A stretch of DNA of 64,000 bases from Alphaproteobacteria bacterium (GTDB lineage Bacteria > Pseudomonadota > Alphaproteobacteria > UBA828), in the NCBI GenBank assembly GCA_963667785.2, contig CAXXMU010000002.1, forward strand, positions 768,001 through 832,000. The letters are read 5' to 3'. Positions within the stretch are counted from its first letter, which is position 1. Each line of letters begins with the position of its first letter. Position numbers and translations under genes: made by a program. Below are positions 1-64,000 of this stretch, in pieces. The notes under the pieces are model-generated. The model was given only the letters and a program-made list of their open reading frames with translations, had not been told where the DNA came from and searched no databases.

Positions 1-10
1 TTCCGTTCAT
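1..10 (-). CDS. nthB: Probable 5' end of nitrile hydratase beta subunit (runs off the left edge)
   Basis: The minus strand reads GAGGGA (RBS)...ATG AAC GGA directly after the nthA stop. NHase beta subunits typically start MNG/MDG. Only 3 codons are visible. Confidence 0.5.
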
Positions 11-33
11 CGCTGTGCTCCCTCGGGAACCGG

Positions 34-642
34 CTAGTCGGCGGGCGCTTCGACCAGCGCCGTGCCGATCATGGAATCGCGGGTCACCAGCGCAGCCAGC
101 GCGTCCTCGCTCATCCCCTCCGTGCCGGTCGGCTGTTGCGGCAGCACCAGGTAGCGGAGCTCCGCGTTGCTGTCCCACACCCGCACCTCGACGTCGTCGG
201 ACAGCTCGACGCCGAATTCCTCGAGCACGCCGCGCGGATCGATGACCGAGCGGGCGCGGAAGGGGGCGCTCTTGTACCAGATGGGGGGCAGGCCGAGCGT
301 GGGCCACGGGTAGCAGGAGCAGAGCGTGCAGGTGACCAGGTTGTGCACCTCGTCGGTGTTCTCGACGACGATCATGTCCTCGCCCTGCACGCCGCTGAAG
401 CCGAGCTCGGCGATCGCCGCGCTCCCGTCGTCCAGCAGCCTCTTCTTGTAGTCCGGGTCCGTCCACGCCCGGGCCACCACCTTGGCCCCGTTGCGCGGGC
501 CGATTCGGGTCTCGTAGGTCTCCACCAGGGCGTCGATGGCGGCCGAATCGAGAAGGCCCTTCTCGGCAAGCAGCGTCTCCAGGGCCTTCACCCGCATCGC
601 CGTATCGGACGGAGGAGCGTTATGGGCATGGTCGTGTGCCAT
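34..642 (-). CDS. nthA: Nitrile hydratase alpha subunit, cobalt-type
   Basis: Metal-binding motif CTLCSCY (Thr/Tyr variant = Co-type), plus [13 protein letters not shown], LGLPPxWYKS and [14 protein letters not shown]. Confidence 0.96.
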
Positions 643-794
643 GATCGAGGGTCCCTCGTTCGCTTCCCTGAGCCGATGCTATCCCCTAGCCGAGTCCCGT
701 TCAATCGCCTCCGCATCGCCGCACGCTCGACGCTGGTAAAGGCAGGGGCGAGCGCCTATTCTCCCGCCCGCTCGAAGTGGGGGAAAGTGCGCCC

Positions 795-1784
795 ATGCGC
801 ATCGTTCGGCACTGGCACTCGACGCCCGCGGACGCGCGGGGCGCGGTGGTCGCCGTCGGCAATTTCGACGGCGTCCATCTGGGCCATCGCGCGGTCATCG
901 AGGAGGGCCGGCGCGTCGCCGGCAGCCTCGGTGCGCCGCTCGCCGTGCTCACCTTCGAGCCGCACCCGCGCCAGGTGCTCGCCCCGCCGGACGAGCCCTT
1001 CAGGCTGACGCCCTTCCGCCTCAAGGCCCGCCACCTCGCCGCCCTCGGCGTGGACATCCTCTACGTCGCCCGCTTCGACCGCGCCTTCGCGGCGCGCGAA
1101 CCCGCCTCCTTCGTCACGGACGTGGTGGCCGCCGGCATCGGCGCGCGCCATGTCGTCGTCGGCCGCGACTTCGCCTTCGGCCGGGGCCGCACGGGCACCG
1201 TCGCGCTGCTTGCGGAGGTGGGTGCCGCGTGCGGAGTCGGCGTCACCCGCATCGAGGCCGCCGGGAGCGGCCAGGAGATCTACTCGGCCAGCCGGGCGCG
1301 CCGCCTGCTGGCGGCCGGCGATGTCGCCGCCGTCGCGCCGGTGCTGGGGCGCTTCTGGGAGATCGACGGCCACGTGATCGCGGGCGACCGGCGCGGCCGC
1401 ACCATCGGCTTCCCCACCGCCAACCTGCGCACCAGCGGCATCCTGCATCCGGCGCGCGGGGTCTACGCGCTCTGGGCGCAGCCCGGCGGCGAGGACGCGC
1501 GCTGGCTGCCGGCGGTCGCCAATCTCGGCCGCCGGCCGACCTTCCACAAGACCGAGGACCTGCTCGAAGTGCACATCTTCGACTATGACGGCGATCTGTA
1601 CGGCAAGCGGCTGCGCGCCGCCTTCGCAGACCGCGTGCGGCCCGAGCGCCGCTTCGACGGGATCGAGAGCCTGAAGGCCCAGATCGCCCGCGACTGCGAC
1701 TCGGCCCGCGCGATGCTCGCCCGCGCTCCGGCGCCCGACGCCGACGAGGCCTCTACCCCGCCCCTGCGCCAGGCACGGTCATGA
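795..1784 (+). CDS. ribF: Bifunctional riboflavin kinase/FAD synthetase
   Basis: GNFDGVHLGH, TFEPHP, GRTIGFPTAN and LEVHIFDYDGDLYG motifs; upstream of ileS. Start taken at ATG 795. Confidence 0.96.
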   Translation: MRIVRHWHSTPADARGAVVAVGNFDGVHLGHRAVIEEGRRVAGSLGAPLAVLTFEPHPRQVLAPPDEPFRLTPFRLKARHLAALGVDILYVARFDRAFAAREPASFVTDVVAAGIGARHVVVGRDFAFGRGRTGTVALLAEVGAACGVGVTRIEAAGSGQEIYSASRARRLLAAGDVAAVAPVLGRFWEIDGHVIAGDRRGRTIGFPTANLRTSGILHPARGVYALWAQPGGEDARWLPAVANLGRRPTFHKTEDLLEVHIFDYDGDLYGKRLRAAFADRVRPERRFDGIESLKAQIARDCDSARAMLARAPAPDADEASTPPLRQARS

Positions 1785-4642
1785 GCGCCGACTACCGCGA
1801 TACCGTCCTCATGCCGCGCACCGGCTTTCCCATGAAGGCCAAGCTGCCGGAGCGCGAGCCGGCGATGGCCGCACGCTGGGAGGAGATCGGCCTCTACCGG
1901 CGCCTGCGCGAGCAGGCTGCCGGACGGCCCAAGTTCGTCCTCCACGACGGGCCGCCCTACGCCAACGGCCACCTGCACCTCGGCACCGCGCTGAACAAGA
2001 TCCTCAAGGACGTCGTCGTGCGCTCGCAGCAGATGCTGGGCAAGGATTCGGTCTACGTGCCCGGCTGGGATTGCCACGGCCTGCCGATCGAGTGGCAGGT
2101 CGAGCAGGCCTACCGCAAGGAGAAGCGCGACAAGGACTCCGTGCCGGTCAGCGAGTTCCGGGCGGACTGCCGCGCTTTCGCCGACCACTGGATCGGGGTG
2201 CAGAAGAGCGAGTTCAAGCGCCTCGGCGTCGTCGGCGACTGGGACGAGCCCTACACCACCATGAGCTTCGCGGCGGAAGCGCAGATCGTGCGCGAGCTCG
2301 GCCGCTTCCTGCTCGACGGCAGCCTCTACCGGGGGGCCCGGCCGGTGATGTGGTCGCCGGTCGAGAAGACCGCGCTGGCCGAGGCGGAGATCGAGTATCA
2401 CGACCACACCTCGGTGGTCATCACCGTCGCCTTCCCGGTCGTGCAGAGCCCGCTGGAGGCCCTCGACGGCGCCGCCGTCGTGATCTGGACGACGACGCCG
2501 TGGACCATCCCCGGCAACCGCTGCATCGCCTATGGCGAGGCGGTGCGCTACCTCGTGCTGGAGGTGACGGAGGTTGCCGATGGCGCGGCGGTCGCACCCG
2601 GCACGCGGATCGCCGCCGCCGAGGAGCTCGTGCCCTCGCTCTGCGCCGATACGGGCATCACCGGACACCGGGTGATCGCCTCGGACCTCCCTGGCACCGC
2701 CTTCGCCGGCACCGTCTGCGCCCACCCGCTGCGGGGCCGCGGCTACGACTTCCCGGTCCCGCTGATCCCGGCGGATCACGTGACCACTGAGCAGGGCACC
2801 GGCTTCGTCCATATCGCGCCCGGCCACGGTGCCGAGGACTTCGAGGCGGTGGCGCGCTACAACGCCGGCCTGACGGCCGATCAAAGGATGATTGAGACGC
2901 CGGCGACGGTGGACGACGACGGCCGCTTCTACGATCACGTGCCGGGCTTCGCCGGCGGGCACGTCTACGAGGTGAACGGCGATGTCGCCGACGCGCTGGC
3001 CGACGCCGGCCGCCTGCTCGCGCGCGGCACGCTAGTGCATTCCTACCCCCACTCCTGGCGCTCCAAGGCGCCGCTGATCTTCCGCAACACGCAGCAGTGG
3101 TTCATCAGCATGGAGACGACCGGGCTCAGGCAGACCGCGCTCGACGCCATCGACCGGGTGCGCTGGGTGCCGCCGGCAGGCCGGGCGCGGATCCGCTCGA
3201 TGATCGAGACCCGGCCGGACTGGGTGCTCTCGCGCCAGCGCGTCTGGGGCGTGCCGATCACGGTGTTCGTCTCGCGCGAGGATGGCGCCCCGCTGCGGGA
3301 CGAGCGGGTGGTGGAGCGCATCGCCGCCGCGGTGGAGGAGGAAGGGGCCGACGCCTGGTTCACCAGCGACAAGGCGCGCTTCCTCGCGCCGGAGCACGAC
3401 CCGGACGCCTACGACAAGGTCACGGACATTCTCGACGTCTGGTTCGAGAGCGGCACCACGCACAGCTTCGTCCTGGAGCAGCGGCCGGAGCTGATGTGGC
3501 CGGCCTCGCTCTATCTCGAGGGCTCGGACCAGCACCGCGGCTGGTTCCACAGCTCGCTTCTCGAATCCTGCGGCACGCGCGGGCGCGCGCCCTACGACGC
3601 CGTGCTCACCCACGGCTTCGTGGTCGATGGCGAGGGCCGCAAGATGTCGAAGTCGCTCGGCAACGTGATCGCCCCGCAGCAGGTGAACGAGCGCTACGGC
3701 GCCGACATCCTGCGTCTCTGGGTGGTGAGTGCCGACTACGCCGAGGACCTCAGGATCAGCGAGGAGATCCTGCGTTACCAGGCCGATTCCTACCGCCGGC
3801 TGCGCAACACGCTGCGCTTCCTGCTGGGTAACCTGGCCGACTTCCACCCCGGCGAGCGCCTGGCCCCGGAGGAGCTGCCCGCGCTCGAGCGCTGGGTGCT
3901 GCACCGGCTCGAGGGCCTCGGCCGCGAGGTGCGGCAATGGTGCGAGGACTTCGCCTTCCACGAGATGTTCGTGGCGCTGCATCACTTCTGCGCCGTCGAT
4001 CTCTCGGCCTTCTACTTCGACATCCGCAAGGACGCGCTCTATTGCGAGCCCGCCGGGTCGAGCCGCCGGCGCGCCGCGCGCACCGTGCTCAACAGCCTGT
4101 TCGACTGTCTCACCGCGTGGCTTGCGCCCTTCATCTGCTTCACCGCCGAGGAGGCCTGGCTCGCTCGCCACGCGGACGATACGAGCGTGCACCTGCGCAC
4201 CTTCCCGGCGCTGCCGGCGGCGTGGCGGGACGACGCGCTGGCCGAGCGGACCGAGCGCATGCGGGCGGTGCGCCGCGTCGTCACCAAGGCGCTGGAGCAG
4301 GCGCGCGCCGCGAAGGTCATCGGCTCCTCGCTGGAGGCCGCGCCCACGGTCTTCGTGCACGAGCGCTACCGCGACGCGCTGGCCTATGACGACGACGATT
4401 GCGCGACCCTCTTCATCACCTCGGACGCGCTCGTCGCGGCATGGGAGGACGCGCCGGCGAACGCCGATCTCGTCACCCTGCCCGAGGTGCCGGAGGTCGG
4501 CGTGCTGTTCGCACCGGCCGAGGCCGAGAAATGCGCGCGCTGCTGGCGGCTCCTGCCCGAGGTCGGCACCGTCGAGCGCTATCCCGATCTCTGCGGGCGC
4601 TGCGCGAGCGCCGTGGACGCGGCCCGCCCGGCTGCCGCCTGA
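1781..4642 (+). CDS. ileS: Isoleucyl-tRNA synthetase (type 1)
   Basis: LHDGPPYANG, GWDCHGLPIE, WTTTPWT, EGSDQHRGWF, KMSKS and C-terminal CxxC...CxxC zinc finger. Confidence 0.98.
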   Translation: MSADYRDTVLMPRTGFPMKAKLPEREPAMAARWEEIGLYRRLREQAAGRPKFVLHDGPPYANGHLHLGTALNKILKDVVVRSQQMLGKDSVYVPGWDCHGLPIEWQVEQAYRKEKRDKDSVPVSEFRADCRAFADHWIGVQKSEFKRLGVVGDWDEPYTTMSFAAEAQIVRELGRFLLDGSLYRGARPVMWSPVEKTALAEAEIEYHDHTSVVITVAFPVVQSPLEALDGAAVVIWTTTPWTIPGNRCIAYGEAVRYLVLEVTEVADGAAVAPGTRIAAAEELVPSLCADTGITGHRVIASDLPGTAFAGTVCAHPLRGRGYDFPVPLIPADHVTTEQGTGFVHIAPGHGAEDFEAVARYNAGLTADQRMIETPATVDDDGRFYDHVPGFAGGHVYEVNGDVADALADAGRLLARGTLVHSYPHSWRSKAPLIFRNTQQWFISMETTGLRQTALDAIDRVRWVPPAGRARIRSMIETRPDWVLSRQRVWGVPITVFVSREDGAPLRDERVVERIAAAVEEEGADAWFTSDKARFLAPEHDPDAYDKVTDILDVWFESGTTHSFVLEQRPELMWPASLYLEGSDQHRGWFHSSLLESCGTRGRAPYDAVLTHGFVVDGEGRKMSKSLGNVIAPQQVNERYGADILRLWVVSADYAEDLRISEEILRYQADSYRRLRNTLRFLLGNLADFHPGERLAPEELPALERWVLHRLEGLGREVRQWCEDFAFHEMFVALHHFCAVDLSAFYFDIRKDALYCEPAGSSRRRAARTVLNSLFDCLTAWLAPFICFTAEEAWLARHADDTSVHLRTFPALPAAWRDDALAERTERMRAVRRVVTKALEQARAAKVIGSSLEAAPTVFVHERYRDALAYDDDDCATLFITSDALVAAWEDAPANADLVTLPEVPEVGVLFAPAEAEKCARCWRLLPEVGTVERYPDLCGRCASAVDAARPAAA

Positions 4643-4677
4643 TCGGCCGGGCCTCCCCGGGGCCGGGAAGAGCGCTC

Positions 4678-5148
4678 TTGCTCCGTATCGGACTGCCGGT
4701 CGCCGCCGCCGTCGTCGTCGCCGACCAGGCCAGCAAGTATGTCGTGCGCGACGCGCTGTGGGACCCGCTCCGCTACATCGAGGTGACCTCCTTCTTCAAC
4801 CTCGTGCCGGTCCAGAACCGGGGCATCAGCTTCGGCCTCTTTCAGAGCGAGGGCGCCGGCACCTGGCTGATCGTCGGCCTCGCGCTCGCGATCTCCGCCG
4901 GCCTCGTGGTCTGGCTGAGCCGGACCCGCCTGCGCTGGCCGGCCTGGGCGCTCGGCCTCGTCATCGGCGGCGCCATCGGCAACGTGATCGACAGGGTACG
5001 CCTCGGCTGGGTCATCGATTTTCTCGATTTCCACGGCGGCGGCTACCACTGGCCGGCCTTCAACATTGCCGATGCGGCCATCAGCGTCGGCGTCGTCATG
5101 CTGATCCTGCACGGCTTCTTGATGAAGCCGCGGAAAGCGCCTAGATAG
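4678..5148 (+). CDS. lspA: Lipoprotein signal peptidase II
   Basis: DQASK, NRGISFG, GGAIGNVIDR, VIDF and WPAFNIAD motifs; follows ileS. The TTG start at 4678 is approximate. Confidence 0.93.
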   Translation: MLRIGLPVAAAVVVADQASKYVVRDALWDPLRYIEVTSFFNLVPVQNRGISFGLFQSEGAGTWLIVGLALAISAGLVVWLSRTRLRWPAWALGLVIGGAIGNVIDRVRLGWVIDFLDFHGGGYHWPAFNIADAAISVGVVMLILHGFLMKPRKAPR

Positions 5149-5154
5149 GGTCCC

Positions 5155-5760
5155 ATGGGCAAGGCGGTGCAGCGGGCGGCCTGGCACCGGGGAGCCGGCC
5201 GTATTGTCGCGGCGGGTCTCGGCGCCGTAGGCTTGGCGCTGGCGCTCGGCGCCTGCGGCAATGTCAGCCAGTCCCTCGGCCTCGGCAAGAACACGCCGGA
5301 CGAATTCGCGGTGGTCCGGAACCCGCCGCTTTCGCTCCCGCCCGACCTGACGCTCAGGCCGCCCCGTCCCGGCGAACGACCCACCAACGAGGTCTCGGCG
5401 CGCGATCAGGCGGAGACCCTCCTGCTGAGCGAAGCCGGCGGCGACCGAGCAGCCGACGCGGCGCAGGCGACCGAGACGCCGGGCGAAGCCGCGCTGATCG
5501 CGCATGCCGGCGCCGCCGACGTGGACCCCAACATCCGCGACATCATCCAGCGCGAGTATTCGGGCTACGCGTACAGGGACGAGAGCTTCGTCGAAGCGCT
5601 CATGTTCTGGCGCTCCGAGGACCCGCCTGGCGAGGTGGTCGACCCCGAGGCCGAAGCCGAGCGGCTGCGAGAGAACATCGAGGCCGGGAAGCCCGTCACG
5701 GAGGGCGAGACGCCGACGATCGAGCGGCGCGAAAGGGCTCTTCTCGAAGGGATATTCTGA
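5155..5760 (+). CDS. DUF3035-family lipoprotein
   Basis: Lipobox LGAC, then PDEFAVVRNPPLSLPPDLTLRPPRPG, typical of the DUF3035 gene next to lspA in Alphaproteobacteria. Confidence 0.8.
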   Translation: MGKAVQRAAWHRGAGRIVAAGLGAVGLALALGACGNVSQSLGLGKNTPDEFAVVRNPPLSLPPDLTLRPPRPGERPTNEVSARDQAETLLLSEAGGDRAADAAQATETPGEAALIAHAGAADVDPNIRDIIQREYSGYAYRDESFVEALMFWRSEDPPGEVVDPEAEAERLRENIEAGKPVTEGETPTIERRERALLEGIF

Positions 5761-5826
5761 GTTGACGCGATGGCGGCGCGCGGGCCCGCCGCCCATCGCC
5801 GCTCGCCGCTTCCTGGAGGTCGCCCC

Positions 5827-7665
5827 ATGACCATCCGTCTCCTGCCGGAGAGCGTGATCAACCGGATCGCGGCCGGCGAGGTCATCGAGCGGCCGGCGTC
5901 GGTGGTCAAGGAGCTGGTCGAGAACGCCATCGACGCCGGCGCGCGCAGCATCGAGGTGACGCTGGAGGAGAGCGGCCGCCGGCTCATCCGGGTCGCCGAC
6001 GACGGTCGCGGCATGACGCGCGAGGAGCTGCCGCTGGCGCTGGCCCGCCACGCCACCTCCAAGCTCACGGGCGACGGCGACCTCTGGTCGATCGCGACTC
6101 TGGGCTTTCGCGGCGAGGCGCTGCCCTCCATCGCCTCGGTCGGCAGGCTCACGATCGCGAGCCGTGCCGCCGGCGCCGGGAACGCGTGGACGATCGACGC
6201 GGCCGGCGGGGCGCCGGGTGCATGCACGCCCACCGCACGGCCGCAGGGGACCACCGTGACGGTGGCGGATCTCTTCTACGCGACGCCGGCACGGCTCAAG
6301 TTCCTCAAGGCGCCGCGCACCGAATCGGGCCATGTCGCGGATGCCGTCGGCCGCCTCGCCATGTGCCACCCGGCCATCGCCTTCGCGCTCACGGACGATG
6401 GCCGCAGCGCGCTGCAGGACGGGCCGCATGACGACGGGCCGACGGGGCGGCTCGCGCGGCTTGCGTTGGTCATGGGCCGGGCCTTCGCCGAGAACGCCCT
6501 GCCCATCGATGCCGAGCGCGAGGACGTGCGGCTCACAGGCTACGCGGCGCTGCCCACGCTGAATCGCGCCAGCGCGCAACACCAATACCTCTTCGTGAAC
6601 GGCCGGCCGGTGCGCGACCGCCTGTTGATGGGCGCGGTGCGCGCGGCCTACGCCGACTTCCTCCACCGCGGGCGCCATCCCATGGCGGCGCTCTTCCTCG
6701 AGCTTCCGCCGGACCGGGTGGACGTGAACGTCCACCCCACCAAGGCCGAGGTGCGCTTCCGCGACGGCGCGCTGGTGCGCGGGCTCATTGTTGGCGCGCT
6801 CAAGCGGGCGCTTGCCGCCACCGGGCACCATGCGGCGACCACGGTCGCCGAGGATGCGCTCGCCGCACTGCGGCCGCACAGCGGCGGCGACCGCGCCAGC
6901 GCCGGCGCCGATGGGGACTACGGCCCCGCACCGCCCTCCAGGGCGCCGCATCTGGCCGAGGCCCAGGCGCGCTACCACGCACCGCTCGATGCGCCGCTCC
7001 ACGCGCCGTCGGCCCGGGTCGACGCCGCGCCGCCGGCGGCGCAGGACGGTGCGTCGGCGGAGTCAGGCGACGCGACCGGCCCGGCCTATCCCCTCGGCGT
7101 CGCCCGCGGGCAGGTGCACGGCACCTATGTCGTGGCGCAGACCGAGGACGGCATCGTGATCGTCGATCAGCACGCCGCCCACGAGCGGATCGTCTACGAG
7201 CGGATGAAGGCCGCACTGGCGGACGCCGGCATCCGGCGCCAGATCCTGCTGATCCCCGAGGTGGTCGAGCTCGACGATAAGGCCGTCGCCAAGCTGGAGG
7301 CGCGGGCCGCCGAGCTGGCCGATCTCGGCCTGGTGCTGGAGCGCTTCGGCGCGGGCGCGGTGGTGGTGCGCGAGGTGCCGGCGCTCATCGGCAACGGCGA
7401 CACGCAGGGCCTGGTGCGCGACCTCGCCGACGAACTCGCCGAATGGGACGAGTCCTCGCCCCTGCGCCAGCGGCTCGCGGACGTGTGCAGCACGCTGGCC
7501 TGCCACGGCAGCGTCCGCGCCGGGCGCCGGCTCAACGCCGACGAGATGAACGCGCTGCTGCGGCAGATGGAGGCGACCCCCCACGCCGGCCAGTGCAACC
7601 ACGGCCGGCCGACCTACGTCGAGCTCAAGCTCGCCGACATCGAGCGCCTGTTCGGCCGGCGCTAG
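5827..7665 (+). CDS. mutL: DNA mismatch repair endonuclease MutL
   Basis: [34 protein letters not shown], endonuclease motif [17 protein letters not shown] and CNHGRP. Confidence 0.97.
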
Positions 7666-7811
7666 AGCGTGTCCGCTTTACACGGAAACGCTCTGGCCTC
7701 TTTTTCGCTCACGGCAGCCGACCTGCGGTCGGCGCCTGCGCGGGCGCGCCGCATAAGCGGCGGGCCGCAGTCGCGGCCTGTCGCGTATCCGTCAACGACG
7801 GATACGCTCTA
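7663..7811. repeat. ~150 bp palindromic intergenic element (MITE-like; resembles alphaproteobacterial CIR/Bru-RS-type repeats)
   Basis: Terminal inverted repeats TAGAGCGTGTCCG (7663) and CGGATACGCTCTA (ends 7811), with 1 mismatch. Each end also folds locally, e.g. GCGTATCCGTC-AAC-GACGGATACGC. Confidence 0.65.
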
Positions 7812-7859
7812 ACCCGAACGTCTGAAGACACCACTGGAACGGGAGGAAGGACGAAGCCA

Positions 7860-8450
7860 ATGGAGAGAGACGCGCGATACCCGGACTACATCGGCATCTC
7901 GGACGTGAGCACGAAGTCCTTCGAGCAGATGCGCGTCGAAGGCAACTTCGAAGGCCAGCCGTCAATCATGTTCGACGAGCCGGAAGGGTTCGATATCGGC
8001 GATCCGCCCGATCTGCAGGGGCGCTCACGGGGCTGGACCCCGGTCCACGCCCAGCTCTGCGCCCTCGCCTCCTGCACCTCCATCACCGTCACCGTGGTGG
8101 CGCGCGATCAGGGGTTCAGGTATCGGGGCCTGAGGACCGACATCCGTTCTCTCATCGACATCCGCGGCTTCTTCTTCGATCTGCACCTGCAGCCCAAGTA
8201 CGAGCAGATCAACTTCGACCTCCACGTGGACACGCGGGAGAAGACGGACCGGGTCAAGGAGCTCGCCCGGGAAACGGACCGCCGCTGCCCCCAGATCGGC
8301 CTGTTCAGGATGGCCGGCATTCCCATGGTGATGAGCTGGTACAGGGAAGGCTCGAAGAGGCCGCTGTTCGTCGACCGCTTTCACATCGGCCGGGGCAGGA
8401 CGCCGGAGGAGAAGCTGATCGAGCGGCAGAAGAAGATCGACGGAACCTAG
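7860..8450 (+). CDS. OsmC/Ohr-like protein
   Basis: RBS GGGAGGAAGG before ATG 7860. DEP..G......TP..LCALASC and a downstream RRCP give the OsmC two-Cys pattern. Confidence 0.7.
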   Translation: MERDARYPDYIGISDVSTKSFEQMRVEGNFEGQPSIMFDEPEGFDIGDPPDLQGRSRGWTPVHAQLCALASCTSITVTVVARDQGFRYRGLRTDIRSLIDIRGFFFDLHLQPKYEQINFDLHVDTREKTDRVKELARETDRRCPQIGLFRMAGIPMVMSWYREGSKRPLFVDRFHIGRGRTPEEKLIERQKKIDGT

Positions 8451-8474
8451 GCCCTTCCTCGCCCTGCCCCCGCC

Positions 8475-9179
8475 TCAGTCGCCGAAGTAGGCCGCCGCGA
8501 TCTCGGGGGATTCGCGCAGCTCCTCGGGCGTCCTCGGCTCGCCGATGCGGCCGGTCTCTAGCAGGTAGACCTCCCGCGCGAGGCTCATGGCGAAGTTCAC
8601 GTTCTGCTCGGTGATCACGATGGTGAGCCCGAGCCGCTCGTTCAGGTCCTTGAGCACGGCGGCGATCTCGAGGCATACGCGGGGCGCGAGGCCGAGCGTC
8701 GGCTCGTCCACCATGAGCAGAGTCGGGCTCGACATCAGTGCGCGGCCGAGCGATGCCATCTGACGCTCGCCGCCGGACTGGGTCGCGGTCTCCTGCTTCT
8801 GCCGCTCCTCGAGCCGGGGGAAGAGGTCGAACACGGTGCGCAGGTTGGCCTCGATCGCGTCCCGCTTGCGATAGGCGCCGACGAGCAGGTTCTCCTTCAC
8901 CCCCATGAAGGGGAAGAGGTTGCCACGCTCCGTCGCGTAGCCGATGCCGAGCCGGATGATCCGCGCCGGCGACATGCGGGTGATGTCCGTGTCGGCGAAG
9001 GTGATCTGCCCGCGCCGCCTCGTCAGGCCCACGATGGAATCGAGCAGGGTCGACTTGCCGGCGCCGTTGGGGCCGACGACGGCGACGATGCTGCCCGCCT
9101 CCACCTCCAGCGAGACGCCGTGCAGCGCCTGGGCCCGGCCGTAGAAGACATCGAGATCGCCGATGCTCAGGAGCGCCAC
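8475..9179 (-). CDS. Branched-chain amino acid-type ABC transporter ATP-binding protein (LivF-like)
   Basis: Walker A GPNGAGKST, SGGERQM signature, DEPTLGLAP and EQN. Confidence 0.92.
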   Translation of the reverse strand: MALLSIGDLDVFYGRAQALHGVSLEVEAGSIVAVVGPNGAGKSTLLDSIVGLTRRRGQITFADTDITRMSPARIIRLGIGYATERGNLFPFMGVKENLLVGAYRKRDAIEANLRTVFDLFPRLEERQKQETATQSGGERQMASLGRALMSSPTLLMVDEPTLGLAPRVCLEIAAVLKDLNERLGLTIVITEQNVNFAMSLAREVYLLETGRIGEPRTPEELRESPEIAAAYFGD

Positions 9180-9200
9180 GATCCCCTCCCCTTCCCGCTC

Positions 9201-9938
9201 CTACTGCCCGAGATAGGCATCGCGGACCGCCTCGTCCTTCACCACCTCGTCGAACGTGCCTTCCGCAATGATGGCGCCGAAGGACATGACGATGACCCGG
9301 TCGACGAGCGGCGCCAGCGCGCGCAGATCGTGGCTGACGATGATGTAGGTGAGCCCGTCCCTGCGCTTCTTCTCCACCAGTAGCTCGGAGATCTGCGCGA
9401 TCTCCTTCAGGGTCAACCCCGCGAAGACCTCGTCGAGCAGCAGCAGCCTGGGCGAAACGGCGACGTTGCGCGCCATCTCAAGCCGGCGCAGGTCGCCCAT
9501 GGCGAGCTCGCTCGGCAGCCTCTCGATCTGCTCGTCGGAGAAGCCGACGCTGCGGCCGATCTCCGCCTCGGCCGCCTGGTCCGCTCCCTCGGCGACAAGC
9601 TTCCAGAGGTTGTCCGGCGCCATGCCGACACGGATGTTGGCGCCCACCGACATTTCGCCGAAGGGCTGGGGGACCTGATAGGTGCGCGCGATGCCGCGCT
9701 TGACCCGCTCGTGGGTGGGCACGCGGGTGACGTTCTCGCCCTTGAACCAGATTTCGCCCTTGGTGGGCTTGAGCTCCGCCATGATCATGTTGAAGACGGT
9801 CGTCTTGCCGGCGCCGTTCGGGCCGATCAGGCCGAGCGTCTCGCCCTCCGCCACCTGGAAGGAGATTCCCTGCACGGCGCGGATGCCGCCGAAGGTCATG
9901 TGCAGGTCGCGCACCTCCAGCAGCGGGCCTTCGGTCAT
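9201..9938 (-). CDS. Branched-chain amino acid-type ABC transporter ATP-binding protein (LivG-like)
   Basis: C-terminal part of ORF 9201..10850 from MTEGPLLEV. FGGIRAV, GPNGAGKTT, LLLLDE and VRDAYLG. Confidence 0.92.
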   Translation of the reverse strand: MTEGPLLEVRDLHMTFGGIRAVQGISFQVAEGETLGLIGPNGAGKTTVFNMIMAELKPTKGEIWFKGENVTRVPTHERVKRGIARTYQVPQPFGEMSVGANIRVGMAPDNLWKLVAEGADQAAEAEIGRSVGFSDEQIERLPSELAMGDLRRLEMARNVAVSPRLLLLDEVFAGLTLKEIAQISELLVEKKRRDGLTYIIVSHDLRALAPLVDRVIVMSFGAIIAEGTFDEVVKDEAVRDAYLGQ

Positions 9939-10888
9939 CGCCGCCACTCCTGCACCTTGCGGCCGGCGTCGGCGATGATGGCGTAGATGCCTTCGGGCTT
10001 GACGACGTAGAGCACCAGCGCGATGCCGCCGTAGAGGAGATAGCGCTCCATGCCCGGCATCACCGGCCGGAGATACTCGAGCAGGACGGTCAGGAAGTAG
10101 GCGCCCATGATCGGGCCGATGATCGTCTCGGCCCCGCCGAGCAGCGCCGCGACCAGGATGGTGAAGAGGAAGCTGATCTCGAACATGCCGCGCGGCGCGA
10201 TCGAGCCGATGTAATGGACGTAGAAGGCGCCGCCGATGCCGGAGACGGCGGCGCTCACCGTGAAGGCGAAGAGCTTGAGCTTGGTGGTGTTGTGGCCGGT
10301 GCTGCGGACCGCCTCCTCGTTCATCCTGATGGCGCTCAGCGCGATCCCGAGGCGGGTGCGGATGAGGAGCCAGAGCACCACCCCGATCACGAACATGATG
10401 CCGAAGCTGAGGTAGTAGTTGTTCACGGCGCCGGAGACGATGCTCTCGAGGCCCGAGATGCCCCTGGTGCCGCCCGTGATCTTGGGCGCCACGACCTTGG
10501 TGAGCTGGTAGAGGATCTCCATGAAGGCGAGCGTCACCAGCGCGAAGTAGGTGCCGCGGATGCGCAGCGCCGGCAGGAAGAAGAGCGTGCCGCCCACCAT
10601 GGTCGCCGCCACCGCCGCCGGGATGCTGTAGTAGATCGGGACGTCGAAGCGGAAGCTCAGGATCGCCGTGGTGTAGCCGGCGATGCCGATGAGAAACGGG
10701 TGGCCGAAGCTGATGTAGCCGGTCCTGCCGGAGAGGAAGTCCCAGCTCATGGCGAACATCGCCAGGAAGTGGGCGAAGATCAGGATGCGCAGCGTGCCGG
10801 TGCCTACCACCAGCGGCAGCAGGCACATGAGCACGCCGAAGGCGAGCCACCAGCCGAGATAGCGCAGCGTCTCGCGGTCAACGGCCAT
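9935..10888 (-). CDS. ABC transporter permease (LivM-like)
   Basis: TGYISFGH, RGTYFALVTLAF, LLGGAETIIGP; hydrophobic. Confidence 0.92.
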   Translation of the reverse strand: MAVDRETLRYLGWWLAFGVLMCLLPLVVGTGTLRILIFAHFLAMFAMSWDFLSGRTGYISFGHPFLIGIAGYTTAILSFRFDVPIYYSIPAAVAATMVGGTLFFLPALRIRGTYFALVTLAFMEILYQLTKVVAPKITGGTRGISGLESIVSGAVNNYYLSFGIMFVIGVVLWLLIRTRLGIALSAIRMNEEAVRSTGHNTTKLKLFAFTVSAAVSGIGGAFYVHYIGSIAPRGMFEISFLFTILVAALLGGAETIIGPIMGAYFLTVLLEYLRPVMPGMERYLLYGGIALVLYVVKPEGIYAIIADAGRKVQEWRR

Positions 10889-10891
10889 GGC

Positions 10892-11746
10892 TCAGAGCTC
10901 CGCCTTGCCGAAGAGGCCCTTGGGCCGCACCAGCAGCACCAGGATGATGAGCAGCATGGTGGAGACGCCGCGCAGCTCGGCCGCGATCAGGGTGGTCGTG
11001 ATCGTCTCGACGAATCCGATGATGTGGGCCGCGATCAGGCTGCCGACGATGCTGCCGATGCCGCCGACGATCACGACCGCCACCGAGATGATGAGCGGGA
11101 ACACCCACATGTGGGAATCGAGCTGGGTGAAGGTCGCGAAGAAGACACCGGCGATGGCGCCGAAGGCGCCGCTGAGCGCCCAGGTCACCATGCTGATGAC
11201 GCTGGGCTCAATGCCCGAGATCACCGCGCCCTTGCGGTCCATGGAGACCGCGCGGATGGCGCGGCCGAGATGGGTGTAGCGGACGAAGGCCATGAGGCTG
11301 CCGAGCACCACCCAGCTCACGCCGGTCGCCAGCAGGATGTTCATGGTGACCGAGACGCCCTCGTAGCGGAGCACGCCGCGAATCACCGGCCACATGGTCT
11401 TGGGTGCGGCGCCGAAGATCACCACGATCAACGCCTGCATGACGACGGCGAGGATCAGCGTCGATATCTCGACCGCGATCGGGTTGTCCTCCAGCCGGCG
11501 GACCAGGAACAGATAAGTGAGCAGGCCGAAGGTCACGCCCGCCAGGATCGCCAGGATGAAGCTTGCGAAGACCGGCAGCCCCGCCTCCTGGAGGGCCGCG
11601 TAGTAGATGTAGCCGCCGAGCATGATGTAGACGCCGTAGGCCAGGTTCAGCACCCGGCCGACGCTGAAGATCATGGTGAAGCCGACGGCGATCAGCGCGT
11701 AGAGGCCGCTGAGCACGAACCCCTGGATCAGGATCTGGAGCGCCAT
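10892..11746 (-). CDS. ABC transporter permease (LivH-like)
   Basis: YALIAVGFTMIF..LNLAYG, GRAIRAV, VIVGGIGSIVG and RPKGLFG. Confidence 0.92.
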   Translation of the reverse strand: MALQILIQGFVLSGLYALIAVGFTMIFSVGRVLNLAYGVYIMLGGYIYYAALQEAGLPVFASFILAILAGVTFGLLTYLFLVRRLEDNPIAVEISTLILAVVMQALIVVIFGAAPKTMWPVIRGVLRYEGVSVTMNILLATGVSWVVLGSLMAFVRYTHLGRAIRAVSMDRKGAVISGIEPSVISMVTWALSGAFGAIAGVFFATFTQLDSHMWVFPLIISVAVVIVGGIGSIVGSLIAAHIIGFVETITTTLIAAELRGVSTMLLIILVLLVRPKGLFGKAEL

Positions 11747-11838
11747 CAGAGCTCGCTCGCGGGCCGTCGGGTCAGCGTTCGCACGGAGGCCGGGACGCTC
11801 CGATCACGGGCGACCCCGGCGCACTTCCAGCAAGGCAA

Positions 11839-11869
11839 ACCGGGCGCGACCCGTATAGCCGCGCCCGGT
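11839..11869 (-). terminator. Stem-loop after the substrate-binding protein gene (partial terminator/mRNA stabiliser)
   Basis: 10-bp perfect stem ACCGGGCGCG/CGCGCCCGGT, followed by TTGCCTTG on the minus strand. Confidence 0.55.
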
Positions 11870-11884
11870 GAGTGACTAGCCGAC

Positions 11885-13189
11885 CTACTTCAGCCAGTCC
11901 GGCACCTCGAACTCGCCGTTGGCGTACTTCGGCGGGTAGACGACCTTGGTGGAGCCATCCGAGTACCACTGGATGACCACCATCGACGGCGCCCCTTCAT
12001 CGTAGGGCGGGTTGATGTCGAACTTGATGTTGTGGGTGTATTCCCGCTGGGTGCGGGGCTCGATCTCGCCCGGCTTCCAGAAGGCGTAGCGGAGCCAGAT
12101 CTCGCCGTCCTTCTCGACGACGATATCGTCGTTCTCCATCTCGCGGACCCAGTCGTCGAGCGGCTCGAAGCCGCCGGCGCGCTCCGCCGCGGCGAAGGCG
12201 TTGAGCATCCCGTAGTAGGCGTTGAAGCCGTTGAAGTGCGGGAAGACCGGCCGCGAATCGCCGTACTTGGCAGCGTACCTGTCGAGGAAGTCCTGCGTGC
12301 GCGGGTCGATTTCCGAGCCGATGGAGGGCACCGGGCTCAGCGTCGAGATGCCGCCGCCGAGGCCGCCGGTATCGTCCCAGAACTCCCGGGCGAAGGCCGA
12401 GACGTTGATCCCGGTCATCGGCAACGGCACCTCGAGCTTCACGTACTGCGAGGCCGGCACCTGGCTGCGCACCGCCGCGATCGAGTAGATGAAGTCGGGC
12501 TCCGCCGCCACCGCTTTGTTGTAGATGGGGCCGAAGTCGACCGTGTTGGTGTCGTAGACGGTGTGACCGATGATCTCGATGCCGGCCTCCGGCGCGAGCA
12601 CCTGCTCGATCAGCTCGTAGACGCCGCCGCCGAACGCGGTGTCCTCCTGCAGAACGTACACCGTCTTCCAGCCCATCTTCTTGGAGAGCACGTCCTTGCC
12701 GAAGTCGACGTAGAGGATGGCCAGCGCGTAGTCGTTGGAGACGTTCATGAAGTACATCTTGTACTTCTCGTACTCCTCGACGACCTTGTCGATGATGCCG
12801 ACATAGGAGGTCCAGGTGTCGAGGGTCGGCGTCCGGTACTCCGCCATGCGCTCGAGCCAGCCCAGCGACACGTCGTCGATGCAGCCCGAGATGATGAAGT
12901 CGACGTTCTCGACCTCGTTCAGGTATTCGTAGGCCTTGATGCCCTCCTGCACGTCCTCGCGTGTGTCGGCCTTGACCAGCTCGATCATGCGCCCGCCGAG
13001 CACCCCGCCGGCCGCATTGATTTCCTCGATGGCGATCTCGGTGCCCCGGATCGTGCTCTTGCCCGTGTCGGTGTCGAACGAGCCGATATAGCCGACCTTG
13101 ATCGGGTCGGCGGCAGGTGCGGCGGTCGTAAGCGACCAGACGGCCGCCGTGGCGACTGCGGCGCCTATCAGCAGATGACGGACTTTCAT
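11885..13189 (-). CDS. ABC transporter substrate-binding protein (LivJ/K-like, periplasmic binding protein type 1)
   Basis: Signal peptide, IKVG, EEINAAGGVLGGRMIELVKADT; first gene of the Liv-type operon. Confidence 0.9.
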   Translation of the reverse strand: MKVRHLLIGAAVATAAVWSLTTAAPAADPIKVGYIGSFDTDTGKSTIRGTEIAIEEINAAGGVLGGRMIELVKADTREDVQEGIKAYEYLNEVENVDFIISGCIDDVSLGWLERMAEYRTPTLDTWTSYVGIIDKVVEEYEKYKMYFMNVSNDYALAILYVDFGKDVLSKKMGWKTVYVLQEDTAFGGGVYELIEQVLAPEAGIEIIGHTVYDTNTVDFGPIYNKAVAAEPDFIYSIAAVRSQVPASQYVKLEVPLPMTGINVSAFAREFWDDTGGLGGGISTLSPVPSIGSEIDPRTQDFLDRYAAKYGDSRPVFPHFNGFNAYYGMLNAFAAAERAGGFEPLDDWVREMENDDIVVEKDGEIWLRYAFWKPGEIEPRTQREYTHNIKFDINPPYDEGAPSMVVIQWYSDGSTKVVYPPKYANGEFEVPDWLK

Positions 13190-13435
13190 GACCCCAACCT
13201 CTCTTCGTCGTTAGCTATCTCCCGGATCGCACTACTGTAGCCCGGAACTCTCACAACTGTCATGGTCTGCGCGACGCGCCCCGCCCGGCGGGTGGGCAGG
13301 GTGCGGTGGTGGCTCCGACGAGCGCGCCGCTGCCTCACCTCGGCGAGACGAGGGGACGGAATCGCCGGAATCGGCGGGCGGGCTCGGGATCACACCTCGT
13401 GCTTCGCGGACTTGACCGCCGCGCGCCCGGACCCG

Positions 13436-13449
13436 ACATGCATACATGT
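13436..13449. promoter_or_regulatory. Candidate operator (ACATG-CATA-CATGT) in the divergent intergenic region
   Basis: Dyad with a TGCATACA core reminiscent of GntR-family sites, ~18 nt downstream of a TTGACC. Regulator unknown. Confidence 0.3.
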
Positions 13450-13721
13450 TCGGTGAACGACGACGGCAATCCGAGACCCCGCATGCGCCTGTTCGTGACG
13501 AGACGCACTGGCCGCACAACTCGCAGACCGAAACGCGGCATTGGGGCCCCGTTCTCAATTCGCTTTCTTGTATCGTCCGGTCGTGGCAGTCTTTTCATTT
13601 CGACCATCCTTGAGGTAGTCAATCCCGCACTGCTCACCGATCATGTGCGTCCCTTCGAATTGCGCGGCAGTTCCGGCGCTCGTACTGTGTCACGACTTCA
13701 GGTCCAAGGAGGCCACGGCTG

Positions 13722-15749
13722 ATGGCTGATTCGACCGAGGGTCTGGCATCCCAATCCCTGACGCTGCCCGAGGAGCTCATCCTGATGCTCCTCAACGACG
13801 AGACAGGCTACTTTCACCAGGTCCAGGGCTGGGAACTGAACTGCGCCGTCGTCGGCGCGGTACTGGCGGAACTGTCCCTCCTCGAGCGCATCGACACGGA
13901 CATGGAGTCGCTGCTCCTGGTGGACCGGACGGAAACGGGAAACCCGGCGCTTGATCCCATTCTGAAGGAAATCGCGGACGAGCCGGTTCGGCACAACGCC
14001 CAGTACTGGATCGAGCGACTCGCTGCCCATGCGGATTCGGTCATCGACCTGACTCTCGACCGCCTGGTCGATCTCAAGATCCTGAAGCACCACGACGGCG
14101 ATTTCTGGACCCTGGCCCCTACCAGCCGCTACTCCGACCAGTACGGCCACCTCGACGATGACACCCCGGATCAGTTCATCAAGACGCGCATCAGCGTCTA
14201 CATCTTCACCGAGGCGATCCCCGATCCGAGAGACATCATCATCATCTGCCTCGTCAATACCTGCGATGTGTTTCGCTTCATTTTCGACCTCGACGACGAG
14301 GCGGAGGAGCGCATCAAGTTCATCTGCAGAATGGACCTGATCGGCCGCTCCATCGCCGATGCGGTCGAAGCGAACATTGCCAGCCCGCTGCTTCGACACG
14401 CCGCCTTCACCAAGAAGATTCCGGTCGTTCCATGGCACAAGCTGCTGCTCAATCGACACATGCGCGATCGCAACATCCCCGGAATCTGCGCCGGGCTCGC
14501 GCAAGAGTACGGGCCGGTGTTTCAGATCCGTCCGCCGTTCGGCGAGACCGTGACCTTCCTGGCCGGGGCCGCCACCAACCGCTGGCTCCACCGCAACGGG
14601 CGGATGTACCTGAGATCCAAGGACTACTTCACCGATGTCGAGAAAGTCTACGGCGCCTCCGGGCTGATCCCCTCCCTCGACGGCGCCGATCACTTCCGGC
14701 AGCGCAAGGCCATGCAGCCGGGCTATTCTCGCGAGAGGCTGGAGGGAGAGCTGGACGCCCTCTACGGTCACATTCGCGCATTCATGGCGGATTGGAAGGT
14801 GGGCTCGACCCTGCCGGGCACCGCCACCTGCCGCCTCATGGTCAACGCTCAGATAGCGCCCGTCATTCTCAGCATCGAGGCACAGGACATCGTGGAGGAC
14901 CTGATCAAGTTCAAGGAGCGGGCGCTCACCACGCACGTCGCGAGGGTCCTGCCCAAATTCATGCTGCACACCCCGGGCATGAAGAAGCCTGCCAGGGCCA
15001 TCGAAGTGGCGGTGCAACGGATCCTGAACGTCCACACGCCCGCGCAGAGGTCCGGCTGCCCGCGCACCCTCGCGGACGACATGCTCAGCCTCCATGCCAG
15101 CGACCCGCAGTTCCTCCCCGAGTCGAACATGGCGTTCTATCTGTCGGCGCCCATGCTCGCCAGCATGTACCTCGGCGATGCGCTGGGCTTCGGCCTCTAC
15201 GCCATGGCGTCGCAGCCCGAACTCTACCGCCGGATTCGGGGCGAGGCCGATGCCCTGTTCGCCGACGGCGACCCGGACGGGGCGGCCTACACCAAGTCGG
15301 CCCTCGACGTCACGAACCGCTTCATCATGGAGTGCATGCGCATGTACCCCGTGGTGCCCGCGTCGATTCGCAACGTGATGAACTCGTGCGTCATCGAGGG
15401 CTACCAGCTTCCGGTGGGGGCACGCATCGTCATCGCCCAGACGGCCCCGCACTACATGAGCGACGTCTTCCCGGAGCCTTACAAGTTCGACATCGACCGC
15501 TACCTGCCGCCGCGCAACGAACACCGCAGCCCCGGATACGCGCCTTACGGGCTCGGCACTCACATGTGTCTCGGCTTCCGCTGGATGGAAATGCAGCTCA
15601 CCGTCAATCTGCTGATGATCGCGCGCTACTTCACGCTCGAGGTGTCGCCGAAGAACTACAAGCTCCGGATCAACCCGTTTCCGTCGATGTCTCCGAACAG
15701 GAAGCTGAAATTCCGCGTCGCCGAGCAGGCGCGCGAGCTGCCCGTCTAG
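13722..15749 (+). CDS. GPP34/GOLPH3-domain - cytochrome P450 fusion protein
   Basis: RBS AAGGAGG. The N-terminal ~215 aa (LTLPEELILMLLNDETG, GAVLAELSLLERI, TGNPALDPIL, LDRLVDLKIL) follow the GPP34 pattern. The C-terminal P450 has ExxR (ECMR), FDIDRY and heme motif YGLGTHMCLG. Confidence 0.85.
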   Translation: MADSTEGLASQSLTLPEELILMLLNDETGYFHQVQGWELNCAVVGAVLAELSLLERIDTDMESLLLVDRTETGNPALDPILKEIADEPVRHNAQYWIERLAAHADSVIDLTLDRLVDLKILKHHDGDFWTLAPTSRYSDQYGHLDDDTPDQFIKTRISVYIFTEAIPDPRDIIIICLVNTCDVFRFIFDLDDEAEERIKFICRMDLIGRSIADAVEANIASPLLRHAAFTKKIPVVPWHKLLLNRHMRDRNIPGICAGLAQEYGPVFQIRPPFGETVTFLAGAATNRWLHRNGRMYLRSKDYFTDVEKVYGASGLIPSLDGADHFRQRKAMQPGYSRERLEGELDALYGHIRAFMADWKVGSTLPGTATCRLMVNAQIAPVILSIEAQDIVEDLIKFKERALTTHVARVLPKFMLHTPGMKKPARAIEVAVQRILNVHTPAQRSGCPRTLADDMLSLHASDPQFLPESNMAFYLSAPMLASMYLGDALGFGLYAMASQPELYRRIRGEADALFADGDPDGAAYTKSALDVTNRFIMECMRMYPVVPASIRNVMNSCVIEGYQLPVGARIVIAQTAPHYMSDVFPEPYKFDIDRYLPPRNEHRSPGYAPYGLGTHMCLGFRWMEMQLTVNLLMIARYFTLEVSPKNYKLRINPFPSMSPNRKLKFRVAEQARELPV

Positions 15750-15768
15750 CCCGGATTTCTCGCCAGGC

Positions 15769-17127
15769 TCACGCCTTCCTGAAGCGCCGGCCGTACATCG
15801 TGCGGCCATAGAAGTTGAACCACTTGCGCGCCTCGGAATCCTCGAACGGATAGTCCGCCCCGAGCTGCCTCGCGGTGACGAGGCCGGTGACGAAGCAGGT
15901 CTCCTGGCTGTTGACCAGAGTGTGGGCGCCGCAGTGCCACGTCCGCCGCTTGCCCTGAACGAAGCGGAACAGGTGGATCAGGATGGCCACGTGGGGCACG
16001 TCGTGCACGATGTGCTGAAACCACCACCTCTTGATGATCTTGCCTTCGTCGATACGGCTGATCGGGTTGTAGGTCACCAGGCACGGCTTGTCCGACCGGT
16101 GCACCCAGGGCTGCTGATTGTGCATGATGTAGGTGATCTCGTAATTGTCGGGTCTCGCCCCGTACTGCTCGATGTGATTGCTCCGCGTCGCGAGCGGCTC
16201 GACCTCGTTGTCGGGAAGAACCGACGCGTCGGAATGGACGACCGTGTGGTTGTGCAGCTCGCTCTCGTAGCGGATCGAAGAGAGAAGGCTGCTCTCCATG
16301 AAGGTCGGCTTGTCCAGCATCATCAGCGTCTGATTGGCGTTGCAGGCGAAGACGACATCGTCGAACGTCTCGGTCCCTCCGTTCTCGTCCTCCACGACGA
16401 CTTCGCCTGCGCGCCGATACACTTTCCGCACCGGTCGCTCGAGGTAGATCCTGTCCCGAAAGGCGGCCGACAGCGCCTCGTAGATGCGCCGCGTGCCCCG
16501 GTCCCAGGTCTGCATCGGCGTTGCGGTCTCGATATCGAAGAACTCAAGATAGCGGGAGAACAGGGACGCAGGCATGTCGAACACGTTCGTCGCCATCAGG
16601 AAATTGACGAACATCGGCTTCAGTATCTTGTACCTGAAGTCTCCGGAGTACCTGCCCAGATTGAGGATCGCGCCCATGCTGACGTAGTTGTACGGGTTGA
16701 AGGCGTTGAGCAATCTGGACTTGCTCCGATTGAGGCGGCCGAACCAGCGCAGGCGCCGCAGCAGCCGCTGGAACTTCTCGATCTCCGGCTGCAATTGCCT
16801 CCTGATGTCGGAGTCGAAGTCGTGCGCGTAGACGCCGCCGCGATACTTCACGCTGTAGCTGAACCTGGTGTCGATCAGGTCGATACCGAGCTGCTGCATG
16901 AGCAGGACGATGTGGTGGTACACCGAGGGAATGCACGCGGTGACGGAAATATCGAACGGAATCGAGGTGCCGTCGTCCTGCGGCATGTCGGCCGTGATGG
17001 CATTGCCGCCGACCTGAGCCTGCGCCTCGTACAGGCGAAAGTCGAATCGATCGGGGTGGCGATCGAGCGCCCAGGCCACCCCCAGCCCGGAGACCCCTGC
17101 GCCGACTATGGCAACCCGTCTCGGCAT
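15769..17127 (-). CDS. FAD-dependent oxidoreductase (COG2907/amine-oxidase-like; distant relative of lipid-modifying flavoproteins)
   Basis: VAIVGAGVSGL dinucleotide fold, YEAQAQVGGNA, HSDASVLP, and QGKRRTWHCGAH...VTARQLGA C-terminus. Confidence 0.8.
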   Translation of the reverse strand: MPRRVAIVGAGVSGLGVAWALDRHPDRFDFRLYEAQAQVGGNAITADMPQDDGTSIPFDISVTACIPSVYHHIVLLMQQLGIDLIDTRFSYSVKYRGGVYAHDFDSDIRRQLQPEIEKFQRLLRRLRWFGRLNRSKSRLLNAFNPYNYVSMGAILNLGRYSGDFRYKILKPMFVNFLMATNVFDMPASLFSRYLEFFDIETATPMQTWDRGTRRIYEALSAAFRDRIYLERPVRKVYRRAGEVVVEDENGGTETFDDVVFACNANQTLMMLDKPTFMESSLLSSIRYESELHNHTVVHSDASVLPDNEVEPLATRSNHIEQYGARPDNYEITYIMHNQQPWVHRSDKPCLVTYNPISRIDEGKIIKRWWFQHIVHDVPHVAILIHLFRFVQGKRRTWHCGAHTLVNSQETCFVTGLVTARQLGADYPFEDSEARKWFNFYGRTMYGRRFRKA

Positions 17128-17197
17128 CGCCGCGGGGCTTCGGTCGGTGACCCGCCGGCCGGGAAGGCGGACCGGAGCGACTCGAAGCGGACCTGCC

Positions 17198-18019
17198 CTA
17201 GCGGATGCGCTTCAGGGCGGTCTTGGTGAAGTCGCCCACGTCGAGGTCGGTGCCGAACTCGTAGTCCAGCCAGTGCAGCTCGGTGCTCTTTCCCGTGAGA
17301 TGGTTCGTCATCGTGATCTTGCTGGCCCGCCAAAAGCGATCGAGATACTTCTGGTAGCCCTCCACGGCCATCGTCTTGAGGTGCGCGTCCCTGCGATCGT
17401 GGAACTGGATCTGCTGGACGCGAAGCTCCTCCTGGTCGAACCAGACGATCTGACGGGAGTAGCCCGACTTCCGGTCGAGCGGGACACGCTCCACCACGAC
17501 GCATTCGAGCTCGCCGCAGGGCTCGTCGCGCAGGTACGTGTACGCGTACTTCTCGATCTCGGAGGCGCCCAGGTCCTCGTAAGCGAACTCGCTGCCCATG
17601 AAGGAGCCGGACTGGTTCGAGGAACTGATGCGCTTGACCCGTTTCAGGGCGGGAAGATAGAGCCACTGCTCGTCCGGCTCGTCCTTGTGGGCATGGACGA
17701 GAAACGCCGTTCCCTTGACGTCGCGCGGCCGGTCGAACACGAACATGGTGCGATCGCCGTCCCCCTCGACCTCGATGACCTGCAGGCGAAGCTCGCGCCG
17801 GCTTTCCTGCCCGCGCTTGTTGCGCAGGACCATGTTGAGACTCGCGGTGAAATTGCCGAAACCCTTCTCGCGCTCGCGGGCGTCGGTCGCGATCCTGAGC
17901 CCGGCTTCCTCGGCGCTTTCGGCCGCCCGAGAGACCGGCGGCTCGACCGCCCAGGCCAGGACGGCGACGAAGAGCCCGAAGAGCGCAAGCAACAGGTAGG
18001 GGGAAGAGACGCGGATCAC
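17198..18019 (-). CDS. LolA-like outer-membrane lipoprotein-sorting family protein
   Basis: Signal peptide. PRDVKGTAFL, EQWLYLPALKRVKRISS, SFMGSEFAYEDL and final FTKTALKR are hallmark LolA_like/DUF1329 motifs. Confidence 0.88.
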   Translation of the reverse strand: MIRVSSPYLLLALFGLFVAVLAWAVEPPVSRAAESAEEAGLRIATDAREREKGFGNFTASLNMVLRNKRGQESRRELRLQVIEVEGDGDRTMFVFDRPRDVKGTAFLVHAHKDEPDEQWLYLPALKRVKRISSSNQSGSFMGSEFAYEDLGASEIEKYAYTYLRDEPCGELECVVVERVPLDRKSGYSRQIVWFDQEELRVQQIQFHDRRDAHLKTMAVEGYQKYLDRFWRASKITMTNHLTGKSTELHWLDYEFGTDLDVGDFTKTALKRIR

Positions 18020-18185
18020 CGTTTCCTCCTGTCGGTGGCCATCAGCGGAGCGGAAAAGGCGGAAAACCGGCGGCGGTATCCGGGCAGCGACTGGGCCGTG
18101 TCATCTCGTTCACCTTCGCCGGAACCTGCGGGCTCATGGTAGCACGATTCCCGCCCGGCGCATGGAGGGCCGGCGCCGGCCCGGA

Positions 18186-19451
18186 TCAGAAGTTGTAGTC
18201 CAGGTTCACCCCGATGTAGCTGTCCCGCCGCGCGACATAGGCGGCGTCTTCCTCGTCGATCCCCACATAGGCGGCGGCTTCCACGTGCAGGGACAGGCTG
18301 TCCGACAGGCGGCGCTTGAACTCGGCGCCAAGAACGCGGCTGCTGTTCTCGAGGGAGTTCAGCACGCTGCCGACGAACTCGGTGCTCTGCTCGTCGTTCA
18401 GCCCGAGACGCGCGACGAGGAGCAGGTCGTTCTCGAACGCGTTGGTCGCCCAGCGGCCTCTCCCGTCGTGGGTCCATTCGGCGATCAGGGTCAGTTCGGC
18501 GTCGAGTTCCCACGGGGAATAGATCGCGTACTCGCCGCCGAGCACGAAGGCCGCGTAGTCCTCTTCCTCGTAGTTGAGGGTCCGATCGAGTCGGGCGTTC
18601 TGCGCGCCGGCGCGGTGAATGGCTTCCAGCTTGAGAAGCCAGGGGCCGGTGGTGAGCTGGGTATCCAGGCCGAACTGCTGGATCTGCTCGTAGTACGGCG
18701 CCAGAACGAGCTCGCGGCCGACCAGCATCGGCAGCAGGGTGGGCTCGCGGCTGGTGCCGTCGAACGCGCTGAGCCCGACATCGAGCGGGCCGACGCTGCC
18801 GGTGTAACGGCCGGCGAGATCGACGTGCCACTCTTCATGCACTGATTCGTACGCGGTCAGAGAGTGGTCTACGACCAGCGCGGGACGCAGGCGGCCGTGG
18901 CGGCCCGGGTAGGTGCGCTTGCGGTGCCCGGTCAGCGCGAACAGCTCCAGCGCCCCCCAGTCTCCCGACAGGGTGACGTGGGCCATCGGCTGGCCCAGCT
19001 TGGTCTTCTCGTCCGGGTGCTCCACCAGGTCGGTCTGGTTGACGATATCGACCAGGGAACGCGATTCGACGACGCCCCAGAACACGCGATCGACGCCGAG
19101 CCGCAGCTCCCATTCGCCCTCGCCGATATCGCCGTAGAGGAGGAGGAAGGCCTCGCGGAGGTCGGCGTGGGTGCGCTCCGGATCCCCGGCGTCGAAGCGG
19201 TAGAAGGGCGTGACCGTGATGCTCCGGCCTTCGTCGTCCTCCATGTAGGCGGTGATCTCCGCGGCGAAGCCGCTCGAATGGGAGCGCTGGTCGGCGAACG
19301 CGGGAGTCTCGGGGTAGAGCCGGGTCTCCGGCGAATAGCGCCCGGAAAGCTCGAAGTAATCGATGAACCCGTCGTCGGCGTGTGCGCCGGTCGCGAGCAG
19401 CGGGACCAGCATGCCGAGCGCCGGGAGGAGGACGGGGAGGCGCGCGATCAT
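18186..19451 (-). CDS. Putative outer-membrane beta-barrel protein (DUF1302-like)
   Basis: Signal peptide ending AHA. DLREAF, VFWGVVES..LVDIVNQTD, amphipathic strands and C-terminal VNLDYNF (terminal Phe BAM signal). Confidence 0.75.
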   Translation of the reverse strand: MIARLPVLLPALGMLVPLLATGAHADDGFIDYFELSGRYSPETRLYPETPAFADQRSHSSGFAAEITAYMEDDEGRSITVTPFYRFDAGDPERTHADLREAFLLLYGDIGEGEWELRLGVDRVFWGVVESRSLVDIVNQTDLVEHPDEKTKLGQPMAHVTLSGDWGALELFALTGHRKRTYPGRHGRLRPALVVDHSLTAYESVHEEWHVDLAGRYTGSVGPLDVGLSAFDGTSREPTLLPMLVGRELVLAPYYEQIQQFGLDTQLTTGPWLLKLEAIHRAGAQNARLDRTLNYEEEDYAAFVLGGEYAIYSPWELDAELTLIAEWTHDGRGRWATNAFENDLLLVARLGLNDEQSTEFVGSVLNSLENSSRVLGAEFKRRLSDSLSLHVEAAAYVGIDEEDAAYVARRDSYIGVNLDYNF

Positions 19452-19506
19452 CCCGCCCTCCTCACCTCCGGCACGGATGGAGAACCGGGGCACGCGCCCG
19501 CGTTGT

Positions 19507-21867
19507 TCAACTGCTCCCCTCGCTCGCCACCTTGGTCGCTCCGCCCGTCCCCTTTCTTCTATCGAGAATCATGAGCAACGGCGGGAGGAACAGGAAGTCC
19601 GCCAGGAGAGCGATGATGACCGTCGTTCCCGCCAGCAGACCGAGCGCCTGGTTGTTCGCCATCCCCGATGCGCCGAACACCATGAAACCCAGCGCGAACA
19701 CGACGGTCGTCGCCAGCAGCGCCTTGCCGACCGTGCCGAAGGCGGACTGGACGGACTCCTCCGGCGACTGCCCGCTCTTCCGGCCTCTCAGATACTTGGT
19801 CATGAAGTGAATCGTGTCGTCCACGATGATGCCGAACGCGATGGCGGTGACGACCGACGCCGAGACTCCGACCTGTCCCACCGCATACCCCCACAGCCCC
19901 ATCGCCATGGCGGCCGGAACGAAATTGGGTATCAGGCTGATCAGGCCGAAGCGCACGCTCCTGAAGATGAAGATCAGCAGCAACGAGACGATACCCATCG
20001 CCGTGATGGTGCCAATCAACATCTTCTCGATGTTTCTGTTGATCGAGTGCGCCCCGACGATCGTCATCCCGGCGGCGCCGGTTTCCAGACCGGGAGCATT
20101 CTGGCGCAGCCAGTCGCGCGCGCGCTCGTCGAGCTCCAGCTTCTGGTTGACGGAGAGCGCCTTCAGGACGACCGTCAGGCGGGTCGCCGACCGTTCGACG
20201 TCGATCAGGTTGTTGAGGTCCAGGCCCACCGGCAGAGAGAATTCGTAAAGCAGCAGGTATTGGGCGGCGAGCTCGGTGTCGTCCGGAATGCGGTAGAACT
20301 CCGGATCGTCGCCATTCAGATTCTTGTTCAGGCGCTTCACGATGTCGGTGACGCCGAAGACATGAGCGACTTCGGGCTGCGCCCGGTACCACTCCGCGAA
20401 CGCGTCGACCTGCTTCAGATAGCCGACATCCGTGATGCCGCCCTCTTGCCCGGACTCGAGCGAGTACTCGAACGGCTCCAGGCCGGAGAAATTGTCGCTC
20501 ACGAAATCCGTGGCTCGCCGGAACTCGTAGCTTTCGCTGAGAAGCTCGAGGTGATTGTCGTCGAGTTCGATGCGCGAGATGCCGGCAACCAGCGCCACGA
20601 CGAGGACGCCGAAGGCAGCCAGCATGACAATGCGGCGGGACACGACGAAGCGCCCGAAACGCTCGAAGAAGCGGTCGAAATAATCGGTCTTCCCGGCCTT
20701 GGCGGGCCGGACGCGCAGGGGCATGAGAGACAGGAAAGCCGGCAGGAGCGTCACCGAAAAGACGAAGGCGGACAGCGAGCCGAAGGCGACGATATTGCCC
20801 ATGACCCGAAACGGCGGCATCTCGGAGAAGTTCAGGCTGAGGAATCCGATTGCCGTCGTGATCGACGTCAGGAATACGGGCCACACGTTGAGCTTCAGAG
20901 AGTGGATCGCCGCCTGTCTGCGGTCCATTCCCTGGCGCAGGCCCGCCAGCATTCCCTCTATGATGTGCACGCAATGTGCGACCGTGATCGCCATCAGGAC
21001 GAACAGCGCCGCCCCGCTCTCGCCGTAGAACTTCATGCCGGCCCAGCCGCCGAAGCCCAACGCGGATATGACGATCGCAATGATCATCAGGATGATCGCG
21101 ACGATTCCCCAGACCGTGCGCAGCATGAGCAGGGCGACGAGCAGCATGACCCCGAGCGCGATGGGGCCGAGCAGGCCCATGTCCTCGTTGAGCGCGTCGC
21201 GAACCGCGCGATTGAGCAGGACTTCGCCGGTCAGGTAATACCCGTGGGTCGGATGCTTCGTTCGCGCCTCGGCGGTGGCGGCGTTGAGGTAGTCGACGAC
21301 GTCCAGCTTGGCCTGCTCCCGCTCCTCGTCGGGGATCGCCGCGCTGACGATCAGCCCGGCAACGCGACCGTCCCGGGAAATCAGACGCCCGGCAATTTCC
21401 TCGGTACCGAGCGCGATACTCTCGATCCGCTCTATGTCGTCGTCAGTCAGCGCAGCGGCGTCGTCGATAAGCGGATCGACGATCAGCTCGTCCTCGAGGC
21501 CTTCGCTATGCGAGTAATTCGTCAGTGAATCGACGCGGATGACGTAAGGCGTGCGCCACAGCGCCTCGGTCAACTCTTCTATGGCAGCAAGCGATTCCTG
21601 CGTGAAGACGGTACCGCTCTTCGGCGCTACGGCAACCAGCATGGTGTCGGAGATGGCGTAGGTGCCTTCCAGTTGCTCGAGCGCGACAAGATTCGGGTCG
21701 TCTTTACTGAAATGATTGCGAGAATCGACGTCGACGTTGACGAGGTTCTGGGCACCTGCGGCGAGCAACAGCACGACGATCACGGAGAGCAAAATGGTCA
21801 GCCACCGGCGACGCATAATGTGCGCTATGGAGGAGTCCAAATCGATGCCGGAGGGGAGGTACTTCAT
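19507..21867 (-). CDS. MMPL/RND-family transporter (COG1033-like)
   Basis: 786 aa with two repeats of 1 TM + periplasmic domain + 5 TM. PVFLTSITTAIGFLSL, ISLIPNFVP and GIIVDDTIHF. Confidence 0.9.
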   Translation of the reverse strand: MKYLPSGIDLDSSIAHIMRRRWLTILLSVIVVLLLAAGAQNLVNVDVDSRNHFSKDDPNLVALEQLEGTYAISDTMLVAVAPKSGTVFTQESLAAIEELTEALWRTPYVIRVDSLTNYSHSEGLEDELIVDPLIDDAAALTDDDIERIESIALGTEEIAGRLISRDGRVAGLIVSAAIPDEEREQAKLDVVDYLNAATAEARTKHPTHGYYLTGEVLLNRAVRDALNEDMGLLGPIALGVMLLVALLMLRTVWGIVAIILMIIAIVISALGFGGWAGMKFYGESGAALFVLMAITVAHCVHIIEGMLAGLRQGMDRRQAAIHSLKLNVWPVFLTSITTAIGFLSLNFSEMPPFRVMGNIVAFGSLSAFVFSVTLLPAFLSLMPLRVRPAKAGKTDYFDRFFERFGRFVVSRRIVMLAAFGVLVVALVAGISRIELDDNHLELLSESYEFRRATDFVSDNFSGLEPFEYSLESGQEGGITDVGYLKQVDAFAEWYRAQPEVAHVFGVTDIVKRLNKNLNGDDPEFYRIPDDTELAAQYLLLYEFSLPVGLDLNNLIDVERSATRLTVVLKALSVNQKLELDERARDWLRQNAPGLETGAAGMTIVGAHSINRNIEKMLIGTITAMGIVSLLLIFIFRSVRFGLISLIPNFVPAAMAMGLWGYAVGQVGVSASVVTAIAFGIIVDDTIHFMTKYLRGRKSGQSPEESVQSAFGTVGKALLATTVVFALGFMVFGASGMANNQALGLLAGTTVIIALLADFLFLPPLLMILDRRKGTGGATKVASEGSS

Positions 21868-22194
21868 GAATGGTGCGTCGTCAGATGTCAGTCGGGGAGT
21901 GGCTCTGACACGGTTCCCGCTCGCCGCTCAATGCAGCCGGAAGCCGTGTGGCGACGTCCAGAATCGGGAGCATTTCCATGGCAGTATCACAGCCTCCCGA
22001 TCCCTTGTCCATCGCTCTCTCGGGCGAACCCGCCCGCCTTGCGGCGGCTGCGCGGGCGCGCGACCGCGATCCACGCACGCTCGCCGCGGTTGGCGACGTG
22101 TTGCGCGCTCACTACATAATCCGGTATGGCGTGGACGGGGTTCGATGCCCCGCGACCATATGCCGCCCTGCACTCCGGGCCGACGGTCCTTGCC

Positions 22195-23280
22195 ATGCAG
22201 ATGCATCTTCATCGACAGAGTGTCCCGCAAGACGTGGAAGAGAATCTGATCGCGGGCGGTGACGATCCCTCCCTCTTCCCGTTTCCCGAAGGGTGGTACT
22301 TCGTTGCCGACCGCCGCTCGTTAGCGAAGGGCGAACTGATCGAAAAGCAGTGGATGGGGCAGGACATCGTCGTCTGGTGCAACGACGAGGGAGCCGTCTG
22401 CGTCGCCCGGTCGCTCTGCCCTCACCTGGGATCCTCCCTGGGCCCCGCCGCCGGCGGGCGCGTGCGCGACGGCCGACTGGTCTGTCCCTTTCACGGCTTC
22501 ACCTACGACGCGACCGGCGCCTGCGTCGCGACTCCCTATGCGCCGCCCCCCAAGGGCACGAGACTGAGCGTCTTCCCCACGCGGGAGATTCTCGGCCTCG
22601 TCTTCGCCTGGTGGGGCATCGACGGACGCCCGCCGCAATGGGACCTGCCCGAAGAGCCGGCGGCAGGAGACGAGTGGAGCGACCTTGAAATCGAGACCCT
22701 CCGGTTTCCTGGCCACCCTCAGGAGACGACGGAGAACTCGGTGGACCTGGCCCACCTGCGCTACGTGCACGGCTACGACAACGTGAAACCCGTCGGATCG
22801 GCGACGGTGGAGGGCGCACGTCTCGTGAGCTGCTTCGACTTCAGGCGTCGCACGCGCATCGCCGGAGTCATCGACCTCGTCTTCGACGTGTCGGCCGCCA
22901 CCTACGTCCACGGGCTGGGCTACTCGTTCGTCGACATCCGTGAGCACACCGTCGGCATGGAGACCCGCCTGTGGGTTCTGACCACGCCGGTCGACGGCAC
23001 GCTCGTCGACCTCGTTCTGGTCTCGCAGGCTCGCATGCTGCGAAAGCCCAAGCGTTTCGTCGCCGGCCTCGGATTCCTGCCGGTGAAGGTGCGCACCGGG
23101 ATCATGAACAGGTTTCTGCTTTCCATACAGAAGCAGGACGTTCTCCAGGACGTCGTGATCTGGGGGAAGAAGAGCTACCGGCCCCATCCAAGCCTCTGCG
23201 GCTCCGACGGTCCCATCGGCAGGTACCGGCGCTACTGCAGGCAGTTCTATCCGCGTGGCGACGATGGCGGACGCAGCTAG
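22195..23280 (+). CDS. Rieske non-heme iron oxygenase, KshA/Neverland (steroid 9-alpha-hydroxylase/cholesterol 7-desaturase)-like
   Basis: FPEGWY, Rieske CPHLG...CPFHGF, mononuclear Fe motif ENSVDLAHLRYVH, and C-terminal QDVVIW.KK.Y...P.L...DGPI..YRRYCRQFY. The start is uncertain (22126-22234). Confidence 0.85.
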   Translation: MQMHLHRQSVPQDVEENLIAGGDDPSLFPFPEGWYFVADRRSLAKGELIEKQWMGQDIVVWCNDEGAVCVARSLCPHLGSSLGPAAGGRVRDGRLVCPFHGFTYDATGACVATPYAPPPKGTRLSVFPTREILGLVFAWWGIDGRPPQWDLPEEPAAGDEWSDLEIETLRFPGHPQETTENSVDLAHLRYVHGYDNVKPVGSATVEGARLVSCFDFRRRTRIAGVIDLVFDVSAATYVHGLGYSFVDIREHTVGMETRLWVLTTPVDGTLVDLVLVSQARMLRKPKRFVAGLGFLPVKVRTGIMNRFLLSIQKQDVLQDVVIWGKKSYRPHPSLCGSDGPIGRYRRYCRQFYPRGDDGGRS

Positions 23281-23342
23281 GGTCGAGGCCCGCGAGGCCG
23301 CGGCGCTCGATGCGTCGCCCGCGTGCCTGCGGTGAGCGCTCC

Positions 23343-24221
23343 ATGAACGTTTCGACCGGCATCCCGATCCTCCCCCGCCTCGCCCCGCTGATGGCGGACT
23401 ACGACGGCTGCATCCTCGACGTATGGGGGGTGATGCATCAGGGAGGGCCGGCCTATCCCGAGGCGCTCGATTGCCTCCGCCATCTGCGCGCGGCGGGCAA
23501 GCGGGTGGTGTTCGTCTCCAACGCGCCCAGGCTCGCGGCCCAGGTCGAGTCCGTTCTCGGCGGGAAGGGGATCGAAGCGGCGCTGTACGATGCCGTCGTC
23601 GCCTCCGGCGACGCCGCGCGTCAGGCTCTCGCCGACCGCACACGCCCTCCGTTCGACGGACTCGGGCGCCGCTACCGTCTGCTCGGGCCGCCCGGCTCCG
23701 ACGACGTGCTCGACGGTCTCGGCTACGCTGCCGCCGACATCGACGGGGCGGACTTCCTGCTCGGCATCGGTCTCGACGATGGGCGCGAGACGGTCGAGGA
23801 TCACGAGCCGATCCTGCAGGCGGCCGTTGCCCGCGATCTCCCCATGATCTGCGTCAATCCCGACCTGCTGGTGATCCGGCTGGGCGTTCAGGAGCCCTGC
23901 GCCGGCGCGCTCGCCGCCCGCTACGAGGCGCTCGGCGGCAGCGTGCGCTATTTCGGCAAGCCTCATCCCGAAGTCTACGACCTGGCGCTGGCGGCGCTCG
24001 GTCTCGCGCCCCGGCGCGTGCTCGCCGTCGGCGACGGGCTCGCCACCGATATCGCCGGCGCCGCCGCTGCGGGCCTCGCTTCGCTCCTGGTCACCGGCGG
24101 CCTGCTCGCCGACTCGCTCGGCCTCGCCCCCGGCGAGCCGCCGGGCGCCCAGGCCCTGGAGGATGCCTGCCGGGCTGCCGGCGTCAGGCCTAGCGCCGCC
24201 CTCGCGGCTTTCGTCTGGTAA
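23343..24221 (+). CDS. HAD-superfamily hydrolase, subfamily IIA (TIGR01459-like)
   Basis: ILDVWGVMH, SNAPR, MICVNPD, FGKPHP and AVGDGLATDI. Confidence 0.9.
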   Translation: MNVSTGIPILPRLAPLMADYDGCILDVWGVMHQGGPAYPEALDCLRHLRAAGKRVVFVSNAPRLAAQVESVLGGKGIEAALYDAVVASGDAARQALADRTRPPFDGLGRRYRLLGPPGSDDVLDGLGYAAADIDGADFLLGIGLDDGRETVEDHEPILQAAVARDLPMICVNPDLLVIRLGVQEPCAGALAARYEALGGSVRYFGKPHPEVYDLALAALGLAPRRVLAVGDGLATDIAGAAAAGLASLLVTGGLLADSLGLAPGEPPGAQALEDACRAAGVRPSAALAAFVW

Positions 24222-24280
24222 TGGCACCCTCAAGATAAAGTTATTGGCGCGTGTGCGGCGCGCCCCCAATAGTCCTTCAT

Positions 24281-25516
24281 ATGAGCACGGCCACGACAGC
24301 GGCAGCCAGCCTTCCGCGCGCGCGCCCGCAAGCTGCGGTCGCAGTTGGCGCCGGCGTGCTGGTCCTCGCCTGCACGCTCGCGCTCGGCATCGCGGTGGAC
24401 GGCAGGCTCGCCGCGCTGCTCGTCGTCGGCGGGCTCGCGGGGCTCGCCCTGCACCACGCGCTGTTCGGCTTTGCGTCCTCGACCCGGCGGTTTCTGGTCG
24501 AGCGGCGCGGCGTCGGAATCCGCGCGCAGCTCCTGATGCTGGCCGCGGCCAGCATCGCCTTCGCCCCGCTGCTGGCGGGCGGCAGCGCCTTCGGCCAGGG
24601 GCTCTCGGGCGCGCTCGCGCCGGTGGGAGTCTCGGTTGCCATCGGCGCCTTCCTCTTCGGCGTCGGCATGCAGCTCGGCGGCGGCTGCGCCTCCGGGACG
24701 CTCACGGGCGCAGGTGCGGGCAGCCTCCGCATGGCGATCACGCTGGGTGCCTTCATCGCCGGCTCCGTGCTGGCCACGGCGCACATGCCCTGGTGGCTCG
24801 ACCAACCCGCGCTTGCCGCCCTCTCGATCCCGCAGACCCTGGGCTGGCCGGCCGGCCTCGCGGTCCAGCTCGCCGCCATCGGCCTGCTGGCGCTCGGCGC
24901 CATCACCCTGGAGCGCCGCCGCCACGGCGGCCACGAGCCGCTCGTGTGGGGTGCCGGCACGGACTGGCGGATACACCTCCTGCACGGCGGCTGGCCGCTG
25001 GCCTGGGGCGCGCTGGCGCTCGCGCTGCTCAATCTCGCGACGCTGCTCATCGCCGGCCACCCGTGGAGCGTCACCTGGGGCTTCACACTGTGGGGCGCCG
25101 CGCTGGCCGATGCGCTCGGCTTCGCCATCGCCGACTGGGCCTTCTGGCAGTGGCCACGGCCGGCGCGCGCGCTCGAGGCCGGCGTCGCGCAGGACACGGT
25201 GTCGGTGATGAACGTGGGCCTGATCCTCGGCGCGCTGCTGGGCGCCGCGCTGGCCGGGCGCTTCGCGACCCGGCGCCGGCTCGGCGCAGGCGCGGTGGCG
25301 AGCGCCGTGATCGGCGGCCTCCTGCTCGGCTACGGCGCCAGGCTCGCCTTCGGCTGCAACATCGGCGCCCTCTTCAGCGGCATCGCATCGGGCAGCGTGC
25401 ACGGCTGGCTCTGGCTGCTGGCCGTGCTCCCCGGCGCGGCACTCGGAGCGCGGCTGCGCCCCCTCTTCGGCCTCGACAGCGGCGCGGCGCGTGTCGCCGC
25501 AGGAACCAACCCTTGA
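24281..25516 (+). CDS. YeeE/YedE-family sulfur compound (thiosulfate) transporter
   Basis: FGFAS, GMQLGGGCASGTL, HPWSVTWG and GARLAFGCNIGA; highly hydrophobic. Confidence 0.88.
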   Translation: MSTATTAAASLPRARPQAAVAVGAGVLVLACTLALGIAVDGRLAALLVVGGLAGLALHHALFGFASSTRRFLVERRGVGIRAQLLMLAAASIAFAPLLAGGSAFGQGLSGALAPVGVSVAIGAFLFGVGMQLGGGCASGTLTGAGAGSLRMAITLGAFIAGSVLATAHMPWWLDQPALAALSIPQTLGWPAGLAVQLAAIGLLALGAITLERRRHGGHEPLVWGAGTDWRIHLLHGGWPLAWGALALALLNLATLLIAGHPWSVTWGFTLWGAALADALGFAIADWAFWQWPRPARALEAGVAQDTVSVMNVGLILGALLGAALAGRFATRRRLGAGAVASAVIGGLLLGYGARLAFGCNIGALFSGIASGSVHGWLWLLAVLPGAALGARLRPLFGLDSGAARVAAGTNP

Positions 25517-25518
25517 GC

Positions 25519-25572
25519 ATGACCACGGGCACGACCATGAATACGACCATGAGCACGACCATGAGCACGACT
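25519..25572 (+). repeat. 12-bp tandem repeat (consensus ATGAGCACGACC) at the start of the TVP38 gene
   Basis: ATGACCACGGGCACGACC ATGAATACGACC ATGAGCACGACC ATGAGCACGACT. Confidence 0.8.
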
Positions 25573-26316
25573 CCCTCTCCCTCCCGCCTGCAGCGCCTGC
25601 GCAAGGCGCTGCCGCGCCTCCTGCTGCTCGCCGCGGTCGTGGCGGGCATCGTCGTCGCGGTGCTGAACAGCGCGAGCCTCGATTCGGCGGCGCTCGAGGC
25701 CTGGATCACCCAGTTCGGCCCGTGGGCGCCGATCGTCTTCTTCTTCGCCTACGTGCTGGCCACGGTGCTCTTCCTGCCGGGCCTGCTCTTCACGCTTGCG
25801 GCTGGCGCGCTCTTCGGCCCCTACGTCGGCACGCTCATCGCACTGATCGGGGCGACGGTGGGCGCGACCATCGCCTTCGTCATCGCCCGCTACGTGCTGG
25901 CCGACTGGATCGCCGCGCGCACGCCGGCCAGGGTGCAGCGGGTGATCGAGGGCGTCGAGGCCGAGGGCTGGCGCTTCGTCGCCATGACCCGGCTGATCCC
26001 CTTCATCCCCTTCAACGCGCTGAACTACGCGCTGGGGCTGACGCGCATCCGGCTCGTGTCCTACGCCCTCGCCTCGGTGGTCTTCATGGCGCCGGGCGCC
26101 GCGGCCTACGCCTATCTCGGTCATGCCGGGCGCTCGCTCGCGACCGGCGAGGGCGACATGGTTCAGAACGCCCTTCTCGGCCTCGCCGTGCTCGGCCTGA
26201 TCGGCTTCCTGCCGCGCCTCATCAAGCGCTTCGTGAAGGGACGGGCGACGACGCAGCAGCAGGCGGAGCCACCCGCGCCGGATGGAGCAGGCGAAGCGCC
26301 GCCACGCTCGCCGTGA
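25519..26316 (+). CDS. TVP38/TMEM64 (DedA/VTT) family membrane protein
   Basis: LFLPG..FTLAAGALFGP, RLIPFIPFNALNYALGLT. Four possible ATG starts lie in a 12-bp repeat. Confidence 0.88.
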   Translation: MTTGTTMNTTMSTTMSTTPSPSRLQRLRKALPRLLLLAAVVAGIVVAVLNSASLDSAALEAWITQFGPWAPIVFFFAYVLATVLFLPGLLFTLAAGALFGPYVGTLIALIGATVGATIAFVIARYVLADWIAARTPARVQRVIEGVEAEGWRFVAMTRLIPFIPFNALNYALGLTRIRLVSYALASVVFMAPGAAAYAYLGHAGRSLATGEGDMVQNALLGLAVLGLIGFLPRLIKRFVKGRATTQQQAEPPAPDGAGEAPPRSP

Positions 26317-27352
26317 ACACCGCCATCGCGCCGATCTGATGCGCGGCTCCCAGCGGCACCGGCACGAAGGCGAGCAGCGTCGCGATGCCGAGGCCGAACT
26401 GACACAGCACCGCGGCGGCCGCCGCGTGGAGCACGCCACGCAGCGTGCGGGTCGACGGCCAGCGTAGCGCGGCGGCCCAGATCACGAGCACGACGAGGGT
26501 GGTCAGCATCGCCAGCAGGCGGTGGTCGAGCTGAACCAGCGGCACGTTCTCGAAGAAGTTCCGCCACAGCGGCTCGATCAGGAAGATGTCAGGCGGAACG
26601 ATGGCGCCCGCCATCAGGGGAAAGGTGTTGTAGGCGAGACCCGCGTCGTTGCCGGCGACGAAGGCGCCGGAGAGGATGGTGAGGAAGAGCAGCGCCGTCG
26701 CCGTCCAGAGGGCGCCGCGCCAACGGCCCGGCCGTCGCAGGCTCCCGGTCGCGCCGCCCTGCGTCAACAAGCCGAGCGCCACCCAGAGCAGGCAGCCGTA
26801 GATCAGCACCGCGAGGCCGAGATGCGCGGCGAGGCGGTAGGGGCTCACGTCGGGGCGGTCCACCAGCCCGCTCTGCACCATGTACCAGCCGAGCAGCCCC
26901 TGGAGCCCGCCGAGGACGCCGATGGTGAACAGCTTGACGGCGAGGACGCGGTCGAAGGCGCGGCGGACCAGGAACCAGACGAAGGGCACCGCGAAGGCGA
27001 GGCCTACGATCCGGCCGAGCAGGCGATGCGCGTACTCGAGCCAGAAGATCTCCTTGAACCCCTCCAGGGTCATGCCCCGGTTGATCGCCTGGTACTCGGG
27101 GAAGCGCTTGTAGTCGGCGAAGAGCGCCTCCCACGCGTCCGTGCCGAAGGGCGGCACGATGCCGACCAGCGGGCGCCAGTCCACCATCGAGAGGCCGGCG
27201 TGATGGAGGCGGGTGATGCCGCCGAGCACCACCATCGCCAGCACCAGCCCGGCGAGCGCGAGCAGCCAGCAAGCGACGGCGCGGCGCTGCCGGACGACGG
27301 CATCGGACGCGGCGCCGTCGCGACGGACGGGCCGGAGGGCCGCGGCGTCCAC
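26222..27352 (-). CDS. ctaA: Heme A synthase COX15/CtaA
   Basis: GGITRL..AGLSMVDW, FWLEYAHRLLGR, QGLLGWYMVQSGL, VSPYRLAAHL and QLDHR. GTG start ~27352. Confidence 0.93.
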   Translation of the reverse strand: MDAAALRPVRRDGAASDAVVRQRRAVACWLLALAGLVLAMVVLGGITRLHHAGLSMVDWRPLVGIVPPFGTDAWEALFADYKRFPEYQAINRGMTLEGFKEIFWLEYAHRLLGRIVGLAFAVPFVWFLVRRAFDRVLAVKLFTIGVLGGLQGLLGWYMVQSGLVDRPDVSPYRLAAHLGLAVLIYGCLLWVALGLLTQGGATGSLRRPGRWRGALWTATALLFLTILSGAFVAGNDAGLAYNTFPLMAGAIVPPDIFLIEPLWRNFFENVPLVQLDHRLLAMLTTLVVLVIWAAALRWPSTRTLRGVLHAAAAAVLCQFGLGIATLLAFVPVPLGAAHQIGAMAVFTASVAALRLLHPARVAPPAAASSPVPSRSA

Positions 27353-27393
27353 GGGTGCTTCGGAAGAGGCCGGGGGCAGCGGCTGCGGGCGCG

Positions 27394-28689
27394 TCAGCCG
27401 CCTCGGCGCGCGGCGGTCCGGGCGTCGTCCCCCCGCCCGTCCGCGCTTCCAGCCCCGGCGCGGCGCGGGTAGCGGCTCGCCACGTAGTCGGCGACGATCT
27501 CCTGGAACTCCTCGGCGATGGTGGGGCCGCGCAGGGTCATCGCCTTCCTTCCGTCGATGAAGACCGGCGCCGCCGGCGCCTCGCCGGTGCCCGGCAGGCT
27601 GATGCCGATATCGGCGTGCTTGCTCTCGCCCGGGCCGTTGACGATGCAACCCATGACCGCGAGCTGCATGGTCTCGACCCCCTCGTAGGTCTCGCGCCAG
27701 ACGGGCATCTGCTGCCTGACATAGTCCTGGATCCGCTCGGCGAGCTCCTGGAACACGGTGCTCGTCGTGCGCCCGCAGCCGGGGCACGCGGCAACGAGGG
27801 GCACGAAGGAACGGAAGCCCATGGTCTGGAGGATCTCCTGGGCGACCACCACCTCCTGGGTGCGATCGCCGCCGGGCTCCGGCGTGAGCGAGATGCGGAT
27901 GGTGTCGCCGATGCCCCGCTGCAGCAGCACCGCGAGCGCCGCGGTGGACGCCACGATGCCCTTCGATCCCATTCCCGCCTCGGTGAGGCCGAGATGGAGC
28001 GCGTAGTCGCTGCGCCTGCCGAGCTCGCGGTAGACGGCGATCAGGTCCTGCACCTGGGAGACCTTGGCCGAGATCACGATCCTGTCGCGCGCGAGCCCGA
28101 TCTGTTCCGCGAGCGCGGCGCTACGAAGTCCCGATTCGACCAGCGCCTCGCGCATGACTCCCGCCGCATCCTTCGGCTCGGGCCGGGCCGCATTGGCGTC
28201 CATCAACTCCGCCAGCAGGTCCTGGTCGAGGCTGCCCCAGTTCACCCCGATGCGCACCGGCCGGTCGTACCGGATGGCGGCCTCGATCATGGTCTGGAAC
28301 TGGCGGTCGCGCTTCTCGCGAAAGCCCACGTTGCCCGGATTGATCCGGTACTTGGCGAGCGCCTCGGCGCAGGCCGGATGCTCGGTGAGGAGGCGATGGC
28401 CGTTGTAGTGGAAGTCGCCGACGAGCGGCACGGGGCAGCCTTCCGCCTCCAGCCGCTCGCGGATCCGGGGCACCGCGGCCGCCGCCTCCGGCGTGTTGAC
28501 GGTGATGCGGACGATCTCCGAGCCCGCGTCGGCGAGCGCTCTGACCTGCTCCGCCGTGGCGCGGGCGTCCTCGGTATCGGTATTGGTCATCGACTGGACG
28601 ACGACCGGCGCGCCGCCGCCGATCATGACGCCGCCGACCCTGACACCGACGCTCTCGCGCCGCCCCTCACCGGAGCCGTTCGCAGTCAT
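27394..28689 (-). CDS. ispG: 4-hydroxy-3-methylbut-2-en-1-yl diphosphate synthase
   Basis: [41 protein letters not shown] and [10 protein letters not shown]. Confidence 0.97.
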
Positions 28690-28789
28690 CGTCGCTCCCT
28701 CAGCCGGCCGGGGACTCCATGGGCCGCTGTCTACCACAGCCCGCGCGGGCCAGCCACCGCCGCGGCATACGATTTGCGGCCCGCCGCCC

Positions 28790-29620
28790 CTACCCCAGCA
28801 CCTGCTCCTTCGCGCGGTGGAGGAAGGCGGTGGCGGACGCGATGGTCTTGTCCGGGCACTCGACCAGGTCGGCATGGCCGATGTCCTCGTAGACGATGGC
28901 CTCGCAGCCCGGCACGTTGTCCACGACCCACTGCGCGCCGGCGCCGTCCGGCCCCGTCACCATCGGGGTCAGCATGTCCTTGGCGGCGGTGATGACCAGC
29001 GTCGGGTTCCTGATCTTCCTGCAGTCCTCGCGCAGGTCCATCTCCTCCATGGCGATGCAGGCCTGGACCACGGTCTCCACCGCGTTCAGCCCGACGATGG
29101 TGCGCACCATCTCGATCAGCGGCGGGCCGTCGGGGCTGTCGAGATAGTCGGCGCCCACGGCCTGCGTCACCACGTGATCGGCGAACTCGGGACCGCAGCC
29201 CCAGGTCTGGGCCATGTGGCGCCAGGTGCGGAACATGATCCGGCGCATGCGATCGCACTTCGCAAACGCGCAGTCGCTCACCACGCCGATGCAGCGGTCG
29301 GGATGCTTGGCCGCGAACTTGAGCGCGATCATGCCGCCGGCCGAGGTGCCCATCACGTGGGCGCGGTCGATGCCGAGGGTATCGAGCAGCGCCGCCAGGT
29401 CGTCCGCCCAGATGTCGAGGTCGTACTTCATAAGCGGACGGTCGCTCTTGCCGTAGCCGCGCTGGTCGTAGCTGATGAGCTGGAAGGATTCCGCGAGCCC
29501 CTCCCACACCATCGCGAAGTTCTGGCGGCCGAAGAGCGAGCCGCCGATCAGCGCGAGCGGGTCGCCTTGTCCCATCAGCTCGTAGTAGATATTGATCCCG
29601 TTGGCTTCGACCTTCGGCAT
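28790..29620 (-). CDS. Alpha/beta hydrolase
   Basis: YDQRGYGKS, nucleophile elbow GTSAGG, acid KDMLTP and C-terminal GH; starts MPKVEANG. Confidence 0.88.
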
Positions 29621-38534: not shown

Positions 38535-38564
38535 GGCGGCGCCCCCCTTCCCTGCCCGTTCGCG

Positions 38565-40091
38565 CTAGCGGTTGGTCGGCCAGCGCGGCTGGTTGTCGCT
38601 GCCCCAGCGGTTGATGCCGATATCGGTCTCGGCGCAGCGCCGCCAGACCTCGGCGAGCGGCGGGATGAACGGCCTGTTCATGGCCTCCAACCGCTCCTGG
38701 TCGGCCCTGATCTGCGGCATCATGTCGCGCAGCTCGTCCATCAGCGCCGCCTCGTCGACCCGCGTGAGCCGGCCGCTCTCGACCATGATCTCGCCGTTGA
38801 CGATCACGGTCTCCACCGAGGAGCCGTTCTCGCAGTAGACGAGGTGGTTGCGCACGTCGTTGAGCGGCGTGAAGTTGGCCGTGCGCATGTCGAGGATCGC
38901 CATGTCGGCTCGCTTGCCGGGCTCCAGCGAGCCGATCTCGTCCTCGAGGAGCACGCTGTAGGCGCCGCCCACGGTCGCCGCGTGCAGCACCTCGCCGGCC
39001 TCGAGCCAGTAGGCGTTGTCGGGCGAGGTGACGTTGTGCATGAGGCCCGCGCACTGCATCACGCTGAACATGCGGGGCGTGTCGCTGGTGGAGAGCCCGT
39101 CCGAGCCCAGCGCCAGGTTGACGCCGGCATCGAGCAGCCGGCGCACGGGGCAGAGACCGGAGCCGAGCTTGAGGTTGGAGAGTGCGTTGTGGACCACCGA
39201 GCACCGCGCCTCGCCCAGCAGCGCGATGTCCTCGTCGGTGAGCCAGACGCCGTGCGCGATGGTGGTATTGCGGTTGAGCAGGCCGAGATCGTGCATATAG
39301 CGGACCAGCGTCTTGCCGTAGAGCGCGTGGCCGGTGACCGCCTGGACCTTGGATTCGAGGATGTGGGTGTGGAAGGGCAGCCCGTTGGCGCGGGCGAACT
39401 CGTCCGTTGCCCGCATCAGGGGCTCGGTGCAGCGCTGGGGACCGGAGGGCGCCGGCATGAAGCGGAGCCTACCCGCACGGCCGTCATGGAGGGCGTACGC
39501 CTCCTCGCAGAACGCCGCGAAGTCATCTGCCGTCGGCGGCTCCATTGCGTCGACCTCGCGCTTCAGGTCGAGCGGCAGCAGGTCGTTCAGATGGACGATC
39601 GAGTCGGGCAGCCTGCGGTTGATGACGTGGCCGGAGATCGAGGCCCGCAGGCCCACATCCTCGTAGGCCTGAAAAACCGCGCCGATGGTCTCCATCGACT
39701 GGAGGGGAAACTCCAGGATGTCGTCGGAGAAGTAGGTGACCCCGGTCTTGATCGCGTCCATGGCGCAGAGCGCCGACCGCAGGTAGATCATGCGGGGCGT
39801 GAGCTCGGGCGCGCCGAGGATGCCGTAGGCGAGCGTCATCCAGAGCTCCAGCGGCATGTTGTCGTAGCGCCCCTTGGCGAAGGCCTCCGGCGTGTGGATG
39901 TGGGCGTTGATCAGTCCGGGGATCACCAGCTTGCCCTCGCTGGGGATGACGCGATCGGCCTCCGGCCGGGCCTCGCTCTCGCCGACGGCGGCGATGCGCT
40001 CGCCTTCGATCAGGATGTCGCCCCGGAAGGGCTCGCTGCCATGCGTGGGGTCCATGGCGACGATGGTGGCGCCCTCGATCAGTATCGACAT
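38565..40091 (-). CDS. Metal-dependent amidohydrolase (AtzA/TrzA/MTA-SAH deaminase-like)
   Basis: PGLINAHIH, HTHILES, AHGVW, SNLKLGSG, LGSDG and GSLEPGKRAD. Confidence 0.9.
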   Translation of the reverse strand: MSILIEGATIVAMDPTHGSEPFRGDILIEGERIAAVGESEARPEADRVIPSEGKLVIPGLINAHIHTPEAFAKGRYDNMPLELWMTLAYGILGAPELTPRMIYLRSALCAMDAIKTGVTYFSDDILEFPLQSMETIGAVFQAYEDVGLRASISGHVINRRLPDSIVHLNDLLPLDLKREVDAMEPPTADDFAAFCEEAYALHDGRAGRLRFMPAPSGPQRCTEPLMRATDEFARANGLPFHTHILESKVQAVTGHALYGKTLVRYMHDLGLLNRNTTIAHGVWLTDEDIALLGEARCSVVHNALSNLKLGSGLCPVRRLLDAGVNLALGSDGLSTSDTPRMFSVMQCAGLMHNVTSPDNAYWLEAGEVLHAATVGGAYSVLLEDEIGSLEPGKRADMAILDMRTANFTPLNDVRNHLVYCENGSSVETVIVNGEIMVESGRLTRVDEAALMDELRDMMPQIRADQERLEAMNRPFIPPLAEVWRRCAETDIGINRWGSDNQPRWPTNR

Positions 40092-40191
40092 GCGTCGGCC
40101 CCTCTCCCTGCTCTGGCAATCCTAGCAGAACTGGCCTATCTCCCCATGCAGTCGGCGGGATCGCCGCCGCGCCCGCCACGGGAGAAGAGCA

Positions 40192-41235
40192 GTGCTGCAA
40201 CTGGGCCTCGTGCTCGGCTATTCGGGCCGGGACTTCACCATCGACATCGACCTCGTCCGCGAGGCGGAATCGCTCGGCTACGAGTCGATCTGGACCTCCG
40301 AGGCCTACGGCTCGGACGCGGTGACTCCGGCTACCTGGATCCTCGCCCGGACCGAGCGGATGACGGTCGGCACCGCGCTCATGCAGATGCCGGCGCGCAC
40401 GCCGGCCTGCGCCGCCATGACCGCGATGACGCTCCAGGCGCTCTCGGGCGGCCGCTTCGTCCTCGGCATCGGGCCGTCGGGGCCGCAGGTGATCGAGGGC
40501 TGGCACGGGGTGGCCTACGGCAAGCCGCACGAGCGGCTGCGCGAGTACGTCTCGATCGTGCGCAGCATCGTCGCGCGCGAGGAGCCGGTGGTCCACGAGG
40601 GCATGCACTACTCGCTCCCCTATCGCGGCCCCGACGCGACCGGCCTCGGCAAGCCGCTGAAGAGCATCCTCCACGCGCGCCATCCGCTGCCGATCTACAC
40701 CGGCTCGGTCTCGCCTGCCGGGCTCAGGCTCGCCGGCGAGATCACCGACGGGCTGTTCCCGCTCTTCATGATGCCCGAGCGCGCGCACGTCTATCTCGAC
40801 CCGCTGACCGAAGGCTTCCGCCGCGGCGGCCACGGCGAGCGGCGCGAGGGCTTCGCCATCGCGCCCTTCGTCCAGACCAGGATCGACGAGGATCACGCGC
40901 GCGCCCTGGCCCCGGTCAAGCAGTCGCTCGCGCTCTATGTCGGCGGCATGGGCGCACGCGGGCGCAACTTCTACAACGACTACGCGCACCGGCTCGGATT
41001 CGGCGAGGCCGCCAAGCGCATCCAGGACCTCTTCCTTGCGGGCGACAAGCAGGGCGCGGCCGAGGCCGTGCCCGACGAGTTCGCCGACGGCATCGCCCTG
41101 GTCGGACCCAGGGCGCACATCAAGGAGCGACTCGCCGCGTGGAGGAAGGCGGCGGACGAGGGCGCGGTAACGGCGCTGCTGCTCGGCGGCGCGGGCCGCG
41201 ACGAGATCCGCTTCCTCGCCGAGGAGATGCTCTGA
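40192..41235 (+). CDS. LLM-class (probably F420-dependent) oxidoreductase
   Basis: AESLGYESIWTSEAYGSDAVT, QMPARTPA, GPSGPQVIEGWHG and ALYVGGMGARGRNFYN; Rv3520c-like LLM subfamily pattern. Confidence 0.85.
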   Translation: MLQLGLVLGYSGRDFTIDIDLVREAESLGYESIWTSEAYGSDAVTPATWILARTERMTVGTALMQMPARTPACAAMTAMTLQALSGGRFVLGIGPSGPQVIEGWHGVAYGKPHERLREYVSIVRSIVAREEPVVHEGMHYSLPYRGPDATGLGKPLKSILHARHPLPIYTGSVSPAGLRLAGEITDGLFPLFMMPERAHVYLDPLTEGFRRGGHGERREGFAIAPFVQTRIDEDHARALAPVKQSLALYVGGMGARGRNFYNDYAHRLGFGEAAKRIQDLFLAGDKQGAAEAVPDEFADGIALVGPRAHIKERLAAWRKAADEGAVTALLLGGAGRDEIRFLAEEML

Positions 41236-41267
41236 CCCGGAGCGGGGCTGAGCGGGAGCGGCAGGGC

Positions 41268-41930
41268 ATGAGGCGCTGGCTGCTCCTCCCGGCTCTCGCG
41301 CTCTGCGCCGCCTGGCTCGCCACCTGCGAGAGCGGGCCACCACCGTCTGATGCCGAGGGGCCGCGCACTCATCCCATCCGGGTCGCGAGCAACGGCTGGC
41401 ACACGGCGATTATCGTGCCCGCGCCCGCCCTCGCCGCGACGGGCCTGCTGCCCGAGGCGGCGGATTTTTCCGGCGCCGCCTATCTGGAGTTCGGCTGGGG
41501 CGACCGCGTCTACTACCCGGCGAAGGACAAGACCCTCGGCATGACCCTCGCCGCGGCGCTGACGCCGACGCCGGCAGTCATGCACATGGCCGGCCTCCGG
41601 GCAGCGCCCGAGGACGGCCGCGGGGGCCGCGAAGTCGTCACGCTCGCCCTGACCGAAGCGGGCTTCCGGCGCCTGGCCGAGGCGCTCGATGCGACCTTCG
41701 AGCGTCCTGCCGGGGCCGAGCGCGCCGCGCCCATCTCGCGCGGGCTATACCCCGGCAGCCGCTTCTACCACGCGCGCGGGACGTTTCACCTGCTCAACAC
41801 CTGCAACACGTGGACGGCGCGCATGCTGAGCACCGGCGGGGTGTCGGTCTCCCCGGCCGGCGTCGTCACCGCCGACGGGCTGATGTTCCGCCTGCGCGGT
41901 CTGTCGCGCCCCGCAACCGAGCCGGAGTGA
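41268..41930 (+). CDS. DUF2459-family protein
   Basis: C-terminal end of ORF 37503..41930. Signal peptide, SNGWHTAI, EFGWGDR and FHLLNTCNTWTA. Confidence 0.82.
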   Translation: MRRWLLLPALALCAAWLATCESGPPPSDAEGPRTHPIRVASNGWHTAIIVPAPALAATGLLPEAADFSGAAYLEFGWGDRVYYPAKDKTLGMTLAAALTPTPAVMHMAGLRAAPEDGRGGREVVTLALTEAGFRRLAEALDATFERPAGAERAAPISRGLYPGSRFYHARGTFHLLNTCNTWTARMLSTGGVSVSPAGVVTADGLMFRLRGLSRPATEPE

Positions 41931-42001
41931 ACGCCGATCGCGCCGGGAGTATATTGCCGCGCGCATAATCCCGCGGGCGGGCGCGACTTTACTGCCGCGC
42001 G

Positions 42002-42036
42002 CACGGCCCTGCGGGCGTGCGCGACGCAGGGCCGTG
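42002..42036. terminator. Hairpin between convergent genes (likely bidirectional terminator)
   Basis: 12-bp perfect stem CACGGCCCTGCG/CGCAGGGCCGTG. Confidence 0.55.
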
Positions 42037-42056
42037 AACCTGTTGAGAAAAGCGGG

Positions 42057-42395
42057 CTACTCGCCGAGTGAGCTCAGCGCGCCTTCGCGGGTGTCGTGGA
42101 TCGGGATGATCTTGTCGAAGCCGCTGATCTCGAACACCTCCTTGACCGGACCGGAGAGCGAGCAGAGCGCGAACTTGGCGTCACGCTTCCACAGCGTCTT
42201 GGCGGTCATCAGCACGGCGCGGAGCCCCGCACTGCTGATGTACGAGAGATTCTCGAAGTCCATGATCACGGCGCTGTCGCCGTCTTCGATCTTGGTTCGG
42301 ACCGCTTCCTCGAAGTCGCGGGCATTGGTGCTGTCGATGCGTCCGTCTACCCGGGCGGTCAGGGCGCTCCCGTCGCGCTCGATCGTCAACTCCAT
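42057..42395 (-). CDS. STAS-domain anti-sigma factor antagonist
   Basis: GRIDSTNA, DFENLSYISSAGLR (phosphorylatable Ser) and VFEISGF; RBS GGAGG. Confidence 0.92.
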   Translation of the reverse strand: MELTIERDGSALTARVDGRIDSTNARDFEEAVRTKIEDGDSAVIMDFENLSYISSAGLRAVLMTAKTLWKRDAKFALCSLSGPVKEVFEISGFDKIIPIHDTREGALSSLGE

Positions 42396-42521
42396 TGCCT
42401 CCGCCTCCCGTCACAGTGCCGCCGGGGATCATACAGCGTGTTCGGAGCTTGCCACACCCCAATTTGCGTGCAGATCAGATGGCGCGGGGGAGCAGCCCGG
42501 CGGCACCCCTCCCGGCCCGCG

Positions 42522-43949
42522 TCAATCGTCGGTCTCAGGCATCAGCACGAACTCGGGATACGACTCGATGCCGAGCTCCGCCGCATCCTGCCCGAGCTCC
42601 TCGTGAGCGGGCGGGATCCGCGCGCCCAGGAGCTTGTCGATGATGTACCAAGACAGGAACGACGTGCCGAAGACGAAAGCGCCGATGGCGAGAATGCCGA
42701 TGATCTGCACGACCGGGTCTCCGCCGGCGGCGATGCAGACCGCAAGCGTTCCCCAGACACCGGCGAAGAGGTGCGCCGGAACCGCGCCGACCACGTCGTC
42801 CACCTTGAGCATCTCGAGCAGTTTGACGCCGAGCACGACGATCGCGCCGCCGATCGCGCCGATGATAACGGCGAAGTAGTGATCGACGATGTCGGGGCCG
42901 GCGGTGATCGCCACCAGGCCGGCGATGGCGCCGTTCAGGCTGGTGACAAGATCGACGCGCCCCATGATCGGCCGCGACAGCGAGATCGCCGCCAGCACGC
43001 CGGCCGCCGCGGCGAGGTTGGTGTTGGCCAGGATGTTGCTCAGCGCCACGGCGTCGATGGCGCCGCTAAGCGCGAGCTGCGAGCCGCCGTTGAAGCCGAA
43101 CCAGCCGAGCCAGAGGATGAACACGCCGAGCGTCACCGCCGGCACGTTGGAGGGCGCCGTCGTCTTGACGCTGCCGTCTTCGCGGAACTTGCCCTTGCGC
43201 GCGCCGACGATCATGGCGCCGGCCAGCGCGGCCCAGCCGCCGGTCGAATGCACGATCGTGGAGCCGGCAAAGTCCTGGAAGCCCATCTGGGAGAGCCAGC
43301 CGCCGCCCCAGGTCCAGGAGCCGATCACCGGATAGATGAAGGCGGTCAGCAGCGCGATGAAGACGAAGAACGACCAGAGCTTCACCCGCTCGGCCAGCGT
43401 GCCCGAGACGATGGAGGCGGTGGTCGCGACGAACACCATCTGGAAGAACCAGTCGGACATGGTGGAGTAGCCGTTCTCCACCACCGCCTCGGTGACGGAC
43501 TCGTCGCCGCCAAGCAGGGCTATTTCGTCGCCTGTCGTCGAGTAGGGATGGGCGAAGGAACCGACCCAGCTCACCACGTCGACGTACATGAGATTGTAGC
43601 CGACCAGGTAGTAGGTGAGCCCGGCGATGGAATAGAGGCCGATGTTCTTGAGGCAGATGACCGATGCGTTCTTGGTTCGCACCGAGCCGGCCTCCAGCAT
43701 GGTGAAGCCGGCGCACATCCACATGACCAGCGCGCCCCAGACGAGGAACGAGAAGCTGTTGAGGATGAACTGCGTCTCCGCCGAGACCGCGGCATAGGCC
43801 TGCGGCACCACGAACACCAGCGACAGCGTGAGCACGACGACCAGGGCCGCGATGCGCCAGCCCGATCTGCCGGCGGAGCGGAAGAGCCCCAGCCCCAGAC
43901 GGGAGGAGGCAGACGACGTGGCATGCGTAACCCTGAATTCGTCCCGCAT
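42522..43949 (-). CDS. amtB: Ammonium transporter (Amt family)
   Basis: MCAGFTMLEAG, FFQMVF, DFAGSTIVH, LWLGWFGFNGGS and DDVVGAVPAH. Start taken at ATG 43949 (RBS GGGAG). Confidence 0.94.
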   Translation of the reverse strand: MRDEFRVTHATSSASSRLGLGLFRSAGRSGWRIAALVVVLTLSLVFVVPQAYAAVSAETQFILNSFSFLVWGALVMWMCAGFTMLEAGSVRTKNASVICLKNIGLYSIAGLTYYLVGYNLMYVDVVSWVGSFAHPYSTTGDEIALLGGDESVTEAVVENGYSTMSDWFFQMVFVATTASIVSGTLAERVKLWSFFVFIALLTAFIYPVIGSWTWGGGWLSQMGFQDFAGSTIVHSTGGWAALAGAMIVGARKGKFREDGSVKTTAPSNVPAVTLGVFILWLGWFGFNGGSQLALSGAIDAVALSNILANTNLAAAAGVLAAISLSRPIMGRVDLVTSLNGAIAGLVAITAGPDIVDHYFAVIIGAIGGAIVVLGVKLLEMLKVDDVVGAVPAHLFAGVWGTLAVCIAAGGDPVVQIIGILAIGAFVFGTSFLSWYIIDKLLGARIPPAHEELGQDAAELGIESYPEFVLMPETDD

Positions 43950-43983
43950 AGTCGACTCCCGGTCAGCGTTCACGGCTTCGTGA

Positions 43984-44013
43984 AAGATGCCCTATATGCA
44001 GAAGTACTGTCAA
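43984..44013 (-). promoter_or_regulatory. Candidate sigma70 promoter for amt in an AT-rich spacer
   Basis: Minus strand TTGACA-N18-CATCTT in the most AT-rich intergenic patch nearby. Confidence 0.4.
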
Positions 44014-44097
44014 TTGTGAGCACTTCCAAAAAATCCTTATCTGGCATGGCGATAGCATCAATTTCGCATATTGCGGCAGGCGCACGGGGACGCAAAC

Positions 44098-45558
44098 CTA
44101 TCCAGCTAGGCTGCGGAGAACGCCGGGCAGCATTTCGGCAAGATCTTCGGCGATCAGGCCGGGGCCGAAGGCGGCCGCGGAGGCGCCGTGCAGCCAGACC
44201 CCTGCGGCAGCCGCCTCGAAGGCCGGCATTCCCTGCGCCAGCAGGCCGAGAATGACGCCCGCCAGGACATCGCCCGCGCCCGCCGTCGCCAGCGTGGGCG
44301 GCGCGTTGGCGTTGATCGCTGCGCGGCCGTCGGGTGCGGCGATCACGCTGTCGGCGCCCTTGAGCACCACCACCGCGCCGCATTCCGCCGCCGCCGCGCG
44401 GGCGCGGGAGAGCTTGTCGCCTTCGTGGCGGAAGAGGCGCCCGTACTCCCCCTCGTGCGGGGTCAGCACGGCGTCGGGCCCGAGCGCGGCGAACAGCGCC
44501 CCCGGCTCGCTCTGGAACGCGGTGAGCGCGTCGGCATCGAGCACGCAGCGCTTGCCGGCGCCGAGCGCGGCCAGCGCCTGCCCGCGGGTTGCCGGGCCCG
44601 TGCCGCAGCCGGGCCCGATGAGCAGCGCGTTGCGCCGCTCGTCGGCGAGCGCGACGCCGAGCTCGGCCGTGGACGCCACCATCACGGCGGTGAGCTGGGC
44701 CGCATAGAGGTGAACGGCAGCCTCGGGCGCATGCACGGTGACCAGCCCGGCGCCGACCCTGAGCGCCGCGCGCGCCGCAAGGCGCGCCGCGCCGGAGTGC
44801 GCCCCGTCGCCGCCCACCACCAGCGCATGGCCGCGGCTGTATTTGTGATCGGCGAGCGCCGGCCGGGGCATTGCCGCCCGCCAGCGCGCCGGCGCGTTCT
44901 CGTGCACCCGGAGGTCCAGCCCGTCGATCACCGCAGGGGGAATGCCGATGTCGGCGACCTCCACCTCGCCGGCGCACGCGCGCCCCGGCAGCAGCAGGTG
45001 GCCGTACTTGCGCCGGCCGAAGGTCACGGTCAGCGTCGCCCGGAAGGCGCCGCCGAGCGCCTGGCCGGTGTCGCCGTGAATGCCGCTCGGCACGTCGACC
45101 GAGACGCAGGCGAGGCCCCGGGCGCCGCTCGCCTCGGCCAGCGCCAGCGCGTGGCCTTCGAGCGGCCGGGCGAGGCCTGCGCCGAAGAGCGCATCGACCA
45201 CCAGCGGCCCGTCGTCGAGGAGCGCCGGCGCCAACGGCTCGACCGGATGCTCCCAGTGCGCCGCCATCGCCGCGGCATCGCCCTTCAGGCGCTCGCGGCT
45301 GCCGAGAAGCCCGAGGCGCACCGGCCAGCCGGCATCGGACAGCAACCGGGCCGCGACGAAGCCGTCGCCGCCGTTGTTGCCGGGGCCGCAGAGCACCGAC
45401 ACCGGCCTCCGCCCCCAGCGCCGGATCACGGCTTGCGCCACCGCGCGGCCGGCGTTCTCCATCAGCGTCAGCCCCGGCGTGCCCGCGCGGGCCGCCGCCG
45501 CATCGGCCGCGTACATCTCGGCGACGGAGAAAAGGGCGAGAGCGCCGGCGTCGCTCAT
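44098..45558 (-). CDS. nnr: NAD(P)H-hydrate epimerase/dehydratase
   Basis: LMENAG, CGPGNNGGDG, DALFGAGL, HKYSRG, TPHEGE and LATAGAGDVLAG. Confidence 0.95.
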   Translation of the reverse strand: MSDAGALALFSVAEMYAADAAAARAGTPGLTLMENAGRAVAQAVIRRWGRRPVSVLCGPGNNGGDGFVAARLLSDAGWPVRLGLLGSRERLKGDAAAMAAHWEHPVEPLAPALLDDGPLVVDALFGAGLARPLEGHALALAEASGARGLACVSVDVPSGIHGDTGQALGGAFRATLTVTFGRRKYGHLLLPGRACAGEVEVADIGIPPAVIDGLDLRVHENAPARWRAAMPRPALADHKYSRGHALVVGGDGAHSGAARLAARAALRVGAGLVTVHAPEAAVHLYAAQLTAVMVASTAELGVALADERRNALLIGPGCGTGPATRGQALAALGAGKRCVLDADALTAFQSEPGALFAALGPDAVLTPHEGEYGRLFRHEGDKLSRARAAAAECGAVVVLKGADSVIAAPDGRAAINANAPPTLATAGAGDVLAGVILGLLAQGMPAFEAAAAGVWLHGASAAAFGPGLIAEDLAEMLPGVLRSLAG

Positions 45559-46256
45559 CCGGGCGCGGTATGGAAGAGATCGACCCGCATCGGTTGCACG
45601 AAGGCATAGTCGCCCGCCTCCGTGCAGCCGGCCTCGAAGAGCCGCTTCACGGTCTCGCTCCGCACGGCGTCGGCGCCGTAGCTGTTGTAGCTGAGGCCGG
45701 AGAAGAGCGTGACGAACTCGTCGTGGCTCGCGAAGCGCCGCTCGATCTCGTAGTGCACCTCCCGCGCGACGGCAAAGAGCGGGGCCGTGTCCACGAGCGC
45801 CTCGCGGGCCTGGCGGCGGACCTCGGTCTCGTCGTGGAAGGGCTTCATGACCGCCGAGAACGCCCCTTCCATCACCGGCTCCAGCACGTAGACGAAGCCG
45901 CCGGGCCGGAGCACCCGCCGCGCCTCGGCCAGCGCCGGCCGCATGGCGGCCTCCGGGACATGGTGGAGGGAGCGGCCGAAGATCACCCCGTCCACGCCGC
46001 CGTCGTCGGCCGGGAGCGATTCCGCCCGCCCCTCGGCCAGGGTCACGCCGTCTGCCTCGGGCGCCTCCCGGTTGCGCGCGGCCTGGACCGGGTTGGGCTC
46101 GACCCCGAGCACGGTGGCGCCGCGCGCGGCGAGCTCACGGGCAAGGGCGCCTGCGCCGCAGCCGACGTCGATCAGCGACAGCTCGCGCACCTCCACGAGC
46201 CGGCTCAGCACCGCGAGATCGGTGCTGCGCCCCCAGTGTTCGACGTCTCCCGGCAC
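45555..46256 (-). CDS. Class I SAM-dependent methyltransferase
   Basis: IDVGCGAG, AESLP..DGGVDGV, SLHHV and RVLRPGG. Confidence 0.88.
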   Translation of the reverse strand: MPGDVEHWGRSTDLAVLSRLVEVRELSLIDVGCGAGALARELAARGATVLGVEPNPVQAARNREAPEADGVTLAEGRAESLPADDGGVDGVIFGRSLHHVPEAAMRPALAEARRVLRPGGFVYVLEPVMEGAFSAVMKPFHDETEVRRQAREALVDTAPLFAVAREVHYEIERRFASHDEFVTLFSGLSYNSYGADAVRSETVKRLFEAGCTEAGDYAFVQPMRVDLFHTAPG

Positions 46257-46350
46257 GAGATTGAGAATAGCCTCCGCCCCAAGTTCACGCTAGGCGAACG
46301 GGCGCGCCCGTTCGATGATAAGCGCCGCCTATTCCGGCCGGAGATGCCGC

Positions 46351-47871
46351 ATGGTTGCCCATATCGAGACCGTCGCCTTCCAGGGAATCGAGGCGCTGCC
46401 GGTCGACGTACAGGTGCATATCGGCGCCGGCCTGCCCGCGTTCACCGTGGTCGGCCTGCCGGACAAGGCGGTGGCCGAGAGCCGGGAGCGGGTGCGTGGC
46501 GCGCTCTCGGGCCTGGGCCTGGCGCTACCGGCGAAGCGGATCACCGTCAATCTAGCGCCGGCGGACATGCAGAAGGAAGGCAGCCACTTCGACCTGCCGA
46601 TCGCGCTCGGGCTCCTGGTGGCGATGGAGGTGCTGACGGCGGACGATGTCGCCACCTACGTGGCGCTCGGCGAGCTCGGGCTGGACGGCGCTCTCAATCC
46701 CGTGGCCGGCGTACTGCCGGCGGCGATCGGCGCCAACGCGCGCGAGTACGGCCTGATCTGCCCGGCGGCCAACGGCGCGGAGGCTGCGTGGGCCGGCGGC
46801 GGCGAGGTCGTGGCGCCGACCGACCTGCTGGCGCTCATCAACCACTTCAAGGGAACGCAGCTCCTGGCGCTGCCGACGCCGGCGACGCACGCGCAGCAGC
46901 CGCGCTACCCGGACCTGCGCGACATCAAGGGGCAGGAGACGGTCAAGCGCGCCCTCGAGGTGGCCGCCGCCGGCGCCCACAACCTGCTGATGATCGGCCC
47001 ACCCGGAACCGGCAAGTCGATGCTGGCCTCGCGTCTGCCCGGCATCCTGCCACCGCTGGCGCCGGAGGAGGCGCTGGATGTCAGCATGATCGCCTCGGTC
47101 GCCGGCCTCCTCGACGGCAGCGGGCTGACCCGCAGCCGGCCGTTCCGTGACCCACACCATTCGGCCTCGATGGCGGCGATGGTGGGCGGCGGCGTTCGCG
47201 CCCGGCCCGGCGAGGTCTCGCTCGCGCATCTCGGCGTGCTGTTCCTGGACGAGCTGCCGGAGTTCCCCCGCCCGGTGCTCGACGCGCTGCGCCAGCCGAT
47301 CGAGAGCGGTGCGGTGGCGGTCGCGCGCGCCAACGCCCATGTGCGCTATCCCGCGCGCTTCCAGCTCGTCGCCGCCATGAACCCCTGCCGCTGTGGCTAC
47401 CTGTCGGATCCCGCGCGGGCCTGCTCGCGCGCCCCCAATTGCGCACGCGACTATCAGGTGCGCATCTCGGGTCCGCTCTACGACCGGATCGATCTCCACG
47501 TCGAGGTGCCGGAGCTCTCCGCCGCCGACCTCGCCCTGCCGCCGCCCGCCGAGGGCTCGGCCGAGGTCGCCGGGCGGGTCGCGGCTGCCCGCACGCTGCA
47601 GCGGGCCCGCTTCGAGGCGCTCGGCGCGGCGCCCGGAATGCGCACCAACGCCGAGGCCGAAGGCGAGACGCTCGACCTCATCGCGACGCCCGACGAGGAC
47701 GGGCGCGCCCTGCTGACGGAGGCGACGGACCGGCTCAGGCTGTCCGCCCGCGGCCATCACCGCGTGCTCCGAGTGGCGCGCACGATCGCGGATCTGGCCG
47801 GCGCCGAGACCGTGGCGCGCCGGCATATCGCGGAGGCCCTCTCCTACCGCCGCATCGGCCCCTACGGTTAG
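46351..47871 (+). CDS. comM: YifB/ComM Mg-chelatase-like AAA+ ATPase
   Basis: VGLPDKAVAESRERV, NLAPADMQKEGSHFDLPIA, GPPGTGKS, PGEVSLAH, AMNPCRCG and ISGPLYDRID. Confidence 0.92.
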   Translation: MVAHIETVAFQGIEALPVDVQVHIGAGLPAFTVVGLPDKAVAESRERVRGALSGLGLALPAKRITVNLAPADMQKEGSHFDLPIALGLLVAMEVLTADDVATYVALGELGLDGALNPVAGVLPAAIGANAREYGLICPAANGAEAAWAGGGEVVAPTDLLALINHFKGTQLLALPTPATHAQQPRYPDLRDIKGQETVKRALEVAAAGAHNLLMIGPPGTGKSMLASRLPGILPPLAPEEALDVSMIASVAGLLDGSGLTRSRPFRDPHHSASMAAMVGGGVRARPGEVSLAHLGVLFLDELPEFPRPVLDALRQPIESGAVAVARANAHVRYPARFQLVAAMNPCRCGYLSDPARACSRAPNCARDYQVRISGPLYDRIDLHVEVPELSAADLALPPPAEGSAEVAGRVAAARTLQRARFEALGAAPGMRTNAEAEGETLDLIATPDEDGRALLTEATDRLRLSARGHHRVLRVARTIADLAGAETVARRHIAEALSYRRIGPYG

Positions 47872-47906
47872 GCCCGGCGACGCCAGGGCGCCGCTCGGCG
47901 TCTCTC

Positions 47907-48269
47907 TCAGCTCTCGGGGATCATGCGCCCCAGGCGGCGGCCGCCACAGATGTGGACGTGGAAGTGGGGCACCTCCTGGCCGCCGTGGGCGCCGGTGTTG
48001 GCGATGGTGCGGAAGCCCGGCCCGTCCAGCCCGAGCGAACGGGCGATCTCGCCCACCGTCTTGAAGAAGCGCCCCACCTCGTCGGCCGACGCGTTCTGCG
48101 TGAAGTCGTCGAGCGAGACGTAGGCGCCCTTGGGGATCACCAGGACGTGCACCGGTGCCTGCGGCGCGATGTCGCGGAAGGCGAGGACGGCGTCGTCCTC
48201 GTAGACGGTGTCGTTGGGGATATCGCCGCGCAGGATCTTCGCGAATATGTTGTTCTCGTCGTAGCTCAT
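47907..48269 (-). CDS. hinT: Histidine triad nucleotide-binding protein
   Basis: [24 protein letters not shown] and HFHVH triad. Confidence 0.93.
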
Positions 48270-48613
48270 CGCCCACCCCCGGCCGTGCGCTTGGTCTTCT
48301 CGCGCGCAAGCCCGGAAGTCCCGCGCCGCTTCGACAGCTCATCGAACACCTCGGCCGGCGCGACGCCTGCCGCCGACCAGAGAACCAGAAGGTGAAACAG
48401 CAAGTCGGCGCTCTCGGAGACGATACCCTTCCTGTCGTCAAGCGCACCGGCGAGCGCCACCTCGACGCCCTCCTCGCCCACCTTCTTCGCGACGTGCTCG
48501 CGGCCGCGCGAGACGGTACGCGCGACGTAGGAGGTCTCCGGGTCGCCGCCCTTGCGCTGCTCGATGACGTCGAACAGCTCCTCGATCACGCGGCCGTCCC
48601 GCGCCTTGGCCAT
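48266..48613 (-). CDS. hisE: Phosphoribosyl-ATP diphosphatase
   Basis: [15 protein letters not shown] and ESADLLFH. Confidence 0.95.
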
Positions 48614-48681
48614 CGTCCTGCCCCGTTCAACTCAGCGGGTCTGGGTATCAGATTTCGCGCGCCCCGTCATGGTCGCGCCCG

Positions 48682-49440
48682 CTACGGTCGGACCTGGATG
48701 CCGGCGGCGGCCATGTGCGCCTTGGCCTCGCCGATGGAATGGGTGCCGAAGTGGAAGATCGAGGCGGCCAGCACCGCGGTCGCGCCGCCCTCGCGGATGC
48801 CCTCAACCAGATGGTCGAGCGTGCCGACGCCCCCCGACGCGATGACCGGCACCCGGACCGCATCTGCGACGGCACGGGTCAGTTCCAGGTCGAAGCCGGC
48901 GCGGGTGCCGTCACGGTCCATCGAGGTCAGCAGGATTTCGCCTGCGCCTGCCGCCGCCATGCGCCTCGCCCAGTGGATGGCGTCGATCCCCGTCGGCGTG
49001 CGGCCACCGTGGGTGAAGATCTCGAAGCCGCCACCCACGACCCGCTTGGCGTCGATGGCGACGACGATGCACTGGGTGCCGAACTTCTCCGCCGCCTCGG
49101 CGACGAAGGCGGGGTTGGCGACCGCCGCCGTGTTGATCGAGACCTTGTCGGCGCCCGCGAGGAGAAGCGCCCGGACATCCTCGATGGCGCGCACACCGCC
49201 GCCCACCGTGAGCGGCATGAAGCAGGCCTCGGCGGTGCCGGCGACCACGTCGTAGATGGTGTCGCGCCCCTCGTGGGAGGCGGTGATGTCGAGGAAACAG
49301 AGCTCGTCCGCCCCTTGCGCATCGTAGACGCGGGCCTGCTCCACCGGGTCTCCGGCATCCACCAGATCGACGAAGCGCACGCCCTTCACCACCCGCCCGG
49401 CGTGGACGTCGAGGCACGGGATGACGCGCATCTTCAGCAC
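48682..49440 (-). CDS. hisF: Imidazole glycerol phosphate synthase cyclase subunit
   Basis: [35 protein letters not shown] and AASIFH. Confidence 0.97.
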
Positions 49441-49458
49441 GGGACGGGTCCGGGGCGA

Positions 49459-50184
49459 TCAGGCGGCGAGCTGCGCGAGCGCGAGCGCCGGGTCGATGCG
49501 CCCGTCATAGAGCGCGCGGCCGCAGATCACGCCGCAGACGCCGTCCGCCTCGTGCGCCTTGAGCCGGTCAAGATCGTCATGGGAGGCGACGCCGCCGGAC
49601 GCTATGACCGGCGTGACGAGCGCGTGCGCCAGTGCCCCGGTCGCCTCGGCATTGACGCCCTCCAGCGCGCCGTCGCGGGCGATGTCGGTGTGGATGATCG
49701 CGGCGGCGCCGGCATCCTCGAAACGGCGTGCCAGCGCCAGTGCATCCATGTCGACCGATTCCGCCCAGCCCTCGACCGCCACGCGGCCGTCGCGGGCGTC
49801 GATGCCGACCGCCACCCGGCCGGGGAAGGCGCGGCACGCGGCGCGCACGAGCGCAGGCTCGCGCACCGCCACGGTGCCGAGGATCACACGCTGCACGCCC
49901 TTGGCGAGCCACGCCTCGATGGTGGCCATGGCGCGGATGCCGCCGCCGAGCTGGACCGGGATGTCGACCGCCTCGAGGATCGCATCGACCGCATCGGCGT
50001 TGATCGCCTTGCCGGCGAAGGCGCCGTCGAGATCGACCACGTGGAGCCAGGTGAAGCCCGCGGCGGCGAAGGCGCGTGCCTGCGCCGGCGGATCGTCGGA
50101 GAAGACCGTCGCGCGCGCCATGTCGCCCTGCACGAGGCGCACGCAGGCGCCGCCCTTGAGGTCGATGGCGGGGAACAGGATCAT
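49459..50184 (-). CDS. hisA: ProFAR isomerase
   Basis: [29 protein letters not shown] and TDIARDG. Confidence 0.97.
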
Positions 50185-50741
50185 GCCGCCGCGCCCGGCG
50201 GGTCCGTCAGGTCCTTGCAGTAGTAGTGGCCGGCGATCGACCGGCCCTCCACGAAGGCGTATTTCGGGTGCGTGCCCCAGCGCTCGAAGCCGAGCGATTC
50301 GTAGAGCGCGATGGCCGCCTCCTGGGTCTCGCGCACGCTCAGGTTCATCACCTTGAAGCCGCGCGAACGCGCTTCCGCCTCGGCGGCCTCGAGCAACTGC
50401 CGGGCAAGCCCGTGACCGCGCGCCCAGGGTGCCACGAAGTGCGTATCGATGAGGCAGGAGAGCCGCCAGGCCTCCTTCTGCGGCGGTGCCGAGACGAGCT
50501 GGACCGACCCCGCCACGACGCCGTCCAGCCGACCGATATAGAGGATGCGCTCGGGCACCACGGTGACGCCCCGCCAGTAGCGCTCGAACGCGGCAGGCTG
50601 GGGCGGGCGCACCCAGCCGAAGCCTGCGCCGTCGTTGATCGCCGCGGCGGCGGCCTCGCAGAGCTCGCCGAGATCGCGCTTGTGCAGGCGCTCGACGGCG
50701 CCGACCTCGATCCGCGGGCCCGCGTCCTGTGTCTCGCTCAT
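50181..50741 (-). CDS. GNAT-family N-acetyltransferase
   Basis: [12 protein letters not shown] acetyl-CoA motif and [10 protein letters not shown]; 4-nt overlaps with hisH and hisA. Confidence 0.88.
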
Positions 50742-51382
50742 GGCCGCCAGCGAAGGAAGTTGCCGATCACCGCGAGCCCCACCGCCTGGCTCTTCTCGGG
50801 GTGGAACTGGGTGCCGACCATGTTGTCGCGGCCAGCGACCGCGGTGACGGGCCCGCCATAGTCCACCGTCGCCAGGACCTCGCCCGGCTCGCGGCAGGCG
50901 AGCGCGTAGCTGTGGACGAAATAGGCATGCGCCCCGCTGGCGAGGCCCTGCAGGACGGGATGGCCGTCATCGGCGATCGCGAGATCGTTCCACCCCATGT
51001 GTGGCACCTTGAGCGACTCGTCGCCGGGCTCGAGCGCCACGACCTCGCCGGCGATCCAGCCGAGGCCCTCGTGCTCGCCGTGCTCGCGGCCGATGCGCGC
51101 CATGAGCTGCATGCCGACGCAGATCCCGAGAAAGGGCACGCCACGGCGCAGCACCGCATCTTCCAGCGCCTCGATCATGCCGTCTCGCGCGGCGAGCCCG
51201 GCCTTGCAGTCGGCGAAGGCGCCGACGCCGGGGAGGACGATGCGCTCGGCCCGGCTCACGCGCTCGGCATCGTCGGTCACCAGCACCGGCGATTCGGGCG
51301 TGGCGTCCGCCGCGGCGCGCTCGAAGGCCTTGGCGGCCGAGCGCAGGTTGCCCGAGCCGTAGTCGATGATCGCGGTGGTCAC
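50738..51382 (-). CDS. hisH: Imidazole glycerol phosphate synthase glutaminase subunit
   Basis: [30 protein letters not shown] and QFHPEKS. Confidence 0.97.
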
Positions 51383-51388
51383 GGCGCG

Positions 51389-51874
51389 TCAGCTCCAGAC
51401 GTCGGGGCCGGGGCCCCAGTCGAGCGAGCCGGGCGCACGGGCGGCGGTCGCCGCCTGGGGTGCACGCGCCGGCGCCGGAACGGGCGCGATGGCCTCGGCA
51501 TAGCGGATGAGGGCCTGCGCACGGCTCGGCGCGGCGACGATCTCGATCAGGCGCCAGCCGCGCCCGGCAAGCCCGGCCCGGCGCAGGTCGTTGCCCGAGA
51601 AGCCTGCAAGCAGGCCGTAGCCGAGGCCGAGCACCGCCGGCAGGAGCGGCCCGAGATCGAGCGCCACGGGCACCGCGATCAGCGCGGCAAGCGCCGCGAT
51701 CAGCACCAGCGCGGCGAGCCAGAGCCCCTCCGCGAGCGCCCAGAACGGCGCGAAGAAGAAGGCGAGCCAGTTGAAGCCCTCGCGCACGAGGACGGCATCG
51801 CCGAGCGCCGTGCCGGCCGCCACGCTGCCGCCGGCACCCGCTCCCTCCGGCAGGTGAACCGTGTAGTAGCGCAC
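51389..51874 (-). CDS. DUF2628-family membrane protein
   Basis: YTVH...VLVREGFNWLAFFF.PFW; usual position between hisB and hisH in Alphaproteobacteria. Confidence 0.8.
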   Translation of the reverse strand: MRYYTVHLPEGAGAGGSVAAGTALGDAVLVREGFNWLAFFFAPFWALAEGLWLAALVLIAALAALIAVPVALDLGPLLPAVLGLGYGLLAGFSGNDLRRAGLAGRGWRLIEIVAAPSRAQALIRYAEAIAPVPAPARAPQAATAARAPGSLDWGPGPDVWS

Positions 51875-51878
51875 AGCC

Positions 51879-52496
51879 TCAGGCCTCCAGGCTGCCGCCG
51901 AGCACGCCCTTGGTGGAGGGAACCTCGCCCGCCATGCGGGGATCCGGCTCGATCGCCTGGCGCAGCGCCCGGGCGAGGCCCTTGTAGCAGGCCTCGATCA
52001 TGTGGTGGCTGTTCTCGCCGTACATCACCTCGACGTGGAGGGTGAGCCCGGCCGACTGCGCGAACGCCTGGAACCACTCCTTGAAGTGCTCGGTGTCCAT
52101 GCCGTCGATGCGCGGCCTCTCGAAGCGCACCCGCCAGACCAGGTAGGGCCGGTTGCTGGCATCGAGCGAGACCCGCGCGCAGGCCTCGTCCATCGGGATC
52201 ACGGCACTGCCGTAGCGGCGGATTCCGCGCCGCTCGCCGAGCGCCCGGCTCACCGCCTCGCCGAGCGCGAGCCCGGTGTCCTCCACCGTGTGGTGCAGGG
52301 TCACGTCGATGTCGCCCTTCGCCTCGCAGGCGATGTCGATCAGGCTGTGGCGCGAGAGCTGCTCCAGCATGTGATCGAAGAAGCCGATGCCGGTGGCGAT
52401 CTGCGAGCGGCCGCTGCCGTCGAGATCGACGGCGACGGCGATGCTCGTCTCCTTGGTGACCCGCTCGACGCGGGCCGTGCGCGCAGGCTGGCTCAT
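51879..52496 (-). CDS. hisB: Imidazoleglycerol-phosphate dehydratase
   Basis: [37 protein letters not shown] and PSTKG. Confidence 0.96.
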
Positions 52497-52735
52497 GGCG
52501 CAGTCCGATGGTCCCGGGGGAAGGGCGCCCTTGTAGCAAGAACCGCCGCCGGCTGCCAGCCTCGACCATGCACGCCGCGCGACGGGACGGGTCGCACCGG
52601 CGGCGCAGAGCGCCCTTCGCACGCGGCCGTCGCCGTGGAAGTCGCAGCGGCCGGGGCCTAGCCTCTTCGCCCTTCCCGCCGTGGCGTGTCCGGGGCATGA
52701 TGGCGGGAGAGACGCGCTGACGAGGAGGCCGCATC

Positions 52736-53533
52736 ATGGCCGGGACCTTCGACATCAACATCGACTGCGGCGAGAGCTTCGGCAACTGGGTGATGGGGGC
52801 GGACGAGGCGCTCATGCCCCACGTCACCACGGCGAACGTCGCGTGCGGCTTCCATGCCGGCGACCCGGTGACCATGATGAAGACCATCGCGCTCGCCAAG
52901 GAGAACGGCGTCGCCGTCGGCTCCCATCCCGGACTGCCGGACCTCATGGGCTTCGGGCGGCGGGTCATGGCGATCACGCCGGACGAGCTCTACGCCTACG
53001 TGATCTACCAGACCGGCGCGCTGAAATCGGCGCTGGAGGCCAACGGCATGACGCTCCATCACGTCAAGCCGCACGGCGCTCTCTACCGCATGCTGAACGG
53101 CGACGAGGCGCTGGGCGAGGCCTTCTCGCGGGCGGTGATCGACCTCTGCCCGGAGCCGATGCTCTACTACCCGGCGCCGGTGGACCGCCACGCGGTGACG
53201 AAGATCGCCGCCGGCATGGGCATCGACGTGGTGCCCGAGCTCTATTTCGACCTGCCCTACGACGATGACGGCACGCTGGTGCTGAAGCGCTCCAACGAAG
53301 GCGCGGACCTGGACGAGACCCGCCACAAGCTCGGCCTCTTCCTGGAGACCGGCAACACGCTGAGCGTCAACGGCGCGCGGGTGCCGATCTCGGCGCGCAG
53401 CATCTGCCTGCACGGCGACGGGCCGAACGCGGTCGATCTGGCCACCACCATCGGGGCGACGCTGACCGAGCGCGGCTACAGCCTGCGGCCGCTGGAGCCT
53501 GCGCCGACGATCCGCCACGAGGCCGCCGAGTAG
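52736..53533 (+). CDS. pxpA: 5-oxoprolinase subunit A / LamB-YcsF family
   Basis: DINIDCGESFG, NVACGFHAGDP, GFGRR, HVKPHGALY and ICLHGD; RBS GAGGAGG. Confidence 0.9.
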   Translation: MAGTFDINIDCGESFGNWVMGADEALMPHVTTANVACGFHAGDPVTMMKTIALAKENGVAVGSHPGLPDLMGFGRRVMAITPDELYAYVIYQTGALKSALEANGMTLHHVKPHGALYRMLNGDEALGEAFSRAVIDLCPEPMLYYPAPVDRHAVTKIAAGMGIDVVPELYFDLPYDDDGTLVLKRSNEGADLDETRHKLGLFLETGNTLSVNGARVPISARSICLHGDGPNAVDLATTIGATLTERGYSLRPLEPAPTIRHEAAE

Positions 53534-53618
53534 GGCTGGCGTTCGGGCACCGCTTGGGGCATGGTGCGCGCCCCGCGCCGCCTGACGAGTCGCGGGACGA
53601 GAGCAGGAGGAGACGTCG

Positions 53619-53750
53619 ATGAGCGACGAGCACGGCCCCTCGCTTGAGGAGCTGACGCGGGCCCGGATCCCATACGTGGCGGGGCTCGGCCTCGTCGTCG
53701 CCGTCATCGGCGTCCTCGCCGGCCTCTCGGCCGCCGGCATCGTTCCGTAA
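53619..53750 (+). CDS. Unannotated 43-aa single-transmembrane small protein
   Basis: RBS AGGAGG, then MSDEHGPSLEELTRARIPYVAGLGLVVAVIGVLAGLSAAGIVP*. GC3-rich codons; fills the pxpA-epimerase gap. Confidence 0.7.
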   Translation: MSDEHGPSLEELTRARIPYVAGLGLVVAVIGVLAGLSAAGIVP

Positions 53751-53756
53751 GGAGCC

Positions 53757-54707
53757 TCAGCCCGCCGGCGGCGCGGCCGGCAGCAGCCCCTCCTCCCGCA
53801 TCCAGGCGCAGAGGTCGGCGAACATGGTGCGGAGCGGCACCGGCCTGAAGCCGAGCTCCCGCACCGCCTTGTCGCACAGCATGATCTGGGTCTGGTTCGT
53901 CACGAAGTGGATCTCGTCGCTCGCGTCGGGGTTGCGCTCGCTCGTCGGCCGGGGCGGCGTCACGCCCACGATCTCGGCGACGATGGCGGCGGCGGCGGCG
54001 AAGCTCTCGTTGGCGCCGGCGAGGATGTAGCGCTCCCCCCTCTTCCCCCGCTCGTAGGCCGTGATGTGCGCCTTCGCGGTCTCGTCGATATGGCAGAAGG
54101 CGCCGCCGCCCGAGCCCACCGTGGTCATGGCGCCGCTCGCGATCGCCTCCACGAAGGGGCCCCAGATCACCCGGTCGTAGGGGCCGACGACATTGCCGGG
54201 ATTGACGCACACGGCATCCAGGCCGGCGGCCGCAGCCTCCAGCACGATGTCCTCGGCGGCCTTCTTGGTGCGGCAGTAGTTGACCGGGATCTCGTCGGCG
54301 TTGGACGGCGCCGTCTCGTCGATGGGCACGCCGTCGTGGAGGCCGAACACCGCGCCCGTAGAGGTGTGGATGAAGCGCCCCACGTTCCTCGCCTTCGCCG
54401 CCTCGACGACGGCGCGGGTGCCCGCCACGTTCGCATGGGTCTGGGCCTCGTCGCCGGCGGAATCGAAGCTCACGTTCCCGGCGACGTGGAAGAGGGCATC
54501 GACGCCTTCCGGGATCGTGTCCGCCAGGAACTCCCGGTCGCCGATGTCGCCCACCACCAGCGTCGCCGGGAAGCGCTTGAGGTAGGCGAGGTTCGAGGTC
54601 TCGCGGTGCATCGCGATCACCTGCCAGCCGGCCTCGCCGAGCTGCTTCACCAGATTGGTGCCGATGAATCCCGACGCGCCGGTCACGAACGCGGTCTTCC
54701 CTGTCAT
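53757..54707 (-). CDS. NAD-dependent epimerase/dehydratase (dihydroflavonol reductase/HpnA-like extended SDR)
   Basis: FVTGASGFIG, FHVAG, YCRTK (YxxxK) and NPGNVVGPYD. Confidence 0.9.
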   Translation of the reverse strand: MTGKTAFVTGASGFIGTNLVKQLGEAGWQVIAMHRETSNLAYLKRFPATLVVGDIGDREFLADTIPEGVDALFHVAGNVSFDSAGDEAQTHANVAGTRAVVEAAKARNVGRFIHTSTGAVFGLHDGVPIDETAPSNADEIPVNYCRTKKAAEDIVLEAAAAGLDAVCVNPGNVVGPYDRVIWGPFVEAIASGAMTTVGSGGGAFCHIDETAKAHITAYERGKRGERYILAGANESFAAAAAIVAEIVGVTPPRPTSERNPDASDEIHFVTNQTQIMLCDKAVRELGFRPVPLRTMFADLCAWMREEGLLPAAPPAG

Positions 54708-54732
54708 GCCGTCATCTCCGAAGGTGGGCGGC

Positions 54733-56241
54733 TCAGCGCCAGATCGGCTTGCCGTCGCCGGGCAGGCCGTAGGAGTGCCACTTGCCCGTTACCCGCTCGA
54801 CGATCTCGTCGGCCATGCGGATGCGCCGGCCCCAGTCGCGGCTGGTCTCGGGCCCGATCTTGGTCGTCGCGTCGAGGCCGATCTTGGCGCCGAGCCCGGT
54901 TTCCGGGCTGGCGAAGTCGAGATAGTCGATGGGCGTGTTCTCGACGACGGTGATGTCGCGCGCCGGGTCCATGCGGGTCGACACCGCCCACATCACGTCC
55001 TTCCAGTCGCGCGCGTCGATGTCGTCGTCCACCACGATCACCCACTTCGTATACATGAACTGCCTGAGATAGGACCAGACGGCCATCATCACCCGCTTGG
55101 CGTGTCCCGCGTACGACTTCCTGATGGAGACCACGGCGATCCGGTAGCTGCAGCCTTCCGGCGGCAGCCAGAAGTCGACGATCTCCGGGAACTGCTGGAC
55201 GAGCAGCGGGATGAAGACCTCGTTGAGCGCCTCGCCGAGGATGCTCGGCTCGTCCGGCGGGCGCCCGGTGTAAGTGGAGAGATAGATCGGCTCGCGCCGC
55301 ATGGTGATGGCTGAGACCGTGAACACGGGGAACGGCTCCACCGCGTTGTAGTAGCCCGTGTGGTCGCCGAAGGGGCCTTCGTCCCGGTAGTCGTCGAGGC
55401 TGACATGGCCCTCGATGACGATCTCCGCCTCGGCCGGGACCTCTAGCGGCACCGTCTTGGCCCGCACCAGCTCGACCTTCCGGCCACGCAGGAGGCCCGC
55501 GAACTGATACTCGGACAGCGTATCCGGCACCGGCGTCACCGCCGCGAGGATGGTGCCGGGGTCGGCGCCGATCACCGCCGCGGCCGGCAGCGGCTCGCGC
55601 GTCGACTCCGCCCAGCGCCGGTGCTGCTGCGCGCCGCCCCGGTGTGCGAGCCAGCGCATCAGCGTCGTGTCTCGGCCGGTGACCTGCATCCGGTAGATGC
55701 CGAGATTGTAGTTGTCGACGCGGGCGCGGCTCGGCCCCTTGGTCACCACCAGCGGCCAGGTGATGAGCGGCGCCGGCTCGCCCGGCCAGCAGGTCTGGAT
55801 CGGGAGCCTGGAGAGGTCGATGTCGTCGCCCGTGAGCACCACCTCCTGCACGGGCCCCTCGCCGAGAGTGCGCGGCTTCATCGCGCGCACCGTGTTGAGC
55901 AGCGGCAGCATCTCGACCGCCTCGCGCCAGCCGCTCGGCGGCTCCGGCTGACGCAGGAAGGCCAGCGTCTCACCCACCTCGCGGAGCGCGCCGGGCTCCC
56001 GGTTCATGCCCCAGGCGACCCGTTCCACGGTGCCGAAGAGGTTGACCAGCACCGGCATGTCGTAGCGCGTGCCGTCGTCGCCCACCACGTTCTCGAAGAG
56101 CACGGCCGGCCCCTCGTCCGCGATGAGGCGGGTCTGGATCTCGGTCATCTCCAGGGCGGGCGAGACCGGCGCCTGGACCCGATGCAGGCGGCCCGCGCTC
56201 TCGAGGCGGGCGATGAAGTCGCGCAGCGATCGGTAGGCCAT
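54733..56241 (-). CDS. ubiD: 4-hydroxy-3-polyprenylbenzoate decarboxylase
   Basis: [45 protein letters not shown] and [11 protein letters not shown]. Confidence 0.95.
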
Positions 56242-56335
56242 GGTCACCTCGGCGGGTCGCCGCCATTCATGGGCAGGCACCGGCCCCCGTCAAGCCCGCG
56301 TGGCCCGCACGCGGCCCTGGTCGTGGTCAACAGCA

Positions 56336-57853
56336 TCACGCTCTGCCACACCCTGCCCGAAGGTACGCGCGCAGCCGGTCCGCGCCGTGCGCCGAGACGC
56401 CGAGGCCCTTCTTCGTGCGCCGCCACAGGATGTCCTCGGCGGTCCGGGCCCACTCGTGCCGGGCGAGATATGCGACCTCCGCCGCGTAGAGCCCGGCCCC
56501 GAAGTGCTCGCCGAGGTCGTCCACGCTGCTGCGACCGGCGAGCAGCGCATGGGTATCGGTGCCGTAGTGGCGGACGCAGTGACGGAGTAGCGCCTCCGGC
56601 AGCCACGGGTACCGCGCGGCGCAGTGCGCGGTGAAGGCGCCGATGTCCGCGCCCGGGATGTCGCCGCCGGGAAGCGGCGCGTCGCTCGTCCATCGCGATC
56701 CGTCGGCGCCGAGAGGTCCCGCCAGCATGTCCACCGCCTGCTCGGCAAGCCTGCGGTAGGTCGAGAGCTTGCCGCCGTAGACCGAGAGCATGGGCGCCGG
56801 CGCCGGGTCGAGGTGCAGCACGTAGTCGCGGGTGACCTCGCTGGCGTTCTCGGCCATGTCGTCGAAGAGCGGACGGATGCCGGCGTACGCCCACACCACG
56901 TCGCGCGGAGCGATGGGCTTCTCGAAATAGGCGTTCGCGGCGGCACAGATGTAGTCGACCTCCTCCGGCGTGATCTCGACCCGACCGGGCGCGCCCTCGA
57001 ACTCCACGTCGGTGGTCCCCAGCAGGGTGTAATCCTCCTCGAAGGGGATCGCGAACAGCACGCGGCCGTCGCCGGTCTGGAAGATGTAGGGATGGGCGTG
57101 GTCGAAGAGCCTCCGCACCACGATGTGGCTCCCCTTGACCAGCCGGACCCGGTGCGTCGCCCCGGCGCCGCCCGCGAGCGAGCGGACCCGGCCGACCCAG
57201 GGGCCGCTCGCGTTGACGACGCCCCGCGCCTCGACGGTGGCGCGCTCGCCCGACCCCCGATCGGCGAGAACGGCCCGCCAGCCCGAGCCGCCGGGCGCGA
57301 GGGAGACGCACGCGGTGCGGGTGCGGATCTCCGCCCCCCTGGCGTGGGCATCGCGGGCGTTCAGCACCACCAGCCGCGAGTCCTGCACCCAGCAGTCCGA
57401 GTACTCGAAGGCCCGGCGATAGCGGCTCTGCAACGTGTGCCCGCTCGCGTGCCGGCCGAGGTCGATGGCCGCGCACGGCGGCAGCGGGCCGCGCCCGCCG
57501 AGATGGTCGTAGAGGAAGAGGCCGAGGCGGATCATCCACCGGGGGCGCAGCCCGGCGTGATGCGGGAGTACGAAGCGCAGCGGCCAGATGATATGCGGGG
57601 CGTTGCGCAGGAGCACCGCGCGCTCGCGGAGCGCGTGGCGCACGAGTCGGAAGTCGCGATGCTCCAGGTAGCGAAGCCCGCCGTGGATCAGCTTGGTGCT
57701 GGCCGACGAGGTGTGCGCCGCCAGATCGTCCTGCTCGCACAGCAGTACGCGGATGCCGCGCCCCGCCGCGTCCCGGGCGATGCCGGTGCCGTTGATGCCG
57801 CCGCCGATGACGAGCAGATCGACCTCGCGCGGCGCCGCACCCCTCACGCCCAT
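56336..57853 (-). CDS. glpD: Glycerol-3-phosphate dehydrogenase (aerobic, FAD)
   Basis: IGGGINGTGIARDAAGRG, TSSASTKLIHGGLRYLE, GGKLSTYR and DILWRRTK. The start is uncertain (57853/57868). Confidence 0.95.
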   Translation of the reverse strand: MGVRGAAPREVDLLVIGGGINGTGIARDAAGRGIRVLLCEQDDLAAHTSSASTKLIHGGLRYLEHRDFRLVRHALRERAVLLRNAPHIIWPLRFVLPHHAGLRPRWMIRLGLFLYDHLGGRGPLPPCAAIDLGRHASGHTLQSRYRRAFEYSDCWVQDSRLVVLNARDAHARGAEIRTRTACVSLAPGGSGWRAVLADRGSGERATVEARGVVNASGPWVGRVRSLAGGAGATHRVRLVKGSHIVVRRLFDHAHPYIFQTGDGRVLFAIPFEEDYTLLGTTDVEFEGAPGRVEITPEEVDYICAAANAYFEKPIAPRDVVWAYAGIRPLFDDMAENASEVTRDYVLHLDPAPAPMLSVYGGKLSTYRRLAEQAVDMLAGPLGADGSRWTSDAPLPGGDIPGADIGAFTAHCAARYPWLPEALLRHCVRHYGTDTHALLAGRSSVDDLGEHFGAGLYAAEVAYLARHEWARTAEDILWRRTKKGLGVSAHGADRLRAYLRAGCGRA

Positions 57854-57954
57854 CTGAACCTGGCCCATGGGTGAACATATATTTCCTTTCTCGAGCACGG
57901 CCAGCACCGTTCGATCCGTGACCATGGTGAGAAATGCGGGCTAGCATGATCGCC
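57854..57954. promoter_or_regulatory. Short divergent glpD/glpK control region
   Basis: ~100 bp with an AT-rich core (GAACATATATTTCCTTTC) between divergent starts; no operator confidently resolved. Confidence 0.35.
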
Positions 57955-59427
<1,473 letters not shown>

Positions 59428-59520
59428 CTAGGCGGCGCTGTCAACCGCAGGGCAGCCCCTCCCGGCCGGCAGGCGGGCCGAGATGTGCGCGCCGTGCGGG
59501 ACGGGGGGCCGGGGAGGCAC

Positions 59521-59640
59521 CGGGATTCGGCGGGATTCGGCGGGATTCGGCTGGAGAAAGCGGGATTGCACGGGACGGGAGCGGGGGTCCTGGGGGGCAT
59601 GCGGGATTTCGCGGGATAACGAGGGATTCCGGGCGGGACA
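59521..59640. repeat. 10-bp-period degenerate tandem repeat (CGGGATTCGG x3, then phased CGGGA units)
   Basis: Exact units at 59521, 59531 and 59541; degenerate units at 59561, 59571, 59602, 59612, 59622 and 59634. Confidence 0.7.
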
Positions 59641-59823
59641 GGCGGCCTCCATATCCCACTTGAGCACCGGCTCCCTTGCCGCGCCCCGCTCCTTCCCGCT
59701 CGTCCGCGCTCTCGCCCATCATGCCGCGACCCTCGCACGCCCACGCCATGCCCTGCACCGCACTATGGTGCGGGGAGTCGCGTAGAGCAGTTTCCGAGCT
59801 GCCGGGTTGACGGCGATCCGAAC

Positions 59824-59988
59824 GACTCCCACCTCCCCCTGTCCCCCTCCCCCAAAGGCGGAGGGGGAACTTAGACGGCGCTGTCCGCTCTCCCTCTCCG
59901 CCCCCGAGCCAAGCTCGCGGAGCGAGCGCCCGGCGACTGAGGGAACATAAGAAGGGGGCGGAGAGGGCCGGGGTGAGGTGGGGGAGTC
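59824..59988. repeat. Nested palindromic REP/MITE-like element
   Basis: Outer arms GACTCCCACCTC / GAGGTGGGGGAGTC, inner arms CCCTCTCCGCCCCC / GGGGGCGGAGAGGG, and a further hairpin TCCCCCTCC...GGAGGGGGA. Confidence 0.65.
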
Positions 59989-60057
59989 CGGGCCATTCTG
60001 CATGCAGAAAGGGGGCGCGCGGCAGCCGGGCGCGACCCCGTCTGGTCAGAACGCGCG

Positions 60058-61131
<1,074 letters not shown>

Positions 61132-61133
61132 GG

Positions 61134-61994
61134 TCAGCCCTTCACCGCGCCCATGGTCATGCCCTTGATGAAGTAGCGCTGGAAGAACAGGAACACCACG
61201 AGAGTCGGCAGGCTCGCGATCAGCGACAGCGACCCCTGCACCCCCCAGGCCACCGAGTACTGCCCCTGGAGGTTCACGATTCCCAGCATGATGGTCCGCT
61301 TCTCGTCGGACTGGGTGAAGATGAGCGGCCATAGGAAGTCGTTCCAGATCCAGGTGAACTGGAGAGTCGCCAGCACCGCCAGCGCCGGCAGGCTCAGCGG
61401 CAGCGCCACCCGGGTCAGCACCTGCCACTCGTTGGCACCCTCCAGGATGGCCGCCTCGCGCAGGGCGTTCGGGACGGTGGCGAAGAAGTTGCGCATCAAG
61501 AGCGTGCAGATGGGGATGCCCATCGCGGTGTGGATGATGATGATGGGATAGAGCGTGTCGATCAGGTCCACGGCGTTGAAGAGCCGGAACAGCGGGATCA
61601 GGATCACCTGCGGCGGGAAGAACATGCCGGAGACGATGACGAGAAAGAGCAGGTTGCTGCCCCGGAAGGGCAGCTTGGCGAACACGTAGCCGGCCAGCGA
61701 GCCCAGCGCGATCGAGGCCACCGTCGCGGGCGCGGTGACGATGAACGTGTTGGCGAAGTAGCGGTGCACGGCCGGATTGGCGAGCACCTCGGCGTAGTTG
61801 CCCCAGAACAGCTCGGACGGAATCGTCCAGAGCTGGCCGAGCGCGATGTCGCGGGTGGTCTTGATCGAGGACAGCAGCACGCCGGCGGTCGGCGCCAGGA
61901 ACAGCACCGCCAGAACCGCGAGCGAGACGAAGATAACCGCCGGCCACGGGTTGAAGCGCCTGCCCGAAGCGGGGGCGATTGCTACGTCAGCCAT
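61134..61994 (-). CDS. Carbohydrate ABC transporter permease (MalG-like)
   Basis: EAA loop LREAAILEGA, WNDFLWPL and FQRYFIKG. Confidence 0.93.
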   Translation of the reverse strand: MADVAIAPASGRRFNPWPAVIFVSLAVLAVLFLAPTAGVLLSSIKTTRDIALGQLWTIPSELFWGNYAEVLANPAVHRYFANTFIVTAPATVASIALGSLAGYVFAKLPFRGSNLLFLVIVSGMFFPPQVILIPLFRLFNAVDLIDTLYPIIIIHTAMGIPICTLLMRNFFATVPNALREAAILEGANEWQVLTRVALPLSLPALAVLATLQFTWIWNDFLWPLIFTQSDEKRTIMLGIVNLQGQYSVAWGVQGSLSLIASLPTLVVFLFFQRYFIKGMTMGAVKG

Positions 61995-62868
61995 GGATCT
62001 CGTCGACCTTGCGCAACTGGCGGAAGTAGAGGCGGATGATGGTCAGCGCGATCAGGAACAGGACCACCGAGATGGCGCTGCCGTAGCCCATCAGGTACTT
62101 CTTGAACGACTCGTTGTACATGTGCATGGCCAGCGTGTCGGAGCTGTTGAAGGGCCCGCCGCCGGTCATGGTGTAGAGGATGTCGAACCCCTTGAGCGAG
62201 TTGATGACGTTGAGCGCGATCACCACCACGGTGGCGGGCGTGAGCAGGGGGATGACCACCAGGCGGATGCGCTGAAGCGTCCTGGCACCCTCGATCTCGC
62301 ACACCTCCAGCAGCTCCTCGGGGATGGTGGTGAGCCCGGCCAGGAAGATCACCATCGAGAGCCCGGTCTGCTGCCACGACCAGGCGAGGATCACCGACCA
62401 GAGCGCGCTATCCGGCTTCGCCAGCCACGCGTAGGTGAAGTTCTCGCCGGTCACCGCCTCCACAACGGTGTTCAGCAGCCCCCAGTCCGGCTGGTAGATC
62501 CACACCCAGATCTGGCCGACCACCACGGCCGAGAGGCAGATCGGCAGGTAGAAGATCGACTTGAACACCGGGCCGCCGGGGATGCGGCTGTCGATCAGCA
62601 GCGCAAGCCCGAGCCCGAGCGCGGTCGGCACGACGATCGCGGCGACGATCCAGAGCGCCGTGTTGATCGCGGCGTTGAGGAACAGCTTGTCGGTGTGGAT
62701 CTTGAGGAAGTTGTCGAAGCCGACGTAGTCGTAGTCGGGATTGAAGCCGTTCCAGTTCGTGAAGCTGTAGTAGAAGGAGCTCGCGAGCGGCCAGATCACG
62801 AACGCCGCGAACACCGCAAGCGGCAGCGCCAGCAGGATCACCCGCCAGAAACGGTTCTCCCGTTCCAT
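61987..62868 (-). CDS. Carbohydrate ABC transporter permease (MalF-like)
   Basis: YVGFDNF, FLAGLTTIPEELLE and MTGGGP. Confidence 0.93.
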   Translation of the reverse strand: MERENRFWRVILLALPLAVFAAFVIWPLASSFYYSFTNWNGFNPDYDYVGFDNFLKIHTDKLFLNAAINTALWIVAAIVVPTALGLGLALLIDSRIPGGPVFKSIFYLPICLSAVVVGQIWVWIYQPDWGLLNTVVEAVTGENFTYAWLAKPDSALWSVILAWSWQQTGLSMVIFLAGLTTIPEELLEVCEIEGARTLQRIRLVVIPLLTPATVVVIALNVINSLKGFDILYTMTGGGPFNSSDTLAMHMYNESFKKYLMGYGSAISVVLFLIALTIIRLYFRQLRKVDEIHG

Positions 62869-62895
62869 CGGTCACCGCTCATGCCGGAAAGTGAA

Positions 62896-62927
62896 CGGGC
62901 CGCCGGGATATACCGCCCGGCGGCCCG
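62896..62927 (-). terminator. Stem-loop after the substrate-binding protein gene
   Basis: 12-bp perfect stem CGGGCCGCCGGG/CCCGGCGGCCCG between the SBP and permease genes. Confidence 0.55.
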
Positions 62928-62944
62928 CCCGCACGAGACCGCGC

Positions 62945-64000
62945 CTACTCCGTGAACGCCTGGGCTGCGTCCGCGGCGACCTGCGCGAGGATGTCGTCCA
63001 CCTGGCTCGGGTCGTCCATGAAGCGGGAGAACATGGAGAGCCCGACCTCCGCCACCGGCGGCGGCGTCGCCAGGTCGTAGTTGAAGGCGAAGTTGTCGGC
63101 AGCGCCCACGACGGTGGAGACCCGCTGCATGACCACGCTGTAGTTCGCCGGGTCGACGCTGACGTTGGCGCTGAGCGCGCCGTATGCGCCGGTCCAGCTC
63201 GCCTGCACGTCGGCGCTCGACATCATGTAGCTCAGGAACGCCTCGGCGCCGGCGCGGTTCTCCCCGTCGTTGGAGACGACCAGGCCGTCCACCGGGCCCA
63301 CCACCGAGACGGGCACGCCGTCCGCGATGGACGGGAACGGGAAGAAGTCGTAGTCCGTGCCGGGCTCGAGCTCCATTCCGTTCCAATAGCCGGTGATCCA
63401 GGTGCCCATGAGCGTCATTGCCGCGTCGCCGCGCGCGACCTTGTCCGACGCGTCCGTCCACGAATCGGCGTTGGCGTTGGGCGCGAAGTAGCCCTTGTCC
63501 GCCAGGTCCTTCCACATCGCCATGGCGGCCTTGACCTCGGCGTCGTCGTAGGCCGCGGAGCCGTTCATCAGGTTCGCGCGGTAGTCGGGGCCGGCGGTGC
63601 CGAGCAGCAGGTAGTCGAACCAGAACTGGGCGGGCCAGCGGTTCTTCGAGCCGAGGGCGATGGGCGTCACGCCCTGCCCCTTCAGCGTCTCGCAGAGCGC
63701 GAGGAAGCCGTCCCAGGTCGTCGGCATCTCGCTGACGCCGGCATCCGCGAGCACCTTGGTGTTATAGAACATGCCCGCGTAGTGGTAGTTGAACGGCACC
63801 AGGTAGCGCTGGCCGTTGTACATGGTGGCGCTGTCCGCCACGGACTTCGCGACGACGTTGTCGAGGCCGTCCCTGGCCCACATCTCGTCGATGGGGTGCA
63901 GGGCTCCTGCATCGACGACGAACTGCGTCCGCGCGCCGGCCCAGTAGCTGAACACGTCGGGCAGGCTGTCGCCGGCCGCGCGCACCAGGATGTCGGTCTT
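62945..64000 (-). CDS. Carbohydrate ABC transporter substrate-binding protein (5'-truncated by the window edge)
   Basis: Frame is open to the window end. LPDVFSYWAG, MFYNTKV, PTTWD, GVTPIALG and AAMTLMGTW. Confidence 0.9.
   Translation of the reverse strand, partial: KTDILVRAAGDSLPDVFSYWAGARTQFVVDAGALHPIDEMWARDGLDNVVAKSVADSATMYNGQRYLVPFNYHYAGMFYNTKVLADAGVSEMPTTWDGFLALCETLKGQGVTPIALGSKNRWPAQFWFDYLLLGTAGPDYRANLMNGSAAYDDAEVKAAMAMWKDLADKGYFAPNANADSWTDASDKVARGDAAMTLMGTWITGYWNGMELEPGTDYDFFPFPSIADGVPVSVVGPVDGLVVSNDGENRAGAEAFLSYMMSSADVQASWTGAYGALSANVSVDPANYSVVMQRVSTVVGAADNFAFNYDLATPPPVAEVGLSMFSRFMDDPSQVDDILAQVAADAAQAFTE

Follow-up and report, generated by a model that had tools for sequence, protein, structure and literature searches.

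A Horizontally Spread Six-Gene Island of a Sponge-Associated Alphaproteobacterium That Probably Tailors and Traffics Sterols

Six genes in the window analysed here, a stretch of 64,000 nucleotides from the genome of an alphaproteobacterium, form an inserted island whose members recur beside sterol genes in bacteria of many phyla. We think it rather likely, if far from certain, that the island belongs to a module that has spread horizontally and serves both the oxidative tailoring of sterols and their traffic across the cell envelope, with a sterol or a very sterol-like triterpenoid as its most likely substrate.

Results

The six genes lie inside about 10.2 kb between the flanking genes LivK and HAD/sulfur transporter, and all six stand at the positions and on the strands given in the original prediction:

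13193..23393, no strand: inserted island, from congener alignments, borders good to about 60 bases
13722..15749, plus strand: GPP34-cytochrome P450 fusion (GPP34_L), 675 aa; Pfam GPP34 1.3e-29, p450 3.6e-33
13764-14372, plus strand: GPP34 domain of the fusion, residues 15-217 (Pfam)
14460-15689, plus strand: P450 domain of the fusion, residues 247-656 (Pfam)
15769..17127, minus strand: amine-oxidase-fold FAD flavoprotein, 452 aa; Pfam Amino_oxidase, NAD_binding_8
17198..18019, minus strand: LolA_like periplasmic protein with signal peptide, 273 aa; PF17131 6.7e-60
18186..19493, minus strand: outer-membrane beta-barrel, 435 aa, ending in DYNF; without Pfam match, assigned by AlphaFold2 model and Foldseek
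19507..21867, minus strand: RND-superfamily MMPL/HAE3-like inner-membrane transporter, 786 aa; Pfam MMPL 5.4e-37
22126..23280, plus strand: KshA-type Rieske non-heme iron oxygenase; Pfam Rieske and KshA_C

The Rieske oxygenase probably starts at 22195, because the called database protein has 361 aa, and the barrel may in truth begin at Met 15 (nucleotide 19451). That the genes interrupt an ordinary neighbourhood is borne out by three congeners of the same genus, G059, G054 and G003, in which window positions 11000-13192/13205 and 23336/23393-26000 align collinearly. Because the two flank blocks lie just 298 bp, 1.1 kb and 1.78 kb apart, respectively, the six-gene block is a true insertion at about 13193-23393, and these congeners have the empty site. 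No tRNA gene, integrase or direct repeat of at least 10 bases was found at its borders, and LivK, HAD and Sulf_transp genes stand alongside none of the 78 related loci. The higher A/T content at third positions that had been read by eye amounts to a modest shift in GC3, with island genes at 0.83-0.89 against a genome median of 0.918 (9th to 27th percentile among 1805 long ORFs of the genome).

The P450 and Rieske proteins look like working enzymes, judging by their catalytic motifs. All 74 relatives of the fusion (AlphaFold2 model with pLDDT 81.7 and pTM 0.74) keep the heme ligand Cys616 as well as E537 and R540. The I-helix has the sequence A-S-(M/V)-Y-(L/V)-G-D, with Tyr483 in all 74 and the Thr of the usual position missing. 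In the Rieske protein, the CxH...CxxH and DxxHx4H motifs occur in 120 of 120 relatives. The flavoprotein has no paralogue in its own genome. Two observations on the enzymes count against a sterol substrate: the nearest neighbours of the P450 domain in sequence and fold are not sterol-specific, CYP51 and CYP120 scoring about level with the best of them, and the domain shares only 25% identity over 155 residues with the CYP51-like protein of the same genome. A third is that no ferredoxin or reductase partner gene lies within the island.

The LolA-like protein matches PDB 3bk5 (1.2e-81). The barrel model is all-beta, with about 20 strands (pLDDT 67, pTM 0.64), and its best Foldseek matches are porins and AlgE (probability 1.0, TM about 0.5); a paralogue in the same genome matches DUF1302 weakly (4.7e-6). 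Docking of the LolA-like protein onto the barrel is predicted: the modelled complex scores 0.74 against 0.00 for the best control, a value attained by 116 of 157 solved complexes and by 2 of 215 mismatched pairs, with at least 92% of contacts shared between runs and a partner pLDDT of at least 85. The RND protein reaches 159.6 bits against TIGR00921 (HAE3), under the cut-off of 351.9, and stays far under the HpnN cut-off; its sterol-sensing match is weak (25.1 bits, cut-off 22.3), which also weighs against sterols. Members of the barrel family turned up in 14 of the 150 other alphaproteobacterial families that were sampled, and a second triad in the same genome adjoins YcaO, a C39-ABC exporter and a halogenase. 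The RND/LolA-like/barrel triad is thus a generic, widespread cassette and not sterol-specific.

One argument for sterols is the company that the fusion keeps. We found it in 78 loci under about 13 different taxon labels, with 56-77% identity to the window copy in all loci except L078 (44%). Its commonest neighbour in the other loci is a sterol methyltransferase (SMT) with a Sterol_MT_C domain, found within 10 kb in 45 of the 78; within the same distance, a KshA-type Rieske oxygenase occurs in 35, the flavoprotein in 32 (70-88% identity across phyla), an MMPL protein of the sterol-sensing (SSD) type in 27 and an ERG4/24 sterol reductase in 13. An SMT or ERG4/24 gene is present in 46 loci and at least one partner in 63, although kinship among the carrier loci means that all these counts overstate independence. 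Across the 24 carriers with a single chromosome, the 22-kb locus contains 18 of the 34 Sterol_MT_C genes, where chance would place 0.22. The Nitrospirota locus L003 reads fusion, flavoprotein, one further gene, squalene epoxidase-cyclase fusion and CYP51-like P450, and locus L008 includes a squalene synthase.

The transporters of these loci follow the type of cell envelope. The RND protein (in 14 loci) and the pair of LolA-like protein and barrel (in 19) are limited to diderm labels, namely Alpha, Gamma, Poriferihabitaceae, Bacteriovoracales, Thermodesulfobacteriota and Dadabacteria, whereas the SSD-type MMPL proteins are confined to Chloroflexota, Acidimicrobiia, 'Ca. Aldehydirespirator' and one unclassified label. 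The original prediction, a trans-envelope conduit coupled to three redox enzymes that act on a sterol-like lipid, finds partial support: related loci contain SMT, ERG4/24, SSD-type MMPL and cyclase genes alongside the enzymes of the island, but the transport triad itself is generic.

The module has spread horizontally among sponge-dwelling bacteria. IleRS identity to the same genomes is 28-48% (90% for one congener), against 56-77% for the fusion and 70-88% for the flavoprotein, and the fusion of the window groups with a copy from a Gammaproteobacterium (97 and 100). The host-associated setting that had been suspected is upheld by near-identical DNA in runs labelled sponge metagenome, in which 0.20-0.46 of the island's sampled words were found.

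The island has no SMT, ERG4/24 or cyclase gene, which speaks against sterols, but the genome has them elsewhere. The original prediction had noted that the window lacks an oxidosqualene cyclase, yet a full early sterol cluster lies at C2:356-366 kb, 420 kb from the window, and includes a cyclase fused to squalene epoxidase, SdmA/SdmB-like genes, ERG24, CYP51-like and SMT. Its order is reductase-like, hypothetical (the SdmA-like gene), ERG24, CYP51 and cyclase, followed by SMT on the opposite strand. In total, the genome has two SMTs, two ERG4/24 genes and a single cyclase match; hopanoids are therefore unlikely, and the bacterium need not depend on host sterol. Among the carriers, the cyclase was not found with the query used in 26 of 46 genomes, and in 9 more only a distant cyclase was.

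Discussion

We propose that sterols, or triterpenoids very like them, would be oxidised by the three enzymes and moved across the envelope. The N-terminal GPP34 domain of the P450 is probably a membrane- or lipid-docking module that replaces a transmembrane anchor, the flavoprotein probably a desaturase or oxidase, and the Rieske oxygenase, of KshA/Neverland type, probably a hydroxylase or desaturase of the ring or side chain. In double-membrane bacteria such as this one, the three-enzyme core travels with the RND pump, the LolA-like protein and the barrel, which would hand the lipid from one membrane to the other. In the bacterium studied here, the island most likely finishes early sterols made by the cell itself and places them in the outer membrane, while carriers without a detected cyclase would have to use host-derived sterol.

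It is possible, though unlikely, that the substrate is hydrophobic but not a sterol, for example phospholipid acyl chains, long-chain sponge fatty acids, carotenoid- or polyene-type pigments or sponge terpenoids, with oxidation or desaturation falling to the enzymes and export or detoxification to the triad, much as AmeABCD deals with monoterpenes. The top match of the P450 domain, by both sequence and fold, is CYP184A1, solved with oleic acid, followed by the fatty-acid hydroxylase BM3; the Amino_oxidase fold includes carotenoid desaturases and, in the account of PMC7380195 drawn on here, the methyl-branched acyl chain desaturase UfaD; and the closest characterised transporter of the same architecture, as described in PMC6394551, handles monoterpenes. 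The triad is also found in unrelated contexts. Nevertheless, the genome has no DUF1365 (UfaO-type) gene, and although SMT shares its methyltransferase superfamily with cyclopropane fatty acid synthases (Pfam CMAS match), the neighbouring methyltransferases have the Sterol_MT_C domain, a family matched in none of 14 control genomes. ERG4/24, the squalene epoxidase-cyclase fusion and the CYP51-like P450 adjoin directly in several phyla, and the MMPL partners have sterol-sensing/Patched matches at 2e-14 in Chloroflexota, Acidimicrobiia and 'Ca. Aldehydirespirator', all of which favours sterol tailoring.

We consider it improbable that the island breaks down host steroids, with a CYP125-like role for the P450 in side-chain oxidation, ring B opened by the flavoprotein and Rieske protein in the manner of KstD and KshA, and the transporter importing the steroid. 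The KshA_C domain of the Rieske protein, whose closest solved relative is KshA, would fit, as would the carriers in which no cyclase or only a distant one was found, where any sterol must be foreign, and the genes for acyl-CoA dehydrogenase, 3-hydroxyacyl-CoA dehydrogenase, CoA-transferase and aldehyde dehydrogenase near some loci. However, these beta-oxidation genes are restricted to particular lineages, meta-cleavage and hydrolase genes are absent from the island and from the conserved neighbour families, and the conserved partners are of anabolic type, the Nitrospirota even having a biosynthetic cyclase cluster. The flavoprotein, moreover, is of the amine-oxidase fold, with LkcE (E 2e-23) as its sole full-length solved relative, and KstD is a member of another FAD family.

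The published view of GPP34_L, a secreted protein that binds host phosphatidylinositol-4-phosphate (PI4P) and blocks phagosome maturation among functionally unrelated neighbours, seems to us very improbable here. It draws on the homology of the GPP34 domain to GOLPH3 (profile match to 3kn1/9qpq, E 2e-6) and on the fusion having been reported, in the portion of PMC11706023 cited here, from sponge symbionts only, and five further short GPP34 genes in the genome fit a family expansion driven by symbiosis. The host-phagocytosis reading fits poorly, however, with an N-terminus that shows no signal peptide on sequence inspection, with a P450 that has invariant heme and ExxR residues and so needs heme and, as a rule, an intracellular electron supply, and with a gene that in 63 of 78 loci has transporters and lipid enzymes of membrane and cytoplasm as its neighbours. 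The PI4P pocket of GOLPH3, given as W81, R90, R171 and R174 in the part of PMC2806290 used here, appears not to be kept: R90, R171 and R174 align to V44, E/D105 and I108, and W81 to V34, in an alignment of high confidence at R90 and moderate confidence elsewhere, with a Trp three residues off. The word "sterol" is absent from PMC11706023, so the linkage was not weighed there.

Comparison with Known Systems

Like KshA (3-ketosteroid 9alpha-hydroxylase), the island's oxygenase has Rieske and KshA_C domains with cluster and iron ligands intact, but the sequence match (8.5e-26) is limited to residues 32-215, and the neighbourhood, without a KshB-type reductase or ring-cleavage genes, points to tailoring rather than catabolism. 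Neverland and DAF-36, which we take to be comparable to this oxygenase, are cholesterol 7-desaturases.

The original prediction knew of no characterised system with this gene set, which needs qualifying, as the fusion is the already published GPP34_L, the GPP34 plus cytochrome P450 proteins of sponge symbionts (Ferreira et al. 2025, Microbiome 13:4, PMC11706023), and symbiont sterol clusters are in print too. The window protein shares its two-domain architecture and habitat with GPP34_L and is 44-77% identical to 77 such proteins, and its genus has several short GPP34 genes, as in the passages of that paper referred to here. GPP34-Rieske fusions are described there as well, from two genomes. 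In contrast to the PI4P binder proposed there to modulate phagocytosis, with sterols never mentioned, it has a neighbourhood of sterol-type enzymes and transporters, a seemingly lost PI4P pocket and a conserved atypical P450 I-helix.

AmeABCD of Castellaniella defragrans, going by the portion of PMC6394551 cited, combines an HAE3-type RND protein of 787 aa (786 here) with an outer-membrane barrel and a periplasmic member of the LolA superfamily within a pathway island for a hydrophobic isoprenoid. It differs in having four parts, one of them AmeC, a COG4447 protein that the island lacks; in AmeA (605 aa, DUF1302) and AmeB (451 aa, DUF1329), against a barrel of 435 aa without Pfam match and a LolA_like protein of 273 aa; and in its monoterpene substrate and its role in efflux and tolerance.

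In sdmAB-bstABC of Methylococcus capsulatus, as set out in the part of Zhai et al. (2024, eLife, PMC10942540) used here, sterol-modifying enzymes including a Rieske oxygenase stand with an inner-membrane RND, a periplasmic protein and a protein associated with the outer membrane, proposed to deliver sterols to that membrane. The island shares this layout, but its RND scores 36 bits where the BstA cut-off is 1400, and its Rieske protein fails the SdmA model (37.5 bits, cut-off 600), both of which tell against sterols; the SdmA-like gene of the genome (398 bits) lies in the C2 cluster, and no BstA orthologue was found in the genome, the island's RND being the best match. Its LolA-like protein and barrel are set apart by description from the periplasmic BstB and outer-membrane-associated BstC.

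Sterol clusters and SMTs of sponge symbionts have also been published (2022, PMC9531527; Brown et al. 2023, PMC10070321). The island has none of their CSG genes, and its three oxidoreductases and triad are not named in the passages of these papers used here ("Rieske" occurs in neither, "P450" once in PMC9531527 and not in PMC10070321), whose supplementary gene tables may list such neighbours. Some symbiont SMTs, according to the part of PMC10070321 cited, did not methylate either of two sterols tried, which counts against a sterol substrate. Nevertheless, as far as these texts describe them, the published clusters share with the island the same habitat and the same horizontal spread, over about ten phyla, and the C2 cluster of the genome studied here has their gene order.

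The insertion and its flanks

The island is an insertion of six genes, spanning about 13193-23393. Frame-aware ORF calling recovered the genes at the coordinates and in the orientations of the original prediction.

Genes of the island (window positions, strand, identity and basis)
13722-15749, plus strand: GPP34-cytochrome P450 fusion (Pfam GPP34 at residues 15-217, 1.3e-29; p450 at residues 247-656, 3.6e-33)
15769-17127, minus strand: amine-oxidase-fold flavoprotein (Pfam)
17198-18019, minus strand: LolA_like protein with a signal peptide (Pfam, 6.7e-60)
18186-19493, minus strand: 435-residue protein with no Pfam match, the barrel (ORF calling, Pfam)
19507-21867, minus strand: MMPL-type RND transporter (Pfam; weak sterol-sensing match, 25.1 bits against a cut-off of 22.3)
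22126-23280, plus strand: Rieske oxygenase with a KshA_C domain (Pfam)

On both sides lie the ordinary housekeeping genes of an alphaproteobacterium-like genome, with IleRS, MutL and a Liv-type ABC importer upstream and a HAD hydrolase, a sulfur transporter, CtaA, IspG and GlnE downstream. The borders follow from alignment with three congeners, which are collinear with window positions 11000-13192/13205 and 23336/23393-26000 and have only 298 bp, 1.1 kb or 1.78 kb between the two blocks. In these three genomes, which belong to the same genus, LivK (93-98% identical) adjoins the sulfur transporter (83%). One congener, G003, carries its own copy of all six genes elsewhere on its chromosome. Two congeners hold other sequence between LivK and HAD (1.78 kb at G003:C1:2318978-2321731 and 1.1 kb at G054:C4:343980-345975), and the third holds only 298 bp; insertion may recur at this site. 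The island borders showed neither a tRNA gene nor an integrase, and no direct or inverted repeat of at least 10 bases.

The G+C content, about 71% in the window, dips to 62-67% at roughly 8-23 kb. The A/T-richer third positions that had been noticed by eye are real and only modest in degree, since the six genes, at a GC3 of 0.83-0.89 where the genome median is 0.918, fall between the 9th and 27th percentiles of 1805 long ORFs of the same genome. Further G+C dips at 60000-64000 and 42000-44000 (0.65-0.68) are probably explained by amino-acid composition and not by foreign origin, as GC3 there remains at 0.91-0.97. The window also holds a nitrile hydratase alpha subunit gene (34-642), which is unrelated to the island.

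Sterol genes around related loci

Among genomes taken at one per prokaryotic species, 78 distinct loci carry the fusion; identity to the window copy is 56-77%, apart from a single locus at 44%. All ORFs of these loci were clustered into families and assigned with Pfam, and partners were counted by tblastn. The commonest neighbours were a Sterol_MT_C methyltransferase (SMT), the Rieske oxygenase, the flavoprotein, an 830-residue MMPL protein with sterol-sensing/Patched domains at 2e-14 (SSD-MMPL), and an ERG4/ERG24 reductase.

Genes found by tblastn at the 78 fusion loci
Fusion: 77/78 (the missing one is a 1962-bp fragment)
SMT: 45/78
Rieske oxygenase: 35/78
Flavoprotein: 32/78
SSD-MMPL: 27/78
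LolA-like protein: 19/78
Barrel: 19/78
HAE3-like RND: 14/78
ERG4/24: 13/78
Window flank genes: 0/78

At least one partner gene is present in 63 of the 78 loci, and an SMT or ERG4/24 gene in 46. Of 46 carrier genomes, 37 hold Sterol_MT_C genes, which are missing from all 14 control genomes. The 24 carriers whose assembly is a single chromosome have 34 such genes, of which 18 fall within the 22-kb locus where chance would place 0.22, a contrast whose significance is overstated because related genomes are not independent. The linkage recurs under Acidimicrobiia, Chloroflexota, Gemmatimonadota, Latescibacterota, Thermodesulfobacteriota, Nitrospirota and Aldehydirespirator labels. In a Nitrospirota locus (L003), the fusion and the flavoprotein stand directly beside a squalene epoxidase-oxidosqualene cyclase fusion and a CYP51-like P450, and in another locus (L008) a squalene synthase lies within the cluster.

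We therefore consider it probable that the island serves the tailoring and trafficking of a sterol or sterol-like triterpenoid. The original sterol reading is supported by this linkage and needs correction in three respects, as the genome possesses its own cyclase, some of the genes had been described before, and the transport genes are not sterol-specific.

Two of the loci have other neighbours. In a Chloroflexota symbiont (L042:4078-6571), a DarT-like ssDNA ADP-ribosyltransferase and an ADP-ribosylglycohydrolase, which form a toxin-antitoxin-type pair, adjoin the sterol-type module together with a UvrD-like helicase. In a Dehalococcoidia symbiont (L017:4-3183), a 1059-residue eukaryote-like protein with fibronectin-III and Ig-like domains lies about 7 kb from the module.

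Sterol genes of the genome itself

The genome has a complete early sterol pathway. A sterol biosynthesis cluster (C2:356-366 kb) lies about 420 kb upstream of the island on the same contig, in the order 3beta-HSD/epimerase-like gene, SdmA-like Rieske gene, ERG24, CYP51-like P450, squalene epoxidase-cyclase fusion and an SMT on the opposite strand. This is the order published for sponge symbionts in PMC9531527.

Two genes of the sterol cluster
C2:357500-358516: SdmA-like Rieske gene (398 bits)
C2:361004-364473 (L090:11004-14474): squalene epoxidase-oxidosqualene cyclase fusion, 1156 residues

The epoxidase-cyclase fusion is the only cyclase match in this genome, which is 98% complete, so that hopanoids are an unlikely cargo. 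When it was used as the query against 46 other carriers, 11 had a cyclase at 67-91% identity, nine had one only at 27-37%, and none was found in 26; many carriers would thus have to use foreign sterol. Nine of the carriers, from several phyla, have the epoxidase-cyclase fusion itself (67-91% identical), and two further ones have either the cyclase alone or the two genes separate and adjacent.

The genome also has a second ERG4/24 gene (C1:509 kb) and a second SMT (C6:314046-315041), which is 63% identical to a copy from a Dehalococcoidia symbiont and adjoins an ArsR regulator and an AHSA1/SRPBCC-fold protein. With a GC3 of 0.76, among the 30 lowest of the 1805 long ORFs, this SMT is probably another transferred gene.

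Transport genes and the nature of the cargo

The RND transporter, the LolA-like protein and the barrel form a triad. The RND protein scores 127.9 bits against MMPL (PF03176, cut-off 20.5), and its best NCBIfam match is HAE3 (TIGR00921) at 159.6 bits, under the cut-off of 351.9. Its match to the sterol transporter BstA (NF045600), the best and only hit in this genome, reaches 36.4-37.6 bits against a cut-off of 1400, and the genome-wide search with that model found no BstA orthologue. Scores against the hopanoid transporter HpnN were likewise below the cut-offs (108.5 bits against 751.85 for TIGR03480 and 51.8 against 1100 for NF052374). The LolA-like protein matches LolA_like (PF17131) at full length (202.3 bits, profile positions 3-184 of 184) and is close to a structural-genomics entry, PDB 3bk5 (1.2e-81). 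The barrel protein has a signal peptide and ends in DYNF; AlphaFold2, given 15 relatives, models it as a barrel made wholly of beta strands, about 20 in number (pLDDT 67, pTM 0.64), and Foldseek matches this model best to porins and to the alginate channel AlgE (probability 1.0, TM about 0.5).

Complex prediction supports binding of the LolA-like protein to the barrel. The modelled pair scored 0.74, a value reached by 116 of 157 solved complexes and 2 of 215 mismatched pairs, and the best control scored 0.00; the runs share at least 92% of contacts, which come from most barrel strands, with partner pLDDT of at least 85.

Which transporter accompanies the enzymes varies with the cell envelope of the carrier. 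The HAE3-like RND, LolA-like and barrel genes occur with them only under Alphaproteobacteria, Gammaproteobacteria, Poriferihabitaceae, Bacteriovoracales and Thermodesulfobacteriota/Dadabacteria labels. SSD-MMPL occurs with them only under Chloroflexota, Acidimicrobiia, Aldehydirespirator and one unclassified label, and its loci have no periplasmic or outer-membrane partner; Chloroflexota and Acidimicrobiia are not known to have a classical outer membrane. In two diderm loci, from Gemmatimonadota (L038) and Latescibacterota (L026), an AcrB-type pump stands beside the enzymes. A transport step is thus a constant partner of the enzymes, carried out by machinery that is exchanged according to envelope type.

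As a cassette, the triad is generic and not sterol-specific; among 150 other alphaproteobacterial families that were sampled, 14 have members of the barrel family. This leaves room for another hydrophobic substrate, a reading that we regard as unlikely in view of the sterol genes that recur beside the fusion.

A second triad, comprising an RND protein with a sterol-sensing match, a LolA_like protein and a barrel with a weak DUF1302 match (4.7e-6), is located at C6:328257-338714 (L111:6257-16714). Its neighbours in this region of low GC3 (0.67-0.84) encode a tryptophan halogenase, a YcaO protein and two ABC exporters, of which one has a C39 peptidase domain. The triad may serve to export a modified peptide or a halogenated product.

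The flavoprotein and the Rieske oxygenase

The only full-length solved relative of the flavoprotein is LkcE, and its matches in the protein atlas are generic "FAD-dependent oxidoreductase" clusters only. Neither a flavoprotein paralogue nor a DUF1365 gene was found in the genome.

The Rieske oxygenase looks functional, judging from its sequence, as the CxH...CxxH ligands and the mononuclear-iron motif DxxHx4H are kept in 120 of 120 relatives. In a large-database search, the best 120 of 2547 proteins (E <= 1e-10) were all close, sponge-type relatives, at least 62% identical. Its KshA_C domain (Pfam, 1.4e-24) and a phmmer match to KshA (8.5e-26) might point to steroid catabolism. That match spans only residues 32-215, and no KshB-type reductase or steroid ring-cleavage genes were found in the island or among the conserved neighbour families. 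We consider catabolism quite improbable. Against the model of the 4beta-methylsterol monooxygenase SdmA (NF052579), the protein scores 37.5 bits, below the cut-off of 600. A second Rieske gene, at C6:839 kb, was considered as a part of the same system and rejected, being of the Ring_hydroxyl_A type.

The GPP34-P450 fusion

The P450 part of the fusion looks functional, with an unusual I-helix. All 74 aligned fusion proteins keep the heme-thiolate Cys616 of the F/YxxGxxxCxG loop and the helix-K ExxR residues E537 and R540. In P450s, an acid-alcohol pair (A/G-G-x-D/E-T) serves oxygen activation, a feature that is typical and not obligatory, and the enzymes without the I-helix threonine include peroxide-rearranging ones and ones with substrate-assisted oxygen activation. 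In place of this pair, the fusion family has A-S-(M/V)-Y-(L/V)-G-D; ASMYLG of the window protein aligns with AGHETT of CYP184A1, AGHETL of CYP120 and AGHHTS of CYP51. Tyr483 is present in all 74 proteins, and none has threonine at the alcohol position. By sequence and fold, the domain comes near to CYP184A1 (whose solved structure holds oleic acid), BM3, CYP120 and a bacterial CYP51, none of which stands out as the nearest. Descent as a paralogue of the genome's CYP51-like gene was rejected (25% identity over 155 residues).

A stand-alone P450 at C5:178415-179632, 33% identical to the P450 part and found in nearly all genomes of the genus, sits among unrelated genes and was rejected as a part of the island system. 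The genome also has five short GPP34-only genes (C2:869107, C2:343812, C2:544548, C5:353322 and C6:477010), each 36-42% identical to the GPP34 part.

The original prediction knew of no characterised system with this gene set, and this needs amending in one part, as the protein, a GPP34 and a P450 domain in one chain from a sponge-associated bacterium, fits the definition of the published GPP34_L (PMC11706023). In that paper, GPP34_L is reported only in sponge symbionts (Ferreira et al. 2025), GPP34-Rieske fusions are noted in two genomes, the protein is proposed to be secreted and to bind host PI4P, thereby blocking phagocytosis, and the word "sterol" is absent. Our searches of the available literature found no paper that links GPP34 and sterols.

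The Pfam GPP34 match covers profile positions 1-200 of 201, and a profile of the domain reaches human GOLPH3 (3kn1/9qpq) at E 2e-6; a single-sequence search against solved structures gave no match. The PI4P pocket of GOLPH3, given as W81, R90, R171 and R174 in PMC2806290, aligns to V34, V44, E/D105 and I108, the posterior confidence being high for R90 and moderate (5-6) for W81, R171 and R174; W37 lies nearby across a one-residue gap. The basic pocket is not kept in this alignment, and the host-effector proposal, which shares with ours the protein and its habitat, is for this island the least probable of the explanations considered.

Distribution and horizontal spread

The suggested sponge habitat is supported, as DNA nearly identical to the island is present in runs labelled "sponge metagenome" from three studies (shares of 0.20-0.46); no RNA runs are among those listed. 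The 78 loci carry the labels Gamma- and Alphaproteobacteria, Nitrospirota, Chloroflexota/Dehalococcoidia, Acidimicrobiia, Gemmatimonadota, Latescibacterota, Thermodesulfobacteriota/Dadabacteria, Bacteriovoracales, Rhodothermaceae, candidate Poriferihabitaceae, Poriferisodalis and Aldehydirespirator.

In a FastTree phylogeny of 74 fusion proteins, the window copy joins one alphaproteobacterial and one gammaproteobacterial copy (support 97), and this group nests in a 10-row clade that mixes Nitrospirota, Poriferihabitaceae, Gamma- and Alphaproteobacteria labels (support 100). The taxon labels need 18 changes on this tree, against a minimum of 12, which suggests that after transfer the genes mostly descended vertically in each lineage. 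Of 20 other genomes of the window's genus, 9 have a full fusion (at least 52% identity), and of 16 genomes from other genera of the family only one gave any match. In a search of 16 genomes, one of which had no match, the window's IleRS was 90% identical to that of G003 and only 28-48% identical to those of 14 other carriers, although two IleRS types exist, which may explain identities near 30% and make IleRS an imperfect control for transfer. The fusion is 56-76% identical and the flavoprotein 70-88% identical in these same genomes.

A wider reading and comparison with known systems

A bolder and rather doubtful extension of the sterol reading is that the genes are a portable sterol-remodelling kit shared by sponge symbionts of many phyla, with carriers that lack a cyclase using host sterol. 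Host sterol would enter through the RND-based conduit, in an NPC1-like import direction, and the GPP34 domain would dock the oxygenases onto lipids or membranes rather than act as a host effector. The Tyr-Leu pair that replaces the acid-alcohol pair would perhaps permit sterol peroxide rearrangement or substrate-assisted oxidation.

If so, bacteria would make or finish part of the "sponge-specific" sterol diversity and of the steranes that it leaves as fossils. Steranes whose side chains are unusual serve as the oldest chemical evidence for animals, an interpretation that bacterial SMTs of sponge symbionts already complicate (PMC10070321). By supplementing these SMTs with a transport route and three oxidative steps, a mobile module would widen bacterial sterol chemistry in sponges, and it would give GPP34_L, so far seen as a host-evasion factor, a testable metabolic function.

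The module would also be a second, non-homologous example of sterol trafficking across the bacterial envelope, beside BstABC, and would provide a concrete candidate cargo for the widespread, uncharacterised cassette of RND, LolA-like and barrel proteins. Since this cassette is generic and AmeABCD is its closest characterised counterpart in architecture, the cargo is read from context alone. As described in PMC6394551, AmeABCD acts in monoterpene efflux and tolerance and has four parts: a DUF1302 outer-membrane protein, a DUF1329/LolA-superfamily protein, a COG4447 protein and an HAE3 RND. The island differs in having no COG4447-type gene and a barrel without a DUF1302 match, while its LolA_like protein has a weak DUF1329 match (9e-8). 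By analogy, the island triad would be a three-part variant that works in an AmeABCD-like manner.
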